Virus genome (UHGV): UHGV-0203498
Direction: 5' to 3' (one strand)
Source: a virus
Length of the DNA stretch: 32,670 bases
Both the position numbers and the translations under genes were made by a program. How positions within the stretch are numbered: the first letter of the stretch is position 1; every line of letters starts with the position of its first letter. The notes beneath the pieces were generated by a model. The model was given only the letters and a program-made list of their open reading frames with translations. It was not told the origin of the DNA and ran no database searches. Below are positions 1-32,670 of the stretch, one piece after another.

Positions 1-2064
1 GTTTGGAGGATTCTGCGTATAGTCGTTACCCATTTCATCAACGCTATCCTTAAGCCCGCGGCTGAAGCCATCCCACAACGAAGCGTTTGCACCGGTCTGT
101 GCCTCCTGCACTTCGCGAAGCTTAGACAACGCCCGGTCAATATCGGTATCGTTAGCACCAACACGACGAAGGCGGTCGATTAGCTGTAATTCTTCGCGCA
201 GGTTAGCCGCTTCGCGAGTGGAAAGCGCATACCCAGCGGCGGTGGCTTTTAGCTCGGCGTTCTGGTTCTTAAGGAAGGCATCGATCTGCGCGCTCGCCTT
301 GATCTGCTTCTCTTTCGCGTCCAGCAATTTGGCTTCTTCGACGATCTGCTCGCGTACCGCTTTAACCGACTCGAACTCCGCCATTTGCTGCTTTTCTGCT
401 GCCGTTAGTGCCCTTTCCTTGCTTGCGGCGATTAACTGCTCATTATCTGCAATCAGCTTGTTAAGGGCCGCCTGCGCGCGCTGTGTGCGGGTCTGCGAAG
501 TAGCGTTAGCCTCGATCTGCTTGCCCGATTCACGAAGTTGCGCCAGTTCGCTCCGTGCGGCCTCCAGCATTTTAACACCAGCATCCACGCGAACAGCCGC
601 GGCCTTCTTCGGTGCCGGGTCTTTGTAGCGCTCGTTGACCTGCTTCACCGCCTCAGCCAGTTCTTTCTCGCTAATCACTCCACGCTTATTCAGCAAATTG
701 AGGCGGGCGATCTCATCGGCGCGCTTCTTAGCGTTGGTGGCGAACTCCTTCTCAAACGCGGCGCGGTCCCGGGCTGTGCGGTTGGCCTCCTCATTCGCTT
801 TCGCTGCCTGGTCCGCAGCGCTGGCGTTGTCCCGCTCCGCACGGTTACGCAGGGTGAGAGTCGCTACTACTTTCTCCTGGGCGACCATTTCGCTATAAAG
901 CATGTTAATACGTGCTTTCTGCGCCTCGGTCATTACCCCACCGGCAGCGTTGACCGCTTTCATCTCGGCATAGTAAGCCGTTGTCATGCGCTGCAAGGAC
1001 TCACGCGCTTTCATCTCGGACTCATTCGAGGACTGCGCGCGGCCCACATCCAGGATGGCATCCCACATAGATTTCGCTGCCGATGTGACGACGTTCATCG
1101 ACCGCTCAAGCGTACCCATGTTGGCCTTAATATCGTTGGTCATAGTGGTGAACGACGCAGCCGCTGTTTTGTTAGCCAACGCAACTGCGTCAGTCTCGCG
1201 GCCCATATCCACAAGTGACTGCACCTGCTGGATCTGCGCCTCGGTAACGACATGGTACTTGTCCGCCAGTGCGCGCAAGCCACCAACCGGGTCATTGGAC
1301 AACTTCGCCACCGCAGCGACCACATCGTCAATCGGCTGGCTGGACGCCTTCGCGAAGTCATTAACGGTCTTAGCCAGTGCGCCGAAGTCAGCACCCGCCT
1401 TAACGCCCGCCGCCGCCAGTGCCTGAATTGTGTCTCGCGTCTTGCGGAATGACCCGCCCATGCGCTCGGCGTTCTCCGATAACACCAGGATTTGGTTAGC
1501 GGTGAGGCCGGAGATGTTACCGGACAGCGCCAGCGTCTTGTTTAGCGCTGCGACCTGGTTTTCTGCACGGGTAGTAACTGCCACGCCGACGCCTAACGTT
1601 GCCGTTAATGCCGCTAGGCCGATCCCGACCGGACCGAGAACGCCCGCAACATAACGCAGCGTGCTACCCAGGCCACCAAACGCCCCTGTTAGCTGAGGTA
1701 ACTGCTGAAGCATAACGCGGTGCACCGGCATACCCATCTCAAGCGTGACCGCAATATCCTGTAACTGGAATGCGGCGTTACGAGAGGCAAAGCCCAGGTT
1801 TTTGGTCGACATGCCTAACCTGTTGGCTAGTCGCTCCTGTTTCGTCATGCCATCGGCGGCGCGCTGCGATTCATTCGCCAGCTTTTCCATTCCGCCCGCG
1901 GCGTCACTCGTCACCTTTTTGGATTTGCCGAGTGTGTCGTTTAATTTCTTAACCTTGTTTTCTGTGTTCTCGGATTTCTGTGCGAAGGAGTCCAGCACAG
2001 TATTCGCCGTTCTGATTTGTGCAACATCCGCCTTTAGCGTGATGCCTGCTGCTTGATCTGCCAT
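1..2064 (-). CDS. Tail tape measure protein, N-terminal ~688 aa; C-terminus lies beyond the window start
   Basis: Minus-strand ATG at 2064..2062 opens a frame that stays open to position 1. Translation (MADQAAGITLKADVAQIRTANTV...) is long, alpha-helical and A/Q/K/E-rich, typical of tape measure proteins. It sits downstream of the tail chaperone genes. The ORF track omits it because it has no stop inside the window. Confidence 0.75.
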   Translation of the reverse strand, partial: MADQAAGITLKADVAQIRTANTVLDSFAQKSENTENKVKKLNDTLGKSKKVTSDAAGGMEKLANESQRAADGMTKQERLANRLGMSTKNLGFASRNAAFQLQDIAVTLEMGMPVHRVMLQQLPQLTGAFGGLGSTLRYVAGVLGPVGIGLAALTATLGVGVAVTTRAENQVAALNKTLALSGNISGLTANQILVLSENAERMGGSFRKTRDTIQALAAAGVKAGADFGALAKTVNDFAKASSQPIDDVVAAVAKLSNDPVGGLRALADKYHVVTEAQIQQVQSLVDMGRETDAVALANKTAAASFTTMTNDIKANMGTLERSMNVVTSAAKSMWDAILDVGRAQSSNESEMKARESLQRMTTAYYAEMKAVNAAGGVMTEAQKARINMLYSEMVAQEKVVATLTLRNRAERDNASAADQAAKANEEANRTARDRAAFEKEFATNAKKRADEIARLNLLNKRGVISEKELAEAVKQVNERYKDPAPKKAAAVRVDAGVKMLEAARSELAQLRESGKQIEANATSQTRTQRAQAALNKLIADNEQLIAASKERALTAAEKQQMAEFESVKAVREQIVEEAKLLDAKEKQIKASAQIDAFLKNQNAELKATAAGYALSTREAANLREELQLIDRLRRVGANDTDIDRALSKLREVQEAQTGANASLWDGFSRGLKDSVDEMGNDYTQNPPN

Positions 2065-2126
2065 TATGCAGTCCCCTTTTTTATGCAGTTGCCGATTGAC
2101 ATTGTATCAGCGAATTTAAAACAATC

Positions 2127-2289
2127 CTTATGCAGTCTCAGACGAGGGGGGTGCCAGACCCCCCGTCTAGTCTGAAAGACTGGGGTGCTGTCCCGCTGTC
2201 CCGATCGGCTGAAACCCGCGGCAGCACTGCGGGGGACGGGGTGCTGTCCCGCTTTGTCCCGCCCCTGGTCTGTCCCGCTTTTTGTCCCG
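2127..2289. repeat. Copy A of a ~163-bp structured repeat element (imperfect long palindrome followed by a GTCCCGC heptamer array)
   Basis: 2128-2203 is identical to 18923-18999 and 2233-2289 is identical to 19027-19083; a ~29-nt variable segment separates the two identical arms. Contains the near-palindrome CAGTCTCAGACGAGGGGGGTGCCAGACCCCCCGTCTAGTCTGAAAGACTG. Confidence 0.85.
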
Positions 2290-2447
2290 TTTGTTTTATG
2301 TAGTAAAACTGAATAGGTATGCACTTTTTCAGGGGGTGCCGTAGCGGGACGTCCCGCTTGTCCCGCTTTTAGTTTATGCAATAAAAGTAAATAGGTATGC
2401 AGTTTTCGAGGGGCGGGACAAAACGGGACGTCCCGCTTGTCCCGCTT
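2290..2447. repeat. Two tandem ~79-bp units (TTTATGCAATAAAA...AGGGGG...GGGACGTCCCGCTTGTCCCGC)
   Basis: Units begin at 2295 and 2374 with TTTATG(C/T)A(A/G)TAAAA and end with GGGACGTCCCGCTTGTCCCGC. Perfect 10-bp palindromes GGGACGTCCC lie at 2346-2355 and 2425-2434. Confidence 0.8.
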
Positions 2448-2450
2448 TAT

Positions 2451-3126
2451 TATGCGGGGTTTTGCTGCGCCATTTCATCGAGCGCGATTCGCTCCATTAG
2501 CTTGATATCTTTAAACGCACGTTGCTCGTTTTCGATGCCGTGCATCTTAAATAGCCATTCCAGTACGCCGTAGTCGATGCCGTATGCGCCACCGAATCCG
2601 GTGCGCCATTGCGTGGCGCAATCCGTGAATACGGCGACTATCTTCGCGTTGTCGGGCCATAGCGCAACAGGCGGACAAACATCTTCGGGGGCCGCGCCCC
2701 ATAAACTCGCGGCTAAATCCTCGGAGGGTGGCGGCGGGCCATAATAGCGTCGCGCCGCCTCAATTAGTTTTTTTCACGCAATCCCATCAGTTCGAGATAG
2801 TACGAGGTATGGAACACGCCGAACGCGCGCGGATAGTTGACTACCAGGCGGCGGACGTTCTCCGCATTAAATTCGTCCGGCAGATTCCAGCCTTCGGCGA
2901 CGTGCATGATGGCCTCGACCATAACGTTAAAGCCATCAGGGTCGTTGTCGTCATATTCCGATAGCTTGCGTTCCGTTTCCTGCATGGTCTGCGAAAACTC
3001 GTCAATCGGGCGGTGCCGGACGGTAAACGTCATCTTGCCTGGTTCGTTCTCGCCAGGGCGCGGGATCTCAATCGGCAGCTTAAAGGTTGGCTTAGGGTCG
3101 AGTGTGAAGAGTGGGGCTTTAGCCAT
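2451..3126 (-). CDS. Tail assembly chaperone frameshift fusion (gpGT-like), made by a programmed -1 shift at A AAA AAC (2767-2773)
   Basis: The -1 frame downstream of the heptamer is open for ~104 codons (KKLIEAARRYYGPPPPSEDLAASLWGAAPEDVCPP...MAQQNPA, stop at 2453..2451) and has no start codon of its own. This is the conserved G/GT arrangement upstream of tape measure genes. Confidence 0.55.
2764..3126 (-). CDS. Tail assembly chaperone (lambda gpG-like), 0-frame product
   Basis: ATG at 3126 is preceded by GGAG. Position is between the major tail gene and tape measure gene. The ORF ends in the slippery run GAA AAA AAC TAA. Confidence 0.6.
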   Translation of the reverse strand: MAKAPLFTLDPKPTFKLPIEIPRPGENEPGKMTFTVRHRPIDEFSQTMQETERKLSEYDDNDPDGFNVMVEAIMHVAEGWNLPDEFNAENVRRLVVNYPRAFGVFHTSYYLELMGLREKN

Positions 3127-3141
3127 TGTAATATTCTCCAA

Positions 3142-3166
3142 TAAAAAAGGGGCCGTGCTGGCCCCA
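3142..3166 (-). terminator. Rho-independent terminator after the major tail gene
   Basis: Minus strand reads GGGGCC-agcac-GGCCCC followed by TTTTTTATT (plus-strand stem 3149-3154 / 3160-3165, A-run 3143-3148). Confidence 0.6.
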
Positions 3167-3195
3167 TATTATCACTCGCTATTTACGCGACCAAA

Positions 3196-3921
3196 TCAGG
3201 CGAGTGCCTCAACCAGGTCTTTACGGTAAATAACCATATCTGACTGCATGGTCAGGGTGGCTTGTACCGTCTCCACGTTGTTTACTTCAGCGGACGGAAT
3301 CTTCTGGAAAGATACCTTCGCCGGGTAAATACGAATTTCACCTTTGCCGCTTGCTGCCGCTGGGTTAGTGAACTGGATCACAGTGGTTTTCTGTGTATCG
3401 TCCAGGTCTTCCAGGATTGGGCGGATCGGGTCTTCTTCGTCGTGGGTGAAGGTGTAAGTCTGGACCAACGGGTTTTTCGTGGTGTTAAGACTGATTGCGG
3501 TGTTCACCTGCAACGGCTGGAAGGTAGTCGTCTGCTGGTCGCCACCCGACACGGCAACGTTAGTGATAAACGGGAAGTCGATAAAGCTCGACACCTTCAC
3601 CACTTCGCCCGGTGTGCCAGAGCTAAAAGCGCCGGTAGGGTATTTGGTCACGTCCGAGGAGTCGAAGCGCGCCAGCGTCACGTCGTTCTCGGATACTTTA
3701 CCCACGATGAATGCGCGGTTAAGCGCTCGGACCCACGGGGTCTTAGTGAACATAACAACGTCGCCAACAACCAGGCCATGCGAAGCCGCACAGGTAATTA
3801 CGCAACCTTGCGTAAGGTCGGAGATCGACGCGGCGGCGTTGGTGGCTGCCGTAACAGCGATACCATTGCCTAATACGGATCCAATCTGGACGCTGGATCC
3901 ATTGGGAAGTTGGTAGCCCAA
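3196..3921 (-). CDS. Major tail protein (putative)
   Basis: 241-aa ORF directly upstream of the chaperone and tape measure genes. TTG start at 3921 is preceded by AGGAGG at 6-nt spacing. Followed by an intrinsic terminator, as expected for an abundantly expressed structural gene. Confidence 0.55.
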   Translation of the reverse strand: MGYQLPNGSSVQIGSVLGNGIAVTAATNAAASISDLTQGCVITCAASHGLVVGDVVMFTKTPWVRALNRAFIVGKVSENDVTLARFDSSDVTKYPTGAFSSGTPGEVVKVSSFIDFPFITNVAVSGGDQQTTTFQPLQVNTAISLNTTKNPLVQTYTFTHDEEDPIRPILEDLDDTQKTTVIQFTNPAAASGKGEIRIYPAKVSFQKIPSAEVNNVETVQATLTMQSDMVIYRKDLVEALA

Positions 3922-4036
3922 AATATCCTCCTAAATCAATAGATTACAGTATTTGCAACCTGAGACATTTCAGGTCTTGACTAATCATACCACCAACGGT
4001 ATTATCCACCAAAATCGTTAACCAACCGGAGCGGCT

Positions 4037-4630
4037 ATGCGTAAAGGCATTCTTTTTGAAGGCATGACATTTAGAGGCGTTACTTTGTTGCGTAAAGGGC
4101 CAGGCCTTAAGTGGTTCTGTTCTTGCCCCATATGCGGCAACGAGACACTTCGCACTAACGGCGCGCTATTGGATTTCATGAGAGGCGACACACTGCGTTG
4201 GGTATGTACTTGTTTTGGTAAGAAATCGCGGCACGGTATGACCGGAACTCCAACAATGCTGTCATGGCAAGGCATGATCCAGCGATGCCACAACCCCAAT
4301 GCAGCTAAATACGAAATATATGGCGGTCGAGGGATTACGGTGTGCGACCGCTGGCGAGTATTCAAGAACTTCCTGGAGGATATGGGGCCGCGTCCCAAGG
4401 GCACTACGTTAGACCGTATTGATCAGAATGGTAATTACGAAAAAAGCAACTGCCGTTGGGCTTCGCAAGCTACGCAAAACGATAATACAAGGCGCATTAT
4501 ACATGTTCGTTTTAATGGCGAGGTGTACAACTTAAAATCGGCTTGCAAAGCCGCGGGGGTTAATTACGACACCGTGCGCAAGAAATGGAAAAAAAGCGGT
4601 GAGATGTTCCACCGCTTCGAGATAGTCTAG
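4037..4630 (+). CDS. HNH-type homing endonuclease-like protein with N-terminal Cys cluster
   Basis: Opposite strand to the flanking tail genes. Cys cluster CSCPICGN...CTC, and a C-terminal region YEIYGGRGITVCDRW...TLDRIDQNGNYEKSNCRWASQATQNDN that resembles phage HNH endonuclease signatures. GGAG 7 nt before the ATG. Confidence 0.5.
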   Translation: MRKGILFEGMTFRGVTLLRKGPGLKWFCSCPICGNETLRTNGALLDFMRGDTLRWVCTCFGKKSRHGMTGTPTMLSWQGMIQRCHNPNAAKYEIYGGRGITVCDRWRVFKNFLEDMGPRPKGTTLDRIDQNGNYEKSNCRWASQATQNDNTRRIIHVRFNGEVYNLKSACKAAGVNYDTVRKKWKKSGEMFHRFEIV

Positions 4631-5049
4631 CCGCAACAGCTATACATGACCGATACCACGATGCGGGCGCGATCAACATCCTCGACCACCGAACTGGTGT
4701 ATGGCGCGTCCTGAAGCTGGAAAGCCGCACCATCGATCTTGACGCCCTGCCATTTGTCAGACGTCGCGATGGCGTCCGCCAGTTCGCTCGCGTACTGTGT
4801 GCCAGTGCCCGCGGGAAACACAACGGCAACCTGGTAAACGCCTGCATAGATCCGGCCTTTCTGCTGAAGTCCAGCAAACTGGGTCGGGGCCGGTAGCAGG
4901 TACGGATCAAGATAGACGCCATTGCCGTTTGCGTGGTCCCCCTTCACGTTCTCCCAGTTAACCTGGATCGGGCGCTGGTTAGTGCTCAGGCTTACCGATA
5001 ACTCTTCTACTACGCTGTTAAGCGCCTTGCGGATTAGAGTATTGCTCAT
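4627..5049 (-). CDS. Structural protein, possibly tail terminator / tail completion
   Basis: 140-aa ORF between the neck-type genes and the major tail gene. Its ATG at 5049 overlaps the upstream stop (TAATG). Assignment is by position only. Confidence 0.4.
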   Translation of the reverse strand: MSNTLIRKALNSVVEELSVSLSTNQRPIQVNWENVKGDHANGNGVYLDPYLLPAPTQFAGLQQKGRIYAGVYQVAVVFPAGTGTQYASELADAIATSDKWQGVKIDGAAFQLQDAPYTSSVVEDVDRARIVVSVMYSCCG

Positions 5050-5642
5050 TATTTCACCTTAGAATTAATTTCTGCCGCTACTACGCGAACAATCCCTGCT
5101 GGCGCTTGTTTACTCCAGCCATATTCCAGTCGCTGGGCATACGGCACATTATTAGTAAACCAGATCGACCCATATTCCCCAGAATCGTAATGCGCCAGCA
5201 CTTCACGCCCCGCGGCTAATGTTGCCGTCCCGGCCTTGTCCACGCGGTCAATAGCGCCGACAGCCGGACGGTCGAACGTAACCTGCCAGTTGCCCCGGAA
5301 GCGTCCGCCGGTGTAATTCTTCGCGGCCCAGCCACGCTGGCGGAACGTGACGATGCCGTTTTTAGTTTTGAATGATACAAGCACACTGGCGTGCTTCTTC
5401 TGCCCGCGCTTCAGTTTACCGCCATTCTTGCGGCGCTGTGCGGCGTTAACCTTGTTTGCGTGCTGGCGAGCCATCGCGTACGCCCTGTTGATCTTCCACC
5501 GGCGGGGATCGCCCACCGGGGAAATCTCAATCAGGCGTCCGAGTATATGCATACCGGTAGCCCGCACCGCAAAGTCGTTGTTCTCCTTCGTCTTCTCTAC
5601 CCATGTTGCAATGGTAGCGGCGAACGAGTAGACCTCAGCCAC
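5049..5642 (-). CDS. Structural protein, possibly neck / head-tail joining
   Basis: 197-aa ORF with a GTG start at 5642 preceded by AAGGGG. Sits in the head-tail joining region. Assignment is by position. Confidence 0.4.
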   Translation of the reverse strand: MAEVYSFAATIATWVEKTKENNDFAVRATGMHILGRLIEISPVGDPRRWKINRAYAMARQHANKVNAAQRRKNGGKLKRGQKKHASVLVSFKTKNGIVTFRQRGWAAKNYTGGRFRGNWQVTFDRPAVGAIDRVDKAGTATLAAGREVLAHYDSGEYGSIWFTNNVPYAQRLEYGWSKQAPAGIVRVVAAEINSKVK

Positions 5643-5643
5643 G

Positions 5644-5997
5644 TTAGCCCCTTAGCTGTAATTGAAACAGCATGGTAGTTCCCGCCGGTTGCAGTGGGTT
5701 TGGGTTGATAACCCGGTAGTCTGTGCTATTCAGGTTAACCAGATCGCCTACCTGCACTTGCTCCGATGCCTGGCATAAGAACTTTACGTCACCGGCAATG
5801 ACACGAGTCCCATCGATCTCGCTGGGCTTGTACTCCTCCCGAAGACCGATGACATCAAACGACGTTGGCGGGACAACCACTTCGTCGCCGTCTACGCGGT
5901 CAACAGACCCTGGACGCGTCACCTTAACGGTCATGCCGTATTTTTTAATCCGCGGATTTACTTTCCGCTTCAAGCCTGCGTAATTAAAGCCCGCCAT
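5644..5997 (-). CDS. Head-tail adaptor-like protein
   Basis: ATG at 5997 preceded by AGGAGA at 9-nt spacing; ~117 aa; gene order is consistent with a head-tail adaptor. Confidence 0.4.
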   Translation of the reverse strand: MAGFNYAGLKRKVNPRIKKYGMTVKVTRPGSVDRVDGDEVVVPPTSFDVIGLREEYKPSEIDGTRVIAGDVKFLCQASEQVQVGDLVNLNSTDYRVINPNPLQPAGTTMLFQLQLRG

Positions 5998-6098
5998 CTT
6001 CTTCACTCTCCTGTGCCGGTGGTACTGGTTCTGGCTCCGGTTCCGGTGGCTGTTTGGTATTTGCGGCGATCATAGCCGCGAGTAATGCCGGATTCATA

Positions 6099-6599
6099 TT
6101 AGCCCCTGTACACGTCAAAGTTACCGGCGGCGTTGCCGTCTGTGTTCACCCAGTAGCCAAGCAGGCCATCCCACCACGGGAAAGACACCCCGCTACCAAT
6201 CGACGAGGCGTCATACTCCATCGTGATCGGTCCTACCGTTTCGCGGATAGTCTCCTTACCATCGCCTACCGGAGAAATATCAACATCGTCAGCCACCAGC
6301 ATTGCCAGCCGGTAAACGGCTTGCTCAACGGCAACAGGGATTGAGGCGAAGTCTACGATCTGCCCCGCGGGGACTACCGCCAAATCTTCAGTAAGCGTGT
6401 TCAGTACCGGCTTACCGTCTGATGGGTAGTTGATGCGGGGCCATGCGTCAATTCCGGTCGGGTCCGCGGGTTCGCCGATCCAGGTGATGCCGTTGAGGAA
6501 GTCATTAACGATGGTAATGTGTCGCGTTGCATCGCCCAGCGTAATTTCAACGCCTCGCGCCGCGGCATAAACAACAAAGGTTTGCGGGTCGCCATACAT
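6099..6599 (-). CDS. Head completion / connector-like structural protein
   Basis: ATG at 6599 preceded by AGGAG; it is the first gene after the capsid-gene terminator. The ORF-track start at 6629 would fall inside the terminator U-run, so 6599 is preferred. Confidence 0.4.
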   Translation of the reverse strand: MYGDPQTFVVYAAARGVEITLGDATRHITIVNDFLNGITWIGEPADPTGIDAWPRINYPSDGKPVLNTLTEDLAVVPAGQIVDFASIPVAVEQAVYRLAMLVADDVDISPVGDGKETIRETVGPITMEYDASSIGSGVSFPWWDGLLGYWVNTDGNAAGNFDVYRG

Positions 6600-6614
6600 T
6601 TTATTTGCTCCTAT

Positions 6615-6640
6615 AAAAAAGGCGGGCATAAGCCCGCCCC
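6615..6640 (-). terminator. Rho-independent terminator after the major capsid gene
   Basis: Minus strand reads GGCGGGC-ttat-GCCCGCC followed by TTTTTTAT (plus-strand stem 6621-6627 / 6632-6638). Confidence 0.65.
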
Positions 6641-6657
6641 TTTGGGATTTGCGCCGA

Positions 6658-7752
6658 TTAGGACGCGGTGGTCGCAGTCAGAGTAACCAGTACGCCAGCC
6701 GTTTCTTTGATGTGTCGGGTCGGCACTGCCTGCGCGGCCTGGGTCTTACGACGGCCTTTAGTGTCGCTATCGCCGCCAACGTCCTGAACGGTTGCCGGTG
6801 CGTTGTCTACCTGGCCCTGGTCCAGTTCCCAGTTTGCGGAAGTGGTAATATCGCTCAGTTTGAACGAGCGCACACCTTCGATCGGGGTGCGGGCGGACGC
6901 CTTCAGACGGTAGCCTTTAACAGCCACGTTGAAGTCGAACTCACCCTGCCACCAACGTTCGATGTTCTCGTTACCGCCTTTTTCCTGCGCCAGCATATCA
7001 AGGCCGTTGGTGGTAACTGCAACCGCGCCAGGGACCAGACCCAGCATGTTACCAGTACCCATCGCATCGGCAGCGGCATCGGAGATAATGAAACGACGGC
7101 CCAGGCCATCACCCATTACCTGCAGATCGCCGATTGCGAATACCTGCTCTGCAGACGGGAGCGCCTGGTATGCAATGAAGTTTGCCCAGGTAACGCCGTC
7201 CATAAACCAGGATTTAATCAAAGACGCCTGATCGCCGAACTTAGAAGCCGCCAGCGGGAAGTCTGCCAGGGTAGGGAAGGTACGACCGCCCACACCATCA
7301 ACGCGCTCCGGTTGGGTGTATTTTGCCGCTGCGTTGCTCTCGATCGCCGCTTTACTTGCGCCGATACCGGCCTTCAGGTAATGCAGCATAATCGCTTGAG
7401 TAGCCTGTGCCGCAATCTCAGCCGCAACGCTGTTAACGTTGGTTTCGATCTTAGCCATCATAGCCTTAGTGATTGCAACCGGACCCACTTTCGCGGAGAG
7501 GTTGACCGAGTTGGTCAGCATACGCGCCAGCACTTTAGCGGTCGCCGGAGTACCGACAGGGGCATATGCGTTACGGTCGGTAACGAGGTTGGCGATCAAG
7601 CCTACGGACATTTTCTCTACAACGTCCTTCAGCACTTCACCTGTACCGAGAACAACAGCGCCGTTAGCGGCAGCGTTGAACACGTTCAGGTTGTCGGGGA
7701 TCATTTGCGTAACCGCGGTAACGAGTTTACGCTGGAACACTGTTAAAGACAT
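6658..7752 (-). CDS. Major capsid protein
   Basis: 364-aa ORF directly downstream of the scaffold gene, AAGGA RBS, followed by a strong intrinsic terminator. Size and composition fit a phage major capsid protein. Confidence 0.7.
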   Translation of the reverse strand: MSLTVFQRKLVTAVTQMIPDNLNVFNAAANGAVVLGTGEVLKDVVEKMSVGLIANLVTDRNAYAPVGTPATAKVLARMLTNSVNLSAKVGPVAITKAMMAKIETNVNSVAAEIAAQATQAIMLHYLKAGIGASKAAIESNAAAKYTQPERVDGVGGRTFPTLADFPLAASKFGDQASLIKSWFMDGVTWANFIAYQALPSAEQVFAIGDLQVMGDGLGRRFIISDAAADAMGTGNMLGLVPGAVAVTTNGLDMLAQEKGGNENIERWWQGEFDFNVAVKGYRLKASARTPIEGVRSFKLSDITTSANWELDQGQVDNAPATVQDVGGDSDTKGRRKTQAAQAVPTRHIKETAGVLVTLTATTAS

Positions 7753-7823
7753 ATCGAAATCCTTTGAGTTGTGAGCATACGCCCAGTGACGTTAATGTTA
7801 CCTTAGATTTACGCGCTCGCAAA

Positions 7824-7845
7824 ATCGCCCGCTTTCGCGGGCGAT
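7824..7845 (-). terminator. Weak hairpin between scaffold and capsid genes (possible partial terminator)
   Basis: 9-bp stem ATCGCCCGC / GCGGGCGAT with loop TTTC, followed on the minus strand by only four U residues. Confidence 0.3.
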
Positions 7846-7849
7846 CTGC

Positions 7850-8554
7850 TTACTCGTCGTCGCCCATTTTAGCGATGATATCACCTGCCTGTTTCGTCAG
7901 GTCCGTGATGCCAAAGCTATGGCCCATCGAGATTTTCGGCTTCGCATCTTCAATAACCTGTGTCGGTTTGCTCGGAGCGCCACCTGCTGGCGTGCCAGCC
8001 AGGACGGATGCAAAATCGGCGTTATTACGGAACTCTTTTTCAAGCTCTTCCATAGTAAGGGCGGACGGTTTGCCATCCTGCAATACCCGCACTTTCAAGC
8101 TGCCGTCTTCGCCGTCTTCCAGCGCGAGGCGGTCCATTACGTGGCGTTGCATGATGCCGGCGTTCTTGCCGAACAGCTTCGACGCCAGGTCTTTGGCAGC
8201 GCTGCCGATGGTTAGATCGTGGATCTGCTTGCGGTAGGCTTCGATTTTACCCGATGTGTCTGCTTCGTATTTTGCAAACTTATCCTTCCAGGATTTATCG
8301 ATCGCTTCAAGGTCGCCATTTTTGCGCGCGGCGGCTTCCTCTTTCTCTTTCGCAAGGCGCTCAGCTTCGGCGCGGCGTTCAGCTTCTGCTTTCTTCTCGC
8401 TCACCAGCTTCGCATTGTTGTCTTTCAGACCCTTAATTTCCGCCTGCACTTCGTCAGCGGTCATAAATGTTGACTTATACCCATCGCCATCGGCAACAAA
8501 AAGCGCCTTCATACCTTCCGGCAACGCGTCGTATTCTGCTTTGGTAAGTTTCAT
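7850..8554 (-). CDS. Scaffolding protein
   Basis: Start MKLTKAEYD at 8554 preceded by AGGGGGA. K/E/A-rich, coiled-coil-like composition (AEAERRAEAERLAKEKEEAAARK). Lies immediately upstream of the capsid gene. Confidence 0.6.
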   Translation of the reverse strand: MKLTKAEYDALPEGMKALFVADGDGYKSTFMTADEVQAEIKGLKDNNAKLVSEKKAEAERRAEAERLAKEKEEAAARKNGDLEAIDKSWKDKFAKYEADTSGKIEAYRKQIHDLTIGSAAKDLASKLFGKNAGIMQRHVMDRLALEDGEDGSLKVRVLQDGKPSALTMEELEKEFRNNADFASVLAGTPAGGAPSKPTQVIEDAKPKISMGHSFGITDLTKQAGDIIAKMGDDE

Positions 8555-8644
8555 GCTATCCCCCTGGGATTGTGGCAGAGCGGGCCACCCGCTCGACTTC
8601 ACGCTTCTAATATTATCAGTGGTAAAAATAATCGCAAAATTCGC

Positions 8645-8674
8645 TTGCAATCTGGGTGTTGGTTGCACTATATT
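8645..8674 (+). promoter_or_regulatory. Putative sigma70-like promoter for the DnaN-like moron (TTGCAA-N18-TATATT), overlapping TTGGTTGCAC motifs
   Basis: TTGCAA at 8645-8650 and TATATT at 8669-8674; TTGGTTGCAC copies at 8659-8668 and 8673-8682; palindrome TTGGT-N5-ACCAA at 8673-8687 just before the RBS. Confidence 0.4.
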
Positions 8675-8703
8675 GGTTGCACACCAACAACGAGGAAATG
8701 AAA

Positions 8704-9216
8704 ATGATTAGAGTTAACTATGCCGACCTTAAGGCTGCTACGATGTGCGCCGCTACTAATGACGTCCGATACTACCTAAATGGTGTATTTTTCGACGAGA
8801 AAGGATTCATCGTGTCGACCGACGGCCACCGTTTGTTCTGCGGGTCCGCGGTTGTTCCAGAAGGTGAAAGTAAAATAGTATCAATTAAAGGCCGCTTACC
8901 TACTAAATTCGAATACTGCAACATCGACGGCACCTCCGCAGCGTTCTTCGATAGTAAAGACGTATTAATAGATACCATACCCTGCGAGATTGTAGACGGA
9001 CGCTTTCCAGACTGGAGAAGAGTTACGTCTTTCGTCAGCAATACCGTGGAGGCTATTGGGTTTAACGGGGCATACCTGGCCGACGCCTGCAAAATTGCTA
9101 AATTGTTCGACCGTAAGTTTGAGGGCTTAAAACTGGAATTCCAGGGTGTAGACAAAGCAACACGCGTGCTGTACAAAGGAGGTGCCTTCTTAGTTATCAT
9201 GCCGATGCGTTTGTAG
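8704..9216 (+). CDS. Truncated DNA polymerase III beta sliding-clamp (DnaN) homolog, 170 aa
   Basis: Translation carries DnaN signatures in order: DVRYYLNGVFF, STDGHRLF, VDGRFPDWRRV, IGFNGAYLADA and C-terminal FLVIMPMRL (E. coli DnaN: DVRYYLNGMLF, ATDGHRLAV, VDGRFPDYRRV, IGFNVSYVLDV, YVVMPMRL). ATG at 8704 is 7 nt after GAGGA. Alone on the plus strand among minus-strand head genes. Confidence 0.75.
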   Translation: MIRVNYADLKAATMCAATNDVRYYLNGVFFDEKGFIVSTDGHRLFCGSAVVPEGESKIVSIKGRLPTKFEYCNIDGTSAAFFDSKDVLIDTIPCEIVDGRFPDWRRVTSFVSNTVEAIGFNGAYLADACKIAKLFDRKFEGLKLEFQGVDKATRVLYKGGAFLVIMPMRL

Positions 9217-9221
9217 TTACC

Positions 9222-9255
9222 AAAAAGGGGGCCATTACAGCCCCCGAATTATTTT
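9222..9255. terminator. Bidirectional intrinsic terminator between the DnaN-like gene and the o-spanin gene
   Basis: Stem GGGGGC (9227-9232) / GCCCCC (9240-9245) with loop CATTACA. Flanked by A5 upstream (U5 on the minus strand) and GAATTATTTT downstream. Confidence 0.55.
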
Positions 9256-9465
9256 CTGCAACTCCAGCACTTGCGCCCTTAGCATAGCCCCGCATTCCAT
9301 ATTTTTAACATCAACCAGCAAGTCTTCGTCTGGGTCTGCCGAGGCATTCTCAAAAGTGCAAGGCGGTCTATAGACCGACTCGGTTAGCGGCGTCAATGGC
9401 ACGTTGCTTGATCCGCACGCGCTCAGCATCAAAACTGCAATCAGTACGGTCAGGACGCGTAACAT
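9235..9465 (-). CDS. Putative o-spanin (outer-membrane lipoprotein, Rz1-like)
   Basis: Signal peptide with lipobox LSAC-GSS; small Pro-containing mature region with Cys residues. AAGAGG RBS. Its start lies inside the 3' end of the upstream membrane-protein gene in another frame (overlapped spanin architecture). Confidence 0.5.
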   Translation of the reverse strand: MLRVLTVLIAVLMLSACGSSNVPLTPLTESVYRPPCTFENASADPDEDLLVDVKNMECGAMLRAQVLELQKIIRGL

Positions 9466-9679
9466 ATTTTACAACCTCTTTCGTGATAGTCCGGTATTCC
9501 ACATCGCGGGCCTGTTCGGCCTGCACTGCCCCCTCGACAACCTTAGTTTGCTGCCGTTGGGCTTTCGCTTGCGCCGCTTTCTCCTCTTTCACCACAACGC
9601 CAGCGCGGTAGGAGTCACCCAGCCAGAAGCCAACTGCCAGGCCGATAATTAATCCAATCGCTGCGTATTTAATCACGCC
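9368..9679 (-). CDS. Putative i-spanin (Rz-like; N-terminal transmembrane segment plus charged helical periplasmic region)
   Basis: GTG start at 9679 gives MIKYAAIGLIIGLAVGFWLG (TM segment) followed by KEEKAAQAKAQRQQTKVVEGAVQAEQ. The o-spanin candidate is embedded in and extends beyond its 3' end. Start codon is uncertain (TTG at 9706 is also possible). Confidence 0.45.
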   Translation of the reverse strand, partial: GVIKYAAIGLIIGLAVGFWLGDSYRAGVVVKEEKAAQAKAQRQQTKVVEGAVQAEQARDVEYRTITKEVVKYVTRPDRTDCSFDAERVRIKQRAIDAANRVGL

Positions 9680-10772
9680 ATAACCCCCGGTTTTTAAGCT
9701 GTGCAATAGTCATTAACTCACCCGCATCGGTGAACATTTTCGGCACTTTCACGCCGCGCATAATCTGGTCAGCGCGCTGCACCCCGTATAACTCCTCCAG
9801 AATATGGCGCGGCTGGCGCTGCACCCATGAGAAGAAATCAGTCTGCGCGTCTACATGTTCACTCAGCAACCGACCCGCGTCAGCCTTCAGTGCCGGACGC
9901 TTACCACTGGGCCAGTCTTCCATGCCCTTAACTTTCCACGTCTCCGTCGAACGGCAGCAATAATGCAGCTTACCCGGACCAGCGCCATACTGCGATCCAG
10001 CCACCACTTTTCCGCCGCGCTTTCCTTTGGTCTCGGGAGTGACGTCCACAGGATAAAACAGGCGATCGCGTAGCTGGCACATAGGGGAGGTATGAGTGTC
10101 CAATGTAGCCAACCATTGGCGACCTTCGAGAATATCGTCATTTGCTTTCACCATTAATTCGCGGGCGGTCGCCGCATAGTGGTTGACTGCGGACTTAACC
10201 ACGCTTGAGATGGCCTGCGCACTACGACCGCCGAGCGCGCGCCTTACGTCCGCAATTATTTCCATAGTCGGCTTGCCCTGGATGAATCCAGCGCGCACCT
10301 GATTCCCGATCTGCGTCCTGGTCCACTCAGAGAGTGAGTCAGGCCATTGCATCATCGTATTACCCTGAAACGGGTTTTTCATAGCCGTCGCTGCGATCTG
10401 CGCGCCGGTTACTACGCTCACTACCTCAACAGCTGGAACGGCAACCGCTGGCTGGATCGCTGCCGTTAATGTGTTGGCGAGATAATCAGCCTCCGTGTCG
10501 GCGAACTCCTGAAGGCTTTCTGCCAGCGCCTTAAACTCGGTGCGCAGTTCTGTCTTAACGGTCTTGTCGAGTTGCGTCAACAGTGTGGTAAGCGCCTTGT
10601 TATTCATGGACTTTTTGCCATCAAGCAACTCGGTCAGCTTCCCCAGTAGCGTGGGCCGGAACTTCTCCCACATAGCCAGCACCCTTCGCGCCTGGTCATT
10701 GCTCAGGCGCTGGGTGAAAATGTGACGGCGGATCATGCGATCCGCCAGATGTTGATTAATCGTTCTCGCCAT
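9669..10772 (-). CDS. Head morphogenesis protein (Mu F / SPP1 gp7-like minor head protein)
   Basis: 367-aa ORF immediately downstream of the portal gene and overlapping it by 17 nt. Region WLATLDTHTSPMCQLRDRLFYP resembles the Mu F-family conserved core. Confidence 0.6.
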   Translation of the reverse strand: MARTINQHLADRMIRRHIFTQRLSNDQARRVLAMWEKFRPTLLGKLTELLDGKKSMNNKALTTLLTQLDKTVKTELRTEFKALAESLQEFADTEADYLANTLTAAIQPAVAVPAVEVVSVVTGAQIAATAMKNPFQGNTMMQWPDSLSEWTRTQIGNQVRAGFIQGKPTMEIIADVRRALGGRSAQAISSVVKSAVNHYAATARELMVKANDDILEGRQWLATLDTHTSPMCQLRDRLFYPVDVTPETKGKRGGKVVAGSQYGAGPGKLHYCCRSTETWKVKGMEDWPSGKRPALKADAGRLLSEHVDAQTDFFSWVQRQPRHILEELYGVQRADQIMRGVKVPKMFTDAGELMTIAQLKNRGLWRD

Positions 10773-12276
10773 TGTCCGCTACCTTGTCCGGGTCTTCTTC
10801 GGTAGATTCTACCGCATCAGGTGACATTTGAGGCAATGGATTCTGATTTCGCAATTCGTCTTCCACCTGCTCGACGGTTTGCGAGTCGTCGATGACGCCC
10901 TGCGCCATCATCCACTTGATGAAATCAGCCAGGCGGACCGTACCAGTCTGCACACCCGACATCATCGCTGTCATAAGCTGCGCATCAACCGTGATTTCGG
11001 TGTAGAACTTGTTCAGCGTCACTCGCTGGTCCGCGGTGTCTCCAGTGAATAGCTGGACAATTTGCAGCGCACGGTTGAAAGCCTTCTCAACGTTACCGGC
11101 AATAAGTGACAGGATACTGTTATCAGTCTGCGCGTCGTAGGCCGCTTCTGTTGCCGTCTTAGGTGCAGTCCCCTTCTCAACCAGGGCCGCGCCAAGTTTA
11201 GCCATTTGCAACTCGCGGCGCTCGCACAACGCTACCGACAAGTTGCGCTCCTCGGCCTGGAGCAGTTTAGCGTCCATGTTCTGGCCCAGGATAACGCCCT
11301 TAGTTGCACCGAGAGCAATGCCACCCTTCAGGTTTTTGTCCGCCCATGATTGCGTCAGGCCCGTGGTGACAAGGGTCGGCTGGCCCACAATGTGCGCGAT
11401 CTCGGCAACGTCCGCTTCGGCGTTGTAGTGCTTAATATTGATAGACGCAATATCCGCCAGCGGCGCGGCGTCAGGCGATGCGTTGTTGTCCACCGCGCCA
11501 CACCAGCAAAATGGCAGTTGAGTAAGCGCGTTACCGGCTGCGTCCACCAACGGTACAAGGTCGGTTCGGGTGAAGCCACGCGGCAGGTCCATTTGCACCT
11601 CGGACGTGTCAGCGTTGTAAAACCAGCGGCGGGCGTGTGCCTTGCCGTCAATCATGCGAAGCTCGGTCCAGATGGTTACTTCGTGGTTTGCGAAGTCGTC
11701 CGGGTCTTCGGTGCTGATTTCGTCCGTTTCCTTCAGCACGATTAGCGTATCGACCCCGTGGGTCTGCCGCCAGTTGATGATCTGTTCTGCCGTATACAGG
11801 CGGATAAGCGGGCGGTGCGCAGCCATCTCGGCGGCGGTCTGCGGCACTACGTTACCCAGTTCGTCAAAGTTGGCCTGGTGGTCGTAGTCCACCATAAAGC
11901 CAGCGCGGCCAGATTGCAGCACTTCCGACATAGCACCGCGCAGGAGTTGCGGCAACGGCATACCGCTGCCGTCTACGTCATCAATCAGGTCAGCCATCGC
12001 CCCGGAAAGGTCCAGACTTACCGGTTTTGCAAAGGCAACGCCCAACAGCGCGTTAAGTGTGCGAGCGGTGGCGTTCAGGAATACAGCGCGTTGCTTATAC
12101 GCCTTATACCGCGCCCGTGATTTCGGGTCAGTATTGTCGCCGCTGGCGGGATGTGGCAGATACAAAGGGCCGCACGCCTTCACGGCGCGCTCCCCTGCTA
12201 CACAATCCCGGATCATTTTCCACTCTGGCGCGATGCGCGCATAAAGCGGGTGCTGGTTGTCAACGTTAACGGTCAT
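10756..12276 (-). CDS. Portal protein
   Basis: 506-aa ORF directly downstream of the large terminase gene; AAGGAA RBS; acidic C-terminus. Size and position fit a portal. Confidence 0.65.
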   Translation of the reverse strand: MTVNVDNQHPLYARIAPEWKMIRDCVAGERAVKACGPLYLPHPASGDNTDPKSRARYKAYKQRAVFLNATARTLNALLGVAFAKPVSLDLSGAMADLIDDVDGSGMPLPQLLRGAMSEVLQSGRAGFMVDYDHQANFDELGNVVPQTAAEMAAHRPLIRLYTAEQIINWRQTHGVDTLIVLKETDEISTEDPDDFANHEVTIWTELRMIDGKAHARRWFYNADTSEVQMDLPRGFTRTDLVPLVDAAGNALTQLPFCWCGAVDNNASPDAAPLADIASINIKHYNAEADVAEIAHIVGQPTLVTTGLTQSWADKNLKGGIALGATKGVILGQNMDAKLLQAEERNLSVALCERRELQMAKLGAALVEKGTAPKTATEAAYDAQTDNSILSLIAGNVEKAFNRALQIVQLFTGDTADQRVTLNKFYTEITVDAQLMTAMMSGVQTGTVRLADFIKWMMAQGVIDDSQTVEQVEDELRNQNPLPQMSPDAVESTEEDPDKVADNGEND

Positions 12277-12286
12277 GTTCGTTTCC

Positions 12287-13672
12287 TTAGTAGAAGTCTA
12301 CAGTTGGAACAACGGCGATTGGGCGAATCACAGGGAACAAGTGCGCAATTGGATAGCCCGCTGCATCGTTCATGTGGTCCACTCCGGCGGTTTTATCCGG
12401 CTCGCCTTTCTTCAGGTCGTAAACCTGCTGTTCCAGGCATTTCGCTAGTGTAGGGCATTTATCCAGGTTGACAAAATACTGGCGCACGCCCTTCGAGTTG
12501 CACATCATCGTATTCATCGCGATCAATCGGTCTTTCACAGGCGGGTTAACGCTGTCATATTCCACCTCGAAGCCTGCGTCTTCCAGTTGCGCGATATCTG
12601 ACGAAGAGGCGTTAACCGTCTTACGCGACTTGCCGCTGCTATCCGGGTAAACGACAACCCGACCGGCAGCACAATGATCGGGGTAGCGCTCCTCGATCGC
12701 CTCAATCATAGCCGGGGTGTCAAACAGGTCCACAAATTCATCCACTGCGTGGATTTCGTCGCGGAACTCCTTGTTCTCGGTAGTGCGCTGCCGTCTGACG
12801 TACACAACCGCAGCCATTTTCGTGACGTTAAAGTCCATACCAATAATCAACGTGTCATCCGGTTGCACTTCTTCGGTGCTGGCGTTCTCCTCACGGTTGA
12901 ACATCTTGTATACTGCGCCCGACGTAAGGTTGACAAACAGGCCGTTCAGGTACGCATCAATCAGGTTAGCCGGGTACTGACTGCGCAGCGTGTCGATAAA
13001 GTCTGCCGGTAGGTGGTGGTTATCGGTGGTCTTCGCCCGGATCAAACGCTTCTGGCTATCCTTCTCCACTTCAAAAATCTGGTACATCGCCCGGTAGCCT
13101 TCAGGCGTGGATACGATGACAAACTGGCGCACCAGACCCGCACGCAGACGACCAAGCAATTTGTGATACGCCGCAATTGCGACGTCCTGCTTAGTAGTGT
13201 CGAACTCATCGGCAACAATCCACGCGGCGTTAACACCGATAAGGCGGGTATAGTTCTCCATTGACTCACAAATAACGCGCGTCCATTTGCCTTTCACCAG
13301 CACGCTATAAATCTTGTCCTGCTTGTTGAACTTCCACCGGAAGCCAGCCTCGTCGAAAGCCTTCTCCAGCTCCGGATACATGATTTTAACCAGGAGTGGG
13401 ATAGTCGGCTCGGTCACGATGCCGTCATGACCAGGGTTCAGTGTCAGAAGCTGGATGACCTTACGTGCTGCAACCCATGACTTACCACCACCGAAGCCGG
13501 AACACAGACCGAGGATTTTAGTCTTAGTGTCCCGCAGTAGTTCCACCTGGTGCGGAAGGCAATCAGGCTGATACAGGCGGACGGCCTGTGCAACTCGCGT
13601 TGGGCGTGGCGGTCGGTTGCGCTTTGCGATCGCGCGTTCCAGGGCGCGGTGTTCTGCCGCATAGTTGCGCAT
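12287..13672 (-). CDS. Terminase large subunit
   Basis: Walker A GLCSGFGGGKSW and Walker B-like IVADEFD; 461 aa; its start overlaps the small-subunit stop (TAATG). Confidence 0.85.
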   Translation of the reverse strand: MRNYAAEHRALERAIAKRNRPPRPTRVAQAVRLYQPDCLPHQVELLRDTKTKILGLCSGFGGGKSWVAARKVIQLLTLNPGHDGIVTEPTIPLLVKIMYPELEKAFDEAGFRWKFNKQDKIYSVLVKGKWTRVICESMENYTRLIGVNAAWIVADEFDTTKQDVAIAAYHKLLGRLRAGLVRQFVIVSTPEGYRAMYQIFEVEKDSQKRLIRAKTTDNHHLPADFIDTLRSQYPANLIDAYLNGLFVNLTSGAVYKMFNREENASTEEVQPDDTLIIGMDFNVTKMAAVVYVRRQRTTENKEFRDEIHAVDEFVDLFDTPAMIEAIEERYPDHCAAGRVVVYPDSSGKSRKTVNASSSDIAQLEDAGFEVEYDSVNPPVKDRLIAMNTMMCNSKGVRQYFVNLDKCPTLAKCLEQQVYDLKKGEPDKTAGVDHMNDAAGYPIAHLFPVIRPIAVVPTVDFY

Positions 13673-14223
13673 TACTCACCCTGGCCTTTGCCTGTAGGTT
13701 CGACAACGACGTCGCCGTTATCATCTTCGTCATCATCCAGCGGAATATCGTCGCGGACGCCGTGGTTGGCTTTAAGCAGGAACGTAGCGAAGCCCGCCGC
13801 GATGGTGACGCCGCCAGCTTCCATCAGGAAAGTTTTCTGCAATTCCATAGCGTCCGCCATCGCCTCGGCGAACTCCTCATGTGCGCGCGCCCAGCGGTAC
13901 AGGCAGGCGATGCCAACCCCAATATCCGCAGCAAAGCGACCGAGAGTCGGCATCTTGTGGCGGGGAATGACTTGCGCAGCGCCCTTGTCGGAGTAGTTGA
14001 TCTGCCAGGCTACGGCATCGGCAAAATAGCGGCGAAGCTGGTCGCAATACACAGTGCGGTAGTCTGTCGGGCGCCCACATTTGCCGCCTTTACGACGCTT
14101 GCCATATTCGATCTCAGGTCCAAGATTGGTATGTTCGGTTTGCTCGCCTGGTTTACGGCGCGGGGTGACTGCCACTCGACCGTCCAGTTTGGCACGACGG
14201 CCCTTAACTCTGATTTCTGCCAT
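13672..14223 (-). CDS. Terminase small subunit
   Basis: Directly upstream of the large subunit gene. N-terminal basic DNA-binding-like region GRPTDYRTVYCDQLRRYF and an acidic C-terminus. Start taken at ATG 14223; ATG 14244 is also possible. Confidence 0.65.
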   Translation of the reverse strand: MAEIRVKGRRAKLDGRVAVTPRRKPGEQTEHTNLGPEIEYGKRRKGGKCGRPTDYRTVYCDQLRRYFADAVAWQINYSDKGAAQVIPRHKMPTLGRFAADIGVGIACLYRWARAHEEFAEAMADAMELQKTFLMEAGGVTIAAGFATFLLKANHGVRDDIPLDDDEDDNGDVVVEPTGKGQGE

Positions 14224-14353
14224 GATATAAGCCCTTTTATGCATATGCGCCGACCATCGGCAACATAGGAGACGGCCCTGCCATCTAAGGGGGATTATAA
14301 CAGGCACAAAAAAGCCCACCAAATCGGCAGGCTGGGAGGCTTACGGGTTGCCG

Positions 14354-15496
14354 TTACTTCAACATTTCCGGGCTAATGGTTAAGCGCGCTACTTCGCCGT
14401 AATTGGCGCTGTAGGTGATGACGTTGGCACTACGACCGGACATCCAACCGCCGCGGCTTGCATATGCGTCTTTCGCGGCGAGCGTCCGGTGCTGCTCAAC
14501 AATCATGTTACGGGATTCTACAATCTTCTGGTGGTGCAAGTGACCGACATGCGCGTAACTGTACTCGCTTTCGCCAAATGCTTTTCTGAACTTAGCAATC
14601 ATAACCGTCTCGATTGCATCAAAGCGTGCTTTGTGTCCGTGGTGGAAAAACAGCGTGGTTTTACCGTGCCGCACCATCTTGTATACGTCCGGGGACGTGT
14701 CAACATCGACGCGCGGCTCGTTCTCATACAGGGTATTGAACATCTCCGCAAGCCAAATCATACCAGACTCGTCATGGTTGCCCTGGACAATTAGCAGTTT
14801 GACTTTGTGGTGCTTTTGCAGCGCCAGATCAACCACGTTGCGCACCATGCGAATCATGTAGCGCACCAACTTCTGGTATCGGGTGTCCGCGTCCAGAATG
14901 TGACCACTTGCCGGAGTGACGGCATCGAGGCTGTCAAAGTGCGCCATATCCCCGAGGATATTGATTACGGCAGTTCCTGCGTCTGGTGCGCGGGCGAATG
15001 CTTCGACAAACCAGCGGTAGAACAGATCTTCGGCGATTGCCATATCCCAGTCTTCGCCAGTCTCCTCGCCCCATGCCAGCATTCCCAGGTGGAAGTCTGA
15101 CACTGTGTACAGGTTGAGTAGGTCAAGTGCCTGGATCGGGACTGGCGGGGCGCTAACTGGTGCTGCCGGTGTGATTTCGCTGTTCATACCCTCGACAACA
15201 GCGCGCATTGCTTCGAGTTGGCGCTCCTTGTCCTGCTCGGTGATAACCCATGACATGACCTCCTCGCCATTGCCACGCACCAGGGCGGAGACACGCTTGA
15301 CGCCGAATCCATCGGCAACGCGCTTACGGATCACAGCATCGTTGCCGTGTCCAATACCTTTCTTCGACAGTCTGGCTTTGCGCATGTAGACATTCCGAAG
15401 AGCAATGCCGTATTTCTTCGCAATCTCTTTCGATGTAGTGCCAGCTTGCAATTCAGCGATTAATTGCTCGTCGGTAATTTTAGTTTGCGGGTGCAT
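14354..15496 (-). CDS. Helix-turn-helix domain fused to a calcineurin-like metallophosphoesterase (SbcD/Mre11-like motif set)
   Basis: N-terminal HTH-like ITDEQLIAELQAGTTSKEIAKKYGIALRNVYMRKARL. Metallophosphoesterase motifs SDFHLG, GDMAHFD, VQGNHDE, FHHGH and GHLHH. Confidence 0.7.
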   Translation of the reverse strand: MHPQTKITDEQLIAELQAGTTSKEIAKKYGIALRNVYMRKARLSKKGIGHGNDAVIRKRVADGFGVKRVSALVRGNGEEVMSWVITEQDKERQLEAMRAVVEGMNSEITPAAPVSAPPVPIQALDLLNLYTVSDFHLGMLAWGEETGEDWDMAIAEDLFYRWFVEAFARAPDAGTAVINILGDMAHFDSLDAVTPASGHILDADTRYQKLVRYMIRMVRNVVDLALQKHHKVKLLIVQGNHDESGMIWLAEMFNTLYENEPRVDVDTSPDVYKMVRHGKTTLFFHHGHKARFDAIETVMIAKFRKAFGESEYSYAHVGHLHHQKIVESRNMIVEQHRTLAAKDAYASRGGWMSGRSANVITYSANYGEVARLTISPEMLK

Positions 15497-15649
15497 ATTA
15501 ATTTAATTCCTGATTGAGAGGACCGGGGACAATATACCACGGTCGCTATAGTAATTCGCAAATAACCATACCTACGAATGCCGCTGTGGCCCATATTGCC
15601 AATACCCAAATATCATTGCGTGTCATAGTGTGTTACTCCTTCTCGTTGA

Positions 15650-15685
15650 TTGGTTGCAGTATGGTCTCTATGTTGGTTGCAAGTC
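15650..15685 (+). promoter_or_regulatory. ATTGGTTGCA motif pair
   Basis: GATTGGTTGCAG and TGTTGGTTGCAA lie 24 bp apart, immediately beside the 15691-15716 hairpin. Confidence 0.45.
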
Positions 15686-15690
15686 AAGCA

Positions 15691-15716
15691 ATAAAAAGCC
15701 CGGATAATTCCGGGCT
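15691..15716 (-). terminator. Intrinsic terminator downstream of the endolysin-distal small gene
   Basis: Perfect 8-bp stem AGCCCGGA / TCCGGGCT with loop TAAT; on the minus strand it is followed by UUUUAU. Confidence 0.5.
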
Positions 15717-15722
15717 TCATGT

Positions 15723-15893
15723 TTACGCCTCCGGTCCTGCCGGTGGTTCCGGTGCCGCTGGTTCTGGCAGCTTCGCATCAAAGACACCCGCATGACTGAT
15801 AGTGTCAGCGATAATGGCGCGTGCGCCAGGGTCTTCGGTTTTAGCCAGCGCGGCGAGCGCGTCGGCGTTATGATCAAGAATGCTTTTTAACAT
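15723..15893 (-). CDS. Small hypothetical protein (56 aa) downstream of the endolysin gene
   Basis: ATG at 15893 preceded by GAGGAG at 7-nt spacing; sequence MLKSILDHNADALAALAKTEDPGARAIIADTISHAGVFDAKLPEPAAPEPPAGPEA. Confidence 0.45.
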   Translation of the reverse strand: MLKSILDHNADALAALAKTEDPGARAIIADTISHAGVFDAKLPEPAAPEPPAGPEA

Positions 15894-15909
15894 ACTGTGT
15901 CTCCTCGTA

Positions 15910-16401
15910 TTACACTGCGTTACGTCCAATTTTCTCGGCAACGTCCCACTGCTTACCATCGAATAGTGCCTGCCTGCCGATTGCACGACGGACAAGCCCC
16001 TTGAGCACTACCCCGCCTTGCTTGCGGAATTGTGGCAGTGTAGCTCGCACCTTAGCCCAGTCACCCAGTCGCACCGCATCGTCGAAGTCACCGGCTACGT
16101 CGTCCGGCATGACCGGACCCGGGCCAGCATTGATAACCAGGTCCACCAGCGCGTCGAATTGCGCCTGATTAATGCTCGGGTGTGCGTACTTGTTAACCCA
16201 GTTCTCGGCATACGCCACATCGCGCTTGAGTAGCTCCAGCGCTTCCGCTCGGGTAATGCTTCGAGGCGGGTTCGTGCCAGTATGCCCATAGCCCCAGGTG
16301 TACAGGCCGCGTGCCTGCTCTTTCTTAGTCGCGAAATACGGCACTGGGCTGAATTGCTCCCATGCTGCCGTAAATCTTAGACCGTTGTCACTGAATCGCA
16401 T
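15910..16401 (-). CDS. Endolysin, phage lysozyme (GH24-like)
   Basis: N-terminal region AAWEQFSPVPYF...GLYTWGYGHTGT matches the catalytic-Glu and GYGHT region of T4/P22-type lysozymes. Its start overlaps the upstream holin-like stop (ATGCGATTCAGTGA). Confidence 0.8.
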   Translation of the reverse strand: MRFSDNGLRFTAAWEQFSPVPYFATKKEQARGLYTWGYGHTGTNPPRSITRAEALELLKRDVAYAENWVNKYAHPSINQAQFDALVDLVINAGPGPVMPDDVAGDFDDAVRLGDWAKVRATLPQFRKQGGVVLKGLVRRAIGRQALFDGKQWDVAEKIGRNAV

Positions 16402-16633
16402 GTTTTACCCCATTCAAAACAGCATTACGCAGTGTGCGCAATGCAAATAACCAGATTAACGCGGCCCAGGTGGCGTCAGATACGTCTCCTGTTTGCAACA
16501 GACCCACAATACAGGTCATTGCCGTTAGCAGATATAACACCCGACCGAAGAAGCCATCCTGGACGGATGGCGCGTACACGTTAAACAGGGACGACGCCCC
16601 AATAATCACAAACAACAGGACGGTGAACATCAT
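16388..16633 (-). CDS. Holin / antiholin-like membrane protein (two predicted TM segments)
   Basis: Start MMFTVLLFVIIGASSLF at 16633 overlaps the upstream stop (AAATGATG). Hydrophobic segments, located directly upstream of the endolysin gene. Confidence 0.55.
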   Translation of the reverse strand: MMFTVLLFVIIGASSLFNVYAPSVQDGFFGRVLYLLTAMTCIVGLLQTGDVSDATWAALIWLFALRTLRNAVLNGVKHAIQ

Positions 16634-16920
16634 TTTGCGCCCCCCGGAAGGCTGACGGACGCAATTGCCTCCCTGATCCGGGCTGCGATTGGCATCCAAA
16701 AGATCGCGGTTACGAAGCCCAATCCGGCAACAGTGCGCTCACCAGATAAGCCAGCCCACTCGGCAATCGCTGGCGCACCGAAAATGGCGCACAAGAAGCC
16801 GACCACGATATATAACACAAAGTTTAATGGCCCTTTCGTGGCCTCGCCATGAATGCGAGCGCCAACGAAGCCCCCAGCGAGACATGCAAGGGCGAATAAC
16901 CACTCGTTCAGCTTATCCAT
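16630..16920 (-). CDS. Holin-like membrane protein (about three predicted TM segments)
   Basis: 96 aa with hydrophobic segments LFALACLAGGFVGA, FVLYIVVGFLCAIFGAPAI and LGFVTAIFWMPIA; first gene of the holin-endolysin cassette. Confidence 0.55.
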   Translation of the reverse strand: MDKLNEWLFALACLAGGFVGARIHGEATKGPLNFVLYIVVGFLCAIFGAPAIAEWAGLSGERTVAGLGFVTAIFWMPIAARIREAIASVSLPGGAK

Positions 16921-16956
16921 AAAAAAAGTCCCAGTAAGTTTTAACTCACTGGGACT
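16921..16956 (-). terminator. Hairpin plus U7 tract immediately upstream of the holin start codon
   Basis: 8-bp stem GTCCCAGT (16928-16935) / ACTGGGAC (16948-16955) with a 12-nt loop; on the minus strand it is followed by UUUUUUU (16927-16921) and then directly by the ATG at 16920. Confidence 0.45.
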
Positions 16957-16973
16957 ATATCACGCTTGCATAA

Positions 16974-17261
16974 TTAATCGAAAATTGACCACTTACCGAC
17001 GCCTTTCCATTCCCACCCGGATGATCGGATGGCTTCGAATGTTCGACCGCCTATCAAATCCCGATACCACATCCACCACATGCGCAGCCTGGTCGGGTGT
17101 TCCGTGATGCCGCGGCGCTTGTATATCTGGAACGACATGCGGGTAATGCTGGCAGCTTCCACGGCGGGCCATACCAGGCATACCCATATTGCACCCAGCA
17201 CTGCCGCGATGAGGCATAGTCCGCAGGCCAACCCAAACCAATATATCATTTCGTGTAACAT
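16974..17261 (-). CDS. Hypothetical membrane protein
   Basis: N-terminal hydrophobic stretch IYWFGLACGLCLIAAVLGAIWVCLVWPAV; lies in the lysis-proximal small-gene cluster. Confidence 0.4.
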   Translation of the reverse strand: MLHEMIYWFGLACGLCLIAAVLGAIWVCLVWPAVEAASITRMSFQIYKRRGITEHPTRLRMWWMWYRDLIGGRTFEAIRSSGWEWKGVGKWSIFD

Positions 17262-17394
17262 CGTATTGCCCCTTCTGGTTGTCCGATGTGGCGCGCCAAG
17301 GCACGCGCCACGAAGTAATTGCGGAACACTCGCCCGCCTATCTCAAAGCGGTTATGCACGAGCATATCACGGATGGTTGCGCTCATAGCACACC

Positions 17395-17796
17395 CTACCC
17401 CATACGGCAGAAGGCTTGCCAACTAAGGTCGCGGACAGCTTCGGCGTTAGTGCGGGCACGCAGGCAGTATTTGCGGCCCACTCGCTCATAGTTAACCAGC
17501 CCGAAGTACGTCATGCCTCTCTGTATGTTGCCCGCCACGCCGCCAACGCGGGTCTGCATACGAAGGCGATAAAAACCAACGTACTCCACGATCCATAGCT
17601 GCCCGTCGCGAATATCACGCAGCACATCGCCGCGCTCAATATCGTGGGTGAGTACGTCGTATTTCTCCGGCAGATTTGCCTTATCCGCCCACATGACGCG
17701 GTTGCTTGCTTCGTGCAGGAGGCGCACCCAGTTTTCTGTGGTCCGGATCGGCTTCAGTATGCGCCCGTCCGATTTACGGCGGAATAGTAATTTCAT
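17395..17796 (-). CDS. Hypothetical protein
   Basis: 133-aa ORF in a same-strand gene string; its ATG overlaps the upstream small-ORF stop (ATGA). Confidence 0.45.
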   Translation of the reverse strand: MKLLFRRKSDGRILKPIRTTENWVRLLHEASNRVMWADKANLPEKYDVLTHDIERGDVLRDIRDGQLWIVEYVGFYRLRMQTRVGGVAGNIQRGMTYFGLVNYERVGRKYCLRARTNAEAVRDLSWQAFCRMG

Positions 17797-17936
17797 TGCT
17801 CTGTCTCCTCAATCTCATCGGCAGTTTTAGTGTCGCCATCGCACACAGTAGCGATACCGTCCATCTCATAATCTGCTATGCAGGCATCAACAGAAATAAA
17901 CTTCTGCGAGAATCCCGCCATTAGTGCTGGTGTCAT
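17793..17936 (-). CDS. Small hypothetical protein (47 aa), translationally coupled on both sides
   Basis: ATG at 17936 overlaps the stop of the upstream gene and its own TGA overlaps the ATG of the downstream gene. Sequence MTPALMAGFSQKFISVDACIADYEMDGIATVCDGDTKTADEIEETEQ. Below the ORF-track size cutoff. Confidence 0.3.
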   Translation of the reverse strand: MTPALMAGFSQKFISVDACIADYEMDGIATVCDGDTKTADEIEETEQ

Positions 17937-18202
17937 TTGCTCAGTCTCCAGTGTTTGCCTACCCGCTCGACTGCGGGCTTTCGGCGTAATGTAATACGGA
18001 TCCCCATTGGTTGCAAGGAAGTCCGCACCCTGAAATCGTGCTTTGCTGCGAACTGGTGCAAGTAGCGAGTCTGCGTAAGCGGCTTCACATCATCGCGATA
18101 GCTCCAGTACACAGAATCGCCCTCAGTCGCATTCTTAGCCCATATTCGTATGCAGTGTAGGGGAATGCGCCATGAAAGCTGTTTAGCGCGCCTACGGCTC
18201 AT
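17933..18202 (-). CDS. Hypothetical protein
   Basis: 89-aa basic protein; ATG at 18202 preceded by AAGGGG at 6-nt spacing. Confidence 0.4.
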   Translation of the reverse strand: MSRRRAKQLSWRIPLHCIRIWAKNATEGDSVYWSYRDDVKPLTQTRYLHQFAAKHDFRVRTSLQPMGIRITLRRKPAVERVGKHWRLSK

Positions 18203-18211
18203 TCTAGCCCC

Positions 18212-18517
18212 TTATTTCGCAAGCTGAGCGAATAGTTCGCGCTGTGCTTTAATCCGGGCGACGTTTGTCACCGCCTTATCGCCAATACCGAAGCGATATG
18301 CCAGGCGCTCACGGGAGAATGCCTTCGCGTAGCCCTGGATGGCGTTCAGCAGCGAGGCCAGTTTGGCAATCGTGACACCCCTGGCAACGAGTGCACGACG
18401 GAGTGATAGGCGCGTCAGTATCACGGACCGGCACGCATCGTCTTCGTTGCCGTTCAGTGCTCTGGCCTCGTCCAGCTTCGCCACGGCCAGGGTGTAATTC
18501 CAGATTAGTGCTCGCAT
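18212..18517 (-). CDS. Hypothetical protein
   Basis: 101-aa ORF in the same-strand operon. Confidence 0.45.
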   Translation of the reverse strand: MRALIWNYTLAVAKLDEARALNGNEDDACRSVILTRLSLRRALVARGVTIAKLASLLNAIQGYAKAFSRERLAYRFGIGDKAVTNVARIKAQRELFAQLAK

Positions 18518-18711
18518 CGTTCGGTCCTCTTCGTGATGGTTACGCTGTCCAGGAACTGGAAAAGCGCCTCTTGTGCCTTGACGCGCATTGCTTCGTATCG
18601 GCGCTCTTTCTTAAAGTTGCCGAGTAGGTGTGCGGCTCGCGCTTGCAGGTCAGCATTGTTCTCCGCCTCAATCAGTTCTAACAGTTCGTCGACCAGGTCT
18701 TCGTGTTCCAT
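18505..18711 (-). CDS. Hypothetical acidic protein; first gene of the operon
   Basis: ATG at 18711 preceded by AGGAGGA and by the TTGGT-N5-ACCAA palindrome. The upstream region carries a TTGCAG-N16-TTATAT promoter-like arrangement overlapping two ATTGGTTGCA motifs. Confidence 0.45.
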   Translation of the reverse strand: MEHEDLVDELLELIEAENNADLQARAAHLLGNFKKERRYEAMRVKAQEALFQFLDSVTITKRTERCEH

Positions 18712-18732
18712 CGTTCAGTCCTCCTGTTGGTG

Positions 18733-18776
18733 TGCAACCAATATAACAGGGTGCCAGGGTGACTGCAACCAATATT
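18733..18776 (-). promoter_or_regulatory. ATTGGTTGCA motif pair with overlapping promoter-like hexamers upstream of gene 18711
   Basis: On the minus strand: ATATTGGTTGCAGTCACCCTGGCACCCTGTTATATTGGTTGCACACCAACAGGAGG. Confidence 0.45.
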
Positions 18777-18921
18777 AATCACGCGCATGAAAAAGTTGAT
18801 CGCTATCTGCTGAAACTGCAAACTGCATTTTTCACTCTCCATTCTGCAACTCGCATTGGTTGCCGAGTTCATCGACGACCGCAATTTGCATCATGTTGCC
18901 GTGCGTTATGCAATCCCGGAT

Positions 18922-19083
18922 TTTATGCAGTCTCAGACGAGGGGGGTGCCAGACCCCCCGTCTAGTCTGAAAGACTGGGGTGCTGTCCCGCTGTCCCGCT
19001 CCTCTGGAAGCCGCGTCATCCGTGGGCGGGACGGGGTGCTGTCCCGCTTTGTCCCGCCCCTGGTCTGTCCCGCTTTTTGTCCC
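18922..19083. repeat. Copy B of the ~163-bp structured repeat element
   Basis: 18923-18999 is identical to 2128-2203 and 19027-19083 is identical to 2233-2289, in the same orientation, 16.8 kb from copy A. Confidence 0.85.
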
Positions 19084-19132
19084 GCTTACTTTATGCAATA
19101 AAAATGCATAATTATTCACTATATTCACACTA

Positions 19133-19216
19133 CACGGCAACCAATACGACCAGCTAAAAACACGCAATCTGGCAACCAATGCGCGCAGAAATTAACCAAC
19201 ATGGCAACCAATGCGC
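19133..19216 (-). promoter_or_regulatory. Three ATTGGTTGCC motif copies, including an exact 17-bp direct repeat
   Basis: Plus-strand GGCAACCAATGCGCGCA occurs at 19172-19188 and 19200-19216; a third GGCAACCAAT is at 19133-19142. Located downstream of the primase gene stop. Confidence 0.5.
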
Positions 19217-19223
19217 GCAAATT

Positions 19224-21488
19224 TTAATCTTTCAAGTCATCGTCTGTCGCCGAAAGCGTGATTGGGATATCCGATTTGATAACCAAATTAGACGACCCAT
19301 ATATGGCCCCGGTGTGTGGATCTGTGTAAAAACCGAGCACGCCGCGCTCGACCATATCGTCAATTGCCTTCGTCGATGTGCCACCTTTCGCGAGTCCCGC
19401 CTGGCGGACAATTGCCGATTTACTGAATCCAGTATGATCCGGGTTATCTTCCATCAGTTTTTCCAGTGCCGCATAAAGCACTTTTTCTTTTTCTGTGCGC
19501 GGTCCGGCGGTGTTCTCTTCCTTAACTGCGGCTTTGCCCGCGGCCTTCGCCTGTTCGATAGCGAACGGTGCCAGGGCAACCGGTACGAGGTAGAGAGTCT
19601 CGTCGCGTGGCGTGGAGGCGATAGGCTTGACGTCCCAACCGGCAACCACATCGCCGAAGTCAGGCCCAGCGCTGGTGGACTGGTGGGCTTCGAACGCCTC
19701 GGACTTGCGGAGATCCACCTTCACCTTGCACTTGAGCAGGACGAAGCCGCGCGGCGCTTGCTTGATGCCGTTACGAGACTTCTCGTGGTACAGGTTGAGT
19801 TGGCCTGGCTGGTTGTCGTCTGGCTGTTCCAGGAAGAACGCAGAATCGACAGCACCATGAAGCGCGCCGGATCCGCGTGGCGTTCTGCTGCCGTTTGCAC
19901 CTTTAGCCGGGTGGTGGATGACGCCCGCGCTGCCGCCTGTATTTTCCGCAATGGCCTTCAGCGCCTTGACTACCTCGCCCATATCGCTGGCGTTGTTCTC
20001 GTCGAATGGCTTGGCATCGGCGGACCGCAGCGCGACAGTCTGGTTGAGTGAGTCGAATGCCACCAGGCCAACCGGTTCGCCATTCGCGGTGCGATTGATA
20101 AAGCTGATAACTTCGCGCAGGCCAGACTTGCTGGTGATATCCCAGCCGCGTGACTGCAGGTCTATAATGTGCAACTTGTCCAGGTCGTGCTCGTATTTGA
20201 TCTGCAATGCTTCCTTACGCTGGCTGGAGGCTTCGCCGCCTTCCGCATCGAAATAGAAGCAATGGGACTGGACGACCTTCGCACCGCCAAACGGGATACC
20301 AGCGGCAACCGCGCCCATCTGACCCAGCACGTAGAACGACTTACCGATGTTCGACTCACCGGCGAGATACCAGGTCGATTTGAAGTTAACCAGGCCTTCG
20401 ATGATCGGGTCGTGTTTACTGAACAGGGCGACCGGCTCGTTGTCCAGGTCTGCATCTGTGCATTCGCCGAACTCGTCGCCGTCACCGACCGCGTCCACGA
20501 TATGCTCGTAGCATGATTCCACTTCCTCGTCGTCCAGCCCCGGAAGGATGGCGGCGATCTGCTTACGTGACATGTTGTGCGGTTCGACGTTCAGGTGGTC
20601 CGGGATACCGATCAGACGCAGCGCCAGGTGCTGGTGTTTATTCAGTTCTGAGCAACACTCGTTACCGGTGTGCATACACTTGAAACGGATCTCGCCATCC
20701 TTAACCAGGATTGCCGTTGACCCTTCGCCACTGTGCAGGTGTTCGTTAGGACACGGCACTTCATAGCCGCGACCGGATGACAGGGGTTCAAAGCCCGCCT
20801 GGAAGCACCAGTCCAGGATGCCGTCTGCCACACCGCCGTCGCCCTGGGTCAGTTCGTGGCGTACTTCCTCTTTCTCAACTCCCAGCTTGTCAGCCAGGCG
20901 GAGCAGACGACGGACGCGGGCACGCTTGCCGTAGTGGCACTTAACGACAGCCTGCTGGTGCGGCAGGTACATAAGGCGGTTTGTGTCTTTCGTGCAATCG
21001 TCGAAAGCCACATCAGACAGGCCCAGTTGGTCTAACAACGCATACTGGACGCGGCCCAGGTCTTCCGCCGGTACAGGCTTGTCAGTGAGCACCAGGAAAC
21101 GAGCGCAACGCGTGCCACCTTTCAGCGGGTGTCGGTCGCCGGTAGTGGTGTGGAAGACGTGCTCCAGTCCCGCGTCGATGAACGCCTTACGGCAGCGGCG
21201 TAAGGTGCTGGTGTCGGTGCGGTCAATATCGAAGAACAGGATCGAGCGGTCCACCGCACTGGTCTTACGACGCAATCCGTCACGGGTATACGCCACTATG
21301 CCATCAGCCTTACGCTTGCGGCGCGCATACTCGGCTTTATCTTCCGTCTTGTTGATATGCACCGACGATATTTCTTTCGCATCTTTGATAAATTCGAAAA
21401 ATTCATCAGTGGTCATCTGGAAGTTTTCCGCCCTGGCTTTTTCGCCTTTTTTAGCGGGTTTTGTTACAGCGAATTTAATTAAGCTCAT
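19224..21488 (-). CDS. DNA primase / helicase (primase-polymerase-like N-terminal domain, zinc-binding middle region, P-loop ATPase C-terminal domain)
   Basis: N-terminal ILFFDIDRTD (hhhhDhD primase-polymerase-like motif); Cys/His cluster CPNEHLH...CMHTGNECC; Walker A AGESNIGKS and Walker B-like GLVAFDSLN. Confidence 0.8.
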   Translation of the reverse strand: MSLIKFAVTKPAKKGEKARAENFQMTTDEFFEFIKDAKEISSVHINKTEDKAEYARRKRKADGIVAYTRDGLRRKTSAVDRSILFFDIDRTDTSTLRRCRKAFIDAGLEHVFHTTTGDRHPLKGGTRCARFLVLTDKPVPAEDLGRVQYALLDQLGLSDVAFDDCTKDTNRLMYLPHQQAVVKCHYGKRARVRRLLRLADKLGVEKEEVRHELTQGDGGVADGILDWCFQAGFEPLSSGRGYEVPCPNEHLHSGEGSTAILVKDGEIRFKCMHTGNECCSELNKHQHLALRLIGIPDHLNVEPHNMSRKQIAAILPGLDDEEVESCYEHIVDAVGDGDEFGECTDADLDNEPVALFSKHDPIIEGLVNFKSTWYLAGESNIGKSFYVLGQMGAVAAGIPFGGAKVVQSHCFYFDAEGGEASSQRKEALQIKYEHDLDKLHIIDLQSRGWDITSKSGLREVISFINRTANGEPVGLVAFDSLNQTVALRSADAKPFDENNASDMGEVVKALKAIAENTGGSAGVIHHPAKGANGSRTPRGSGALHGAVDSAFFLEQPDDNQPGQLNLYHEKSRNGIKQAPRGFVLLKCKVKVDLRKSEAFEAHQSTSAGPDFGDVVAGWDVKPIASTPRDETLYLVPVALAPFAIEQAKAAGKAAVKEENTAGPRTEKEKVLYAALEKLMEDNPDHTGFSKSAIVRQAGLAKGGTSTKAIDDMVERGVLGFYTDPHTGAIYGSSNLVIKSDIPITLSATDDDLKD

Positions 21489-21498
21489 TGCCGTAGCC

Positions 21499-21828
21499 TT
21501 ACTTAGAAGTTTTATTATTGCGTACCCAGGAGCGCACTGTGCTCTGATTAATTCCGGTCAACTCGGCAATCATCGCCCATGACTTACCTTCGTCGCGCAA
21601 ACGGATAACCTGCTTTTTGTATTCTTCCATTTCTTCATTGTGTTTTTGCAGCTTGCTTGCTGCCGTGCCATTGAGCAATTCAAGCCTGGCGCGTAATTCT
21701 TTTTCGACACTGCGCAGGCGCTCGATTTCAAATAACACCGCACCAACGGCGTCGGTATAAGCCCAGGACCGGCTTGTTTCACCGCTAACAGTTTTCGTTA
21801 ACATTTCGATTGCGTCGTTTACATTCAT
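21499..21828 (-). CDS. Putative DNA-binding regulator (coiled-coil N-terminus, C-terminal helix-turn-helix)
   Basis: C-terminal KSWAMIAELTGINQSTVRSWVRNN is HTH-like. First gene of the primase operon, preceded by GAGGGAAG RBS and the palindrome GTTGGT-N5-ACCAAC (21842-21858). Confidence 0.5.
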   Translation of the reverse strand: MNVNDAIEMLTKTVSGETSRSWAYTDAVGAVLFEIERLRSVEKELRARLELLNGTAASKLQKHNEEMEEYKKQVIRLRDEGKSWAMIAELTGINQSTVRSWVRNNKTSK

Positions 21829-21859
21829 TGCTCTTCCCTCAGTTGGTTAATGACCAACG

Positions 21860-21889
21860 AAACTACACCCAAAACCGCACGGTGTCAAA
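21860..21889 (-). promoter_or_regulatory. Putative sigma70-like promoter for the minus-strand primase operon
   Basis: Minus-strand TTGACA (plus 21884-21889), ~18-nt spacer, TAGTTT (plus 21860-21865). The -10 is weak. Confidence 0.3.
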
Positions 21890-21979
21890 TACTTTGGTTA
21901 TTGAAACGGGCGCGCACGCGTGTAATAATAATTCCGTCTCATTGTCTCTTATTGGTTAGCGCCGTCGCATTTTGCCTTG

Positions 21980-22033
21980 GCGCTTTTTTTTTGAAATTAG
22001 TTGTTGACACCCCACATGCAACCAATCTAATAT
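21980..22033 (+). promoter_or_regulatory. Putative strong sigma70 promoter with upstream T-tract (UP-like element) for the plus-strand early operon
   Basis: TTGACA at 22004-22009, 18-nt spacer, TAATAT at 22028-22033; T9 tract at 21984-21992; the spacer contains GCAACCAAT. Confidence 0.5.
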
Positions 22034-22229
22034 TCACTCCGTCGACAGGATGCAGGACGCAAACTGGAGAGGGGCAACGCAGGGGCCGGATCGAAGTGTC
22101 AGGATTCCCAACCGTGATTATATAACCAGGTCCACTACCCGAACGGGAGAACGCGTAACCTGGCAATATGTTAAGGCCACCGACGAAGTTAACTGCCGAC
22201 ACCTAAACTTAACCAATCGGAGATATACC

Positions 22230-22760
22230 ATGTTTGAGCAAATCGTAAACCTGATCACACGCGGCGTAGTAGCACTGGAAACCATCGCGAAGCATTATGA
22301 AACCGTCGGTGCTGCCGTGGACCCAAAAGCGAACGGCACAGCTAAGAAAGGCAAGGCTAAGCCGGAAACCGAAGTCGAAGACGACGATCAGGACGAAGTA
22401 GAAGATACGCCTAAAGCGAAAAAAGGCGCGGCAAAAGAAACCAAGTCTAAAGGTAAGGCTAAGAAGGAAGTCGTAGAAGATGAAGACGACGAAGCGGAAG
22501 AAGAAGCTCCGGCGAAGTCTAAGAAAGCGAAAGGCAAAGGTAAGAAAGAAGCTGACCCGCTGGCAGAAATGCGCGACGAAATCAAACAGTATGCCGCTAT
22601 TATTGCAGGCGGTGATGATGATGATGCGAACGACGAATTTGATGACCTGCTGGAATCGTATGAAATTAAATCCATCGCCAAGCTGGAAGACGACGACGTC
22701 GAAGACTTCCACAAAGATTTAAAAGAAATCGTCGAAACCTATTTCGAACTGGAAGATTAA
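22230..22760 (+). CDS. Highly acidic, lysine-patch low-complexity protein (first early gene)
   Basis: ATG at 22230 preceded by GGAG at 8-nt spacing; alternating K-rich and D/E-rich blocks (KKGKAKPETEVEDDDQDEVED..., DEDDEAEEEAPAKSKKAKGKGKK). The ORF-track start at 22050 is unlikely. Confidence 0.5.
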   Translation: MFEQIVNLITRGVVALETIAKHYETVGAAVDPKANGTAKKGKAKPETEVEDDDQDEVEDTPKAKKGAAKETKSKGKAKKEVVEDEDDEAEEEAPAKSKKAKGKGKKEADPLAEMRDEIKQYAAIIAGGDDDDANDEFDDLLESYEIKSIAKLEDDDVEDFHKDLKEIVETYFELED

Positions 22761-22766
22761 TATTAT

Positions 22767-22796
22767 CCGGCCCGCTAATCTGCGGGCCTATTTTTA
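22767..22796 (+). terminator. Rho-independent terminator
   Basis: Stem GGCCCGC (22769-22775) / GCGGGCC (22782-22788) with loop TAATCT, followed by TATTTTTA. Confidence 0.6.
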
Positions 22797-22808
22797 GAGG
22801 ACGAGACA

Positions 22809-23060
22809 ATGGCACGCTTCACGCTAATCGAGGCAGTGGATTCACGCGACCAGCGCCCGTACTATTGGCTATTTGAACGCATCGGCAGCTTTCAGTCGCG
22901 AGTTGCCGTAATAGATAAACGCCGCAACACCCCCGCGCAAATTAAGCGCACCACCTTTACTAATCCCGACTTTTATCTTTGGGCTGATTCCAACCTGGAA
23001 TATGTTCGCTTTGCAGTTGCATCCGAAGCAAGAACAATCGACCGATGGGAGACTAAATAA
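22809..23060 (+). CDS. Hypothetical protein
   Basis: 83-aa ORF; GAGGA RBS at 8-nt spacing. Confidence 0.45.
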   Translation: MARFTLIEAVDSRDQRPYYWLFERIGSFQSRVAVIDKRRNTPAQIKRTTFTNPDFYLWADSNLEYVRFAVASEARTIDRWETK

Positions 23061-23248
23061 TGGCTATATTCTTTGTTTTATTTCGTTGCCGTATCACCGG
23101 CGACGAGCGACCGGAAATAATTAGGCATGAGAACTGGCTTTGCTGTTGGGGGAAAGCCTGCGACCTGGCTTTGACAATGAACGAAGATGCGAATCGTGCC
23201 AATGTTAAACATGATTATTACATCGCTCAATTTTCAAGGGTTGGATAA
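23060..23248 (+). CDS. Hypothetical small protein
   Basis: 62-aa ORF coupled through TAATG overlaps at both ends. Confidence 0.35.
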   Translation: MAIFFVLFRCRITGDERPEIIRHENWLCCWGKACDLALTMNEDANRANVKHDYYIAQFSRVG

Positions 23249-24678
23249 TGGCTATTAAACAAAAGCGCAAAACACAATCAGGTAGCAATACGGAACACTC
23301 ATTACTCGGGCCATCTGGATCTAAAAAATGGATGGGGTGCCCTGCCGCCCTGGTAGTTGAAAAAGATATCCCGAACGAATCCGGGCAAGCTGCGATTAAC
23401 GGTACGAGTATGCACACGGTATCGGAGGTCGTGCTAAACCGCATCATTGCCGGGGAAAAGCTGATAACCGCGAAGACGTACAAAGGGTGTTACGTCGAGA
23501 ACGAAGGTAAGGGGCCGGTAAAGGCGCACCCGAAAGCACCGAAAGGCGGCGTACTGGTCAGCGATGATATGGTGAAACAGTGCGATGCGTACATCGACCA
23601 CTGGCGACCGCTCCTGGAAGTGGCGGAGTTTGTCCAGCTTGAAATGCGCGCCGATCTGACCCGCGTCTTACACCCTGGCTTTGAGATGGACGGCAACAAG
23701 GTGAAGACGTTCGGCACCGCCGATATGGTCATGGTCATGAAGAAGACCGACGGCTCGTACATGCTGATTGTTGGCGACCTGAAGACCGGGCGACATAAGG
23801 TCGAGGCGAAAGAAAACAAACAGCTTATGTTGTATGCGCTGGGCCTGCTGCGCAAGCTGAAAACTATGTACGACATTACAACCGTGCGACTGGTTATCTT
23901 CCAGCCGTATTGCGGCGGGGCGTCGGAGTGGGATATTTCGGTAGAAGCCCTGGAGATATTCGCTAAGTTTGCGTCAAAGCGTGCTATCGCCGCCCTGGAA
24001 GCGTACGCCCGCGGCAAAAAGGGACTCACCCGTGCCGACTTCCGCCCTAGCGTTGACGCGTGCCAGTGGTGCCGATTTGCGGACCAGTGTAGTGCCCGCG
24101 CTAAGGTCGCAATCGACACGATGACACCACCAACGGCAACAGACGAAGACCTGGGCGACGACGTGAGCGTGGCGACAGAGGAAGAATGCGCCAATCATGA
24201 CCGCAATATGGCCCGCGAAGCTCGGAAAGCGGCACGACGTGCGAAGCGGGGCAAGAAGGAAGAAGCGCCAGGGGCGATGACCACGGCGGAACTGCGTAAG
24301 GCATACGAAGGTCTTGACGCAATACGCCAGCACATCAAGGCTATCGAGTCCGCAGTGTTCAAGGCCGTAATGGCGGGAGATGGTGAATCGCTGGGCCTCA
24401 AGATGGTTGCCGGTAAAGCTGGTGTCCGCAAGTGGGCGGACGAGAGCGAAGTGATTGAAATCTTCACGAAGGCCCGGATCAAGCGCGACGTGATGTACAA
24501 AGAAACATTGCTCAGTCCTACCGACGCCGAGAAGGTATTGAAGGACGAGAAACCGAAAGTGTGGGCAAAATTGTGTGATAAAATCACGCGCGCACCGGCT
24601 AAACCGGTATTAGCCCCTATCGACGACCCGCGCCCTGCGTGGTCTGAAGCTACCGACGAGGACTTAAGTAATGAATAA
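23248..24678 (+). CDS. PD-(D/E)xK nuclease of the Cas4 / RecB type with a four-Cys cluster and a ~170-aa C-terminal extension
   Basis: Nuclease motifs TADMVMV, VGDLKTGRHK and QLMLYA; Cys in WMGCPAAL plus CQWCRFADQC (putative Fe-S cluster). Confidence 0.75.
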   Translation: MAIKQKRKTQSGSNTEHSLLGPSGSKKWMGCPAALVVEKDIPNESGQAAINGTSMHTVSEVVLNRIIAGEKLITAKTYKGCYVENEGKGPVKAHPKAPKGGVLVSDDMVKQCDAYIDHWRPLLEVAEFVQLEMRADLTRVLHPGFEMDGNKVKTFGTADMVMVMKKTDGSYMLIVGDLKTGRHKVEAKENKQLMLYALGLLRKLKTMYDITTVRLVIFQPYCGGASEWDISVEALEIFAKFASKRAIAALEAYARGKKGLTRADFRPSVDACQWCRFADQCSARAKVAIDTMTPPTATDEDLGDDVSVATEEECANHDRNMAREARKAARRAKRGKKEEAPGAMTTAELRKAYEGLDAIRQHIKAIESAVFKAVMAGDGESLGLKMVAGKAGVRKWADESEVIEIFTKARIKRDVMYKETLLSPTDAEKVLKDEKPKVWAKLCDKITRAPAKPVLAPIDDPRPAWSEATDEDLSNE

Positions 24679-24913
24679 AGTATTCGCAGTCTTATTGATG
24701 TTTTTGCTAGGCGCGCTGGGATTTATCTTGCATTGCGTGCAAGGCGTGTTAATGGTGGCCTGGATGATTCGCCATCCAACCCAATGGCTGGACAATGGGT
24801 ATAGCGAAGCTGCCGTCGACTGGGTGGAGAAGAACATTGACCGCCCGCCGTTAAGCTGGATCGAGAACGCCACCAACTACGTGACACGAAATCTTTTTAA
24901 TGAAAATGCTTGA
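24671..24913 (+). CDS. Hypothetical small membrane protein
   Basis: N-terminal hydrophobic segments VFAVLLMFLLGALGFILH and VLMVAWMI; overlaps the upstream gene by 8 nt. Confidence 0.4.
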   Translation: MNKVFAVLLMFLLGALGFILHCVQGVLMVAWMIRHPTQWLDNGYSEAAVDWVEKNIDRPPLSWIENATNYVTRNLFNENA

Positions 24914-24923
24914 CCGCTCAGAC

Positions 24924-24950
24924 GCAACCAAGTAGATTAGCAACCAAGCC
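24924..24950 (-). promoter_or_regulatory. TTGGTTGC motif pair (variant) upstream of the SSB gene
   Basis: Plus-strand GCAACCAAG at 24926-24934 and again 16 bp later. Confidence 0.35.
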
Positions 24951-25003
24951 GAACGGGGTGGCTCACAATAACCCCGATACATGTGAAAATGAGGAATTGG
25001 AAA

Positions 25004-25795
25004 ATGGCTAAAGTCAACCTGAAAAATGTGCGCGTATGCTTCCTGAAAATTTGGGAGCGTGATACCCCAAAACAGGATGGGCAGAAACCGGCATACCGTG
25101 CCGTTATTCTTCTGGATAAAGAAGATCCGCAGGTGGACAAAGTGGAAGCGGCAGCGCGCGCAGTGCTCACCGACAAGCTGAAATCCGAGAAGAATGCCGA
25201 TAAGTGGATGGACCGCCACTACGCACAGGACTCTAAGGAGTGCGCCGTCCGCGACGGTGACGAGCGCGACGAAGTAACCGAAGAGTTTGAAGGCATGTTG
25301 TACATCAACGCCAAGTCGTTTAAACAGCCTAACATCCAAACGTCACTGGGCGAGAAGCAGACCGAACAGGGTCTGACCGTAGAAGGCGACGAGATCGAAG
25401 GCCAGGAGATCTACTCCGGTTGTTACTGCAACGTGTCCCTCGATATTTGGGCGTGGAACAACACCAACGGCAAAGGACTCGGTGCCGGATTGCTGGGTCT
25501 GCGCTTCCGCGAAGACGGTGATGCCTTCGGCGGTGGTGGGTCTTCTTGCACCGATGACGATCTGGACAACGACGACGAAGACGAAGCACCGCGCAAGTCT
25601 AAAAAGTCAAAACGTCGTGATGACGACGATGATGATGACAAGCCGCGCAAGTCCAAGAAATCCAAGCGCCGCGATGACGACGACGATGAGGAAGAGGAAA
25701 AACCTCGCAAACGTCGTAAGCCACGCGATGACGAAGATGAGGACGATGATGACGATGACGACGATGTAAAACCTCGCAAACGTCGCCGCCGTTAA
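25004..25795 (+). CDS. Single-stranded DNA-binding protein (gp2.5-like) with a repetitive basic/acidic C-terminal tail
   Basis: ATG at 25004 preceded by GAGGAA at 8-nt spacing. N-terminus MAKVNLKNVRVCFLKIWE resembles gp2.5-like phage SSBs. The C-terminus is built of repeats such as PRKSKKSKRRDDDDDDD. Confidence 0.55.
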   Translation: MAKVNLKNVRVCFLKIWERDTPKQDGQKPAYRAVILLDKEDPQVDKVEAAARAVLTDKLKSEKNADKWMDRHYAQDSKECAVRDGDERDEVTEEFEGMLYINAKSFKQPNIQTSLGEKQTEQGLTVEGDEIEGQEIYSGCYCNVSLDIWAWNNTNGKGLGAGLLGLRFREDGDAFGGGGSSCTDDDLDNDDEDEAPRKSKKSKRRDDDDDDDKPRKSKKSKRRDDDDDEEEEKPRKRRKPRDDEDEDDDDDDDDVKPRKRRRR

Positions 25796-25813
25796 GGGCT
25801 AAGCCCACTATTC

Positions 25814-25840
25814 AAGCCCGCTTAATGCGGGCTTTTTATT
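25814..25840 (+). terminator. Rho-independent terminator after the SSB gene
   Basis: Stem AAGCCCGC / GCGGGC with loop TTAAT, followed by TTTTTATT. Confidence 0.6.
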
Positions 25841-25853
25841 AGGACAATGAAAA

Positions 25854-26024
25854 ATGATTGTTAAAGCCAGCGAAGTAAAGGTCGGAATGAAGGTGTGGTC
25901 CAAATTGCTGGGCGAGTATTTCATCGTTGCCGAGATTCGCAACAACGGCGAGGAGATAACCCTTTCCGACGGTATCTTCTCCATGATCGGCAGCGCTGAC
26001 GCCGTAGTGAGGATAAAGCAATGA
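25854..26024 (+). CDS. Small hypothetical protein (56 aa) coupled to the DNA polymerase start
   Basis: ATG at 25854; its stop overlaps the polymerase ATG (ATGA). Sequence MIVKASEVKVGMKVWSKLLGEYFIVAEIRNNGEEITLSDGIFSMIGSADAVVRIKQ. Below the ORF-track size cutoff. Confidence 0.3.
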   Translation: MIVKASEVKVGMKVWSKLLGEYFIVAEIRNNGEEITLSDGIFSMIGSADAVVRIKQ

Positions 26025-28312
26025 AAGACTTCGAACGCCTGTTTCTCGACACCGAGACATTCAGCGAGGTGGACCTGAAGAAAGTCGGGGCGTACGCCTA
26101 CGCAGAACACCCATCGACCGAGATTATGATCTGCACCTACGCCATCGACGAGGGCCGCGTGCAGACATGGGACGCCACTGAATCCCCCACAATGCCGCGT
26201 GAACTGCGCAAGGCGCTCCGCCAGGTATCCCGCAAGAAAGCAAAAATCGTGATGGCTAACGGCCTCCTGTTTGACCGCCTGGTTATCAGTGAGAAGTGGG
26301 GAATCGACCTGCCGGTAAGCCAGATCGAAGACACCATGATTATGGCCTTCCGCCACGCGCTGCCAGGTAGCCTCGATATGCAGTGCCAGGTACTGGGCGT
26401 TGACGCAGAGCACGCGAAGGATAAGGCGGGTAAGGCGCTGATCAAACGGTTCTGTAAGCCTACCCCTAAGACCTACAAAATCCGCCGTTACACGCGCGAG
26501 ACGCACCCTGAAGAGTGGGCTAAATTCCTGCGCTATGCCGCGCTGGATATTGTTGCTATGCGTGAAGTCTACTGGCGCATACCAGACTGGGGCAACACGC
26601 CGAAGGAAGACGAAATCCTGCGCATCGACCAGATGATTAACGACCGAGGCTTCTATGTGGACGTTGACCTGGCGAACGCCGCGATCAAGGCGGTGCAGGC
26701 GCATAAGGAAGAATTGAAGGAAGAGGCATGGGAGCGGTTTGGCGGCAAGCTGACCGGCAACGACTTCCTGCCGATTCTGCGTGATATTGCCCCGGCGTTC
26801 ACTATTCACAACGCGCAGAAATCCACGCTGAACGACTTGCTCGAAGACCCGGACTTCCCTGATGAGGGCAAAGCGCTGATTGAGATGCGTCTCGGTGCAT
26901 CATCAACGGCATCGACTAAGTACAATCCGCTCGTCAATGGCCTGTCTGCCGATGGTCGCCGCCGTGGCTGTCTTCAGTATGGCGGGGCGAAGCGCACACT
27001 GCGTTGGGCCGGTAAAGGCTTTCAGCCTCAAAACCTGGCACGAGGCGAGTACAGCGATGACCACGAAGGGAAGATTAAACGCCGCGAGGGCGAAAGCGAC
27101 GTCTCGTTTTGGGTCCGGTCGCACATGCTCACCAACGGCATCAACTCCCTGTTACGCGGTACAGCGCACTGGGCATATGACATATCGAAGCTGACCGCCT
27201 CGACCGTTCGCGGGTGCATTATCCCTGCTAAGGGCAAGAAGTTTGTCGTAGCGGACTATTCAAACGTCGAAGGGCGCGGGCTTGCCTGGATCGCGGGCGA
27301 GAAAACTGCGCTCATGGTGTTTAAAGCCGGTCGTGATATTTATTGCGAGACAGCCGGTAAGATGTTTGGCCTCGACCCGGACTACATCAAAGCCAACCGC
27401 AAGGATTTACGCCAGATCGGCAAGGCTTGCGAGCTTGGCCTGGGCTATGGGGGTGGTGTCGCGGCGTTCTTGCAGTTCGCCAAAAACCTGGGCCTGGACC
27501 TGTACGCGATGGCGGAAGTCATGAAGGGCACATTCCCCGATCACATTTGGGCGGCGGCGAAACGCGGCTATGAGTACGCCCGCATTAACGAAGCGAAGCG
27601 CCCGCCGAAGCCTGGCAAGAAAGACGAGCGCCCAACCTACATACTGCCGAAAAACGTATGGCTGACTTGTGACGCAATCAAACGTATGTGGCGCGAGGCT
27701 CACCCGAAGACGGTCACCTTTTGGGCCGAGCTTGAGGACGCGGTGTTGTGTGCAATCCGCAATCCGGGCAAAGCATACTGGGCTGGCGCTAACGTTCGCC
27801 CGGATGGCAGAAAAGCGCTCAAGATAGTGCGCACGAAGGCGAAGCACGACCCTACCTTCGACGAGGAGCGCGACGACCCGAACGCGGCTGGGTGGTGGCT
27901 TAAAATTGAGTTGCCGTCAGGGCGCATCATGAGCTACCCTGGCATCGCGCTGTCTGTCACGACCGAGATCGACGAAGACACCGGCAAGAAGCGAACCAGT
28001 ACCCGCATCAAATACCAGGGCGAGAATCAGACGACGCGTCAGTGGGGATTCCAGTACACCTACGGCGGCAAACTTACGGAGAACATCGTACAGGCGTTGT
28101 GCCGCGATATTCTCGCATGGTCCATGCCTGGCGTTGAAGCTGCGGGGTATGAAATCGTCCTGTCGGTGCATGATGAATTGATAACTGAAGTGCCAGACAC
28201 GGATGACTACACGACTGAAGAGCTTTGCGCGCTGATGTGCGACCTGCCTATTTGGGCGAAAGGGTTCCCACTTGCCGCAGAGGGCGACATTATGTACAGG
28301 TACAGGAAGTAA
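26021..28312 (+). CDS. Family A DNA polymerase with 3'-5' proofreading exonuclease domain
   Basis: Exonuclease motifs LFLDTETFS, MANGLLFD and YAALDI; polymerase motif A ADYSNVEGRG, motif B RQIGKACELGLGYGGG, motif C SVHDELI. Confidence 0.9.
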   Translation: MKDFERLFLDTETFSEVDLKKVGAYAYAEHPSTEIMICTYAIDEGRVQTWDATESPTMPRELRKALRQVSRKKAKIVMANGLLFDRLVISEKWGIDLPVSQIEDTMIMAFRHALPGSLDMQCQVLGVDAEHAKDKAGKALIKRFCKPTPKTYKIRRYTRETHPEEWAKFLRYAALDIVAMREVYWRIPDWGNTPKEDEILRIDQMINDRGFYVDVDLANAAIKAVQAHKEELKEEAWERFGGKLTGNDFLPILRDIAPAFTIHNAQKSTLNDLLEDPDFPDEGKALIEMRLGASSTASTKYNPLVNGLSADGRRRGCLQYGGAKRTLRWAGKGFQPQNLARGEYSDDHEGKIKRREGESDVSFWVRSHMLTNGINSLLRGTAHWAYDISKLTASTVRGCIIPAKGKKFVVADYSNVEGRGLAWIAGEKTALMVFKAGRDIYCETAGKMFGLDPDYIKANRKDLRQIGKACELGLGYGGGVAAFLQFAKNLGLDLYAMAEVMKGTFPDHIWAAAKRGYEYARINEAKRPPKPGKKDERPTYILPKNVWLTCDAIKRMWREAHPKTVTFWAELEDAVLCAIRNPGKAYWAGANVRPDGRKALKIVRTKAKHDPTFDEERDDPNAAGWWLKIELPSGRIMSYPGIALSVTTEIDEDTGKKRTSTRIKYQGENQTTRQWGFQYTYGGKLTENIVQALCRDILAWSMPGVEAAGYEIVLSVHDELITEVPDTDDYTTEELCALMCDLPIWAKGFPLAAEGDIMYRYRK

Positions 28313-28316
28313 GATT

Positions 28317-28649
28317 ATGAAAAAAGTAAAAGTAGACGTTTATAGATACGAGTTTTTCGTCTCGCCGTGCGCCGACGAGGTGGCGGCAAAATGCAAGCGG
28401 ATAACAGGGTATCAACCTGATAGCGACGATTTTAGCGCTAATGCCTTCGTCGTTTTTGGTAAAGGGACGTGCCTGGTCTGGATGCCCCCAACGGCAAGTA
28501 TTAACACGGTGGCACATGAGGCCACACACGTAGCGATGAATCTCATGCGGGACTGCGGTATTGCGCCTGACCTCCATAACCAGGAGGTTATGGCGTATTT
28601 AATCGGGTATATCGTCGGCGAGATAAACCGGGCAAGGAACGCACAATGA
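28317..28649 (+). CDS. Small HExxH-motif protein (putative zinc metallopeptidase-like)
   Basis: ATG at 28317 preceded by AGGAAG; motif VAHEATHVAMNL; about 110 aa. Confidence 0.5.
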   Translation: MKKVKVDVYRYEFFVSPCADEVAAKCKRITGYQPDSDDFSANAFVVFGKGTCLVWMPPTASINTVAHEATHVAMNLMRDCGIAPDLHNQEVMAYLIGYIVGEINRARNAQ

Positions 28650-28924
28650 CCCCAGAAGGCAAGATTCAAAGCTACCTGATGCGTCGGGTGAAAGCGGTGG
28701 GTGGATTCTGCCGCAAAGTGGCCTGGGAGGGGCGCGCAGGTGCGCCCGACCTGATTATCATCATCAACGGCATCATTGTATTCGTCGAAGTGAAGCGCCC
28801 AGGGGGAAAACCGAAGCCGCACCAGGTGCGAGAGCATGCGCGGATGGCCCGCCGCGGTGCTGACGTTCGCGTCATTGACAACATAGCCGACTGTGATTTA
28901 TTGGTTGCTGAATTGGTCGCATAG
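28646..28924 (+). CDS. VRR-NUC domain nuclease
   Basis: GAPDLIII...VFVEVKRPGGKPKPHQ matches the PD-(D/E)xK core of VRR-NUC domains; start coupled to the upstream stop (ATGA). Confidence 0.8.
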   Translation: MTPEGKIQSYLMRRVKAVGGFCRKVAWEGRAGAPDLIIIINGIIVFVEVKRPGGKPKPHQVREHARMARRGADVRVIDNIADCDLLVAELVA

Positions 28925-28953
28925 CGGTATAGTGTGCCGGTTAGGAGGATTTT

Positions 28954-29127
28954 ATGATTGAAGAAAAACGTTGTAGTAACTGCGGCTGTGTTAAGCCGCT
29001 ATCCCAGTTCCACAAATACACCGGAAAGACTGCGCGCAGTCCAGACGGGCATCGGGCCGAGTGCAAATCGTGCCGCAATAAGAAAGAGCGAGAACGGCAG
29101 CGCCGCTACCGCGCAGAACAAGAATAA
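28954..29127 (+). CDS. Small zinc-ribbon protein (57 aa)
   Basis: ATG at 28954 preceded by AGGAGG at 5-nt spacing; CSNCGC...CKSCRN four-Cys arrangement with a basic C-terminus. Preferred over the overlapping TTG-initiated ORF 28958..29173. Confidence 0.45.
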   Translation: MIEEKRCSNCGCVKPLSQFHKYTGKTARSPDGHRAECKSCRNKKERERQRRYRAEQE

Positions 29128-29169
29128 TCAACACGGCGGGCTTGTCCCGCCTAAAAAGGAACCGGAACA

Positions 29170-30606
29170 ATGAGTAAAAAGATGGCACGATTCCGACGCC
29201 GCGAATATCAGAAATTGATAACTGCGTTTATCCTCAAACATGAGCGCTGCAATATATGGGCGACAATGGGATCCGGCAAAACCGGCGCGACTATGTGGGC
29301 GCTGAACAAAATGTTCCAGACCGGTATCCTGTCCAGCCAGAAGGACCGCGTACTGGTGCTGGCCCCACTGCGTGTTGCATCCGGCACCTGGCCACCGGAG
29401 CAAGAAAAATGGCGATTCCCCGCACTGCTGGTCGTAGACGGCACCGGACCGGAGAAGGACCGCATTGCAGCGCTGGAGAGCGACGCTAACGTCGTTTGTG
29501 TCAATTATGATGTAGTTGAGTGGCTTGTCGAGTATTGCGGCGACGAGTGGCCCTTTACGGTCGTTGTTGCCGATGAATCCACTAAGCTGAAAGGCTACCG
29601 CAGCAAGCAGGGCAGTAAGCGCGCCCGCGCACTGGCGGCGATTGCGCATAAGCACGTCAAGCGCTGGATTAACCTTACAGGCACACCAGCCCCAAACGGA
29701 CTGAAAGATTTATGGGGGCAGACGTGGTTCGTCGACGGTGGCGAACGTCTCGGCAGCAGCTATAAGGCATTCACCGATCGCTGGTTTATTAGCAAGCCTG
29801 TTAAGCCTGGCAGCTTCACGATGCAGCACGCTCCGTTAAAGAACTCCGAGAAAGAAATACAACAACGTCTGTCAGACGTATCCCTAACCGTTGACGCGGC
29901 TGAATATTTCGGATGCGACAAGCCAATCTATACTCCGGTTATTGTGGACCTGCCGAAGAAAGCCCGCAAGATTTACGACCAGTTTGAGGACGAACTATTC
30001 GCCGAACTGGAAAGCGGAACGGTAGAGGCGGCAAACGCCGCAGCGAAAACCGTTAAGTGTCTCCAGCTTGCATCCGGTGCCGTATATAAGGTGGACGAAG
30101 ACGGCGAACGGACCGACGAGTGGGAGAAGATTCACGATGTCAAGCTGGACGCGCTGGAGAGTATCGTGGAGGAGTTGAACGGCGCGCCGTTGCTCGTTGC
30201 ATACCAGTACAAGCATGATCTGGCACGTCTCAAGAAGAAATTTCCGCACGGCGTTGCGATGGGTAAGGGTAAGCAGGGTATCAAGGATATGGAGGCGTGG
30301 AACAGGGGCGAGATTCCCATCATGTTCGCACACCCGGCATCCGCCGGTCATGGCCTTAACCTGCAGGACGGCGGTCATCATCTGGCTATCTTCTCTGACA
30401 CGTGGAACTATGAGCACTTTGCGCAGATTGTGGAGCGTATCGGGCCGGTCCGCCAGATGCAAGCCGGACACCCCAGACCGGTATTCGTCTACATTATCCA
30501 GGCGCGCGGGACACTGGACGAACTGGTGGCAGACCGCCGCGATAGTAAGCGCGATATCCAGGATGACTTGATGGAATACATGAAAGCTAAGAAGGGGCGC
30601 AAGTGA
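29170..30606 (+). CDS. SNF2-family (SF2) helicase
   Basis: Walker A ATMGSGKTG, Walker B VVVADESTKLK, motif III LTGTPAPNG, and C-terminal helicase motifs HPASAGHGLNLQ. Confidence 0.85.
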   Translation: MSKKMARFRRREYQKLITAFILKHERCNIWATMGSGKTGATMWALNKMFQTGILSSQKDRVLVLAPLRVASGTWPPEQEKWRFPALLVVDGTGPEKDRIAALESDANVVCVNYDVVEWLVEYCGDEWPFTVVVADESTKLKGYRSKQGSKRARALAAIAHKHVKRWINLTGTPAPNGLKDLWGQTWFVDGGERLGSSYKAFTDRWFISKPVKPGSFTMQHAPLKNSEKEIQQRLSDVSLTVDAAEYFGCDKPIYTPVIVDLPKKARKIYDQFEDELFAELESGTVEAANAAAKTVKCLQLASGAVYKVDEDGERTDEWEKIHDVKLDALESIVEELNGAPLLVAYQYKHDLARLKKKFPHGVAMGKGKQGIKDMEAWNRGEIPIMFAHPASAGHGLNLQDGGHHLAIFSDTWNYEHFAQIVERIGPVRQMQAGHPRPVFVYIIQARGTLDELVADRRDSKRDIQDDLMEYMKAKKGRK

Positions 30607-31313
30607 CTATTGCAAAAATGACTATCTGGTCGTTGTTTGACGGCAGCGGCTTGATGATCGAGCGTGCTGCCGAAATGGGGCACAAATGCTACTGTTTCAA
30701 CTACTCCGAAGCCGACCACGGGTCTTACCTGGACTACCGTATTTACGGTCGCGGTATCCGATACCGTAATGAGTTTATCGATCTGGACTTCGTGGATCGC
30801 GCGATTAATGGCGATTTTGGTACGCCAGACATCATCTACGCTTTCCCGCCGTGTACGGATCTGGCGGTTAGCGGCGCGCCAGCGTTCCTGCGTAAGCGTG
30901 CTAAAGACCCAGCCTTCCAGCTTAAGGCCGTGCGCACCGCGAAGATCGCCGCTTACCTGGGTGACTTCTTCGAAGTGCCATATATGATTGAGAATCCGCG
31001 CAGTGTGCTTTCCACCCAGTGGCGCAAGCCGGATCACTCGTTTGACCCGTGGGAGTATGGTGGCTATCTGCCGGAGGGTGACGTACATCCGTTGTTCCCT
31101 GAATACATCAACGCCCGTGACGCATATCCGAAGCTGACCTGCTTATGGACCGGCAACGGCTTTCGAATGCCGGAGAAAAAGCCTGTATTCGTTGAAAAAG
31201 GGTACTCGAAGCAGTATAGTCGCCTCGGTGGCAAATCTGCCCGCACCAAATTAATCCGGTCGCTCACTCCGCGCGGCTTTGCAATAGCGGTCAATGAGGA
31301 AAATTTAAAATGA
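30603..31313 (+). CDS. Compact C5-cytosine methyltransferase-like protein (236 aa)
   Basis: Motif I-like SLFDGSGLM, motif IV-like AFPPCTDLAVSG (Pro-Cys catalytic dipeptide), motif VI-like MIENPRSV. No obvious target-recognition domain. GTG start at 30603 overlaps the helicase stop. Confidence 0.55.
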   Translation: MTIAKMTIWSLFDGSGLMIERAAEMGHKCYCFNYSEADHGSYLDYRIYGRGIRYRNEFIDLDFVDRAINGDFGTPDIIYAFPPCTDLAVSGAPAFLRKRAKDPAFQLKAVRTAKIAAYLGDFFEVPYMIENPRSVLSTQWRKPDHSFDPWEYGGYLPEGDVHPLFPEYINARDAYPKLTCLWTGNGFRMPEKKPVFVEKGYSKQYSRLGGKSARTKLIRSLTPRGFAIAVNEENLK

Positions 31314-31627
31314 CGTTCGAAACCATCGATTTTTCGGTCGCAATGACTAACCAGTTATTCACCTACGACAGCAAAACCGGCGTCATTCGTCTGAAGTCCA
31401 CTGGCTGCAAGATTGGCAACCTCAACACTGCCGATGGGGGCACACGTATCGAATACAACGGCAAAACGCTGTCCGGCGCACGCGTGGCGTGGATTATCGA
31501 GACGGGCAATACAATCCCTCCAGGATACGCCGTTGTGTGCCGACAGCGCACGCCAGGACACTACGGCAACCGCATGAGCAACCTTTACCTGGTAGACGTC
31601 GCACGCGACCCTAACTTTTATGCGTAA
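31310..31627 (+). CDS. Hypothetical protein, possibly a degenerate HNH-like endonuclease
   Basis: VAWIIETGNTIPPGYAVVCRQRTPGHYGNRMSNLYLV loosely resembles the HNH_3-type pattern; start coupled to the upstream stop (ATGA). Confidence 0.35.
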   Translation: MTFETIDFSVAMTNQLFTYDSKTGVIRLKSTGCKIGNLNTADGGTRIEYNGKTLSGARVAWIIETGNTIPPGYAVVCRQRTPGHYGNRMSNLYLVDVARDPNFYA

Positions 31628-31661
31628 ATTGGTTGCATAATCATATTGGTTGCATTATATT
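31628..31661 (+). promoter_or_regulatory. ATTGGTTGCAT motif pair forming a sigma70-like promoter (TTGCAT-N17-TATATT)
   Basis: Motifs at 31628-31638 and 31645-31655; -35 at 31633-31638 and -10 at 31656-31661. Confidence 0.45.
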
Positions 31662-31663
31662 GA

Positions 31664-31688
31664 GGGTGTCCGGTTGGACGCCCTTTTT
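31664..31688 (+). terminator. Intrinsic terminator overlapping the predicted transcription start
   Basis: Stem GGGTGTCC / GGACGCCC (one G-U pair) with loop GGTT, followed by TTTTT. Confidence 0.5.
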
Positions 31689-31707
31689 AATACCTGGAGA
31701 CTATACG

Positions 31708-32172
31708 ATGAAAATTTTACAAGAAGAGAAAAACTACTGGGCAGCACAATGCCTGGAAGCCCGTGAGCAAGCCGAACGCGCGAATGCGCTGGCGGACACC
31801 TACCTTGCGAGCTACGAAGGCGAGGAGAAGGTGCGCAAGGAGCTAGAGGAACGCTTCGATCTGCTATTCGAATTGATGGGTATTATGCAGCGCACCGGGT
31901 ACACGACCACCGTTGCGCTAAACCGCATCACTGCAGAAGGCCTGCGCGAACACTGCAAGCGGGCCGAGGAGTACGTGCGTCCGAAAGGTCGCCAGTCTTC
32001 GGTCCCCCGGAAAGATCTGGTGCTGATAGCGTGGCGGCATACATCAAACGGTGGTTATAGTACTGATATGCGCCCATTGAGCGCCGAGGAGTCAAAGCGC
32101 GTCCAGCGCGTCATGAAAACCGGCAATAAAGTCCCTTTATACGCGATAGATCCAGGTCATGCAGAAGAGTGA
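31708..32172 (+). CDS. Hypothetical protein
   Basis: ATG at 31708 preceded by GGAG at 8-nt spacing; 154 aa, helical and charged. The ORF-track start at 31633 lies inside the promoter/terminator region and is unlikely. Confidence 0.5.
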   Translation: MKILQEEKNYWAAQCLEAREQAERANALADTYLASYEGEEKVRKELEERFDLLFELMGIMQRTGYTTTVALNRITAEGLREHCKRAEEYVRPKGRQSSVPRKDLVLIAWRHTSNGGYSTDMRPLSAEESKRVQRVMKTGNKVPLYAIDPGHAEE

Positions 32173-32670
32173 GCAAAAAGATAGCTGGCGCACGCCGCCA
32201 GCGTTATTTAAACCGCTGCGCCGGAAGTACCGATTCCGATATGACATGGCGGCAAGCGATGCCAATCACCTGCTACCGCGTTACTTCACGGCAGAGCACA
32301 GCGCACTTGAGGTGGACTGGTCAGAGTTGAAGGGGTGGAAGTGGTGCAATCCGCCGTATTCCGATCCGCTGCCGTGGGTAGAGTGTGCCGCGCACGGACG
32401 CCGGACGGTCATGCTTCTGAATCAGGATACGACCACGAAGTGGGCCAAACTGGCAAGGCAAACAGCCAACCTGATTATTTTGCTGGACTGGCGGATCCGG
32501 TTTATACACGCCGTCACCGGTAAGGTCGGGCCGAGTAACAACAAATGCCAGCAATTGATAATCTTTGAAGAAGTGCCGCCAAACGGCAGCGCACAAATCG
32601 AAATAATGAGCGAAGGTGAATTAAATGAATATCTTAGTCGTCGATCGAAGCCCTCGCCAAACACACCCAA
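32159..32670 (+). CDS. dam: Phage Dam-family DNA N6-adenine methyltransferase (3' end beyond the window)
   Basis: ATG at 32159 overlaps the upstream gene's end. Translation contains WRTPPALF, DMAASDANHLLPRYFT and the catalytic WCNPPYS motif, and stays open to the window end. Not in the ORF track because there is no stop in the window. Confidence 0.8.
   Translation, partial: MQKSEQKDSWRTPPALFKPLRRKYRFRYDMAASDANHLLPRYFTAEHSALEVDWSELKGWKWCNPPYSDPLPWVECAAHGRRTVMLLNQDTTTKWAKLARQTANLIILLDWRIRFIHAVTGKVGPSNNKCQQLIIFEEVPPNGSAQIEIMSEGELNEYLSRRSKPSPNTP

Follow-up and report, generated by a model that had tools for sequence, protein, structure and literature searches.

Bacterial DNA replication and repair have their main docking hub in the beta sliding clamp, DnaN, which is also an antibiotic target. 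It carries three clamp-fold domains (PF00712, PF02767 and PF02768) on a chain of ~366 aa, and its clients dock at a hydrophobic pocket via clamp-binding motifs (CBMs) of the QL[SD]LF type. A UV-induced shorter dnaN product of E. coli, beta*, reportedly comprises domains II and III, as Skaliter, Paz-Elizur and Livneh are said to have described in 1996; it is also said to act as a clamp, in the form of a trimer or ring, and to keep all of domain III. The herpesvirus proteins UL42, UL44, BMRF1 and PF-8 possess two full clamp domains with a basic DNA-binding face. In E. coli beta, subsite I of the CBM pocket is formed by R152, L155, T172, G174, H175, R176, L177, P242, R246, V247, V360 and M362, and subsite II by H175, N320, Y323, V344, M362, P363, M364 and R365, of which V344 is not conserved among clamps (PMC11139829, a 2024 review). 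The dimer interface pairs I78, F106 and R103 with I272, L273, E298 and E304, and the affinity of a monomeric beta variant for delta is ~50 times that of the ring (PMC11139829).

Twort Gp168 (PDB 7EVP) and Mu MuC, two proteins by which phages attack the host clamp or exploit it, bind the clamp itself. The phage protein described here, which we call the mini-clamp, instead copies the clamp's own binding site, and because it does so it would act on the clients and not on the clamp. Its gene lies in UHGV virus genome UHGV-0203498, analysed as one stretch of 32,670 nucleotides (the window), which is a Dhillonvirus, a coliphage of the HK578 / SO-1 / EP23 kind. The coding sequence (170 codons, 170 aa) occupies positions 8704-9216 on the plus strand, and the five DnaN blocks that a preliminary description had read in its translation are all at the expected places.

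The mini-clamp is the sole plus-strand gene within ~3.2-15.5 kb, so that its portrayal as a lone plus-strand gene among minus-strand morphogenesis genes holds for this interval; all other genes there, for tail, head, spanin, portal and terminase functions, are on the minus strand. To its left lies the head scaffolding gene (7850-8554, minus strand; likely start ATG 8554), assigned from the ORF, the annotation of SO-1, SECphi18 and TheodorHerzl, and a check of its ribosome-binding site. To its right are the genes for o-spanin (9235-9465) and, overlapping it, i-spanin (9368-9706), both on the minus strand and assigned from the ORFs and the annotation of SO-1 and TheodorHerzl. The mini-clamp gene has a GC content of 47%, compared to 54.5% for the window, and a GC3 of 0.53 versus 0.60-0.70.

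The promoter and bidirectional terminator that had been proposed for the gene were both found by scans. A consensus scan places a sigma-70-type promoter, TTGCAA-N18-TATATT, at 8645-8674 on the plus strand (9/12 matches). Two direct copies of TTGGTTGCAC (8659-8668 and 8673-8682) and an inverted repeat, TTGGT-N5-ACCAA (8673-8687), overlap and follow its -10 element on the same strand; together (8659-8687) they form a phage-wide promoter element, which may be an operator or a 5'-UTR hairpin. TTGGTTGCAC occurs 11 times in the window, where 2.5 copies are expected, and none of 100 shuffles reaches 11. The motif marks at least two further promoters of like layout, near 18745 (minus strand) and near 31646 (plus strand), the former of which shares a 21-nt block, TATATTGGTTGCACACCAACA, with the mini-clamp promoter. 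A ribosome-binding site, GAGGA, read from the sequence at 8692-8696 (plus strand), stands 7 nt 5' of ATG 8704; the alternative ATG at 8698 sits 1 nt past it, which makes ATG 8704, and with it a product of 170 aa, the likelier start. A terminator scan identifies an intrinsic terminator, GGGGGC-CATTACA-GCCCCC, at 9227-9245, with T-runs on both strands. With its own promoter and terminator, the mini-clamp gene is, by these predicted signals, an autonomous expression unit.

How close is this protein to a true DnaN? In a phmmer search against all PDB sequences it matches beta clamps only (best E=1.5e-9), and a profile built from 51 family members matches E. coli DnaN with E=3.6e-37, over residues 136-293 (94 bits) and, separately, residues 311-366 (18 bits; profile positions 130-190). 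From Pfam, only the central domain, PF02767, was matched (E=2e-5), though at 25.3 bits it remains below the gathering cut-off of 27. The NCBIfam DnaN equivalog, TIGR00663, is matched with 29.9 bits, versus a cut-off of 137.65. Because these profile matches stay under the DnaN cut-offs, we regard the mini-clamp as a homologue of DnaN and yet not as a DnaN. An AlphaFold2 model, computed from the 51-member alignment, is compact (pLDDT 96, pTM 0.90) and displays three beta-alpha-beta-beta-beta motifs, with the helix absent from the middle one; a DnaN chain has six such motifs. Foldseek aligns the model to E. coli beta (E=1e-8), and all its structural neighbours are sliding clamps. The suggestion of a truncated DnaN homologue is thus borne out by sequence searches, structure prediction and Foldseek alike, and a merely coincidental match of motifs is not.

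The claim that the product covers the last one and a half clamp domains as a contiguous piece needs correction. By alignment to E. coli DnaN, the product is domain II of the beta clamp joined to the C-terminal half of domain III, with E. coli residues ~251-310 deleted. An internal deletion is also implied by the Foldseek alignment, which is spread over ~257 columns. From domain II comes one wall of the pocket, formed by DVRYYLNG (8761-8784) and TDGHRL (8818-8835); these blocks, on the plus strand like all that follow, correspond to E. coli R152, L155, T172, G174, H175, R176 and L177, all identical. VDGRFPDWRRV (8992-9024) corresponds to E. coli D238-V247 and supplies the pocket residues P242, R246 and V247. 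The C-terminal beta-alpha-beta3 motif (9055-9213) corresponds to E. coli 311-366 and ends in the same C-terminus as DnaN; within it, IGFNGAYL (9055-9078) carries N320 and Y323, and VIMPMRL (9193-9213) carries V360, M362, P363, M364 and R365. We assign this motif to the second half of domain III because the 311-366 register keeps both FNxxY and the C-terminal MPMRL. A competing register from phmmer, in which residues 104-145 would correspond to E. coli 244-284, reflects the fact that the clamp fold repeats internally; it was dropped, since the 311-366 register retains FNxxY, MPMRL and the pocket.

Several public records give the family another name altogether. The label of a RusA-like Holliday junction resolvase is attached to phrog_3007 and to several RefSeq records of homologues. 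No Pfam RusA match was obtained at E values up to 10, and sequence, model and structural neighbours all identify a sliding clamp. Fold and sequence refute a resolvase, whose probability we consider negligible; the label is wrong, and seems to have spread by copying of an erroneous annotation.

Like DnaN, then, the mini-clamp has clamp sequence and fold over domain II and the latter half of domain III, a CBM pocket with 17 of 18 residues in common, and MPMRL at its C-terminus. Unlike DnaN, it is 170 aa long instead of ~366, lacks domain I, residues 251-310, the dimer-interface residues and one inner helix, falls far under the TIGR00663 cut-off, and is encoded by phages as optional cargo. Its starting point in the clamp, at about the outset of domain II, is that of beta*, and the pocket is retained in both; unlike beta*, which reportedly has the whole of domain III, it lacks the interface half of that domain. 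To UL42, UL44, BMRF1 and PF-8 it shows no sequence homology. It also lacks an evident basic face: its pI of 7.6 is near neutral, the family median is 6.6, and a clearly basic, DNA-binding character is not evident.

Which parts of the clamp have been kept, and which given up? Between the mini-clamp and E. coli beta, 17/18 pocket residues are identical and V344 alone differs, at an overall identity of 31% over the aligned positions. Among 65 non-redundant family members, the commonest residue reaches a mean conservation of 0.82 in pocket columns, compared to 0.38 in all others (p=8e-9). The same 65 members have 23 columns with a conservation of 80% or more; 12 of these are pocket residues (p=2e-8), and most of the remaining ones flank the pocket. 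In 150 representatives drawn from different 50%-identity clusters, the fraction of sequences that match the E. coli residue is 0.82 at pocket positions versus 0.20 elsewhere (p=5e-9). No second conserved surface was seen among the 65 non-redundant family members. In cellular DnaN, too, conservation is highest at the pocket, and a folding constraint could explain some of its retention.

The ring interface shows the opposite fate. The alignment to E. coli beta covers only ~131-250 and 311-366, which leaves out domain I and residues 251-310 and, with them, both dimer-interface regions; with domain I gone and only the second half of domain III left, the mini-clamp is without either half of the interface. 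In the mini-clamp's subfamily, one DNA-facing helix is missing as well. With both interface halves gone, the protein is predicted to be unable to close a beta-type ring around DNA. For the same reason it is unlikely to poison the host clamp by joining its ring, a mode of action the preliminary description had put forward: neither half of the interface, one in domain I and one within residues 251-310, is there to join with. In our own reading of clamp topology, the second motif of each clamp domain would adjoin the domain before it; on that reading, the motifs that are left would make up a single unbroken arc enclosing the pocket, and the deleted motif would be the one that makes the dimer contact. 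The mini-clamp is about the smallest contiguous piece of a clamp that still holds the entire hydrophobic CBM pocket.

Could several copies of so short a chain still encircle DNA? In a sliding clamp of a novel kind, mini-clamps would surround DNA and confer processivity on the phage PolA with no dedicated loader; four protomers of three motifs each, for example, would supply 12 motifs. Three beta-alpha-beta3 motifs per chain are indeed a quarter of a 12-motif clamp ring, beta* (domains II and III) is reported to work as a trimeric clamp, and the gene is linked to PolA modules. However, neither of the native interface regions is present, and the middle motif has no helix in the mini-clamp's subfamily. 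Head-to-tail tiling would, from the topology, create a type of junction unseen in native clamps. No clamp loader gene was seen near the mini-clamp loci examined, the protein is not basic, and members of two phage lineages can do without the gene. We consider a new true clamp improbable.

A simpler possibility is that the gene is a captured dnaN in decay that has no function left. The protein is shorter than DnaN and scores under the curated model cut-offs, as such a remnant would. Against this, the mini-clamp alleles evolve with dN/dS of 0.17-0.27, which indicates purifying selection; ~950 clusters contain similarly short proteins with intact ORFs; the model is confident and compact; and the gene has a dedicated promoter, ribosome-binding site and terminator. 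Decay is therefore very improbable, and the conservation data effectively refute it.

The mini-clamp belongs to a large family. It matches the profile of phrog_3007, a family of short DnaN-like proteins, over its full length (residues 1-170, E=8.6e-55). The blocks kept throughout the family as invariant or near-invariant columns are VRYYLNG, TDGHRL, DGxFPDWRRV, FNxxY and MPxR. Homologues were found by tblastn in 249 phage records, and a protein database yielded 103 relatives, nearly all of 160-290 aa. An exhaustive profile search, with E values up to 1e-30, returned ~950 clusters at 50% identity, of which the best 150 all measure 169-302 aa. Within phrog_3007, the branch of Dhillonvirus and Kagunavirus is the shortest, with neither the middle helix nor the C-terminal tail that many members have. 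It also resides in the head module, whereas elsewhere phrog_3007 members are found in replication or early operons.

Salmonella prophages encode a homologue of 48% identity as the first gene past a CI-like repressor, in an operon that continues with a DUF2800/PD-(D/E)XK nuclease, an Enc34-type SSB, Nmad5 (or a SIR2 gene) and PolA. The same families, SIR2 excepted, are encoded elsewhere in the window phage or its close relatives. Across 82 loci, PolA, DUF2800, Enc34-SSB or DUF5906 is encoded within 6 kb of the homologue in 43, and the large terminase within 6 kb in 42. In phage Skarpretter the homologue adjoins methyltransferases and a dUTPase, and no DNA polymerase is annotated. In plasmid-borne prophages it occupies the early region, between the repressor and int/xis, again with no annotated polymerase. 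A role in the leading region of conjugative plasmids was considered and dropped: the plasmid matches proved to be either prophage early regions or full-length dnaN copies. Because the family is otherwise an early or replication-module gene, we regard the placement in the head cluster as derived and cargo-like.

Does this context point towards a constructive role? The mini-clamp might be a docking subunit of the phage replication machinery, an adaptor whose pocket would hold the host's Pol III, Pol I or ligase or, via a non-canonical motif, PolA of the phage, and whose lineage-specific second surface would hold a phage helicase, primase or SSB. It could then act like a monomeric accessory factor of the herpesvirus UL42 type, or like a tau-like coupler. 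The PolA / DUF2800 / Enc34-SSB operon of the Salmonella prophages, the replication-module gene within 6 kb in 43/82 loci, and the occurrence in polymerase-less phages that presumably rely on host Pol III are all consistent with such an adaptor. Yet the gene is dispensable: ~90% of Dhillonvirus and ~88% of Guernseyvirinae records are without it, and their replication genes are nearly the same. There is no conserved second surface, the phage PolA, helicases and SSB carry no canonical CBM, and a pI of 7.6 (family median 6.6) is not clearly basic in the way of a DNA-binding protein. A replisome adaptor seems to us possible, though rather unlikely on balance.

The region is matched by 159 Dhillonvirus phage records, of which 16 encode the mini-clamp (at least 80% protein identity), and in Guernseyvirinae (Kagunavirus and relatives) it is present in 23/195 records, where it again stands alone in the head module as an insert on the opposite strand. 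This survey extends the insertion seen in the window to related phages: the mini-clamp is optional cargo in both groups, in ~10-12% of records. The insertion site, between the scaffold and o-spanin genes, is a slot. In SO-1, SECphi18, rolling, CHD5UKE2, EP23 and TheodorHerzl the same promoter block precedes the first slot gene, while the cargo differs. The window, SO-1 and TheodorHerzl carry the mini-clamp alone, and SECphi18 carries Nmad5 (PF18757) alone. Phage rolling has Nmad5 followed by the mini-clamp, EP23 has the reverse order, and CHD5UKE2 has a 109-aa protein (phrog_24635), Nmad5 and the mini-clamp, in that order. The mini-clamp is thereby found in model coliphages such as TheodorHerzl, a member of the BASEL collection. 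Nmad5 itself is present, at 80% identity or more, in ~146 records. The two main cargoes are unrelated, with an hhalign probability of 0.2% between the mini-clamp family and Nmad5.

Mutations by which phages escape the Tmn defence system map to Nmad5, a gene that resisted cloning, apparently owing to toxicity (PMC11846954). The mini-clamp is not mentioned in that Dhillonvirus anti-Tmn paper, whose subjects are ORF35 and Nmad5 (PMC11846954), and the gene is absent from the Tmn papers, which mention Nmad5 or T4. The PADLOC models give no match to the mini-clamp either, and on these two grounds we do not label it a defence or anti-defence gene.

Like a moron, the mini-clamp has its own promoter and terminator, the opposite orientation, a lower GC content and a patchy distribution, and it can be swapped for other cargo, including Nmad5 and phrog_24635. 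The patchy presence, the low GC and a promoter shared with exchangeable cargo mark its behaviour as accessory and horizontally mobile. Unlike classic morons, which belong to temperate phages and are expressed from the prophage, it is found in TheodorHerzl, whose record has no annotated integrase or repressor, and its promoter is of the phage's own standard type. The moron-like character proposed earlier therefore fits the gene here (GC of 47% against 54.5%, presence in 16/159 records), but not the family as a whole, whose members sit in replication modules and early operons.

What could a clamp pocket without a ring be good for? We tentatively favour, at just short of an even chance, a soluble, non-ring CBM receptor that would compete for, or redirect, the clients of the host clamp. 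As a quarter-ring arc of the beta clamp, made of domain II and the C-terminal half of domain III, the mini-clamp would be expressed from the phage sigma-70 promoter as exchangeable cargo of the accessory slot. It probably binds the client proteins of the host clamp off DNA, judging from the pocket residues, and would in this way capture them away from DNA-loaded beta. Candidate clients are Pol III alpha and epsilon, the delta clamp-loader subunit, Hda, Pol II/IV/V, MutS/MutL, ligase and clamp-targeting toxins. In competition with the host clamp, these clients would be titrated or redirected, to the benefit of the phage. A pocket outside a ring may compete strongly, since monomeric beta binds delta ~50-fold tighter (PMC11139829). 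We infer that the pocket binds CBMs, which clients it would hold, and that the net effect is competition and not recruitment. Of the proposals made in the preliminary description, the binding of host factors that dock on the clamp appears the best backed, given 17/18 identical pocket residues in the most conserved part of the family.

Would the pocket instead serve a partner encoded by the phage? Canonical CBMs occur at chance level: a motif scan of the window's proteome gives 2 loose matches versus 2.5 expected, and one of the neighbours of the 82 loci gives 4 versus 5.7 expected. We therefore set aside a phage-encoded partner with a canonical CBM; non-canonical motifs are possible. Competition draws support from the presence of just one conserved surface, the dispensability of the gene, its moron-like behaviour, the lack of canonical phage CBMs and the affinity of monomeric beta for delta. 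Recruitment is favoured by the replication-module context and by the polymerase-less phages, for which poisoning Pol III would be self-defeating.

Some observations weigh against the soluble receptor. The replication-module neighbours (PolA, the DUF2800 nuclease, the Enc34-type SSB and the DUF5906 primase) fit a constructive role in the replisome equally well or better. Phages that carry a homologue but no annotated polymerase are presumably dependent on host Pol III, and strong titration of Pol III clients would harm them; the homologues in Skarpretter and the plasmid-borne prophages fit poorly with host Pol III being blocked in general. Finally, retention of the pocket could in part reflect folding, given its standing in cellular DnaN.

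The mini-clamp gene as an object is already annotated, as a member of a large family. The GenBank record of phage SO-1 reads 'DNA polymerase III beta subunit; possible moron gene product', and genome papers repeat the sliding-clamp annotation with the truncation unremarked (PMC9038960). Public records thus mislabel the family, as a Pol III subunit or a RusA resolvase. Our search of the full-text literature found no functional study of any family member, only annotation-level mentions; nor, as far as we found, has the pocket-only, ring-less architecture or the recurrent behaviour as optional cargo been described before.

A bolder version of the soluble receptor, which we think possible but more doubtful, sees the mini-clamp as an 'anti-hub': the virus would have copied only the ligand-binding pocket of a host hub, and the free mini-clamp would titrate CBM proteins. 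Its targets would be proteins of replication control and repair, or else toxins and defence effectors directed at the clamp. If this were true, replication would be reprogrammed or protected during infection, and the ~10% presence in two coliphage lineages would reflect host-specific conflicts. A minimal soluble pocket might also become a tool to screen for inhibitors, or to trap the clients of the clamp in vivo. A natural, stable clamp protein of 170 aa that consists of little more than the pocket would be new phage biology, a means by which a virus competes for, or borrows, the clients of the host clamp.

Is the family to which the mini-clamp belongs, phrog_3007, a group of resolvases? Both PHROGs and several RefSeq records (NC_013600 gp07, NC_016566, NC_054640 gp28 and NC_048112 gp04) name it 'RusA-like Holliday junction resolvase'. 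We rejected this identity: in both sequence and fold the family matches a sliding clamp, and a RusA signal is absent, so the name appears to be an annotation error that has been propagated. Among 103 relatives of this truncated beta-clamp homologue, 26 terminate in -AA, often as -VAA, -EAA or -KAA, and in 21 of these the -AA sits on a tail of 15-35 aa beyond MPxR, the C-terminal strand of the clamp fold. Tails ending in -AA often contain a conserved tryptophan (PAW/SW). Members ending in -AA include P0032, P0054-P0060, P0069, P0072, P0080-P0084, P0087, P0092, P0097 and P0103, among others; the mini-clamp of the window has no C-terminal tail. Such an -AA tail could be an ssrA-like degron for ClpXP, or it could fold back to occupy the neighbouring pocket, the docking site for clamp-binding motifs.

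The accessory slot between the head scaffolding and o-spanin genes (window 8555-9245) is most commonly occupied by Nmad5 (PF18757), found in about 146 phage records at ≥80% identity and exemplified at the equivalent position by the compared loci L002 (3704-4468), L008 (1205-1969) and L010 (6595-7359). The phage studied here is one of a minority with the mini-clamp in place of Nmad5. Gene order in the slot is variable: in rolling Nmad5 precedes the clamp, and in EP23 the clamp precedes Nmad5. Escape mutations against the Tmn defence map to Nmad5, the cloning of which failed, apparently because of toxicity (PMC11846954). A second swap site involving Nmad5 lies in Salmonella prophages, where otherwise identical replication operons carry either Nmad5 or a SIR2_2-domain gene between an Enc34-type SSB and PolA (L089 12181-13662 versus L090 and L091 12120-12758).

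How is the slot transcribed? The window contains 11 copies of the motif TTGGTTGCA(N), compared with 2.5 expected, and a phage-specific promoter family is built around it, with sites at 8645-8687 (+), 15650-15682 (+), 18007 (+), about 18772-18725 (-), 22025 (-) and 31629-31662 (+). Three sites have the layout TTGCAx-N17/18-TATATT in common; the 21-nt block TATATTGGTTGCACACCAACA is common to two. Within this block an inverted repeat, TTGGT-N5-ACCAA, is positioned at or after the -10 element and may act as an operator or form a hairpin in the 5' UTR. One promoter of this family stands at the head of the operon that extends as far as the genes for holin and endolysin. At the slot (window 8555-8703 and, on the minus strand, 9227-9245), a strong terminator in the same orientation and a convergent gene break up the series of minus-strand morphogenesis genes. 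The genes from portal to spanins are therefore likely to be transcribed separately from the scaffold and major capsid genes that lie downstream of them, or else read-through is required; no sigma-70-like promoter was found on the minus strand in window 8200-9700.

Two related viral contigs encode, about 3 kb upstream of their mini-clamp, a protein of 108-113 aa with QLGLF, a Pol II-type clamp-binding motif (L051 2575-2901; L054 2563-2904). This match may be meaningless, since overall counts of clamp-binding motifs are at chance level. Beside dinG, dam and rdgC, large conjugative plasmids of the MOBH type encode a 425-aa protein annotated as 'DNA polymerase III subunit beta' (Klebsiella plasmid CP124763, L095 6509-7786); this clamp homologue is of unusual length and separate from the mini-clamp family.

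In Guernseyvirinae, a mini-clamp (45% identical) is the lone opposite-strand gene of the head module and lies across the spanin genes from the position it has in the window (Kagunavirus XY2, L006 2962-3483). Carried by only 23 of 195 related Guernseyvirinae records, it is an independent instance of the same lone, opposite-strand mini-clamp pattern.

What the first reader, a model, noticed from the sequence alone, without database searches (positions are those of the whole stretch)
9235..9679. Overlapped spanin-like gene pair located ~6 kb from the holin-endolysin cassette
An N-terminal TM protein with a charged helical region contains, in another frame, a lipobox lipoprotein gene that extends past its stop; this is the classic overlapped i-spanin/o-spanin architecture. 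It sits between head morphogenesis genes rather than next to the holin and endolysin at 15910-16920. Either the lysis genes are split, or this pair has another role such as superinfection exclusion by an outer-membrane lipoprotein.
Basis: partly seen in the sequence, partly recalled or inferred. Interest (0 to 1): 0.5.

Follow-up and report, generated by a model that had tools for sequence, protein, structure and literature searches.

The report
Known spanin pair in Dhillonvirus phage
This is a real pair of overlapping phage genes for the two proteins (spanins) thought to break the host's outer membrane at the end of lysis; it is ordinary, because the same pair at the same odd position among the head genes is already catalogued in closely related E. 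coli phages.

Summary
On the minus strand, a 102-aa protein with an N-terminal membrane anchor (9368-9676, GTG start) overlaps by 98 nt a 76-aa lipoprotein gene in the +1 frame (9235-9465, lipobox LSAC, Cys17) that runs past its stop.

- **Both frames are coding.** Across 16 distinct related sequences, third-position diversity switches from the i-frame to the o-frame at the expected boundary. It is the only lipobox ORF in the window, against 0.02 expected by chance.
- **The phage is a Dhillonvirus** (HK578/SO-1/EP23 group). The pair hits the PHROG "Rz-like spanin" families 2536 and 5672. It is annotated i-/o-spanin in TheodorHerzl and SO-1, and close relatives are listed in the "Jersey" overlapped spanin family of Kongari et al. 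2018.
- **The position is shared with other genera.** The pair lies between the head-morphogenesis and scaffold genes, 6.2 kb from the holins and endolysin, as it does in the Jerseyvirus, Kagunavirus, AH01 and phiEap-2 records checked.
- **Distant homologues sit in lysis cassettes.** In phages ZX4 and Mulvp2 the homologous pair directly follows lysozyme and holin-like genes.
- **Nothing supports superinfection exclusion.**

The spanin function rests on homology and architecture; I found no experiment on this family. Verdict: already known, low interest.

The parts
9368..9676 (-). i-spanin gene (102 aa, GTG start, TAG stop). It has an N-terminal transmembrane anchor at about residues 4-20, and an 81-aa charged periplasmic domain containing the invariant motif V68, Y71, P75, R77, C80.
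   Evidence: ORF and sequence. phrog_2536 'Rz-like spanin', E=8.6e-35. Hydropathy and composition. Purifying selection in this frame. Family alignment A1. Low-confidence AF2 model with helices at 5-72 and 82-99.
9235..9465 (-). o-spanin gene (76 aa, ATG start, TAA stop), in the +1 frame relative to the i-spanin. It has a lipoprotein signal with lipobox LSAC (Cys17, Gly at +2) and a 60-aa mature part with invariant C36, D46, E47, C58 and Q70.
   Evidence: ORF. phrog_5672 'Rz-like spanin', E=1.8e-24. It is the only lipobox ORF in the window, against 0.02 expected. It is intact in all relatives. Position-3 diversity in this frame downstream of the overlap. Alignment A2. Low-confidence AF2 model with a linker at 19-49 and a C-terminal helix at 50-75.
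9368..9465 (-). The 98-nt stretch read in both frames: the i-spanin C-terminus and the o-spanin signal sequence with the start of the mature protein.
   Evidence: Coordinates. It has the lowest nucleotide diversity of the three segments, 0.079 against 0.118 and 0.128.
9669..9676 (-). An 8-nt overlap between the stop of the head-morphogenesis gene and the GTG start of the i-spanin. This suggests co-transcription and possibly translational coupling with the late head operon (inferred).
   Evidence: Sequence. The same arrangement is annotated in TheodorHerzl and SO-1.
9227..9245 (.). A GC-rich hairpin with T-runs on both strands, resembling a bidirectional intrinsic terminator. It overlaps the o-spanin stop codon and lies between the o-spanin and the convergent + strand gene.
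   Evidence: Consensus scan. The number of such sites in the region is not above shuffles, so this is a pattern match only. Terminators are annotated after the o-spanin in Ent1 and in the WFI and PTXU06 records.
15910..16401 (-). Endolysin, a soluble phage lysozyme. It is the partner lysis gene, 6.2 kb upstream on the same strand.
   Evidence: PF00959, E=3.8e-20; phrog_7.
16388..16699 (-). Holin-family gene. The probable true start is the ATG at 16633, which overlaps the stop of the upstream holin.
   Evidence: phrog_2508 holin, E=2e-26, matching residues 23-102.
16630..16920 (-). Holin-family gene.
   Evidence: phrog_2359 holin, E=9.3e-31.

Best explanation
The pair is the two-component spanin of a Dhillonvirus siphophage, a member of the already described 'Jersey' family of overlapped spanins.

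**Inferred mechanism** (from the established lambda Rz/Rz1 model, not shown here).
1. The 102-aa i-spanin is anchored in the inner membrane by its N-terminal helix and extends a mostly helical, charged domain into the periplasm.
2. The 76-aa o-spanin is lipidated at Cys17 and sorted to the inner leaflet of the outer membrane. The Gly at +2 gives no inner-membrane retention signal.
3. The two bind through their C-terminal regions to form a bridge across the periplasm.
4. The bridge is probably stabilised as covalent homodimers through the invariant periplasmic cysteines (C80 in the i-spanin; C36 and C58 in the o-spanin).
5. The complexes accumulate harmlessly during late gene expression, because the peptidoglycan mesh restrains them.
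6. Once the holins (16388-16920) release the lysozyme (15910-16401) and the wall is degraded, the spanins disrupt the outer membrane, most likely by fusing it with the inner membrane. This completes lysis.

**Position.** Spanins need only late expression and no co-regulation with the holin, so the gene pair can sit anywhere in the late region. Here it is joined to the end of the head-morphogenesis gene. That position is shared with the Jerseyvirus and Kagunavirus records examined.
For: **Shown here.**
- The architecture and signals are present.
- Both frames are under purifying selection.
- The lipobox ORF is unique in the window, with 0.02 expected by chance.
- Both proteins hit PHROG spanin families: 2536 at 8.6e-35 and 5672 at 1.8e-24.
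- The region is about 92% identical in DNA to Dhillonviruses. These annotate the same ORFs as i-/o-spanin (TheodorHerzl) or Rz-like spanin (SO-1 RefSeq).
- Kongari et al. 2018 (PMC6139136) list EP23, HK578, JL1, SSL-2009a, SO-1 and EK99P-1 in the Jersey overlapped i- and o-spanin families. They describe the shorter EP23-to-SO-1 subfamily and two constant o-spanin cysteines.
- The periplasmic cysteines are invariant across eight diverged family members.
- In Klebsiella phage ZX4 and Enterobacter phage Mulvp2 the homologous overlapped pair follows a PF00959 lysozyme and a small holin-like membrane protein. The i-spanin is 36% identical (pairwise E=2e-16) and the o-spanin 29% identical (E=3e-8) to Mulvp2. 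ZX4 hits both PHROG families; in Mulvp2 only the o-ORF was scanned against PHROGs.
- There is no other spanin candidate in the window. The ORF after the endolysin has no membrane signal.
- A paper on Dhillonvirus P78 counts the distant Rz-like spanin gene 0040 as part of the lysis system with holins 0031 and 0032 and endolysin 0033 (PMC12677095).
- A Jerseyvirus annotation paper reports the same PHROG pairs split in the same way (PMC9409062).
Against: - I found no experiment on any member of this spanin family in the searchable library. Function rests on architecture, homology and gene neighbourhood.
- There is no Pfam hit to the lambda Rz or Rz1 families. The only curated-model hint, NCBIfam P2_Rz1, is far below threshold at E=0.069 and 13.3 bits against a cut-off of 27.
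- PHROG family names are themselves derived from annotations.
- The structure models are low confidence (pLDDT 59.5 and 55.7). No model of the complex could be made.
- The mature o-spanin has only 8% proline. From memory, lambda Rz1 is far more proline-rich.
Confidence: 0.9

Rival explanations
1. The lipoprotein, with or without its membrane partner, acts in superinfection exclusion or receptor masking. T5 Llp and the Cor proteins of phi80 and N15 are phage lipoproteins that block the receptor used by the phage. On this reading the pair is not a lysis function.
For: - The pair is not next to the holin and endolysin.
- No curated Pfam or NCBIfam spanin model is matched above threshold.
Against: - From established knowledge, Llp and Cor are single lipoprotein genes placed beside receptor-binding or tail genes. 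Here the lipoprotein gene is always overprinted on a type II membrane protein gene.
- Homologues sit directly after lysozyme and holin-like genes in ZX4 and Mulvp2.
- There are no PADLOC hits, and no Pfam hit to any exclusion family at E<=0.1.
- The window holds no other spanin candidate, and the annotations listed for related genomes name no other spanin. Without this pair these Gram-negative phages would have no identified outer-membrane disruptor.
- Dhillonviruses are virulent in the cited characterisations, and the gene sits in the late head operon.
Confidence: 0.04
2. The pair is a membrane-associated accessory of head assembly or DNA packaging. This would explain its conserved place between the head-morphogenesis (SPP1 gp7-like) and scaffold genes.
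For: - The position inside the head module is shared by the Dhillonvirus, Jerseyvirus, Kagunavirus, AH01 and phiEap-2 records checked.
- The start codon overlaps the stop of the head-morphogenesis gene.
Against: - Head assembly is cytoplasmic, whereas both proteins are predicted to be almost entirely periplasmic.
- In ZX4 the pair travels with the endolysin and holin, and in Mulvp2 it lies at a genome end next to the lysozyme, far from head genes.
- The slot also accepts unrelated morons on the opposite strand, so it behaves as a permissive insertion site rather than a functional head-gene position.
Confidence: 0.03
3. The lipoprotein ORF is a chance open frame within and after a real membrane-protein gene, and is not expressed.
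For: - It is short, and several GenBank records leave it unannotated or call it hypothetical.
Against: - It is intact in every relative examined, and the lipobox Cys and two further Cys are invariant down to 17-23% identity.
- The third-position excess of variation lies in its frame in the 133 nt beyond the i-spanin stop.
- A lipobox ORF is expected 0.02 times per window by chance.
- A good AGAGG Shine-Dalgarno sits 9 nt upstream of its ATG.
Confidence: 0.01

Closest known systems
'Jersey' family of overlapped two-component spanins, EP23/HK578/SO-1 subfamily (Kongari et al. 2018, PMC6139136)
   Same: - The i-spanin is 81-89% identical in protein to Dhillonvirus homologues, and the o-spanin up to 96%.
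- The architecture is the same overlapped one, and the short i-spanin has two helices and a linker.
- The two o-spanin cysteines are constant.
- The pair matches the same PHROGs, 2536 and 5672, as Jerseyvirus SeF1.
- The genomic position is the same.
   Different: Nothing of substance. This copy has the 102-aa i-spanin C-terminal variant rather than the 109-aa one, and the o-spanin ends in Leu rather than Pro.
Lambda Rz/Rz1, the prototype two-component spanin
   Same: - A type II inner-membrane protein with a helical periplasmic domain is paired with an outer-membrane lipoprotein encoded in the +1 frame of the same DNA.
- Both have periplasmic cysteines.
- The presumed mechanism is the same.
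   Different: - No sequence homology is detectable with the Pfam models.
- Rz1 is fully embedded in Rz, whereas here the o-gene runs past the i-gene stop.
- The lambda genes are the last genes of the S-R-Rz/Rz1 cassette, whereas here they lie 6.2 kb away.
- The i-spanin is shorter and the mature o-spanin longer (60 aa), with a predicted C-terminal helix and fewer prolines. The lambda values are from memory.
P2 LysB/LysC
   Same: The gene architecture is overlapped: the o-spanin starts inside the i-spanin gene and extends beyond it (architecture class per PMC6139136).
   Different: - There is only a sub-threshold resemblance to the NCBIfam P2_Rz1 model (E=0.069).
- From memory, the P2 genes sit in the lysis cassette.
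T4 PseT.3/PseT.2
   Same: [quoted passage not shown] 8 legend).
- The o-spanin is comparatively large and has a predicted C-terminal helix.
   Different: - The T4 genes are separated rather than overlapped.
- They belong to a different sequence family in the tables of PMC6139136. I did not compare the sequences directly.

Membership tests
Two-component spanin (i-spanin/o-spanin) | The i-spanin is a small type II inner-membrane protein with a single N-terminal transmembrane domain and the rest periplasmic. | tested here: met
   The hydrophobic maximum is at residues 1-17 (KD 1.97), with Lys3 before it. An 81-aa domain with 36% charged residues follows. This is hydropathy only; no dedicated topology predictor was available.
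Two-component spanin (i-spanin/o-spanin) | The periplasmic domain of the i-spanin is predominantly alpha-helical or coiled-coil, with a linker. | tested here: inconclusive
   The single-sequence AF2 model gives helices at 5-72 and 82-99 with a break at 73-81, but mean pLDDT is 59.5. This agrees with the published description of the EP23-to-SO-1 subfamily.
Two-component spanin (i-spanin/o-spanin) | The o-spanin is a small outer-membrane lipoprotein, with a signal sequence, a lipobox with Cys, and no inner-membrane retention residue at +2. | tested here: met
   The sequence is MLRVLTVLIAVLMLSA-C17-G. The Cys is invariant in 8 diverged homologues. Lipidation and localisation themselves are not testable here.
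Two-component spanin (i-spanin/o-spanin) | The o-spanin gene is embedded in, overlaps, or immediately follows the i-spanin gene. | tested here: met
   The overlap is 98 nt in the +1 frame, and the o-gene extends 133 nt beyond the i-gene stop.
Two-component spanin (i-spanin/o-spanin) | Periplasmic cysteines are available for intermolecular disulfide bonds (near-universal per PMC6139136). | tested here: met
   C80 in the i-spanin, and C36 and C58 in the o-spanin, are all invariant across the family. Disulfide formation was not tested.
Two-component spanin (i-spanin/o-spanin) | Genetic linkage to holin and endolysin. This is usual but not defining, since T4 lacks it. | tested here: not met
   The pair is 6.2 kb from the endolysin in this window. 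The criterion is met by homologues in ZX4 and Mulvp2.
Two-component spanin (i-spanin/o-spanin) | The pair is required for outer-membrane disruption: spherical-cell arrest without it, and complementation of lambda Rz/Rz1 mutants. | not testable with these tools
   This needs experiments. None on this family were found in the library.
Jersey spanin family (Kongari et al. 2018) | Sequence similarity to listed members such as HK578, EP23, SO-1 and Jersey-like phages. | tested here: met
   - The i-spanin is 86% identical to the IMG/VR contig L007, which has the same length and i-spanin sequence as SO-1, and 86% to EK99P-1.
- tblastn reaches the Jerseyvirus and Kagunavirus members SETP13, Ent1 and K1ind3.
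- phrog_2536 and phrog_5672 are shared with Jerseyvirus SeF1.
Lambda Rz (PF03245) / Rz1 (PF06085) sequence families | A match to the Pfam models above the gathering threshold. | tested here: not met
   No Pfam family was reported for the o-protein at E<=0.1. The i-protein gave only a sub-threshold DUF6919 hit. The accession numbers are from memory. The pair therefore works like Rz/Rz1 but is not a detectable sequence homologue.
Superinfection-exclusion lipoproteins (Llp/Cor type) | A stand-alone lipoprotein gene next to the receptor-binding or tail genes, with homology to known exclusion or defence families. | tested here: not met
   The gene is always paired with and overprinted on a type II membrane protein gene. 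It lies in the head module. There are no PADLOC or Pfam hits. PADLOC may not contain Llp or Cor models.

The most novel reading that the evidence does not exclude
The consistent embedding of this spanin cassette between the head-morphogenesis and scaffold genes in the Dhillonvirus and Guernseyvirinae records examined might be more than a historical accident. In Dhillonviruses its start codon overlaps the stop of the head gene. Possible readings are that spanin dosage is set by translational coupling to a head protein, or that the outer-membrane lipoprotein has a second role, for example excluding superinfecting phage late in infection. The evidence here does not exclude either, but nothing positively supports them.
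Probability: 0.04. Interest if true: 0.45.

Novelty: already known. Interest (0 to 1): 0.08.

Why it matters
It matters little beyond correct annotation. The pair completes the lysis gene set (two holins, endolysin, spanins) of a Dhillonvirus, and it shows that a sequence-only reader can pick out overprinted spanins correctly.

Two modest practical points follow:
- Many GenBank records of this group and of relatives leave the o-spanin, or both spanins, unannotated or called hypothetical. Examples are ZX4, Mulvp2, the phiEap-2 GenBank record and many Dhillonvirus records.
- No member of this widespread family, found in about 650 phage records, appears to have been tested experimentally. A simple knockout or lambda complementation in a BASEL Dhillonvirus would convert a large block of inferred annotations into tested ones.

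Tried and rejected
- **Curated models.** Pfam, NCBIfam and PADLOC scans of both proteins gave no supra-threshold family. The only hits were a sub-threshold P2_Rz1 match at E=0.069 and lipoprotein-signal matches. The link to spanins therefore rests on PHROGs, on close homologues and on the literature.
- **Structure prediction.** Single-sequence AlphaFold2 of both proteins gave low-confidence models (pLDDT 59.5 and 55.7). I use them only as weak secondary-structure indications and ran no fold search. A complex model was not possible with the tools.
- **TTG start at 9706.** I considered this for the i-spanin (112 aa) and rejected it. It lies inside the upstream gene, relatives are annotated from the GTG, and the GTG has a Shine-Dalgarno sequence.
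- **ORF after the endolysin.** I considered whether 15723-15995 (probably 15723-15893, phrog_11068) could be a unimolecular spanin. It has no lipobox and no hydrophobic segment.
- **Literature.** Searches for experimental work on this family found only annotation-level statements.
- **Large searches not run.** I did not run the large protein-database searches, the metagenome or genome scans, or a cluster look-up, because the answer was already clear from the phage collection.
Full report
**What is in the sequence**

The finding lies on the minus strand. The ORF list and the raw sequence show two overlapping ORFs.

The first spans 9368-9676. Its GTG start is at 9676-9674, preceded by GGGGG seven bases upstream, and its stop is TAG. 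It encodes 102 aa: MIKYAAIGLIIGLAVGFWLGDSYRAG...RVGL. The mechanical ORF extends to a TTG at 9706, but that lies inside the upstream gene. Related genomes annotate the GTG. The GTG overlaps the TAA stop of the upstream 367-aa gene (9669-10772) by 8 nt.

The second spans 9235-9465. Its ATG is preceded by AGAGG nine bases upstream, and its stop is TAA. It encodes 76 aa: MLRVLTVLIAVLMLSACGSS...IIRGL. It is in the +1 frame relative to the first ORF, begins 98 nt before that ORF's stop and continues 133 nt beyond it.

**Protein features**

- The 102-aa protein has its most hydrophobic 17-residue window at the extreme N-terminus (KD 1.97), with one Lys before it.
- It is followed by an 81-aa stretch with 36% charged residues and a single Cys (C80).
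- The 76-aa protein has a signal sequence ending in the lipobox L-S-A-C17, with Gly at +2.
- Its 60-aa mature part has five prolines and two more cysteines (C36, C58).
- Single-sequence AlphaFold2 models are low confidence (pLDDT 59.5 and 55.7).
- Those models give a long helix at 5-72, a break at 73-81 and a second helix at 82-99 for the first protein.
- For the second they give a signal helix, an unstructured stretch at 19-49 and a C-terminal helix at 50-75. I use these only as weak support for 'charged helical region'.

**Is it more than chance?**

A six-frame scan of the whole 32,670-base window for ORFs with a basic N-terminus, a hydrophobic core and a lipobox finds exactly one, this one. 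The mean is 0.02 per shuffled window over 100 shuffles.

I collected the homologous 442-nt segment from 16 further loci: TheodorHerzl, SO-1 and 14 IMG/VR contigs. With the window this gives 16 distinct sequences with no indels, and both ORFs are intact in all of them.

Mean pairwise diversity by segment and codon position:

| Segment | Overall | Position 3 | Positions 1 and 2 | Frame used for codon positions |
|---|---|---|---|---|
| Upstream of the overlap | 0.118 | 0.231 | 0.081, 0.044 | i-frame |
| Overlap | 0.079 | not applicable | not applicable | both frames |
| Beyond the i-ORF stop | 0.128 | 0.238 | 0.084, 0.059 | o-frame |

The switch in third-position variation between frames, with the lowest diversity in the overlap, means that both frames encode selected proteins.

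**Context**

The window is a Dhillonvirus, a siphophage of the HK578/SO-1/EP23 group. Region 8600-10800 is about 92% identical in DNA to vB_EcoS-101114BS4 and matches 158 phage records, nearly all from Escherichia.

On the minus strand, reading from high to low coordinates, the genes are:

| Coordinates | Gene | Evidence |
|---|---|---|
| 16630-16920 | holin-family protein | phrog_2359 |
| 16388-16699 | holin-family protein | phrog_2508 |
| 15910-16401 | soluble lysozyme | PF00959, E=3.8e-20 |
| 15723-15995 | small ORF, function unknown | phrog_11068 |
| 14354-15496 | exonuclease-like protein | phrog_704 |
| 13672-14322 | terminase | phrog_3064 |
| 12287-13672 | terminase large subunit | phrog_10250 |
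| 10756-12276 | portal | phrog_145 |
| 9669-10772 | head-morphogenesis protein | phrog_241 |
| 9235-9676 | the pair | phrog_2536, phrog_5672 |
| 7850-8668 | scaffold | phrog_206 |
| 6658-7752 | major head protein | phrog_247 |

A convergent + strand gene (8656-9216) lies between the pair and the scaffold gene. The lysis genes are therefore split by 6.2 kb of packaging and portal genes, but they all point the same way.

A GC-rich hairpin with T-runs on both sides (9227-9245) overlaps the o-ORF stop. The scan does not find more such sites than in shuffles, so this is only a pattern match. Terminators are, however, annotated at the equivalent place in Ent1 and in two Dhillonvirus records.

**What it is**

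Both proteins match PHROG families named 'Rz-like spanin': phrog_2536 at E=8.6e-35 and phrog_5672 at E=1.8e-24. The same ORFs are annotated i-spanin and o-spanin in phage TheodorHerzl, and Rz-like spanin in the SO-1 RefSeq record.

Kongari et al. 2018 (PMC6139136) list EP23, HK578, JL1, SSL-2009a, SO-1 and EK99P-1 in the 'Jersey' family of overlapped i-spanins and o-spanins. They describe a shorter EP23-to-SO-1 subfamily with two helices and a linker. They also note two constant cysteines in the o-spanins. A 2025 paper on Dhillonvirus P78 counts a distant 'Rz-like spanin' (gene 0040) with holins 0031 and 0032 and endolysin 0033 as the lysis system (PMC12677095). A Jerseyvirus annotation paper reports the same PHROG pairs split in the same way (PMC9409062).

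tblastn finds i-spanin relatives in 664 phage records and o-spanin relatives in 643. In the annotated hits that were listed, the names are spanin, Rz-like, lysis protein, signal-peptide protein or hypothetical, never another function.

**Independent support from gene neighbourhood**

The position between the head-morphogenesis and scaffold genes is not special to this phage. It is the same in Jerseyvirus vB_SenS-Ent1, Kagunavirus K1ind3, Pantoea phage AH01 and Enterobacter phage phiEap-2.

Two more distant relatives carry the pair in a classical lysis cassette.
- **Klebsiella phage ZX4.** The order is lysozyme (PF00959, E=1.1e-41), holin (phrog_13249), i-spanin (phrog_2536, E=3.8e-35), then an unannotated overlapped lipoprotein ORF with lipobox ISGC (phrog_5672).
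- **Enterobacter phage Mulvp2.** An unannotated overlapped pair follows a lysozyme and a small membrane protein. The i-spanin is 36% identical (E=2e-16) and the o-spanin 29% identical (E=3e-8) to the window proteins.

Alignments of eight diverged members keep V68, Y71, P75, R77 and C80 invariant in the i-spanin. They keep C17, C36, D46, E47, C58 and Q70 invariant in the o-spanin. That is the lipidation cysteine plus all periplasmic cysteines.

**How it most likely works**

By analogy with lambda Rz/Rz1 (established knowledge, not shown here), the i-spanin is anchored in the inner membrane. The o-spanin is lipidated and sorted to the outer membrane. The two bind through their C-terminal regions and form disulfide-linked homodimers, and the bridge is held in check by the peptidoglycan mesh. 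When holin and endolysin destroy the wall, the complexes disrupt the outer membrane, probably by membrane fusion.

Spanins only need to accumulate late and are inert until the wall is gone. Nothing therefore requires them to sit beside the holin. T4 is the textbook precedent. I put 0.9 on this explanation. The residual doubt is that I found no experiment on this family.

**Rivals**

- **Superinfection exclusion by the lipoprotein** has no positive support. There are no PADLOC or Pfam hits. The lipoprotein gene is always overprinted on a type II membrane protein gene. Homologues travel with lysozyme and holin. The window contains no other spanin candidate.
- **A head-assembly role** conflicts with the periplasmic topology and with the ZX4 and Mulvp2 contexts.
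- **A spurious lipoprotein ORF** is excluded.

**Comparison and novelty**

The pair is a member of the Jersey spanin family, EP23/HK578/SO-1 subfamily. It works like lambda Rz/Rz1 but is not a detectable sequence homologue of it: there is no Pfam hit, and the NCBIfam P2_Rz1 match is only E=0.069. It shares the overlapped architecture with P2 LysB/LysC, and the unlinked position with T4 PseT.3/PseT.2.

Verdict: real, correctly interpreted, already known; interest 0.08.

Noticed in passing
window 8656-9216 (+); probable start at the ATG at 8698: A gene on the opposite strand lies between the o-spanin and the scaffold gene. It encodes a roughly 172-aa protein resembling part of the DNA polymerase III beta clamp. 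All hits are below curated thresholds: PF02767 central domain E=2.4e-5, and TIGR00663 E=1.6e-7 over model positions 124-247. It also matches phrog_3007. It has a promoter-like site at 8645-8674 and shares the hairpin at 9227-9245 with the o-spanin. SO-1 annotates it as a possible moron. Its function is unknown.
   Followed up: partly
window about 8670-9235, and the equivalent slot in relatives: The slot between the o-spanin and the scaffold gene varies among Dhillonviruses.
- Only 16 of 158 records cover at least 80% of window 8600-10800. Many cover about 76%.
- Some carry a 'nucleotide modification associated protein' there, as in SECphi18. In SMA8 the Nmad5 gene (CDS7) lies two genes before the scaffold gene (CDS9). 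A mutation in that gene lets the phage escape the Tmn defence (PMC11846954).
- Others have about 0.8 kb of extra small ORFs.
- ZX4, AH01 and phiEap-2 also have reverse-strand small genes around the spanin pair.
   Followed up: partly
window 9368-9390, and L001, L008-L013, L015, L016, L018 and L019 at the same place: The i-spanin C-terminus is polymorphic among Dhillonviruses. There is a 102-aa form ending ...NRVGL (this window, SO-1) and a 109-aa form ending ...NGVGTATAVQVR. The difference comes from the position of the stop codon inside or just after the overlap. This agrees with the published remark that the extreme C-terminus is variable.
   Followed up: no
L020 3068-3313 (ZX4); L005 about 3980-4348 and 4203-4451 (Mulvp2); L022 within 2975-3268 (phiEap-2, KT287080.2): Spanin genes are missing from the public annotations. 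The o-spanin of Klebsiella phage ZX4, both spanins of Enterobacter phage Mulvp2, and the o-spanin in the phiEap-2 GenBank record are intact ORFs with lipoboxes but are not annotated.
   Followed up: yes
window 16388-16920 (-): There are two tandem holin-family genes (phrog_2359 and phrog_2508). The second probably starts at the ATG at 16633, which overlaps the first gene's stop. They precede a lysozyme with no N-terminal membrane segment. The same holin PHROG pair occurs in Jerseyvirus SeF1.
   Followed up: partly
window 15723-15893 (-), within ORF 15723-15995: A small ORF of about 56 aa starts a few bases downstream of the endolysin stop. It matches phrog_11068 (unknown function, E=4.9e-32) and has an Ala/Pro-rich C-terminus, with no hydrophobic segment or lipobox. 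It occupies the place where a spanin would normally sit. Its function is unknown.
   Followed up: partly

What the first reader, a model, noticed from the sequence alone, without database searches (positions are those of the whole stretch)
14354..15496. Helix-turn-helix domain fused to an SbcD/Mre11-like metallophosphoesterase, directly upstream of the terminase genes
The protein combines an N-terminal HTH (KITDEQLIAELQAGTTSKEIAKKYGIALRNVYMRKARL) with a full phosphoesterase motif set (D-x-H, GD, GNHD, H, GHxH). The GDMAHFD form without a DRG extension looks more like the nuclease branch (SbcD/Mre11) than the Ser/Thr phosphatase branch. A DNA-binding nuclease or phosphoesterase placed before the small and large terminase genes could act in genome end processing or packaging, or in degrading host nucleic acid or signalling nucleotides.
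Basis: partly seen in the sequence, partly recalled or inferred. Interest (0 to 1): 0.6.

Follow-up and report, generated by a model that had tools for sequence, protein, structure and literature searches.

The report
Phage HTH-tethered Mre11-like phosphoesterase
The gene is real and encodes a DNA-binding domain fused to an intact metal-dependent phosphoesterase that most resembles Mre11/SbcD-type nucleases, but it belongs to a large, already catalogued and still uncharacterised phage family (T1 gp16 type) and is transcribed separately from the neighbouring terminase genes.

Summary
ORF 14354-15496 (minus strand, 380 aa) encodes a basic N-terminal LuxR/sigma-70-region-4-type HTH, a conserved beta-hairpin/helix module and a complete metallophosphoesterase (MPE) domain. 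The metal-binding residues are invariant across relatives only 32-48% identical to it. The window is a Dhillonvirus-like E. coli siphophage.

The protein matches PHROG 704 ("DNA repair exonuclease") over its full length, as does phage T1 gp16. Homologs occur in 2,048 phage records, about 4,660 clusters at 50% identity, and in prophages.

The terminase link is weak. A terminator and a separate extended -10 promoter lie between this gene and TerS. In T1, Webervirus, Jerseyvirus and Vibrio phages the homolog is not next to terminase. The recurrent position is the early/late junction around the lysis cassette.

Most likely it is a DNA-tethered stand-alone nuclease of phage DNA metabolism, by analogy with T5 A1 and mycobacteriophage Gp48. 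This is inferred, not shown. It is a known kind with unknown function, of moderate-to-low interest.

The parts
14354..15496 (-). CDS of the HTH-MPE protein, 380 aa, a member of PHROG 704 (the phage T1 gp16 family)
   Evidence: ORF. phrog_704 E 1.8e-161 over residues 5-380. 98.7% identical to Escherichia phage Oekolampad bas18_0065.
15359..15481 (-). N-terminal helix-turn-helix domain (residues 6-46), LuxR/GerE or sigma-70 region 4 type, basic
   Evidence: GerE E 5.6e-3 for the query. Sigma70_r4_2 1.5e-9 and GerE 2.4e-8 in relatives. Family profile against GerE structure 1fse, E 0.02. AF2 helices 9-17, 22-29, 33-45. pI 10.3.
15176..15316 (-). Conserved beta-hairpin plus long helix module (residues 61-107), followed by a low-confidence Pro-rich linker (108-125)
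   Evidence: AF2 strands 64-73 and 79-88 and helix 90-107, with the linker at pLDDT about 64. G77 and W83 are nearly invariant, and the consensus reads KGxSTLY...G....QWVK. The module is retained even where the HTH is replaced by a zinc ribbon.
14357..15121 (-). Metallophosphoesterase catalytic domain (residues 126-380) with motifs DxH, GD, GNHD, H and GHxH. It carries a family-specific conserved insert between motifs II and III (H186, D188, T194, P195, D202, R206).
15695..15718 (-). Terminator-like hairpin ending the lysis-gene block upstream
   Evidence: 10-bp stem with 6 GC pairs plus a T-run. The stem is conserved and the loop differs in three relatives.
15650..15687 (-). Sigma-70-like promoter (TTGACT, 18 nt spacer, CATACT) overlapped by two copies of the phage motif TGCAACCAA (15673-15681 and 15650-15658)
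   Evidence: Promoter scan. Motif search and site contexts. Conserved in relatives.
15546..15626 (-). Small conserved ORF of 26 aa (MTRNDIWVLAIWATAAFVGMVICELL), hydrophobic, with a strong AAGGAG ribosome-binding site. It is the first cistron of the unit.
   Evidence: Read from the sequence. The start codon and reading frame are kept in three relatives, with mostly silent or conservative changes.
14313..14333 (-). Terminator-like hairpin 21 nt after the stop codon of the HTH-MPE gene
   Evidence: 9-bp stem plus TTTTTTG. Essentially identical in four phages, with a single base difference in AV129.
14294..14302 (-). Extended -10 promoter element TGTTATAAT directly after the terminator, upstream of TerS
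   Evidence: Read from the sequence. Invariant in four phages. The consensus scan did not report it because it has no -35 hexamer.
13672..14223 (-). Small terminase subunit (context only, not part of the unit). The true start is ATG 14223, not the TTG at 14322 of the mechanical ORF.
   Evidence: phrog_3064 E 8.8e-71 from residue 37. Oekolampad bas18_0001 is 552 nt. Alignment.
12287..13672 (-). Large terminase subunit with its own RNase H-like nuclease domain (context only)
   Evidence: Terminase_6N 5.6e-14 and Terminase_6C 5.3e-7.

Best explanation
The gene encodes a stand-alone, DNA-tethered two-metal phosphodiesterase of the Mre11/SbcD-like nuclease branch of the metallophosphoesterase superfamily.

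Proposed mechanism (inferred, not shown):
1. The basic N-terminal HTH, with the conserved hairpin/helix module, holds the enzyme on double-stranded DNA.
2. A flexible Pro-rich linker lets the C-terminal catalytic domain reach the DNA backbone.
3. The Asp/His/Asn residues of the five motifs bind two metal ions (Mn2+-type) that activate water to cut phosphodiester bonds, without a Rad50/SbcC ATPase partner.

The gene is expressed as its own small transcription unit: promoter, 26-codon ORF, HTH-MPE, terminator. That promoter carries the same GCAACCAAT element as the promoters of the phage's DNA-metabolism genes. I therefore place the protein with phage DNA metabolism and not with the terminase.

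The most likely biological role is breakdown of host DNA, processing of DNA ends or replication/recombination intermediates in mid-to-late infection, or both. This rests on two experimentally studied partner-less phage MPEs, T5 A1 and mycobacteriophage Gp48.

Shown here: the architecture, the intact and selected catalytic site, the structural neighbours, the separate transcription signals and the family distribution. Inferred: DNA as the substrate, nuclease activity and the biological role.
For: - Complete MPE motifs are invariant across 63 representatives at 32-48% identity to the query. The catalytic domain is more conserved than the HTH (41% against 25% mean pairwise identity).
- A domain-only profile recovers only T. 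maritima Mre11/SbcD among solved MPEs. The aligned motifs are TDxHLG with SDWHLG, GDFLH with GDLLH, plus GNHD and GHxH.
- A nucleic-acid-binding N-terminus is a stable family trait. It is an HTH in nearly all members and a zinc ribbon in three related prophage loci.
- Neighbours in other phages are DNA or nucleotide-metabolism genes: helicase, VRR-NUC and Dam in T1 and Webervirus; a HAD PNKP-type phosphatase plus dNMP kinase in Webervirus; RecA-dependent nuclease and NinB in metagenomic phages and prophages.
- The gene has its own promoter, terminators on both sides, and a promoter motif shared with replication-gene promoters.
- Precedents exist for partner-less phage MPEs. T5 A1 is essential and sufficient for host chromosome digestion (bioRxiv 10.64898/2026.04.02.716235). 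Mycobacteriophage A10ZJ24 Gp48 is expressed early, is toxic, and degrades linear, circular and genomic DNA in vitro in a motif-dependent way (PMC12287305).
- The phage already has a separate recombination exonuclease and annealase pair (phrog_69 and phrog_112), so this is an additional nuclease-type function.
Against: - No activity has been measured for any member of this family, as far as the searched literature shows.
- Sequence-profile matches to Mre11/SbcD are not significant (E 0.46-1.4).
- Pfam Metallophos models match below their gathering scores.
- The profile-to-profile comparison with the T5 A1 family gives only 39.8% probability over 67 columns. A1 is therefore a functional analogy, not a demonstrated sister family.
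- The MPE domain is mildly acidic (pI 6.2).
- The family is common in prophages integrated in bacterial chromosomes, which fits less easily with wholesale host-DNA destruction as the family-wide role.
- The time of expression is not known.
Confidence: 0.5

Rival explanations
1. Packaging or maturation accessory nuclease. The HTH-MPE would cooperate with terminase, for example by recognising or trimming genome ends or by clearing branched or hairpin structures from concatemers before headful packaging. This would be analogous to the HNH proteins that work with HK97-type terminases (that analogy is from my own knowledge).
For: - The gene lies directly upstream of TerS and TerL in this window and in all Dhillonviruses examined.
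- The order lysis cassette, MPE gene, then later genes recurs in at least 11 other loci, and TerL lies just downstream in 3 loci (L031, L043, L083).
- In several phages the gene sits at the start of the late region.
Against: - A terminator-like hairpin and a separate extended -10 promoter lie between the gene and TerS, and both are conserved in four phages.
- Two close relatives have an extra 70-codon ORF inserted there.
- The promoter motif of the gene is shared with replication-gene promoters but not with the TerS promoter.
- T1 gp16 is about 32 kb from TerS (about 15 kb on a circular map), and the Webervirus, Jerseyvirus and Vibrio homologs are not adjacent to terminase.
- TerL already has its own RNase H-like nuclease domain.
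- Module junctions are common insertion points for accessory genes, so position alone is weak evidence.
Confidence: 0.12
2. Nucleotide-directed phosphodiesterase. The enzyme would hydrolyse small molecules, such as cyclic nucleotide immune signals (CBASS, Pycsar or type III CRISPR messengers), NAD+ or dNTP-type nucleotides or 2',3'-cyclic nucleotides, as counter-defence or nucleotide-pool management.
For: - In Webervirus the homolog is followed by a HAD phosphatase and a dNMP kinase.
- In one metagenomic phage an Acb2/Tad1-hairpin protein lies about 1.4 kb downstream.
- Calcineurin-like domains that cleave NAD+ or dADP exist in defence systems (bioRxiv 10.1101/2025.11.05.686725 and 10.64898/2026.01.15.699771).
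Against: - A DNA-binding domain fused throughout a very diverse family is hard to explain for a small-molecule enzyme.
- The DxHLG and GDxxH motifs match Mre11/SbcD.
- There is no match to any PADLOC model.
- There is no consistent linkage to known anti-defence genes.
Confidence: 0.12
3. Transcription regulator with an attached enzyme domain. The sigma-70-region-4/LuxR-like HTH would bind the GCAACCAAT sites that overlap about eight promoters, including its own. The protein would then control the early-to-late switch, with the MPE domain acting as an effector or sensor.
For: - GCAACCAAT is the most over-represented 9-mer in the window (13 copies against 0.22 expected). It occurs in pairs inside sigma-70-like promoters, including the gene's own promoter.
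- One public record names the gene 'transcriptional regulator'.
- In many phages the gene sits at the early/late boundary.
Against: - The phage type encodes at least one other HTH protein, bas18_0050 (109 aa; HTH_23 and Sigma70_r4_2, E about 2e-6). It lies next to the helicase-primase gene, close to the densest cluster of sites, so the binder is not identified.
- The invariant catalytic residues show that the enzyme activity is what is selected.
- The HTH is the fastest-evolving part of the protein.
- The enriched motif in T1 is different and is associated with ribosome-binding sites.
Confidence: 0.1
4. RNA end-healing enzyme. The MPE domain would remove 2',3'-cyclic phosphate or 3'-phosphate ends, as in the phosphoesterase domain of Clostridium thermocellum Pnkp, and work with a polynucleotide kinase-phosphatase against tRNA-cleaving defences.
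For: - In Webervirus the homolog is immediately followed by a PNKP-type HAD phosphatase (PF25109, E 2.1e-20).
- MPE enzymes with this activity are known (PMC2190708, abstract).
Against: - No kinase or ligase partner is annotated in the Dhillonvirus genomes examined.
- In T1 the pnk-like gene is about 36 kb from gp16.
- CthPnkp belongs to the lambda-phosphatase-like branch (PMC2190708), and PPP-type phosphatases of that branch are structurally distant here.
- An HTH suggests duplex DNA rather than RNA ends.
Confidence: 0.05
5. Lambda-type Ser/Thr/Tyr protein phosphatase, like lambda NinI, acting on host or phage phosphoproteins.
For: It has the same superfamily fold, and lambda's phosphatase also sits in the nin region close to the late genes (the latter point is from my own knowledge).
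Against: - The GDxxDRG and GNHE signatures are absent; the protein has GDMAHFD and GNHD.
- No PPP hit appears in any sequence search, even at E up to 10.
- No PPP chain is in the Foldseek top 50.
Confidence: 0.03

Closest known systems
PHROG 704 / phage T1 gp16 (ST16, YP_003929.1, annotated 'DNA repair exonuclease'), with its homologs in Drexlerviridae, Dhillonvirus and Guernseyvirinae
   Same: The length and three-part architecture are the same: HTH, hairpin/helix module, MPE. The match is full length (E 1.8e-161 for the window protein, 7.2e-155 for T1 gp16). The T1 gene is also followed by a terminator.
   Different: Nothing essential differs, so the window protein is a member. The genomic position differs: T1 and Webervirus have the gene before the lysis cassette in the helicase/Dam region, while Dhillonvirus has it after the lysis cassette next to TerS. 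The family name is an annotation only, and I found no experiment on any member.
Mre11 / SbcD nucleases (T. maritima Mre11 3qg5, S. aureus SbcD 7dog, E. coli SbcD 6s6v)
   Different: The protein has no capping domain; it ends with the catalytic core. The phage encodes no Rad50/SbcC partner. It has an N-terminal HTH instead. Sequence identity is only 14-18%, and the profile matches are not significant.
Phage T5 A1 (predicted metallophosphatase that drives host DNA degradation)
   Same: Both are phage-encoded MPEs without a Rad50 partner. The authors describe A1 as resembling DSB-repair nucleases and polymerase proofreading subunits, which are the same neighbours as here. Both families have nucleotide-phosphatase genes nearby in some members: T5 dmp, and the Webervirus HAD phosphatase.
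   Different: A1 is 556 aa, with about 300 unrelated N-terminal residues and different motif forms (GDIH, HD, SNHD, HGH, GHTH). It belongs to a different PHROG, phrog_1745. The profile-to-profile probability is only 39.8%. Its DNA-binding partner A2 is a separate protein and is dispensable for DNA degradation. A1 is a pre-early gene.
Mycobacteriophage A10ZJ24 Gp48 (cluster A phage metallophosphoesterase)
   Same: It is a stand-alone phage MPE with the five motifs and demonstrated phosphodiesterase and DNase activity. It is toxic to the host and acts in counter-defence by degrading host DNA (PMC12287305).
   Different: Judging from the mutated residues (D10, D41, H175), it is much shorter and has no HTH. 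Mycobacterium was not among the ten most frequent organism names in the tblastn at E 1e-5 or better, although I did not inspect the full hit list. I did not compare it directly.
PolD DP1 small subunit (archaeal 3'-5' proofreading exonuclease, 5ihe)
   Different: There is no OB-fold and no polymerase partner. T1, which carries a homolog, has no annotated DNA polymerase gene. A proofreading role cannot therefore be the family function.
Lambda protein phosphatase / PPP family
   Same: Only the superfamily fold and the two-metal centre.

Membership tests
Calcineurin-like metallophosphoesterase superfamily | Five metal-binding motifs in order: DxH, GD, GNH[D/E], H, GHxH | tested here: met
   D134/H136, G182/D183, N240/H241/D242, H286 and G318/H319/H321 are present and invariant in 63 diverse relatives.
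Calcineurin-like metallophosphoesterase superfamily | Beta-sandwich MPE fold | tested here: met
Calcineurin-like metallophosphoesterase superfamily | Score above Pfam's curated gathering threshold for Metallophos or Metallophos_2 | tested here: not met
   23.0 bits against a cut-off of 27, and 19.8 against 21.5. Only 16 of 63 relatives match Metallophos at E up to 0.01. The family is a divergent branch that the Pfam models barely reach.
PHROG 704 (T1 gp16-type 'DNA repair exonuclease') | Full-length match to the family profile | tested here: met
   E 1.8e-161, residues 5-380 on profile positions 2-390 of 390. T1 gp16 matches the same profile at 7.2e-155.
Mre11/SbcD nucleases | Mre11-type forms of motifs I and II (DxHLG, GDxxH), and nearest structural neighbours | tested here: met
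Mre11/SbcD nucleases | Capping domain C-terminal to the phosphoesterase core | tested here: not met
   The protein ends at residue 380 with the last core strands, 357-363 and 367-374. Only 183 of the 319 residues of SbcD align.
Mre11/SbcD nucleases | Rad50/SbcC-type coiled-coil ATPase partner, usually encoded next to it | tested here: not met
   None is found among the window's large ORFs, in the complete annotated genomes of close relatives, or next to the T1 or Webervirus homologs.
Mre11/SbcD nucleases | Mn2+-dependent exo- and endonuclease activity on DNA | not testable with these tools
   This needs purified protein.
PPP Ser/Thr protein phosphatases (lambda phosphatase type) | GDxxDRG and GNHE signature motifs, and PPP fold details | tested here: not met
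T5 A1 family (phrog_1745) | Specific sequence relationship beyond the superfamily motifs | tested here: inconclusive
   hhalign of the two family alignments gives probability 39.8%, E 3e-4, over 67 columns covering motifs IV-V and the C-terminal strands. The two belong to different PHROGs.
Terminase-associated packaging nucleases (by analogy with HK97-type HNH proteins) | Conserved adjacency to, and co-expression with, the terminase genes across the family | tested here: not met
   A terminator plus a separate promoter lie before TerS. The homologs are not adjacent to terminase in T1, Webervirus, Jerseyvirus or Vibrio phages. TerL lies within 3 kb in only 3 of 70 genome loci, which is a lower bound.
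Known anti-phage defence or counter-defence protein models (PADLOC-DB 2.0) | Match to any model | tested here: not met
   No family matches at E up to 0.1.

The most novel reading that the evidence does not exclude
The protein is a sequence-directed nuclease-regulator. Its HTH would recognise the GCAACCAAT sites that overlap about eight promoters of this phage, including its own, and that form an iteron-like triplet beside the helicase-primase gene. One polypeptide would then couple promoter or origin occupancy to Mre11-like DNA cleavage without a Rad50 partner, for example to shut off early transcription, to nick at defined sites, or to tell phage DNA from host DNA while the host chromosome is degraded.
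Probability: 0.07. Interest if true: 0.7.

Novelty: new member of a known kind. Interest (0 to 1): 0.33.

Why it matters
This family is one of the more widespread phage enzyme families that nobody has characterised. It has homologs in 2,048 of 50,697 phage records and about 4,660 clusters at 50% identity. It is present in the classic phage T1 (gp16), in Klebsiella and Salmonella phages of the kind isolated for therapy, and in many prophages.

Its catalytic site is strictly conserved, so it does something that phages need. If it is a partner-less Mre11-like DNase, it would join T5 A1 and mycobacteriophage Gp48 as a third, far more common type of phage MPE nuclease.

It would also be a candidate for the host-DNA breakdown activity long known in T1 (my recollection of 1970s-80s T1 genetics, not checked here). 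Such an activity could be one source of the methylated mononucleotides that the newly described Metis and PUA-Cal-HAD defence systems sense. One of those systems protects against a Tunavirinae phage.

For annotation, public names for this gene are inconsistent and include clearly wrong ones: oxidoreductase, transcriptional regulator, DNA repair exonuclease, hypothetical. For this window specifically, the gene is an ordinary member, 98.7% identical to a deposited protein.

Tried and rejected
1. **'Rosetta stone' idea.** I asked whether the HTH-MPE equals T5 A2 (DNA-binding) fused to A1 (MPE). I dropped it. A2 shows no similarity. Against A1, the single sequence aligns over one motif only and the family profiles give 39.8% probability. 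The T5 authors show A2 is dispensable for DNA degradation.
2. **Shared motif with T1.** I asked whether the GCAACCAAT promoter motif is shared with T1 and so linked to the shared HTH-MPE. I rejected this. The enriched T1 motif is AACCA[AG]TCAGGAG, mostly overlapping ribosome-binding sites, and it is dispersed inside genes.
3. **Assigning the GCAACCAAT sites to this HTH.** This cannot be done, because a second HTH protein exists (the bas18_0050 homolog).
4. **The Webervirus neighbour as a polynucleotide kinase.** The annotation is misleading. The protein is the HAD phosphatase domain only.
5. **HNH endonuclease neighbours in Jerseyvirus, Vibrio phages and T1.** They are HNH_3-type, probably homing endonucleases, and I did not take them as functional partners.
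6. **A 'Q-like antiterminator' next to the Dyella prophage homolog.** My by-eye call was not supported by a PDB sequence search, so I report it only as an unidentified zinc-finger protein.
7. **'Virulent phages only' as an argument for host-DNA degradation.** I rejected this after finding the family in many chromosomal prophage loci.
8. **Literature searches.** Searches for experiments on this family, including T1 host-DNA-degradation genetics and escape mutants, found nothing specific.
9. **Direct PDB sequence search with the single protein.** It gave only spurious repeat-protein hits.
10. **Genome-contig scans with alignments A1 and A4.** Alignment A2 worked.
Full report
**What is there.** The finding's coordinates delimit a real ORF, on the minus strand (15496 to 14354, ATG to TAA, 380 aa). 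Downstream on the same strand lie the small terminase gene and the large terminase gene. TerS is phrog_3064, and its true start is ATG 14223, as in phage Oekolampad. TerL spans 12287-13672 and has Terminase_6N and 6C domains. Upstream lie two holin-like genes, an endolysin (15910-16401, Phage_lysozyme 3.8e-20) and a small ORF. The window is about 91% identical in DNA to Dhillonvirus coliphages, and the protein is 98.7% identical to Oekolampad bas18_0065.

- The quoted HTH peptide is residues 6-43.
- The five metallophosphoesterase motifs are all present: D134-x-H136, G182-D183, G239-N240-H241-D242, H286, and G318-H319-x-H321.
- In an alignment of 63 representatives drawn from a 50%-identity library, only 32-48% identical to the query, the residues D134, H136, G182, D183, N240, H241, H286, G318 and H321 are invariant. 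So is a family-specific T194. H186, D188, P195, D202 and R206, between motifs II and III, are nearly invariant.
- The HTH is weak for the query alone (GerE E 5.6e-3) but clear in relatives (Sigma70_r4_2 1.5e-9, GerE 2.4e-8) and for the family profile against the GerE structure.
- AlphaFold2, run on a 106-sequence alignment, gives a confident model (pLDDT 88.6, pTM 0.72). It shows three N-terminal helices (9-17, 22-29, 33-45), a beta-hairpin (64-73 and 79-88), a long helix (90-107), a low-confidence Pro-rich linker, and an MPE core from about residue 126 to the C-terminus.
- The HTH region is strongly basic (pI 10.3) and evolves faster than the catalytic domain (25% against 41% mean pairwise identity).
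- The N-terminus is not a mis-called start. PHROG 704 covers residues 5-380 in one stretch (E 1.8e-161), and the same length and layout recur throughout the family.

**Which family.**
- The protein belongs to PHROG 704, as does phage T1 gp16 (ST16, annotated 'DNA repair exonuclease').
- tblastn finds homologs in 2,048 of 50,697 phage records: Escherichia 560, Klebsiella 468, Salmonella 373, Vibrio 254, Campylobacter 59, and more.
- An exhaustive search of 1.84 billion representatives finds 4,664 clusters at E up to 1e-3 and 1,138 at E up to 1e-30, mostly 375-420 aa.
- A scan of one genome per bacterial species finds 70 loci, many inside large contigs or complete chromosomes (Dyella halodurans, Stutzerimonas stutzeri, Pseudomonas fluorescens, Bordetella, Rhizobium). 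Temperate phages therefore carry the gene too.
- Nearly all these loci keep the HTH-type N-terminus. Three related loci have a zinc ribbon instead, but keep the hairpin module and the MPE.
- Public names for the gene are inconsistent: hypothetical, calcineurin-like phosphoesterase, DNA repair exonuclease, transcriptional regulator, oxidoreductase.
- I found no experimental work on any member.

**Which branch of the superfamily.**
- Sequence methods barely reach known families. The Pfam Metallophos models match below their gathering scores, and NCBIfam gives nothing useful.
- A profile of the MPE domain alone recovers only T. maritima Mre11/SbcD among all solved structures, at non-significant E-values (0.46-1.4). 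The aligned motifs are the Mre11 forms: TDxHLG with SDWHLG, GDFLH with GDLLH, plus GNHD and GHxH.
- Foldseek gives a flat list of MPEs at E about 1e-7, with no PPP phosphatase in the top 50.
- In the viral structure library the family grades into many phage relatives, often auto-named 'DNA polymerase II small subunit'. No characterised protein is on top.
- So the lambda-type phosphatase reading is excluded as far as these tools can tell. The nuclease branch is the nearest, by a modest margin.
- The protein is not a member of Mre11/SbcD proper. It has no capping domain, and no Rad50/SbcC partner exists in the window or in complete relatives.

**Relation to the terminase genes.**
- Immediately upstream of the gene lies a terminator-like hairpin (15718-15695).
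- Next comes a sigma-70-like promoter (TTGACT, 18 nt, CATACT; 15687-15658).
- A 26-codon hydrophobic ORF with a strong ribosome-binding site follows (15626-15546).
- Twenty-one bases after the stop codon lies a second terminator-like hairpin (14333-14313).
- An extended -10 element, TGTTATAAT (14302-14294), then precedes TerS.
- All of these are conserved in Oekolampad, rolling and AV129. Rolling and AV129 also have a 70-codon ORF inserted between the MPE gene and the terminator.
- The gene therefore looks like its own transcription unit.
- Adjacency to terminase is not a family trait. T1 gp16 lies in the helicase/Dam region, is followed by a terminator, an HNH gene and the lysis cassette, and is about 32 kb from TerS.
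- In Webervirus Shelby the homolog is followed by a gene annotated 'polynucleotide kinase', which is really a PNKP-type HAD phosphatase (PF25109, 2.1e-20), and then by a dNMP kinase.
- In Jerseyvirus it sits in a small module inside the tail genes. In a Vibrio phage it precedes an HNH gene.
- In metagenomic phages it follows nin-type genes (RecA-dependent nuclease, NinB) and precedes the lysis and terminase genes.
- Across the 70 genome loci (flanks of 3 kb, a small local reference set, so lower bounds), 18 have an endolysin on the same strand. It is upstream in 11, as here, and downstream in 7. Three loci have TerL just downstream, and eight have nin-type genes upstream.
- The recurrent location is the early/late module junction around the lysis cassette. 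Position alone does not tie the gene to packaging, but a late role cannot be excluded.

**How it most likely works.**
- The catalytic site is intact and selected, and the motif forms and structural neighbours are nuclease-like.
- A nucleic-acid-binding N-terminus is kept, or swapped for another, across a very diverse family.
- Neighbours elsewhere are DNA or nucleotide-metabolism genes.
- Two partner-less phage MPEs have experimental support as DNases. T5 A1 is essential and sufficient for host chromosome digestion, and its authors describe it as resembling DSB-repair nucleases and polymerase proofreading subunits (bioRxiv 10.64898/2026.04.02.716235). Mycobacteriophage Gp48 is expressed early, is toxic, and degrades linear, circular and genomic DNA in vitro in a motif-dependent way (PMC12287305).
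- I therefore commit to a DNA-tethered, Rad50-independent two-metal nuclease that works in phage DNA metabolism. Its role would be host-DNA breakdown, processing of ends or replication/recombination intermediates, or both. My confidence is about 0.5.
- The phage already has a separate exonuclease and annealase pair (phrog_69 and phrog_112), so this is an extra function.
- There are limits to this conclusion. No activity has been measured. The link to T5 A1 is an analogy (hhalign probability 39.8%). The structural margin over small-molecule phosphodiesterases is small. The prophage distribution argues against wholesale host-DNA destruction as the universal role, although the characterised Gp48 comes from cluster A mycobacteriophages, which are temperate (from my own knowledge).

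**Side observation bearing on the HTH.**
- The 9-mer GCAACCAAT is the most over-represented in the window (13 copies against 0.22 expected). TGCAACCAA with up to one mismatch occurs 21 times, which none of 100 shuffles reached.
- Copies come in pairs inside sigma-70-like promoters, including this gene's own. There is also a triplet next to an AT-rich stretch beside the helicase-primase gene.
- The motif marks a regulon of some phage DNA-binding protein. The HTH-MPE is one candidate. A second HTH protein (the bas18_0050 homolog, 109 aa) lies next to the densest cluster, so the binder cannot be assigned.
- The enriched motif in T1 is different and is associated with ribosome-binding sites.

**Verdict.** The gene is an ordinary member of a very large, catalogued but functionally untested phage family. 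Novelty: new member of a known kind. Interest: about 0.33, mainly because the family is so common and contains T1 gp16, which makes it a cheap and potentially informative target for experiment.

Noticed in passing
window 8659-8681, 15650-15681, 18007, 18733-18772, 18856, 19136-19211, 22017, 24923-24947, 28901-28921, 31629-31654: The motif GCAACCAAT (TGCAACCAA) is the most over-represented 9-mer in the window (13 copies against 0.22 expected). Copies occur in pairs inside or next to sigma-70-like promoters. Three copies of GGCAACCAATGCGCGCA at 32-35 bp spacing lie beside an AT-rich stretch next to the helicase-primase gene. This looks like the operator or iteron set of a phage DNA-binding protein, and the binder is not identified.
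   Followed up: partly
window about 2165-2446 and about 18962-19100: An element of about 130 bp, rich in TGTCCCGC repeats, is present twice. One copy lies in an ORF-poor gap within the tail-gene region. The other lies in the large intergenic region next to the helicase-primase gene, which also holds the GCAACCAAT triplet. It may be origin-, iteron- or regulator-related.
   Followed up: no
window 15546-15626 (minus strand): An unannotated 26-codon hydrophobic ORF (MTRNDIWVLAIWATAAFVGMVICELL) has a strong AAGGAG ribosome-binding site. It lies between the promoter and the HTH-MPE gene. The start codon and frame are kept in three relatives, and it is likely a small membrane protein.
   Followed up: partly
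L005 (Oekolampad) 36694-37023; by synteny the corresponding window gene lies just above 21488 on the minus strand, upstream of the helicase-primase ORF 19224-21488: A 109-aa protein with a C-terminal HTH (HTH_23 2.2e-6, Sigma70_r4_2 2.3e-6) lies directly upstream of the helicase-primase gene. Public records name it variously 'Gam nuclease inhibitor', 'resolvase' or hypothetical. It is a candidate origin-binding protein or regulator and a rival binder for the GCAACCAAT sites.
   Followed up: partly
L005 5004-5768; by synteny the counterpart in the window is probably the plus-strand ORF that starts near 8700, next to the motif pair at 8659-8681: The gene that some relatives annotate as 'DNA polymerase III beta subunit' matches Nmad5, nucleotide modification associated domain 5 (PF18757, E 6.9e-60). 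It is transcribed opposite to the structural genes, from a region carrying a GCAACCAAT pair. This hints at a DNA or nucleotide modification function in Dhillonviruses.
   Followed up: no
L002 (Klebsiella phage Shelby) 6161-6652; T1 ST64: The genes annotated 'polynucleotide kinase' in Webervirus (and, by its note, T1 gp64) are about 163-176 aa. The Shelby protein matches only the HAD phosphatase domain of PNKP (PF25109, 2.1e-20) and not a kinase domain.
   Followed up: partly
L010 (phage T1), 26 sites across the genome, for example 4927, 18852, 47052: T1 has a strongly over-represented motif, AACCA[AG]TCAGGAG (ACCAGTCAG occurs 14 times against 0.32 expected). Several copies lie immediately upstream of start codons and include the Shine-Dalgarno sequence. 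Others lie inside annotated genes, where they may mark unannotated starts.
   Followed up: partly
L027, L031, L033 (prophage loci in Xylophilus, Frateuria, Dyella): In these homologs the N-terminal HTH is replaced by a zinc-ribbon-like CPKCG...C module, while the hairpin module and the MPE are kept. This is a domain swap of the nucleic-acid-binding head.
   Followed up: partly
L012-L019 (T5 A1 homologs): T5 A1-type proteins are far more widespread than Demerecviridae (1,135 phage records). They include an Agrobacterium autographivirus, Caulobacter giant phages and Flavobacterium podophages. Their conserved C-terminal half carries an unusual MPE motif set (GDIH, HD, SNHD, HGH, GHTH), and no Pfam model detects it.
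   Followed up: partly

What the first reader, a model, noticed from the sequence alone, without database searches (positions are those of the whole stretch)
16918..16956. Terminator-like hairpin and U7 tract abutting the holin start codon
On the minus strand an 8-bp stem with a 12-nt loop and seven U residues ends one nucleotide before the holin ATG, leaving no room for a conventional Shine-Dalgarno sequence. Together with terminators after the capsid and major tail genes, this suggests late and lysis expression depends on antitermination or on a structured leader that times holin translation.
Basis: seen in the sequence. Interest (0 to 1): 0.5.

Follow-up and report, generated by a model that had tools for sequence, protein, structure and literature searches.

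The report
Terminator hairpin with embedded holin promoter
Just before the lysis genes of this E. coli phage sits a strongly conserved terminator hairpin that also buries the holin's ribosome-binding site. A promoter-like -10 box is butted against it, so probably only transcripts that start inside the hairpin can make holin; this is a compact variant of a trick known from phage T4, not a new kind of system.

Summary
On the minus strand, 16956-16927 folds into a 13-bp hairpin with a UAAA loop (-20.4 kcal/mol). Seven U follow and run straight into the holin ATG at 16920.

The window is a Dhillonvirus-like E. coli siphophage. The 53-nt spacer before the holin is 98% identical among relatives, while holin third codon positions are 81% identical. 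One GenBank record (phage WFI) already annotates this terminator.

- An invariant extended -10 box, TGATATAGT (16962-16954), overlaps the foot of the 5' arm. It predicts a start site near 16947, inside the hairpin.
- A weak Shine-Dalgarno, GGGA, lies in the 3' arm at correct spacing. It is homologous to the GGAGGA of Kagunavirus, which has the same box-plus-hairpin layout but no U tract.
- The same "-10 box butted on a terminator" recurs after the major tail gene and after the tape-measure gene.

Best reading (about 0.5): upstream transcripts terminate, or read through with a locked ribosome site (19 versus 3 kcal/mol to open). Transcripts started at the embedded promoter escape both blocks. 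This is phage T4 gene e logic plus a terminator.

I found no antiterminator gene. No transcript ends have been mapped, so the promoter remains an inference.

The parts
16974..17261 (-). Last gene of the upstream transcription unit: a 95-aa conserved membrane-like protein of unknown function, stop TAA at 16976-16974
   Evidence: ORF list; phrog_2531, E = 1.5e-35; no Pfam family
16954..16962 (-). Extended -10 promoter-like box TGATATAGT (TG-n-TATAGT), preceded by an invariant CG. Its last three bases are the first three of the hairpin.
   Evidence: The only exact TGNTATAGT match in the window. Invariant in 27 distinct Dhillonvirus sequences. Kagunavirus has TG[C/G]TATCCT in the same register.
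16944..16950 (-). Predicted transcription start zone, most likely G16947 or A16946, inside the 5' arm of the hairpin. Inferred, not mapped.
   Evidence: Usual 6-8 nt distance from the -10 hexamer (established promoter geometry); sequence
16927..16956 (-). 13-bp hairpin with UAAA tetraloop: the terminator stem and the sequestrator of the ribosome-binding site
   Evidence: -20.4 kcal/mol. Conserved, with a compensated C insertion and A-to-G change in LM40P1.
16929..16932 (-). Weak Shine-Dalgarno-like GGGA in the 3' arm, 8 nt before the AUG
   Evidence: Duplex with the 16S 3' end, -3.9 kcal/mol. Positionally homologous to GGAGGA (-9.3 kcal/mol) in Kagunavirus.
16921..16927 (-). T7 tract: the terminator U tract, which is also the SD-to-AUG spacer and a U-rich leader
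   Evidence: It is 6-7 T in all Dhillonvirus relatives and absent in Kagunavirus.
16630..16920 (-). Holin gene, 96 aa, ATG at 16920
   Evidence: phrog_2359 holin, E = 9e-31; annotated as holin in relatives
16388..16633 (-). Second holin-like gene; its start overlaps the first holin's stop (ATGA)
   Evidence: phrog_2508 holin, E = 1e-26; sequence
15910..16401 (-). Endolysin gene
   Evidence: phrog_7 endolysin, E = 7e-37
15658..15718 (-). Terminator (15718-15695) closing the lysis cassette, followed at once by TTGACT-18-CATACT (15687-15658)
3143..3174 (-). Second copy of the same layout, after the major tail gene: TGATAATAT (3174-3166), hairpin GGGGCC-agcac-GGCCCC (3165-3149), T6 (3148-3143). 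A normal GGAG ribosome site and an ATG at 3126 follow.
   Evidence: Conserved in KarlBarth, WFI and LM40P1, with a changed stem in LM40P1.

Best explanation
This is a three-in-one junction between the helicase/small-ORF unit and the lysis cassette. It works in three steps.

1. Terminator. RNA polymerase arriving from upstream transcribes the whole 13-bp hairpin and the U7 tract. Most of it terminates within the U tract, immediately before the holin AUG.

2. Translational lock. In any read-through RNA the same hairpin holds the weak Shine-Dalgarno (GGGA, in the 3' arm) and abuts the AUG, so the holin is not translated. The second holin gene overlaps the first one's stop codon (ATGA), so it is probably translationally coupled to it (inferred from the overlap).

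3. Embedded promoter. A sigma70-type extended -10 box (TGATATAGT, 16962-16954) overlaps the foot of the 5' arm. A polymerase that initiates there starts near 16947, inside the 5' arm. Its RNA lacks the 5' arm, so it cannot form the terminator. It carries a short open leader (GAGUUAAAACUUACUGGGACUUUUUUUAUG) with a free GGGA and a U-rich tract for ribosome binding. Only locally initiated transcripts therefore express the lysis cassette.

Shown here: the anatomy, its conservation, the folding energies, the recurrence of the layout, and the homologous layout in Kagunavirus.

Inferred: that the box is an active promoter, where the RNA starts, and that termination actually occurs.
For: Terminator anatomy: 13 bp, -20.4 kcal/mol, U7, placed 18 nt after the upstream stop codon. 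The same terminator is annotated independently in GenBank record MK373791.

Conservation: the spacer is 98.2% identical, against 80.7% at holin third codon positions. CGTGATATAGT is invariant in 27 distinct sequences, including the LM40P1 lineage (70% holin identity), while the loop and the positions upstream vary.

Kagunavirus (holin 47% identical) has TG[C/G]TATCCT overlapping the 5' arm of an AUCCUCCAG/CUGGAGGAU hairpin. That hairpin's 3' arm is the SD GGAGGA, 6 nt before the UUG start. TG, T-12, A-11, T-10 and T-7 are kept; the n position and positions -9 and -8 differ. This is the pattern expected of an extended -10 box.

Ribosome-site opening energy for -15..+6: 19.3 kcal/mol on read-through RNA, against 2.7 kcal/mol from a start at 16947 or 6.8 from a start at 16950.

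The lysis cassette is closed by terminators on both sides, and there is no space between the U tract and the ATG. A promoter of its own would therefore have to overlap the hairpin.

Recurrence: in phage WFI exactly 3 of 16 annotated terminators have an extended -10 box butted on the stem. These are the holin, post-major-tail and post-tape-measure sites. At the post-tape-measure site the U tract again abuts the next ATG. The chance estimate is 1e-5 at the genome-wide motif rate and 4e-4 at the intergenic rate.

Extended -10 boxes with at least 5 of 6 hexamer matches are concentrated at intergenic boundaries in sense orientation: 6 of 20 in 5.5% of the KarlBarth genome.

Precedent: in T4 genes e, soc, 49 and I-TevI, a late promoter lies in the 5' strand of a hairpin that sequesters the ribosome site (PMC3014915).
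Against: - No transcript 5' or 3' ends exist for any Dhillonvirus or Kagunavirus in the searched literature.
- The -35 region is poor, 3 of 6 at best.
- Covariation cannot support the helix: 10 of 13 pairs never vary, and the scores are no better than shuffles.
- Non-extended, A/T-rich -10-like hexamers also precede several other terminators, so some of the resemblance may reflect terminator flank composition.
- In Kagunavirus the computed gain in ribosome-site accessibility from the predicted start is small, 10.4 versus 7.6 kcal/mol.
- A plain sigma70 promoter gives no obvious late timing.
- CGUGA could instead pair with UUAUG around the start codon, as in the minimum-free-energy fold.
Confidence: 0.5

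Rival explanations
1. Plain attenuator with no embedded promoter. The hairpin and U7 terminate most upstream transcription. The lysis genes are expressed only from the fraction that reads through, and the hairpin further throttles holin translation. This keeps holin synthesis low and so sets the lysis time. The -10-like box would be incidental or serve another purpose.
For: Terminators also follow the capsid and major tail genes, where stepping expression down is sensible. The capsid terminator has no adjacent -10 box. The holin has a weak SD in Dhillonvirus and a UUG start in Kagunavirus, which fits deliberately low translation. A/T-rich sequences commonly precede terminators here.
Against: It leaves the invariant CGTGATATAGT unexplained, as well as its retention as TGnTATnnT in Kagunavirus while neighbouring bases diverge. 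An opening cost of 19 kcal/mol on top of a strong terminator would leave very little holin. The three-fold recurrence of an extended -10 box in one register with a terminator stem is improbable by chance.
Confidence: 0.25
2. Lambda-Q-like antitermination. A promoter just upstream makes a short RNA that stops at this terminator unless a phage factor modifies the polymerase. The -10-like TGATATAGT would then act as a sigma-dependent pause or loading element in the initially transcribed region.
For: The position is analogous to lambda pR'-tR', directly before the lysis genes and the late operon (own knowledge of lambda; gene order). A -10-like element lies a few bases downstream of candidate upstream hexamers (ATTAAT, AATTAT).
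Against: The upstream hexamers are poor and not conserved: ATTAAG, ATTAAA and AAATAC occur in relatives. No antiterminator family was found in the small ORFs. The 133-aa upstream gene is replaced by an HNH endonuclease gene in relatives. Read-through RNA would still have the holin start locked. Kagunavirus has the same box and hairpin but no terminator to antiterminate.
Confidence: 0.1
3. A DNA-level operator. The 9-bp inverted repeat AGTCCCAGT-N12-ACTGGGACT would be bound by a dimeric phage regulator, for example the HTH protein encoded at 21828-21502, to control transcription through or from this site.
For: It is a perfect 9-bp inverted repeat with arm centres 21 bp apart. A small HTH / sigma70-region-4-like protein is encoded in the same operon. 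Terminator palindromes can double as transcription-factor sites (preprint 10.64898/2026.08.19.745784).
Against: The stem continues through a G.U pair, and LM40P1 has a U.G pair or bulge. These work in RNA on this strand only, not as DNA symmetry. The arm sequence does not recur elsewhere in the window. The U tract and its contact with the AUG are features of RNA function.
Confidence: 0.05

Closest known systems
Phage T4 gene e (lysozyme), soc, 49 and I-TevI: a late promoter inside the 5' strand of a hairpin that sequesters the ribosome site (McPheeters et al. 1986, as reviewed in PMC3014915)
   Same: It guards a lysis gene. Long transcripts from upstream fold the Shine-Dalgarno and start region into a helix. 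A promoter box lies in or at the 5' strand, so locally started RNA lacks that strand and is translatable.
   Different: The T4 promoters are gp55-dependent late promoters (TATAAATA), which give timing; here the box is a host sigma70-type extended -10. In this phage the helix is followed by U7, so it is also an intrinsic terminator, and the U tract replaces the SD-to-AUG spacer. The start site is mapped in T4 and only predicted here.
Promoter-coupled terminators (Fletcher, Grainger et al., bioRxiv 10.64898/2026.08.19.745784)
   Same: The terminator and the promoter of the next tandem unit share the same few tens of base pairs. The junctions at 14333-14294 and 15718-15658 in this window are of exactly that type.
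   Different: In that class the -10 hexamer lies downstream of the T tract and the start is about 10 bp after the termination site. At the holin the order is inverted: the -10 box lies before the stem and the predicted start lies about 21-26 nt before the termination site, inside the hairpin.
Lambda pR'-qut-tR' late control by the antiterminator Q
   Same: A terminator directly precedes the lysis genes at the head of the late operon.
   Different: No Q-like protein was found. There is no conserved promoter upstream of the hairpin. The terminator here touches the holin AUG and sequesters its ribosome site.
Kagunavirus (K1G/K1H-like) holin leader
   Same: It is a homologous element: CGTGnTAT overlapping the 5' arm, an anti-SD/SD hairpin, and a holin of the same family starting a few bases downstream.
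   Different: It has a strong SD (GGAGGA), a UUG start and no U tract, so it is a translational hairpin only. The terminator function appears to be specific to Dhillonvirus.

Membership tests
Intrinsic (Rho-independent) terminator | Stable G+C-containing stem-loop in the RNA | tested here: met
   13 bp, 6 G-C pairs, tetraloop, -20.4 kcal/mol
Intrinsic (Rho-independent) terminator | Uninterrupted U tract immediately 3' of the stem | tested here: met
   T7 at 16927-16921; 6-7 T in all Dhillonvirus relatives
Intrinsic (Rho-independent) terminator | RNA 3' ends in the U tract, or termination in vitro | not testable with these tools
   No term-seq or in vitro data were found. The site is annotated only as a 'putative transcriptional terminator' in MK373791.
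T4 gene e-type promoter-in-hairpin translational gate | The ribosome-binding site is sequestered in a helix on transcripts from upstream | tested here: met
   GGGA lies in the 3' arm and the AUG is 7 nt from the stem. Opening -15..+6 costs 19.3 kcal/mol on read-through RNA.
T4 gene e-type promoter-in-hairpin translational gate | A promoter placed so that the start site falls within the 5' strand, giving RNA that cannot form the helix | tested here: inconclusive
   A conserved extended -10 box sits in the right register and the predicted RNA opens at 2.7-6.8 kcal/mol. The start site is not mapped.
T4 gene e-type promoter-in-hairpin translational gate | The promoter is of a phage-specific late class, which gives timing | tested here: not met
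   The box is sigma70-like (TGnTATAGT). No T4-type TATAAATA is present, and no sigma factor gene was recognised in the window.
Promoter-coupled terminator (Fletcher et al. 2026) | Termination and start sites of tandem units lie within 35 bp on one strand | tested here: inconclusive
   The predicted start near 16947 and the predicted termination at 16926-16921 are about 21-26 nt apart. Both are predictions.
Promoter-coupled terminator (Fletcher et al. 2026) | The -10 hexamer lies just downstream of the T tract, with the start about 10 bp after the termination site | tested here: not met
   The ATG follows the T tract directly and the -10 box lies upstream of the stem.
Lambda Q-type antitermination module | A Q-family antiterminator gene next to the late promoter | tested here: not met
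   No Pfam or PHROG antiterminator match in the ORFs upstream of the holin or in the early small ORFs. Very divergent proteins could have been missed.
Lambda Q-type antitermination module | A constitutive promoter upstream of the terminator that makes a short terminated RNA | tested here: inconclusive
   Only poor, unconserved hexamers lie upstream of the box.
Canonical Shine-Dalgarno-led start | At least 4-5 nt complementary to the 16S 3' end, 5-10 nt before the AUG | tested here: inconclusive
   Only GGGA, at -3.9 kcal/mol including a G.U pair, with spacing of 7-8 nt. Kagunavirus has GGAGGA at -9.3 kcal/mol.

The most novel reading that the evidence does not exclude
Dhillonviruses would use a recurrent three-in-one module in which an extended -10 promoter fires from inside an intrinsic terminator hairpin. 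The 3' arm of that hairpin carries the next gene's Shine-Dalgarno, and its U tract is the SD-to-AUG spacer. The same roughly 45 bp would then stop incoming transcription, silence translation of any read-through RNA, and launch a fresh, translatable transcript.

This is an inverted form of promoter-terminator coupling, with the start upstream of the termination site. It occurs at three late-gene junctions: the holin, after the major tail gene, and after the tape-measure gene. It appears to have evolved from a Kagunavirus-type SD-sequestering hairpin by gain of a U tract.

Polymerase released at the U tract might even re-engage the box about 35 bp behind it. That last point is pure speculation.
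Probability: 0.45. Interest if true: 0.6.

Novelty: new variant of a known kind. Interest (0 to 1): 0.45.

Why it matters
If the embedded promoter is real, the element shows how a small virulent phage that relies on host polymerase can insulate a lethal gene from upstream transcription without a dedicated antiterminator or late sigma factor. One 45-bp sequence would act at once as terminator, translational lock, promoter and ribosome site.

It would extend two known ideas. The first is the T4 gene e hairpin gate. The second is the recently proposed coupling of promoters and terminators. The new geometry has the start site inside the terminator.

It would also be a compact, portable insulator part for synthetic biology. 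In practical terms, it warns annotators that the terminators marked before the holin and minor-tail genes of about 150 sequenced Dhillonviruses may also be promoters. If the promoter is not real, the element is an ordinary conserved terminator and attenuator.

Tried and rejected
- Rfam. Nothing reached a gathering score in the window. With permissive thresholds on 16850-17050, only sub-threshold matches to terminator-ending RNAs appeared (NsiR1 27 bits versus 39; His leader; Spot 42). No known RNA family fits.
- Covariation on the Dhillonvirus alignment is uninformative because the helix hardly varies.
- The metagenome scan and the IMG/VR scans with the holin returned only near-identical Dhillonviruses, the LM40P1 lineage and Kagunavirus. 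No third lineage with the layout was found. The more distant holin relatives (Erwinia RF1, Pantoea MED16) have different upstream regions.
- The repeated 'phage promoters' annotated in Kagunavirus fBC-Eco01 (TTGCGCACCCCA...TACTAT) are unrelated to the holin box.
- The direct-repeat search in the window found no second copy of the hairpin arms.
- An upstream alternative -10 (ATTAAT or AATTAT) was considered and set aside because relatives carry ATTAAG, ATTAAA and AAATAC.
- The two-hexamer promoter scan does not list the site because its -35 is weak.
- Literature searches for Dhillonvirus transcript mapping, and for start sites inside terminators, found nothing relevant.
- Translational coupling from the upstream ORF was rejected: its stop codon is 53 nt before the AUG and 18 nt before the stem.
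- A bidirectional terminator was rejected: on the plus strand the stem is followed by ATATCACG, and no plus-strand gene converges here.

Full report
**What the window is.** Region 15600-17900 matches 157 phage records at 80-90% identity. Almost all are Escherichia or Shigella siphophages of the genus Dhillonvirus (HK578/EK99P-1/KarlBarth type). On the minus strand, gene order follows those genomes:
- an HTH protein and the primase/helicase (21828-19224);
- a 510-nt non-coding gap;
- five small ORFs of unknown function (18711-16974);
- the hairpin;
- holin (16920-16630), a second holin (16633-16388) and endolysin (16401-15910);
- a terminator (15718-15695);
- a phosphoesterase, terminase, portal, capsid and tail genes.

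**Check of the observation.** The minus strand reads TAA ttatgcaagcg TGATATAGTCCCAGTGAGTTAAAACTTACTGGGACTTTTTTT ATG.
- RNA folding gives a 13-bp helix, 16956-16944 with 16939-16927. It has one G.U pair and a UAAA tetraloop, at -20.4 kcal/mol for the hairpin alone.
- The 91-nt context folds with z = -3.5 against shuffles.
- The T run is 16927-16921 and the ATG starts at 16920.
- The terminator scan gives it the longest stem (13 pairs) of the 28 hits in 8000-27000.
- A terminator score using the d'Aubenton-Carafa formula, recalled from memory, is clearly positive at about 32. I give it little weight.
- Phage WFI's GenBank record annotates a 'putative transcriptional terminator' at exactly this place, and 15 others, but no promoters. 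The terminator as such is therefore not new.

**Conservation.** I collected 27 distinct Dhillonvirus sequences from IMG/VR, metagenomes and GenBank.
- The 53-nt spacer is 98.2% identical pairwise among the 25 close relatives. Holin third codon positions are 80.7% identical, and holin first and second positions 97.3%.
- Variation is confined to the base after the stop codon, the loop, and the T count (6 or 7).
- In the LM40P1 lineage (holin 70% identical) the 5' arm gains a C and the 3' arm changes GGGA to GGGG. Nine pairs are kept, with a bulge or a U.G pair.
- Formal pair counting is uninformative. Ten of 13 pairs never vary and the scores equal the shuffles. The helix rests on thermodynamics and conservation, not covariation.
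- Rfam has no family for it.

Directly 5' of the stem, and sharing its first three bases, lies TGATATAGT (16962-16954). This is an extended -10 box, TG-n-TATAGT, with 5 of 6 hexamer matches and A-11 and T-7 present.
- It is the only exact TGNTATAGT match in the window.
- With the preceding CG it is invariant in all 27 sequences. The bases just upstream vary (AAG versus AGT).
- The -35 region is poor, 3 of 6, as is usual for extended -10 promoters.
- Normal promoter geometry puts the start about 7 nt after the hexamer, at G16947 or A16946. That is inside the 5' arm.

**The sister genus shows the same layout.** Kagunavirus holins are 46-50% identical to this one. In 19 Kagunavirus loci (15 distinct sequences), the sequence before the holin is CGTG[C/G]TATCCTCCAG-(about 22 nt)-CTGGAGGATtcatcTTG.
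- An extended -10-like box, TGnTATCCT, again overlaps the foot of a 9-11-bp hairpin.
- The 3' arm is the Shine-Dalgarno GGAGGA, 6 nt before the UUG start.
- There is no T tract.
- Between the genera, TG, T-12, A-11, T-10 and T-7 are kept. The n position and positions -9 and -8 differ. That is the signature of a -10 box rather than of a helix.
- Single changes in the arms give G.U (L049) or lengthen the stem (L044, L045). One breaks a pair (L068).
- Lining up the arms (AGTCC-CAGT/ACTGG-GACT versus ATCCTCCAG/CTGGAGGAT) identifies Dhillonvirus GGGA as the counterpart of the Kagunavirus SD.
- GGGA pairs weakly with the 16S 3' end, -3.9 kcal/mol against -9.3, at a spacing of 7-8 nt.
- So 'no room for a Shine-Dalgarno' is only partly right. 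A weak one exists, inside the stem.

**Consequences for translation.** On RNA coming from upstream, opening positions -15 to +6 of the holin start costs 19.3 kcal/mol. On RNA beginning at 16947 it costs 2.7 kcal/mol, and 6.8 if it begins at 16950. Read-through RNA, by whatever means it arises, would therefore translate holin poorly. The second holin's start overlaps the first one's stop (ATGA), so it is probably coupled to the first.

**The layout recurs.** Two more Dhillonvirus terminators have an extended -10 box butted against the stem.
- After the major tail gene: TGATAATAT|GGGGCC-agcac-GGCCCC-T6 (window 3174-3143). It is kept in KarlBarth and WFI as TGTTAATAT, and in LM40P1 as TGTTAACAT with a different, compensated stem.
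- After the tape-measure gene, outside this window: TGATAAAAT|GGCCCTCAC-N7-GTGGGGGCT-T4-5-ATG. Here the T tract again abuts the next gene's ATG, and a G run in the 3' arm is the only SD. One pair changes from U.G to U-A in LM40P1.
- In WFI exactly these 3 of 16 annotated terminators carry such a box.
- The chance estimate is about 1e-5 using the genome-wide motif rate, or 4e-4 using the higher intergenic rate.
- In KarlBarth, extended -10 boxes with at least 5 of 6 matches fall at intergenic boundaries, in sense orientation, in 6 of 20 cases. Intergenic DNA is only 5.5% of that genome.
- Other junctions in the window have the more usual order, terminator then promoter: 14333-14313 then TGTTATAAT at 14302-14294, and 15718-15695 then TTGACT-18-CATACT. 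This is the 'promoter-coupled terminator' arrangement described in preprint 10.64898/2026.08.19.745784.
- At the holin no base separates the T tract from the ATG. A promoter for the lysis cassette, which is closed by terminators on both sides, can therefore only overlap the hairpin.

**Most likely mechanism (confidence about 0.5).**
- The element terminates transcription from the helicase/small-ORF unit. I rate this part at about 0.8 on its own.
- It locks the holin ribosome site in any read-through RNA.
- It launches, from the embedded extended -10 promoter, an RNA that lacks the 5' arm. That RNA neither terminates nor hides its ribosome site.
- This is the logic established for T4 genes e, soc, 49 and I-TevI, where a late promoter lies in the 5' strand of an inhibitory hairpin (PMC3014915). 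Here it uses a host-type promoter, with a terminator added.
- Shown: the anatomy, conservation, energies, recurrence and cross-genus homology. Inferred: promoter activity, start position and termination.

**Rivals.**
- A plain attenuator that limits transcription and translation of the holin, with an incidental box (0.25). It fits the terminators after the capsid and tail genes and the weak start signals. It does not explain the invariant box or its recurrence.
- Q-like antitermination with the box acting as a pause element (0.1). No antiterminator family was found in ten small ORFs. The upstream hexamers are not conserved. The 133-aa upstream gene is replaced by an HNH endonuclease gene in relatives. 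Kagunavirus has no terminator to antiterminate.
- A DNA operator (0.05). The G.U and U.G pairs argue for RNA on this strand.

**Novelty and interest.** The terminator is already annotated in one record. The gating principle is known from T4, and promoter-terminator overlap has recently been generalised. What appears undescribed in the literature I could search is the inverted geometry, with the start site inside the terminator, fused to the ribosome site and recurring at three junctions. I could find no transcript mapping for these phages. I rate it a new variant of a known kind, of moderate interest, and wholly dependent on mapping RNA ends.

Noticed in passing
window 2128-2325 and 18923-19120 (also 2290-2448): A 198-nt direct repeat at 89% identity. 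One copy lies in the roughly 510-nt non-coding gap between the primase/helicase gene and the small-ORF unit that ends at the hairpin. The other lies before the tape-measure gene. It contains a 46-nt motif in three copies and GGGACGTCCCGCTTGTCCCGCTTT repeats. It may be a duplicated promoter/operator region or an origin-like region.
   Followed up: no
window 3143-3174 (minus strand): A second '-10 box butted on a terminator': TGATAATAT, then GGGGCC-agcac-GGCCCC, then T6, after the major tail gene. A normal GGAG ribosome site and an ATG at 3126 follow. It is conserved in KarlBarth, WFI and LM40P1.
   Followed up: partly
L067 (KarlBarth MZ501088) 14416-14456; L072 (LM40P1) 14480-14520; L076 (WFI) 19852-19892: A third copy of the layout, outside this window. 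The tape-measure stop TGA begins TGATAAAAT; a 9-bp hairpin and T4-5 follow and run directly into the ATG of the minor tail gene. There is no SD other than a G run in the 3' arm.
   Followed up: partly
window 14294-14333 and 15658-15718 (minus strand): Two junctions of the conventional promoter-coupled type. One is a terminator followed within about 10 nt by TGTTATAAT, before the terminase gene. The other is a terminator followed at once by TTGACT-18-CATACT, after the lysis cassette.
   Followed up: partly
window 21502-21828 (minus strand): The 109-aa first gene of the helicase operon has an HTH / Sigma70_r4_2-like domain (Pfam PF08281, 26.8 bits against a cutoff of 25.7; HTH_23, E = 4e-7). It is a candidate regulator of the -35-less promoters, but this was not tested.
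   Followed up: no
window 16422-16444 (minus strand): A conserved hairpin, GCATTGCGC-acact-GCGTAATGC, followed by TGTTTTG. It lies inside the end of the second holin gene, about 20 nt before the endolysin ATG. LM40P1 turns its G.U pair into G-C. It may be a further attenuator or translational element, or simply a coding constraint.
   Followed up: no
window 22346-22760 and 25250-25795 (plus strand): Two genes on the opposite arm encode long acidic and basic repeat stretches, with D/E-rich 9-nt periodic repeats shared between them.
   Followed up: no
window 17395-17796 (minus strand): The 133-aa ORF two genes upstream of the holin (phrog_10243, function unknown) occupies a slot that holds an HNH endonuclease gene in UDS3lw and KarlBarth. 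This slot is variable.
   Followed up: no
L052 (Kagunavirus fBC-Eco01) 8749-8790: A perfect TATAAT lies 1 nt before the terminator hairpin that follows the major capsid gene. The box-on-terminator layout may therefore also occur in Kagunavirus.
   Followed up: no

What the first reader, a model, noticed from the sequence alone, without database searches (positions are those of the whole stretch)
17250..18711. String of small overlapping, translationally coupled genes between the regulatory hub and the lysis cassette, including ORFs below the size cutoff
Genes 18711-18505, 18517-18212, 18202-17933, 17936-17793, 17796-17395, a possible 45-aa ORF at 17386-17250 and the membrane protein 17261-16974 are linked by ATGA or near-overlapping start/stop junctions. 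Such cassettes of small proteins with no recognisable domains are where phages commonly carry host-takeover and anti-defence functions.
Basis: inference. Interest (0 to 1): 0.45.

Follow-up and report, generated by a model that had tools for sequence, protein, structure and literature searches.

The report
Conserved small-gene operon of a Dhillonvirus phage
The seven small, tightly packed genes are real and form one conserved operon found in about 150 related E. coli phages, but nothing yet shows what they do, so the finding is ordinary and the anti-defence idea is untested.

Summary
The window is a Dhillonvirus-type (HK578-like) E. coli siphophage. The one correction is that the "45-aa" ORF is 46 aa, at 17386-17246. 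They match HK578 gp48-gp54.

All seven are real genes. dN/dS against 10 relatives is 0.05-0.57, and about 0.05-0.1 for the 46- and 47-aa ORFs. Each start codon has a Shine-Dalgarno site, and six fall in existing PHROG families of unknown function. Junctions are ATGA, 13- or 16-nt overlaps, or 8-9-nt gaps, but such packing is common throughout these genomes.

The block looks like one transcription unit. It starts at a conserved promoter-like module (TTGCAG-17-TATATT, built from two ATTGGTTGCA boxes) and ends at a strong terminator just before the holin gene.

C89, F46 and G95 are genus-core genes; D47 is in about two thirds of records. The first slot (A68), the middle of B101 and the C-domain of E are variable.

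No Pfam, NCBIfam, PADLOC or PDB match was found. B101 models as a four-helix bundle without informative neighbours. E133 models as tandem SH3/Tudor-like barrels.

The genus's known anti-defence gene (anti-Tmn) and immune trigger (Ksap1) map elsewhere. The closest analogue is the lambda nin region. Function is still unknown, and an anti-defence role is plausible but unsupported.

The parts
18734..18773 (-). Promoter-like module made of two ATTGGTTGCA boxes (18773-18764 and 18742-18733). They give TTGCAG (18768-18763), a 17-nt spacer and TATATT (18745-18740), about 29 nt upstream of the A68 start codon.
   Evidence: The box is enriched: 12 matches against 0.55 expected. Both boxes are conserved in all 10 relatives while the spacer between them varies, and this holds whichever gene comes first. 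The same paired boxes precede other non-structural operons in SM_S22. The simple consensus scan missed it. Promoter activity is inferred, not shown.
18505..18711 (-). A68: acidic 68-aa helical-looking protein (pI 5.1) in the variable first slot of the operon.
   Evidence: It has the strongest Shine-Dalgarno site (AGGAGG, -10.3 kcal/mol). Homologs occur in only 3 phages: CS16, mckay and Maverick. dN/dS is 0.19 against CS16. No PHROG or Pfam hit. Other relatives carry an unrelated 59-aa gene, a 58-aa extension fused to B, or nothing in this slot.
18212..18517 (-). B101: basic 101-aa protein (pI 10.7), predicted four-helix bundle. The N- and C-termini are conserved and the middle (about residues 25-65) is variable.
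   Evidence: phrog_9839, E = 1e-42. 110 clusters, all on Dhillonvirus-type contigs. AlphaFold2 pLDDT 96.3. dN/dS is 0.12 in the C-terminal part and 0.45 in the middle, never above 1. No fold neighbours outside its own family.
17933..18202 (-). C89: very basic 89-aa protein (pI 11.5, net charge +15), a genus-core gene.
   Evidence: phrog_12533, E = 4e-57. Present in 157 of 158 Dhillonvirus records at 75-99% identity. dN/dS 0.08-0.26. A remote homolog, P0275, lies directly upstream of the holin gene in a Jersey-like phage contig.
17793..17936 (-). D47: acidic 47-aa protein (pI 4.1, net charge -9), joined to both neighbours by ATGA overlaps.
   Evidence: phrog_15977, E = 7e-34. dN/dS 0.05-0.16, and differences are mostly at third codon positions. 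Found in 107 phage records. Truncated or disrupted in HK578 and CS16.
17395..17796 (-). E133: the N-terminal domain only of a protein that has two domains in most relatives. The model shows tandem SH3/Tudor-like beta-barrels.
17246..17386 (-). F46: basic 46-aa protein (pI 10.8), a genus-core gene.
   Evidence: phrog_13628, E = 3e-34. Present in 152 records at 80-95% identity. dN/dS 0.056-0.099, close to that of the holins and endolysin. Shine-Dalgarno energy -8.2 kcal/mol.
16974..17261 (-). G95: 95-aa protein with a single-pass N-terminal membrane anchor (about residues 12-30) and a nearly invariant Trp/Arg-rich C-terminal domain. It is the last gene of the operon.
   Evidence: phrog_2531, E = 1.5e-35. 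The membrane segment varies while residues 31-95 are almost invariant. Hydropathy peak 2.62. The family also occurs in about 300 Salmonella Jersey-like phages and in Klebsiella, Erwinia and other phages. In the one Jerseyvirus record examined it sits in a small-gene string between the lysis genes and the terminase.
16920..16973 (-). Invariant 53-nt spacer ending at the holin start codon. It holds a 13-bp hairpin (16956-16927) followed by U7, which reads as an intrinsic terminator closing the operon. An extended -10-like TGATATAGT (16962-16954) overlaps the 5' arm of the hairpin.
   Evidence: Terminator scan. Folding energy -24.5 kcal/mol, z = -7.4. Nearly invariant in 11 relatives, whereas the flanking genes differ by about 18%. 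Annotated as a terminator in PTXU06 and CS16. Promoter function of TGATATAGT is inference only; one chance match is expected in about half of such windows.

Best explanation
This is the window phage's copy of the conserved Dhillonvirus small-gene operon, equivalent to HK578 gp48-gp54.

**Shown.** Seven genuine protein-coding genes lie head to tail on the minus strand, between the primase-helicase gene and its adjacent regulatory hub on one side and the lysis cassette on the other. Each has its own Shine-Dalgarno site. They are joined by 4-, 13- or 16-nt overlaps or by 8-9-nt gaps.

**Inferred.**
- They are transcribed as one mRNA. Transcription starts at a conserved sigma-70-like promoter module (two ATTGGTTGCA boxes giving TTGCAG-17-TATATT) just upstream of A68. 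It ends at a strong intrinsic terminator just upstream of the holin start codon. The close junctions let ribosomes pass from one gene to the next.
- The promoter is of the same type that precedes the replication and DNA-modification genes, so the block probably belongs to the early or middle, non-structural programme.
- The products are small non-enzymatic binders. Four are strongly basic (B, C, E, F; pI 10-11.5) and are likely to bind nucleic acid or protein. Two are acidic (A, D). One is a membrane-anchored cytoplasmic domain (G).

**Most likely role.** The block is the functional analogue of the lambda nin region: a chain of small accessory factors that tune phage DNA transactions, gene expression or host physiology. 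It has a genus-core part (C, F, G, mostly D) and exchangeable parts (the A slot, the middle of B, the C-domain of E). It is not a dedicated anti-defence island. The individual biochemical functions remain unknown.
For: **Identity and synteny.**
- 158 phage records match at 80-95% nucleotide identity, nearly all Dhillonvirus.
- Gene order equals HK578 gp48-gp54 and the equivalent genes of KarlBarth, bob and SM_S22.

**Coding.**
- dN/dS values are A 0.19, B 0.13-0.52, C 0.08-0.26, D 0.05-0.16, E 0.23-0.57, F 0.06-0.10 and G 0.10-0.28.
- For comparison, the holins and endolysin give 0.03-0.20.
- All seven starts have Shine-Dalgarno sites, and six of seven have PHROG hits.

**Transcription unit.**
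- The box pair and hexamers are conserved while the spacer varies, in all 10 relatives and whichever gene comes first.
- The box is 20-fold enriched and oriented with transcription upstream of other non-structural operons.
- No promoter-like or terminator-like site lies inside the block on its own strand.
- The terminator is strong and the spacer is invariant.

**Core versus variable parts.**

**Protein properties.** for charge and hydropathy. Structures: B is a four-helix bundle and E is tandem SH3/Tudor-like barrels.

**nin analogy.**
- The lambda nin genes lie between the replication genes and the late regulator Q, are dispensable, and were described as a chain of interlinked genes (PMC10695390 and its reference to Kroger & Hobom 1982).
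- Jersey-like phages that share the G95 family carry it in a small-gene string that includes NinH-family and DUF2737 genes.
Against: - No transcript, protein or phenotype data exist for any of these genes. The only Dhillonvirus proteomics study found detected just four phage proteins in infected cells and none from this block, so it is uninformative (PMC10673088).
- The promoter is inferred from sequence only. Its -35 matches the consensus at 3 of 6 positions, and the boxes could instead be operator or initiator sites, since iteron-like copies lie nearby at 19130-19227.
- None of the proteins is homologous to a Nin protein, so the nin comparison is architectural only.
- Strong conservation of C, F and G would also fit an essential regulatory role rather than an accessory one.
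- Translational coupling is inferred from geometry alone.
Confidence: 0.55

Rival explanations
1. Anti-defence or host-takeover cassette. One or more of the small proteins, most plausibly the variable ones (A68, B101, E, the acidic D47), bind and inhibit a host defence system or a host machine such as RNA polymerase early in infection.
For: - The position is promoter-proximal, under the same paired-box promoter type that precedes the SM_S22 gene taken here to be anti-Tmn (PMC11846954).
- The first slot is exchanged among phages, and extra cassettes are inserted in some relatives.
- B and E evolve fastest (dN/dS up to 0.5-0.57), and each family is split into many clusters at 90% identity (110 for B, 422 for E).
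- D47 has net charge -9 over 47 aa, which would suit a DNA mimic.
- The fold neighbours of E include RNA-polymerase-binding Tudor domains (UvrD/PcrA C-terminal domain, CarD, NusG KOW).
Against: - No hit to PADLOC, Pfam or PDB.
- No positive selection in B101.
- C, F and G are near-universal in the genus and D is in about two thirds of records; all four are strongly constrained, unlike the patchy anti-Tmn gene.
- The known counter-defence gene and immune trigger of the genus map elsewhere (PMC11846954, PMC11564622).
- Published SECphi18 escape mutants hit the SSB, polymerase, portal and Ksap1 genes, not this block.
Confidence: 0.3
2. Late-gene and lysis control module. The genus-core basic proteins (C89, F46) act on the invariant promoter/terminator element directly downstream to switch on the lysis and structural operon, occupying a Q-like position. 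The membrane protein G95 modulates lysis timing or excludes superinfecting phages.
For: - All downstream genes (holins, endolysin, terminase, structural genes) are on the same strand. They begin 6 nt after a strong terminator, in a spacer that is invariant across relatives.
- The holin gene has only a weak Shine-Dalgarno site, which lies in the 3' arm of the hairpin.
- C89 is very basic (pI 11.5) and genus-core.
- A remote C89 homolog sits immediately upstream of the holin gene in an unrelated Jersey-like phage.
- The G95 family is found near the lysis cassette in the one Jerseyvirus record examined and occurs in several hundred other phage records.
- No late regulator has been identified for this genus, as far as I know.
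Against: - C89, F46 and G95 have no similarity to Q, Ogr/Delta, Mu C, sigma factors, holins, antiholins or spanins.
- Four genes separate C89 from the spacer.
- The positive-inside rule puts the conserved domain of G95 in the cytoplasm, unlike the periplasmic antiholin RI (inference).
- The TGATATAGT element could make late transcription independent of any factor. No repeated late-promoter motif was found.
Confidence: 0.2
3. Some of the small ORFs (D47, F46, A68) are chance open frames, not genes.
For: ORFs of 30-60 aa are abundant by chance in this sequence: 78 ORFs of 30 aa or more in 5 kb. A68 has homologs in only three phages.
Against: - D47 and F46 have dN/dS of about 0.05-0.1, and 60-80% of their differences fall at third codon positions.
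- The reading frames are intact in 107 and 152 records respectively.
- They have Shine-Dalgarno sites and junctions that are conserved in relatives.
- A68 has the best Shine-Dalgarno site in the block and dN/dS of 0.19.
Confidence: 0.03
4. E is an HNH homing endonuclease, as its homolog is labelled in GenBank record PQ658967 (phage UDS3lw).
Against: - No HNH Pfam or NCBIfam hit for E133 or for eight full-length or partial homologs.
- No conserved His/Asn/Cys metal-finger pattern in 60 aligned sequences.
- The model is all-beta SH3-like barrels.
Confidence: 0.02

Closest known systems
HK578 gp48-gp54 and their equivalents in other Dhillonvirus genomes (KarlBarth gp54-gp59, SM_S22 CDS0057-0064)
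   Same: - Same position between the primase-helicase gene and the holin genes, same strand and same gene order.
- Same PHROG families (9839, 12533, 15977, 10243, 13628, 2531).
- Same junction types, the same upstream box-pair promoter module and the same terminator.
   Different: - The window has the rare A68 gene in the first slot, shared only with CS16, mckay and Maverick.
- It has an N-domain-only E (133 aa against 174-217 aa).
- It lacks the extra tiny membrane peptide and the extra 50-aa gene seen in Oekolampad and SM_S22.
[quoted passage not shown]
   Same: - A chain of small genes with interlinked stop and start codons.
- Transcribed in one direction between the replication genes and the late/lysis genes.
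- The lambda region is dispensable (PMC10695390, citing Kroger & Hobom 1982). Here, dispensability of some parts is suggested by natural loss of A, D and the E C-domain.
   Different: - No sequence homology to any Nin protein.
- The phage is virulent, not lambdoid.
- No Q gene is recognisable.
- Several members here are genus-core and strongly constrained, so dispensability of the whole block is not implied.
Small-gene string of Jersey-like Salmonella phages (Guernseyvirinae), between the lysis cassette and the terminase
   Same: - It contains a G95-family gene.
- It is a run of overlapping genes of 40-90 aa near the lysis genes.
- A Jersey-like metagenomic contig also has a C89-family gene next to its holin gene.
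   Different: - It lies downstream rather than upstream of the lysis genes.
- Its other members (NinH family, DUF2737, DUF7740) are unrelated to the proteins here.
- G95 identity is only 32-40%.
Known Dhillonvirus accessory proteins: anti-Tmn (PhiSMS22 ORF35) and Ksap1 (SECphi18)
   Same: - Small proteins restricted to this genus, with no homologs of known function.
- Preceded by the same ATTGGTTGCA box pair in the case of anti-Tmn.
- They show that such genes in this genus can be counter-defence factors or immune triggers (PMC11846954, PMC11564622).
   Different: - They lie in a different locus, among the methyltransferase, HNH and kinase genes.
- The window's anti-Tmn homolog is at 31708-32169 on the plus strand.
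- A tblastn of the SM_S22 locus genes against the window matched anti-Tmn only at 31708-32169 and not in the string. The Ksap1 sequence itself was not compared.

Membership tests
Dhillonvirus gp48-gp54 small-gene block | Synteny: same-strand run between the primase-helicase gene and the two holin genes | tested here: met
   The window order matches HK578, bob, PTXU06, UDS3lw, CS16, KarlBarth, Oekolampad, Lust, JL1 and SM_S22.
Dhillonvirus gp48-gp54 small-gene block | Orthology of the individual proteins | tested here: met
   B, C, D, E, F and G give full-length tblastn and PHROG matches. A68 matches only CS16, mckay and Maverick. E lacks the C-domain.
Dhillonvirus gp48-gp54 small-gene block | Conserved flanking signals: box-pair promoter module upstream, hairpin plus U-run downstream | tested here: met
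   Both are present and conserved. Their activity was not tested.
lambda-type nin region | Chain of small genes with overlapping or abutting stop and start codons, between replication and late/lysis genes | tested here: met
   Junctions are -13, +9, -4, -4, +8 and -16 nt. The position is shown.
lambda-type nin region | Homology to Nin proteins (NinB/Orf, NinG/Rap, NinH, NinI and others) | tested here: not met
   No Pfam, NCBIfam or PHROG hit to any Nin family.
lambda-type nin region | Dispensable for plaque formation | not testable with these tools
   Indirect evidence only. A68 is absent from most relatives, D47 is absent or truncated in about a third, and the E C-domain is missing in several forms with different C-terminal tails. 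C, F and G are near-universal.
Known phage anti-defence proteins | Sequence or fold similarity to a characterised inhibitor | tested here: not met
Known phage anti-defence proteins | Patchy distribution or diversifying selection | tested here: inconclusive
   Patchy for A68, for the extra cassettes and for the E C-domain. Not patchy for C, F and G. dN/dS in the variable middle of B101 is 0.45-0.67, never above 1 with this crude pairwise method.
Known phage anti-defence proteins | Inhibition of a defence system in vivo | not testable with these tools
   Needs deletion and complementation assays.
HNH endonuclease (GenBank label on an E homolog) | HNH / beta-beta-alpha-metal motif | tested here: not met
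   No HNH domain in E133 or in 8 homologs. No conserved catalytic His/Asn pattern. The model is all-beta barrels.
Lysis cassette component (holin, antiholin or spanin) for G95 | Membership of a holin, antiholin or spanin family, and co-transcription with the endolysin gene | tested here: not met
   phrog_2531 is 'unknown function', whereas the two downstream genes hit holin PHROGs. G95 is separated from them by a strong terminator. In the one Jerseyvirus record examined it lies elsewhere relative to the lysis genes.

The most novel reading that the evidence does not exclude
The genus-core members of the block (the very basic C89 and F46, perhaps with membrane-anchored G95) form a previously unrecognised late-gene and lysis switch for Dhillonvirus and Jersey-like siphophages. 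They would act on the invariant promoter/terminator spacer just upstream of the holin gene. The fast-evolving members (A-slot genes, B101, the two-domain E) would be new counter-defence or trigger-evasion proteins. Either way, this would give the first functions for six PHROG families that currently have none.
Probability: 0.2. Interest if true: 0.55.

Novelty: new member of a known kind. Interest (0 to 1): 0.2.

Why it matters
As it stands, the value is mainly annotation hygiene.
- The two sub-50-aa ORFs are real genes.
- The block is one conserved operon with definable start and end signals.
- A circulating "HNH endonuclease" label is unsupported.
- The C89 gene is missing from several GenBank records.

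Dhillonviruses are widely used in defence-system research (SECphi18, BASEL Bas14-18) and are phage-therapy candidates. This block contains three or four genus-core genes and several exchangeable genes, none with a known function. The core/variable map given here tells experimenters which genes to delete first when looking for a late-gene regulator or lysis modulator (C89, F46, G95). It also tells them which to screen for counter-defence activity (A-slot genes, B101, E, D47).

Tried and rejected
1. **Family searches.** Pfam, NCBIfam and PADLOC scans of all seven proteins gave nothing above noise. PHROGs gave only "unknown function" families.
2. **PDB sequence searches.** Profile searches of PDB sequences with alignments of B, C, G and E found nothing significant.
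3. **B101 as a helix-turn-helix protein.** I guessed a C-terminal helix-turn-helix from the motif RLAYRFGIGETAVTNVARI. The AlphaFold2 model is a four-helix bundle of long helices, and Foldseek against PDB and BFVD found only its own family, so I rejected the guess. The afdb50 library was unavailable.
4. **Positive selection in B101.** Regional and sliding-window tests gave omega below 1 everywhere.
5. **E as HNH.** Rejected.
6. **Wider homolog searches.**
   - For B, E and G, only Dhillonvirus-type relatives without names were returned.
   - For C89, an exhaustive phmmer search found one credible remote homolog.
   - The profile comparison of C89 with the Jerseyvirus gene upstream of its holin was negative.
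7. **Literature.**
   - Anti-Tmn, Ksap1, the RAZR trigger and the Retron-Eco8 and Borvo escape mutations all map outside the block.
   - EE09 proteomics was too shallow to inform.
   - No Dhillonvirus transcriptome was found.
8. **cos site.** The cos sequence reported for EE09 (ATCTTAAGGG) is not in the window, so the position of the block relative to the genome ends could not be used.
9. **Late-promoter motif.** A search for a repeated motif like the spacer's TGATATAGT found none.
10. **Promoter before the holin gene.** I first thought there was no room for one. I revised this after seeing the extended -10-like element overlapping the hairpin.
11. **Rfam.** Only sub-threshold terminator-like hits.
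Full report
**What the window is.** The region matches 158 phage records at 80-95% nucleotide identity. Nearly all are Escherichia or Shigella Dhillonvirus phages, the HK578/SO-1 group of virulent siphophages. Gene order around the finding is the same as in HK578, bob, PTXU06, UDS3lw, CS16, KarlBarth, Oekolampad, Lust, JL1 and SM_S22. The order is primase-helicase (19224-21488, minus strand), a roughly 510-nt non-coding hub, the small-gene string, two holins (16920-16630 and 16633-16388), and endolysin (16401-15910). The finding therefore corresponds to HK578 gp48-gp54.

**Observation check.** All seven ORFs are present on the minus strand at the stated coordinates. The one correction is that the "possible 45-aa ORF" is 46 aa, at 17386-17246 including the stop codon.
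- Junctions are A/B -13 nt, B/C +9, C/D ATGA, D/E ATGA, E/F +8 and F/G -16.
- Each start codon has a Shine-Dalgarno-like site. Anti-SD duplex energies are -5.8 to -10.3 kcal/mol, stronger than at least 91% of all ATGs in the window.
- Length alone proves nothing, because one search lists 78 ORFs of 30 aa or more in 5 kb.
- Tight packing is not very special either. In the complete relative SM_S22, 25 of 58 other co-directional neighbour pairs overlap, against 6 of 7 in the string (Fisher p = 0.047).

**Are they genes?** Yes. Codon-aligned comparison with 10 relatives gives dN/dS well below 1, with third-position differences the largest class, for every ORF.

| ORF | dN/dS |
|---|---|
| A68 | 0.19 (one comparison) |
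| B101 | 0.13-0.52 |
| C89 | 0.08-0.26 |
| D47 | 0.05-0.16 |
| E133 | 0.23-0.57 |
| F46 | 0.056-0.099 |
| G95 | 0.10-0.28 |
| holins, endolysin | 0.03-0.20 |

The two sub-50-aa ORFs are among the most constrained genes in the neighbourhood. Six of the seven fall in existing PHROG families, all labelled "unknown function". Relatives already annotate them, including the tiny ones: HK578 gp51 and gp53, KarlBarth gp56 and gp58. They are not newly discovered small ORFs.

**Comparative anatomy.**
- Genus-core genes:
  - C89 is in 157 records at 75-99% identity.
  - F46 is in 152 records.
  - G95 is in essentially all Dhillonvirus records.
  - D47 is in 107 records.
- G95's family extends to about 300 Salmonella Jersey-like phages and to Klebsiella, Erwinia and other phages. 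In the one Jerseyvirus record examined it sits in a small-gene string between the lysis genes and the terminase.
- The only credible remote homolog of C89 in 1.8 billion representative proteins is P0275. Its gene lies 85 nt upstream of the first holin gene of a Jersey-like metagenomic phage.
- The first slot after the promoter is variable:
  - A68 occurs in the window and in CS16, mckay and Maverick.
  - HK578, JL1 and SM_S22 carry an unrelated 59-aa gene there.
  - Oekolampad- and jat-type phages have a 58-aa extension fused in frame to B.
  - Other relatives have nothing in this slot.
- Some relatives carry an extra unrelated 50-aa gene between C and D, and a 33-aa membrane peptide between F and G.
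- B101 has conserved ends and a variable middle.
- E is a two-domain protein in most relatives:
  - The window keeps only the N-domain.
  - JL1 keeps only the C-domain, and CS16 is split.
  - N-domain-only forms have several different C-terminal tails.
- The GC content of the block equals that of the window (0.553 against 0.545).

**Transcription unit (inferred).** Directly upstream of A68 are two copies of ATTGGTTGCA, at 18773-18764 and 18742-18733. Together they give TTGCAG, a 17-nt spacer and TATATT.
- The box is about 20-fold enriched in the window, with 12 matches against 0.55 expected.
- It is oriented with transcription upstream of the other non-structural operons.
- The box pair, but not the spacer between the boxes, is conserved in all 10 relatives, whichever gene comes first.
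- The consensus scan found no promoter-like or terminator-like site inside the block on its coding strand.
- The block ends at a 13-bp hairpin followed by U7 (16956-16927 plus the tail; -24.5 kcal/mol, z = -7.4).
- The 53-nt spacer containing this hairpin is practically invariant in 11 relatives, although the flanking genes differ by about 18%.
- The holin start codon follows 6 nt after the hairpin stem, at the end of the U-run, and has only a weak Shine-Dalgarno site.
- An extended -10-like TGATATAGT overlaps the 5' arm of the hairpin. Transcripts starting there would lack the terminator. This is a hypothesis only, since one such match is expected by chance in about half of such windows.

**The proteins.** No Pfam, NCBIfam, PADLOC or PDB-sequence match was found for any of them.
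- Four are strongly basic: B pI 10.7, C 11.5, E 10.1 and F 10.8.
- Two are acidic: A pI 5.1, and D pI 4.1 with net charge -9.
- G has one N-terminal membrane segment and a nearly invariant Trp/Arg-rich C-terminal domain. The positive-inside rule places that domain in the cytoplasm.
- B101 models with high confidence (pLDDT 96) as a four-helix bundle. Its only significant fold neighbours are its own family. My initial helix-turn-helix guess is not supported.
- The "HNH endonuclease" label on the UDS3lw homolog is unsupported.

**Comparison with what is known in this genus.**
- Anti-Tmn is PhiSMS22 ORF35 (PMC11846954). I identify it with SM_S22 CDS0035 for three reasons: the ordinal number matches, the sequence composition fits the described fold, and phage SM_A8 has only a remnant of it. 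It lies among the methyltransferase and HNH genes.
- The window has a homolog of it at 31708-32169 on the plus strand, 83% identical.
- Published SECphi18 escape mutations hit the SSB, DNA polymerase and portal genes.
- None of these maps to the block.
- EE09 proteomics detected only four phage proteins in infected cells and none from the block, so it is uninformative.

**Explanation and rivals.** The best-supported reading is a conserved, single-promoter, terminator-bounded operon of small non-enzymatic proteins belonging to the non-structural programme. Architecturally it is analogous to the lambda nin region, a chain of interlinked, dispensable genes between the replication and late genes (PMC10695390). 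It has a constrained core and exchangeable modules.
- The gene and operon part of this reading is about 0.9 likely. The "nin-like accessory" part is about 0.5.
It fits the variable slot and the faster-evolving B and E. It has no positive evidence and does not fit C, F and G.
- Rival 2 is that the core basic proteins and G95 control late transcription and lysis through the invariant spacer (about 0.2). The evidence for it is position, conservation and the C89-holin adjacency in a distant phage. No homology supports it.
- Chance ORFs and the HNH reading are effectively excluded.

**Verdict.** The block is an ordinary, already annotated, function-unknown part of a well-sampled phage genus. This copy is a new member with lineage-specific details: the rare A68 gene and a truncated E. 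Interest is low (0.2). The most novel reading not excluded is a new late-gene switch and/or new counter-defence proteins, which I put at about 0.2 probability.

Noticed in passing
window 8658-8680 (+), 15649-15680 (+), 18734-18773 (-), 18855-18863 (+), 19137-19212 (-), 22018-22026 (-), 28900-28920 (+), 31628-31653 (+): A 9-11-nt box, ATTGGTTGC[A/C], is about 20-fold enriched: 12 matches against 0.55 expected. It usually occurs in pairs, oriented with transcription, upstream of non-structural operons, and it is conserved in relatives. It could be a phage-specific promoter class or the operator of a phage regulator.
   Followed up: partly
window 19130-19227 and the adjacent AT-rich stretch around 19100-19125: Three iteron-like direct repeats of 31-35 nt, each containing GCGCGCATTGGTTGCC, overlap the 3' end of the primase-helicase gene and lie next to an AT-rich segment. 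This looks like a replication origin or a regulator-binding array.
   Followed up: no
window 18923-19120 and 2128-2325: A 198-bp piece of the non-coding hub is duplicated at 89% identity inside the tail-gene region. It carries a GC-rich hairpin (GACGAGGGGGG...CCCCCCGTC) and repeated TGTCCCGCTT boxes. More GTCCCGC boxes follow up to about 2460. Annotators have called small 'hypothetical proteins' across both copies.
   Followed up: no
window 16920-16973 (-): The 53-nt spacer between G95 and the holin gene is invariant across 11 relatives. A strong terminator (-24.5 kcal/mol) ends 6 nt before the holin ATG, whose weak Shine-Dalgarno site lies in the 3' arm of the hairpin. An extended -10-like TGATATAGT overlaps the 5' arm. 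This suggests that lysis-gene expression depends either on terminator read-through or on a promoter whose transcripts lack the hairpin.
   Followed up: partly
window 31708-32169 (+): This is a homolog (83% identity, 154 aa) of SM_S22 CDS0035, which I take to be the published anti-Tmn protein of PhiSMS22. It is preceded by an ATTGGTTGCA box pair. Full-length copies occur in 155 phage records, and SM_A8 has only a remnant.
   Followed up: partly
window 15649-15718: A plus-strand box pair, antisense to the lysis and late genes, is followed within about 15 nt by a bidirectional hairpin terminator (15695-15718). The arrangement is conserved in relatives. It may be a short antisense transcript or a binding site.
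   Followed up: no
window 18006-18014 (+), inside C89: An antisense copy of the ATTGGTTGCA box lies inside C89 and coincides with the invariant LQPMG codons. It is conserved in all relatives examined. It is unclear whether protein or DNA-site constraint drives this.
   Followed up: no
L002 5210-5479, L003 4183-4452, L005 2698-2967 (relatives bob, PTXU06, CS16): The intact C89 ortholog (92-93% identical) is not annotated in these GenBank records. The F46 ortholog is also unannotated in CS16.
   Followed up: partly
L004 3484-4056 (UDS3lw, PQ658967): The E homolog is annotated as 'HNH endonuclease'. No HNH domain or motif is detectable, and the modelled N-domain is made of SH3-like barrels.
   Followed up: yes
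L007 3209-3688 (Oekolampad); also P0031, P0039 and the jat protein A0A6B9XGI3: In some Dhillonviruses, B101 is fused in frame to a 58-aa N-terminal extension, giving a 158-159-aa protein. The BASEL record annotates only the 101-aa part.
   Followed up: partly

What the first reader, a model, noticed from the sequence alone, without database searches (positions are those of the whole stretch)
18712..19223. 512-bp non-coding hub between the primase operon and the downstream operon
This interval contains copy B of the structured element, three ATTGGTTGCC motifs (two inside an exact 17-bp direct repeat at 19172-19188 and 19200-19216), a single motif at 18854-18864, and a motif pair overlapping promoter-like hexamers (18733-18776). 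For a compact phage genome this is an unusually long and repeat-dense untranslated region. The ORF predicted across it (18832-19179) reproduces peptides of the 2064-2381 ORF only because of the shared repeat.
Basis: seen in the sequence. Interest (0 to 1): 0.6.

Follow-up and report, generated by a model that had tools for sequence, protein, structure and literature searches.

The report
Phage origin-like repeat and promoter hub
This 512-base gap after a coliphage's helicase-primase gene is a real, conserved non-coding control region that most likely holds the phage's replication origin, flanked by promoter/operator sites; it is a familiar kind of element and a relative's database record already flags it as 'region B'.

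Summary
The window is a Dhillonvirus (HK578/SO-1-like E. coli siphophage). The gap 18712-19223 is non-coding: all three ORFs across it are broken in most of 18 relatives.

It has three layers.
- ATTGGTTGC sites: 13 exact in the window against 0.39 expected. In a complete relative 16 of 19 lie in the 7.8% intergenic DNA. They overlap sigma-70-like core promoters in either orientation, including the promoter of the downstream lysis/morphogenesis genes.
- A central module: an AT-rich palindrome (the least stable 40-mer in the window), six direct and one inverted CGGGAC(A), and an invariant GC hairpin with no U-tract.
- A paralogue of that module upstream of the tape-measure gene.

Dense CGGGAC arrays also sit directly beside primase-helicase or replicative-helicase genes in unrelated viral contigs (12/27 dense against 1/51 sparse loci; usually within about 5 nt of the stop codon; either orientation). 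More distant relatives keep the same gap with their own repeats.

Best reading (about 0.55): an iteron-type origin module next to its helicase-primase gene, embedded in operator-controlled promoters. No binding protein is identified. The SO-1 GenBank record already annotates both regions as repeats, so this is a new member of a known kind.

The parts
19203..19212 (-). ATTGGTTGCC site 1, inside the 18-nt exact repeat 19202-19219
   Evidence: Copy number of this unit varies from 1 to 3 among relatives.
19171..19180 (-). ATTGGTTGCC site 2, inside the 18-nt exact repeat 19170-19187
19136..19145 (-). ATTGGTTGCC site 3, nearly invariant in 19 sequences; supplies the first hexamer of a promoter-like site
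19111..19140 (-). sigma-70-like site TTGCCG-18-AATAAT that reads into the central element
   Evidence: scan hit; sequence conserved. Function is inferred.
19085..19124 (.). AT-rich tract (20% GC) containing the palindrome TTATGCA-N7-TGCATAA (19091-19111); candidate DNA unwinding element
   Evidence: Least stable 40-mer duplex in the 32.7-kb window. Palindrome arms invariant, 7-nt spacer variable.
18985..19084 (-). CGGGAC(A) array: six direct copies (+ strand GTCCCG starts 19079, 19067, 19051, 19041, 18993, 18985) and one inverted copy (19027-19032); candidate iterons
   Evidence: Direct copies invariant, inverted copy poorly conserved.
18928..18977 (.). Long imperfect GC hairpin AGTCT..CAGAC..GACGGGGGG-loop-CCCCCCTCGTCTGAGACT, with no U-tract after it
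   Evidence: -28.4 kcal/mol, z = -4.5. Stems identical in 33 copies from 18 genomes, loop variable. Annotated 'terminator' in phage CS16, but not a canonical terminator by the scans.
18906..18929 (-). TGCATAA-N10-TGCATAA direct pair just after the hairpin
   Evidence: (D20)
18855..18864 (+). ATTGGTTGCC site in the opposite orientation; invariant
18781..18812 (-). Highly conserved block GATAGCGATCAACTTTTTCATGCGCGTGATTAAT upstream of the -35, containing a partial IHF-like ATCAA-N4-TT
   Evidence: The IHF resemblance is from memory only and was not tested.
18734..18773 (-). Promoter-like TTGCAG(18768-18763)-17-TATATT(18745-18740) with two ATTGGTTGC sites, one over the -35 and one over -9..-1; then AGGAGG (18725-18720) and ATG at 18711
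   Evidence: Hexamers and sites conserved, spacer variable. The 21-nt TATATTGGTTGCACACCAACA recurs at 8669-8689 (I8), where the scan finds TTGCAA-18-TATATT.
2065..2452 (-). Copy A region, between the tail-chaperone stop and the tape-measure ATG (2064). It holds three CGGGAC sub-arrays, AT-rich tracts, the same hairpin, then an extended -10 TGATACAAT and TGCATAA-N10-TGCATAATG over the start codon.
   Evidence: Present in all 15 Dhillonvirus contigs examined.
19224..21488 (-). Helicase-primase: primase-like N-terminus, Zn motif, AAA_25 helicase, C-terminal winged helix and acidic DDDL tail; candidate initiator
21499..21828 (-). 109-aa HTH protein (HTH_23 / sigma-70 region-4-like); candidate binder of one of the motifs

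Best explanation
The interval is the conserved non-coding control region at the boundary between the leftward early unit (HTH gene and helicase-primase) and the lysis/packaging/morphogenesis genes of a Dhillonvirus.

Its core (about 18928-19124) is an iteron-type replication-origin module placed next to the gene of its presumed initiator. It has an easily melted AT-rich tract, six direct and one inverted CGGGAC(A) repeats, and an invariant GC hairpin.

Proposed mechanism (inferred): the phage initiator, most plausibly the helicase-primase through its C-terminal winged-helix domain, binds the CGGGACA repeats, opens the adjacent AT-rich tract and loads itself. Transcription from the flanking promoter-like sites may help, and the hairpin may serve as a loading or priming signal. 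Copy A, upstream of the tape-measure gene, would be a second cis site, either a second origin or a P4 crr-like enhancer.

Around the core lie ATTGGTTGC sites. These belong to a genome-wide set of operator-like sites overlapping sigma-70-type core promoters. Here they sit on the promoter of the downstream operon (TTGCAG-17-TATATT) and on a promoter-like site that reads into the core. Through them an unidentified sequence-specific protein would couple expression of the flanking units to the infection programme.
For: Shown by tool results:
1. The gap is non-coding and under selection. ORFs are broken in relatives. Motifs are invariant and spacers variable across 19 sequences, including relatives with 65-88% C-terminal protein identity.
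2. GCGGGAC occurs 25 times in the window (about 6 expected), and 17 of these fall in just two clusters. In complete phage HK1, CGGGACA clusters occur only at these two loci.
3. 19085-19124 is the least stable 40-mer duplex in the window. Copy A's AT tracts rank 4th and 9th.
4. Guilt by association: of 78 viral loci retrieved with a CGGGAC-pair pattern, 27 carry dense arrays. 12 of those 27 encode an AAA_25 primase-helicase, against 1 of 51 sparse loci (Fisher p = 4e-6). In 12 of 13 the array starts within -224 to +46 nt of the stop codon, often +1 to +5. Further arrays abut a Zn-ribbon/Toprim primase (+5), a VapE protein (+3), a Toprim-DnaB protein and a DnaB. No other flanking protein is shared.
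5. Those arrays have the classical origin layout: direct repeats of 11-12 nt period, an AT-rich spacer or central GC hairpin, and inverted repeats. They occur in either orientation relative to the gene, which argues for a DNA-level role.
6. Lineages with 43-49% identical helicase-primases keep the order HTH gene, helicase-primase, 450-650 nt gap, late genes, each with its own repeats. SenTO17 has GGGGGAGA x5 in the same layout, at this locus only.
7. The helicase-primase has a confidently modelled C-terminal winged helix (pLDDT about 90) whose fold matches MarR, histone H1, LexA and Fur DNA-binding domains.
8. For ATTGGTTGC: 13 sites against 0.39 expected. 16 of 19 sites lie in the 7.8% intergenic DNA of HK1 (p = 1e-15). 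5 of 23 scan-predicted promoter-like sites overlap a motif site.
Against: - There is no experimental evidence, and no binding protein is identified.
- The winged helix is not basic. It shows no detectable homology to the conserved C-terminal domain of the other array-linked helicases (hhalign probability 3%) or to any PDB sequence.
- Repeat spacing in the hub (12, 16, 10, 8 nt) is less regular than in classical iterons.
- An independent sample of 62 loci chosen by helicase similarity has no CGGGAC array, so the link is lineage-restricted.
- The same 6-7-mer next to several unrelated helicase families is hard to explain by one cognate domain.
- A second copy inside the tail-gene cluster is unusual for an origin.
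- Both copies point the same way as transcription and each is followed by a promoter, which also fits a transcriptional role.
- The GC-skew minimum lies at the divergent promoter region (about 21.5-22 kb), not at the hub. It coincides with the switch in gene orientation, so it cannot locate an origin.
Confidence: 0.55

Rival explanations
1. Transcription boundary module. The CGGGACA and TGCATAA arrays are binding sites for a phage regulator that controls read-through or activates the next promoter. The hairpin is an attenuator, RNA-processing site or stabilising 3' structure. Copies A and B mark two points in the leftward transcript where expression is reset, before the lysis/packaging genes and before the tape-measure gene.
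For: - Both copies have the orientation of transcription, and each is followed by a conserved promoter-like element: TTGCAG-17-TATATT for B, extended -10 TGATACAAT for A.
- The hairpin is strong and was annotated as a terminator in phage CS16.
- TGCATAA-N10-TGCATAATG overlaps the tape-measure start codon in all relatives.
- No canonical - strand terminator separates the primase gene from the downstream genes, so some other device may be needed.
Against: - No U-tract follows the hairpin.
- In unrelated phages, CGGGAC arrays are tied to the 3' end of primase-helicase genes, not to late operons, and occur in either orientation.
- SenTO17 has the module only beside the helicase-primase gene.
- The AT-rich, least-stable tract has no obvious role in this model.
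Confidence: 0.22
2. Structured RNA. The element is transcribed from the site at 19140-19111, or as part of the long leftward mRNA, and acts as RNA: a small RNA, a put/nut-like antitermination signal, or a protein sponge using the GGA-containing repeats.
For: - A promoter-like site reads into it.
- The 231-nt stretch folds better than shuffles (z = -3.6).
- There are two sequence-related copies in transcription orientation, as for putL/putR or nutL/nutR of lambdoid phages (my knowledge).
Against: - The + strand folds about as well (z = -3.3).
- There is no Rfam match: none at gathering score, and only an 18-bit chance hit at E = 0.9.
- No covariation: stems are invariant in 33 copies and only loops and bulges change.
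- The inverted CGGGAC copy that would form the second stem decays without compensation.
- Arrays in other phages occur in both orientations.
Confidence: 0.1
3. A packaging or recombination site, or a selfish duplicated repeat (MITE-like, bounded by TTATGCA...TGCATAA) with no function of its own.
For: - The element has two copies bounded by short inverted repeats.
- Terminase small subunits of other phages bind arrays of short repeats (my knowledge).
Against: - Both copies sit at fixed positions in every Dhillonvirus contig examined, with no presence/absence polymorphism.
- A and B are old, separately evolving paralogues with invariant motifs, which implies purifying selection.
- Neither copy is next to the terminase genes.
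- There is no match in plasmids.
Confidence: 0.06
4. The interval encodes a protein: the 115-aa ORF 18832-19179 (-), the + strand ORFs 18759-18965 or 18856-19101, or the 17-codon mini-ORF 18828-18775 (-).
For: - These ORFs are open in the window, and some GenBank records annotate hypothetical proteins here.
- The mini-ORF has a GGAGAG Shine-Dalgarno sequence and stays open in 18 of 19 sequences.
Against: - The three long ORFs carry stops or frameshifts in most relatives and have no Pfam hit.
- The mini-ORF's variable columns fall 7/7/4 by codon position, with no third-position excess, and it is absent in L019.
Confidence: 0.03

Closest known systems
'Region B' and 'region A' repeat_region features of Sodalis phage SO-1 (GenBank GQ502199.1)
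   Same: They are the orthologous elements. Region B (40178-40657) lies between gp48 helicase/primase and gp49 and is 93% identical over the core. Region A (11214-11597) lies upstream of the tape-measure gene. Both are annotated as 'direct, inverted and palindromic repeat sequences; sequence similarity with region A/B; possible ...'.
   Different: This is an annotation only. I found no paper that analyses these regions.
Satellite phage P4: alpha protein (primase-helicase with C-terminal winged-helix origin-binding domain) with ori and crr
   Same: One polypeptide combines primase, helicase and a C-terminal winged helix. Short repeats are clustered at two separate loci in the genome. The P4 details are from my knowledge.
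   Different: P4 alpha is an SF3 helicase, whereas this protein has a RecA-type AAA_25 domain. The P4 iteron is TGTTCACC. P4 ori and crr are 4.5 kb apart, against 16.8 kb here. No sequence similarity was found.
SaPI / PICI pri-rep-ori replication modules
   Same: The origin lies immediately 3' of the helicase/initiator gene and is built from two sets of short iterons flanking an AT-rich region, with iteron sequence specific to the Rep lineage (my knowledge). The CGGGAC arrays in L169, L190 and L165, and those abutting helicase stop codons, have exactly this layout.
   Different: The protein families, hosts and iteron sequences differ. In the Dhillonvirus hub, 140 nt of operator-like sites and AT-rich DNA separate the stop codon from the array.
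Iteron-containing plasmid origins (for example IncQ RSF1010 oriV with iterons, an AT-rich region and ssi hairpins; P1 incC/incA)
   Same: They combine iterons, an AT-rich unwinding region and GC-rich hairpin signals, with a RepA-type (AAA_25-like) helicase in the system. P1 has a second iteron cluster elsewhere that acts as a control locus (my knowledge).
   Different: In IncQ plasmids the iteron binder (RepC), helicase (RepA) and primase (RepB') are separate proteins. Nothing similar to the hub was found in 72,556 plasmids.
Phage operator sets overlapping core promoters (for example lambda OR/OL for CI and Cro)
   Same: A short conserved motif occurs in 2-3 copies over the -35, spacer, -10 or +1 of sigma-70-type promoters. 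It is spread over several promoters of the genome and works in either orientation.
   Different: The binder is unknown. The site is a 9-mer, not an obvious dyad. The phage is virulent with no repressor/integrase module. The motif also persists in lineages with a different upstream HTH family.
Intrinsic (Rho-independent) terminators
   Same: A strong GC-rich hairpin lies at the end of a transcription unit, and it is annotated as 'terminator' in phage CS16.
   Different: No U-run follows the stem on either strand, and the scan tool does not call it.

Membership tests
Iteron-type replication origin adjacent to its initiator gene | Cluster of at least 3 direct repeats of a short motif, conserved while the spacers vary | tested here: met
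   Six direct and one inverted CGGGAC(A) in 100 nt. Direct copies are invariant in 19 sequences.
Iteron-type replication origin adjacent to its initiator gene | Adjacent AT-rich, easily melted region (DNA unwinding element) | tested here: met
   19085-19124 is the least stable 40-mer in 32.7 kb.
Iteron-type replication origin adjacent to its initiator gene | Physical linkage to a replication-initiator or helicase gene, conserved across lineages | tested here: met
   The same synteny holds in lineages with 43-49% identical helicase-primases. CGGGAC arrays abut helicase genes in unrelated phages (12/27 against 1/51).
Iteron-type replication origin adjacent to its initiator gene | Repeat spacing near one helical turn (about 11 or 22 bp) | tested here: inconclusive
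   Spacing is 12, 16, 10 and 8 nt in the hub. It is 11-12 nt in many arrays of other phages.
Iteron-type replication origin adjacent to its initiator gene | A cognate initiator protein binds the repeats | not testable with these tools
   Only a candidate exists: the C-terminal winged helix of the helicase-primase. It has no homology to the other array-linked C-terminal domains.
Iteron-type replication origin adjacent to its initiator gene | Supports initiation of DNA synthesis in vivo | not testable with these tools
   This needs marker-frequency analysis or an ori-plasmid assay. GC skew is uninformative here.
Sigma-70 promoter with overlapping operators | -35 and -10 hexamers with 16-18 nt spacing upstream of a gene with a Shine-Dalgarno sequence | tested here: met
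   TTGCAG-17-TATATT followed by AGGAGG and ATG at 18711; it scores 8/12, below the scan threshold. Sister sites at 8645, 15687, 22004, 24910 and 19140 pass the scan.
Sigma-70 promoter with overlapping operators | Conserved motif copies overlapping core promoter elements at several promoters | tested here: met
   16 of 19 sites are intergenic, and 5 of 23 promoter-like hits overlap a site.
Sigma-70 promoter with overlapping operators | An identified regulator binds the motif, and transcription starts are mapped | not testable with these tools
   The 109-aa HTH protein is a candidate, but the motif persists where the upstream HTH gene belongs to another family.
Intrinsic terminator | GC-rich stem-loop | tested here: met
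   -28.4 kcal/mol, z = -4.5
Intrinsic terminator | U-rich tract immediately after the stem | tested here: not met
   The sequence after the stem is CATAAAATCC, and no scan hit falls in the hub.
Known structured RNA family (Rfam) | Match to a covariance model at gathering score | tested here: not met
   No hit in the whole window. The only hit in the hub at E <= 1 is an 18-bit chance match.
Structured RNA in general | Compensatory base changes in the stems | tested here: not met
   33 hairpin copies (26 distinct) have invariant stems with variable loop and bulge. The inverted CGGGAC copy decays uncompensated. Invariant pairs count neither for nor against a structure.
Protein-coding gene | Reading frame kept open in relatives, with a codon-position substitution bias | tested here: not met

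The most novel reading that the evidence does not exclude
CGGGAC(A) arrays may be a previously undescribed, widely distributed class of phage replication origin. The same 6-7-nt iteron, with a central GC hairpin or AT-rich spacer, would then be used beside at least five different primase/helicase architectures (Prim-Pol+AAA_25, Toprim+AAA_25, Zn-ribbon/Toprim, VapE, DnaB-type). The contigs range from 55 to 69% GC and also include E. coli Dhillonviruses. That would imply either a common but unrecognised origin-binding module or a recognition mechanism based on structure rather than on one cognate protein. Dhillonviruses would carry two such modules 16.8 kb apart (an ori plus a crr-like site), wired into a genome-wide ATTGGTTGC operator regulon.
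Probability: 0.3. Interest if true: 0.7.

Novelty: new member of a known kind. Interest (0 to 1): 0.5.

Why it matters
Dhillonviruses are common coliphages used in phage-defence and phage-therapy work, yet their origin of replication and transcription programme are unmapped.

This analysis provides:
- A concrete candidate origin at 18928-19124, with a second site at 2065-2452.
- A candidate initiator, the helicase-primase.
- A set of about 19 operator-like sites that mark the phage's promoters.

All three can be tested directly by marker-frequency sequencing, footprinting and 5'-end mapping. They are also useful for engineering, for example in choosing which intergenic DNA not to disrupt.

The wider result is that dense CGGGAC arrays sit against the stop codons of primase-helicase genes in unrelated viral contigs. 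If it holds up, origins could be predicted from sequence in many uncultured phages. It also raises the question of how one short repeat serves several helicase families.

Tried and rejected
- Rfam on the whole window and on the hub found nothing.
- GC skew: the minimum is at the divergent promoter region and cannot be separated from transcription direction.
- PDB sequence search with the helicase-primase gave no hit. Pfam on its N- and C-terminal thirds found nothing.
- The first homologue search, with the C-terminal 220 aa alone, returned nothing. The full-length query worked.
- Concerted evolution of copies A and B: rejected. Orthologous copies are more alike than paralogous ones, and hairpin loops are not matched within genomes.
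- A shared small flanking protein as the array binder: none was found across array loci.
- A standalone copy of the 'WWRxxFY...KKAFxRA' C-terminal domain in loci lacking the AAA_25 fusion, or in the window: none. Profile-profile homology to the Dhillonvirus C-terminus was 3%.
- Plasmid database search with the core element gave no match.
- Literature string searches for the motifs and for Dhillonvirus/SO-1 origins or promoters found nothing relevant. The Argonaute paper that mentions HK578 has no origin data.
- From memory I considered sigma-54, NtrC, ArgR and IHF sites, KOPS, CsrA sponges and T7-type primase sites (GTC). None fits well and none was tested beyond inspection.
Full report
**What the window is.** The region matches 159 phage records at 80-95% identity, nearly all Escherichia/Shigella Dhillonvirus (HK578, SSL-2009a, SO-1-like). 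The first 25 kb is about 90% identical to phages bov22_1, Gluttony and HK1.

By the HK1 annotation and the ORF list, the - strand carries, from right to left:
- a 109-aa HTH gene (21828-21499);
- a 754-aa helicase-primase (21488-19224);
- the gap in question;
- small genes, holin, endolysin, an exonuclease, terminase, head and tail genes;
- the tape-measure gene, which starts at 2064.

The + strand from about 22230 carries replication genes (SSB, DNA polymerase, a helicase, methylases).

**Checking the observation.**
- The 198-nt repeat 2128-2325 / 18923-19120 is 89% identical.
- ATTGGTTGC occurs 13 times against 0.39 expected, and no shuffle reaches 13. Six copies lie in the 512-nt gap.
- The ORF 18832-19179 shares long peptides with ORF 2064-2381 only because of the shared DNA.

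**The gap is non-coding and under selection.** I aligned the window with 18 relatives. The three ORFs that cross the gap carry in-frame stops or frameshifts in most of them. Conservation is motif-shaped.
- Invariant or nearly so: the third ATTGGTTGCC, the arms of TTATGCA-N7-TGCATAA, every direct CGGGACA, the hairpin stems, the inverted GGCAACCAAT, a block upstream of the -35, and the two promoter-proximal ATTGGTTGC sites.
- Variable: the palindrome spacer, the hairpin loop and the promoter spacer.

A relative with only 65% C-terminal identity in the helicase-primase (L019) keeps all motif classes. Its upstream ATTGGTTGC sites are inverted, which points to protein-binding DNA sites rather than promoter hexamers or RNA.

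**The ATTGGTTGC layer.** The flanks of all sites show pairs of sites 12-31 nt apart in intergenic DNA. In the complete HK1 genome, 16 of 19 (N)TTGGTTGC sites lie in the 7.8% of the genome that is intergenic (binomial p = 1e-15).

The sites overlap sigma-70-like core promoters at about -40..-32, -23..-15 or -9..-1, in either orientation. The scan tool independently calls promoter-like sites on five clusters:
- 8645-8674 (TTGCAA-18-TATATT);
- 15687-15658 (TTGACT-18-CATACT);
- 19140-19111 (TTGCCG-18-AATAAT);
- 22004-22033 (TTGACA-18-TAATAT), which I read as the likely early rightward promoter (its position suggests this; timing was not tested);
- 24910-24938 (TTGACC-17-TAGATT).

That is 5 of 23 distinct hits, where my estimate of the chance expectation is about 0.5.

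The promoter of the downstream operon reads ATTGGTTGCAG-17 nt-TATATTGGTTGCA. The first site supplies the -35 (TTGCAG) and the second covers -9..-1. The 21-mer TATATTGGTTGCACACCAACA recurs exactly at 8669-8689. This is the anatomy of an operator set.

The binder is not identified. The adjacent 109-aa HTH_23 / sigma-70 region-4-like protein is the obvious candidate. However, TTGG(T/C)(T/A)GC-type sites also persist around the 3' end of the helicase-primase gene in lineages whose upstream gene is an HTH_3 protein. That assignment is therefore open.

**The central module.** Read in the direction of transcription, the module contains:
- a promoter-like site (19140-19111);
- a 20%-GC tract with the palindrome TTATGCA-N7-TGCATAA, which is the least stable 40-mer duplex in the whole window;
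- four direct CGGGACA, one inverted copy and two more direct copies;
- a 50-nt imperfect hairpin (-28.4 kcal/mol, z = -4.5);
- a TGCATAA pair.

The hairpin has no U-tract and is not called a terminator. Both strands fold about equally well. Rfam finds nothing. In 33 hairpin copies from 18 genomes the stems never vary, while the loop and bulge do. The inverted CGGGAC copy that would form a second stem decays without compensation. Nothing specifically supports an RNA structure.

**Copy A.** Copy A is present between the tail-chaperone stop and the tape-measure ATG in all 15 Dhillonvirus contigs where I could look. It has three CGGGAC sub-arrays, AT-rich tracts (ranked 4th and 9th least stable) and the same hairpin. 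These are followed by a conserved extended -10 (TGATACAAT) and by TGCATAA-N10-TGCATAATG over the start codon.

A and B are old paralogues, not homogenised copies: orthologues are more alike than paralogues. The 65-68% lineage shows only one hairpin match in its contig. SenTO17 has the module only beside the helicase-primase gene. Locus B is therefore the ancestral one.

**Distant relatives.** Phages with 43-49% identical helicase-primases (Otaku, SenTO17 and contigs L103 and L104) keep the order HTH gene, helicase-primase, 450-650 nt gap, late genes. Each fills the gap with its own repeats.
- SenTO17 has GGGGGAGA x5 in the same layout: spacing 11 and 17 nt, an inverted copy, a further copy, then a hairpin, preceded by GAATAGTTATGCA.
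- L103 has TTGCGAGT.
- L104 has GGGGATCA/TGATCCC pairs.

Lineage-specific repeats at a fixed position beside a replication gene are what co-evolving iterons and initiators look like.

**The key result.** A pattern scan of IMG/VR for two CGGGAC units returned 78 new loci. Of these, 27 carry dense CGGGAC/GTCCCG arrays, with up to 16 copies in 300 nt.

tblastn with all window ORFs found one recurrent partner, the helicase domain of the helicase-primase. A local HMM finds an AAA_25 primase-helicase in 12 of 27 dense loci against 1 of 51 sparse loci (Fisher p = 4e-6). The one sparse case is an array cut off by a contig end.

In 12 of 13 cases the array begins within -224 to +46 nt of the stop codon, and often at +1 to +5. 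Pfam shows several architectures: Prim-Pol+AAA_25, Zn-ribbon+Toprim+AAA_25, and AAA_25 alone. Further arrays abut a Zn-ribbon/Toprim primase, a VapE protein, a Toprim-DnaB protein and a DnaB. No other flanking protein is shared.

The arrays have the textbook origin layout: direct repeats with an 11-12 nt period, an AT-rich spacer or a central 'GACACCCC-loop-GGGGTGTC' hairpin, and inverted repeats. They occur in either orientation relative to the gene. The hub's CGGGACAGCACCCC...hairpin...GTCCCG arrangement is a recognisable variant.

This ties the repeat to replication genes rather than to late transcription.

**The candidate initiator.** The helicase-primase has a primase-like N-terminus (PHROG matches), a Cys/His zinc motif, an AAA_25 helicase domain and an acidic DDDL tail. 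It also has a C-terminal three-helix/two-strand winged helix, modelled at pLDDT about 90. Its Foldseek matches are MarR, MexR, histone H1, LexA and Fur DNA-binding domains, with E 0.01-0.5 and probability up to 0.99.

This parallels P4 alpha (my knowledge). But the domain is not basic. It is also not detectably homologous to the conserved C-terminal domain of the other array-linked helicases.

An independent set of 62 loci chosen by helicase similarity has no CGGGAC arrays, though several carry other repeats downstream. Who reads the repeat therefore remains unexplained.

**Prior knowledge.** The SO-1 GenBank record already marks these two regions as repeat_region 'region A' and 'region B' with a 'possible ...' function that the tool truncates. 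I found no paper on them or on either motif.

**Verdict.**
- Most likely (about 0.55): the core is an iteron-type origin module next to its helicase-primase gene, set among operator-controlled promoters. Copy A is a second cis site.
- Main rival (about 0.2): a transcription boundary device.
- Less likely: an RNA role, a packaging role or a coding role.

What is shown: anatomy, conservation, non-coding status, motif statistics and the cross-phage association. What is inferred: binding, melting, loading and regulation.

Noticed in passing
window 18775-18828 (-): A 17-codon mini-ORF (MQFAVSADSDQLFHARD) with a GGAGAG Shine-Dalgarno sequence ends 2 nt before the -35 site. It stays open in 18 of 19 sequences, but its variable columns fall 7/7/4 by codon position and it is absent in L019, so it is probably not coding.
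   Followed up: partly
window 2064-2090 (-): TGCATAA-N10-TGCATAATG overlaps the Shine-Dalgarno sequence and start codon of the tape-measure gene in every Dhillonvirus contig examined. It looks like a binding site that could control tape-measure translation or transcription.
   Followed up: no
window 2065-2452: An intergenic region of about 390 nt, with its own extended -10 promoter (TGATACAAT), separates the tail-chaperone frameshift gene from the tape-measure gene. These two genes are normally adjacent in siphophages.
   Followed up: partly
L099 4071-4193; L103 4768; L105 4720; L100 4262: In distant lineages, TTGGTTGC-type sites lie inside the 3' coding end of the helicase-primase gene (four copies in Serratia phage Otaku). 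In some lineages they coincide with the codons for the conserved C-terminal 'LVAT' peptide.
   Followed up: no
window 19105-19117; L100 about 4330-4370; L101 about 4430-4500: A GAATAGTTATGCA / GTGAATAGT motif is shared by the Dhillonvirus hub, the SenTO17 hub (two copies) and the Bas72 divergent promoter (two copies). In copy A it occurs inverted. It may be a further conserved binding site.
   Followed up: no
window 21829-22229: The divergent early region holds a strong terminator-like hairpin with a T-run, then TTGACA-18-TAATAT (22004-22033) with an inverted ATTGGTTGC in the spacer. A leader of about 190 nt precedes the first + strand gene at 22230.
   Followed up: partly
window 19227-19260 (protein C-terminus): The helicase-primase ends in an acidic tail (DDDL(K/A/N)D) that is conserved down to 34% identical homologues. 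It recalls the acidic C-terminal tails of T7 gp4, T7 gp2.5 and SSB, which dock partner proteins (my knowledge).
   Followed up: no
L048 about 4700-5000: A distant AAA_25 helicase locus carries GATCATA about 10 times in a 300-nt stretch starting about 500 nt downstream of the helicase-domain match. This is another lineage-specific repeat array beside this kind of gene.
   Followed up: no
L007, L008, L012, L015, L017 (just after the primase stop): Some relatives carry a perfect palindrome ATATGGG(A/G)ATTCCCATAT between duplicated ATTGGTTGCC units. The number of these units varies from 1 to 3 among genomes.
   Followed up: no
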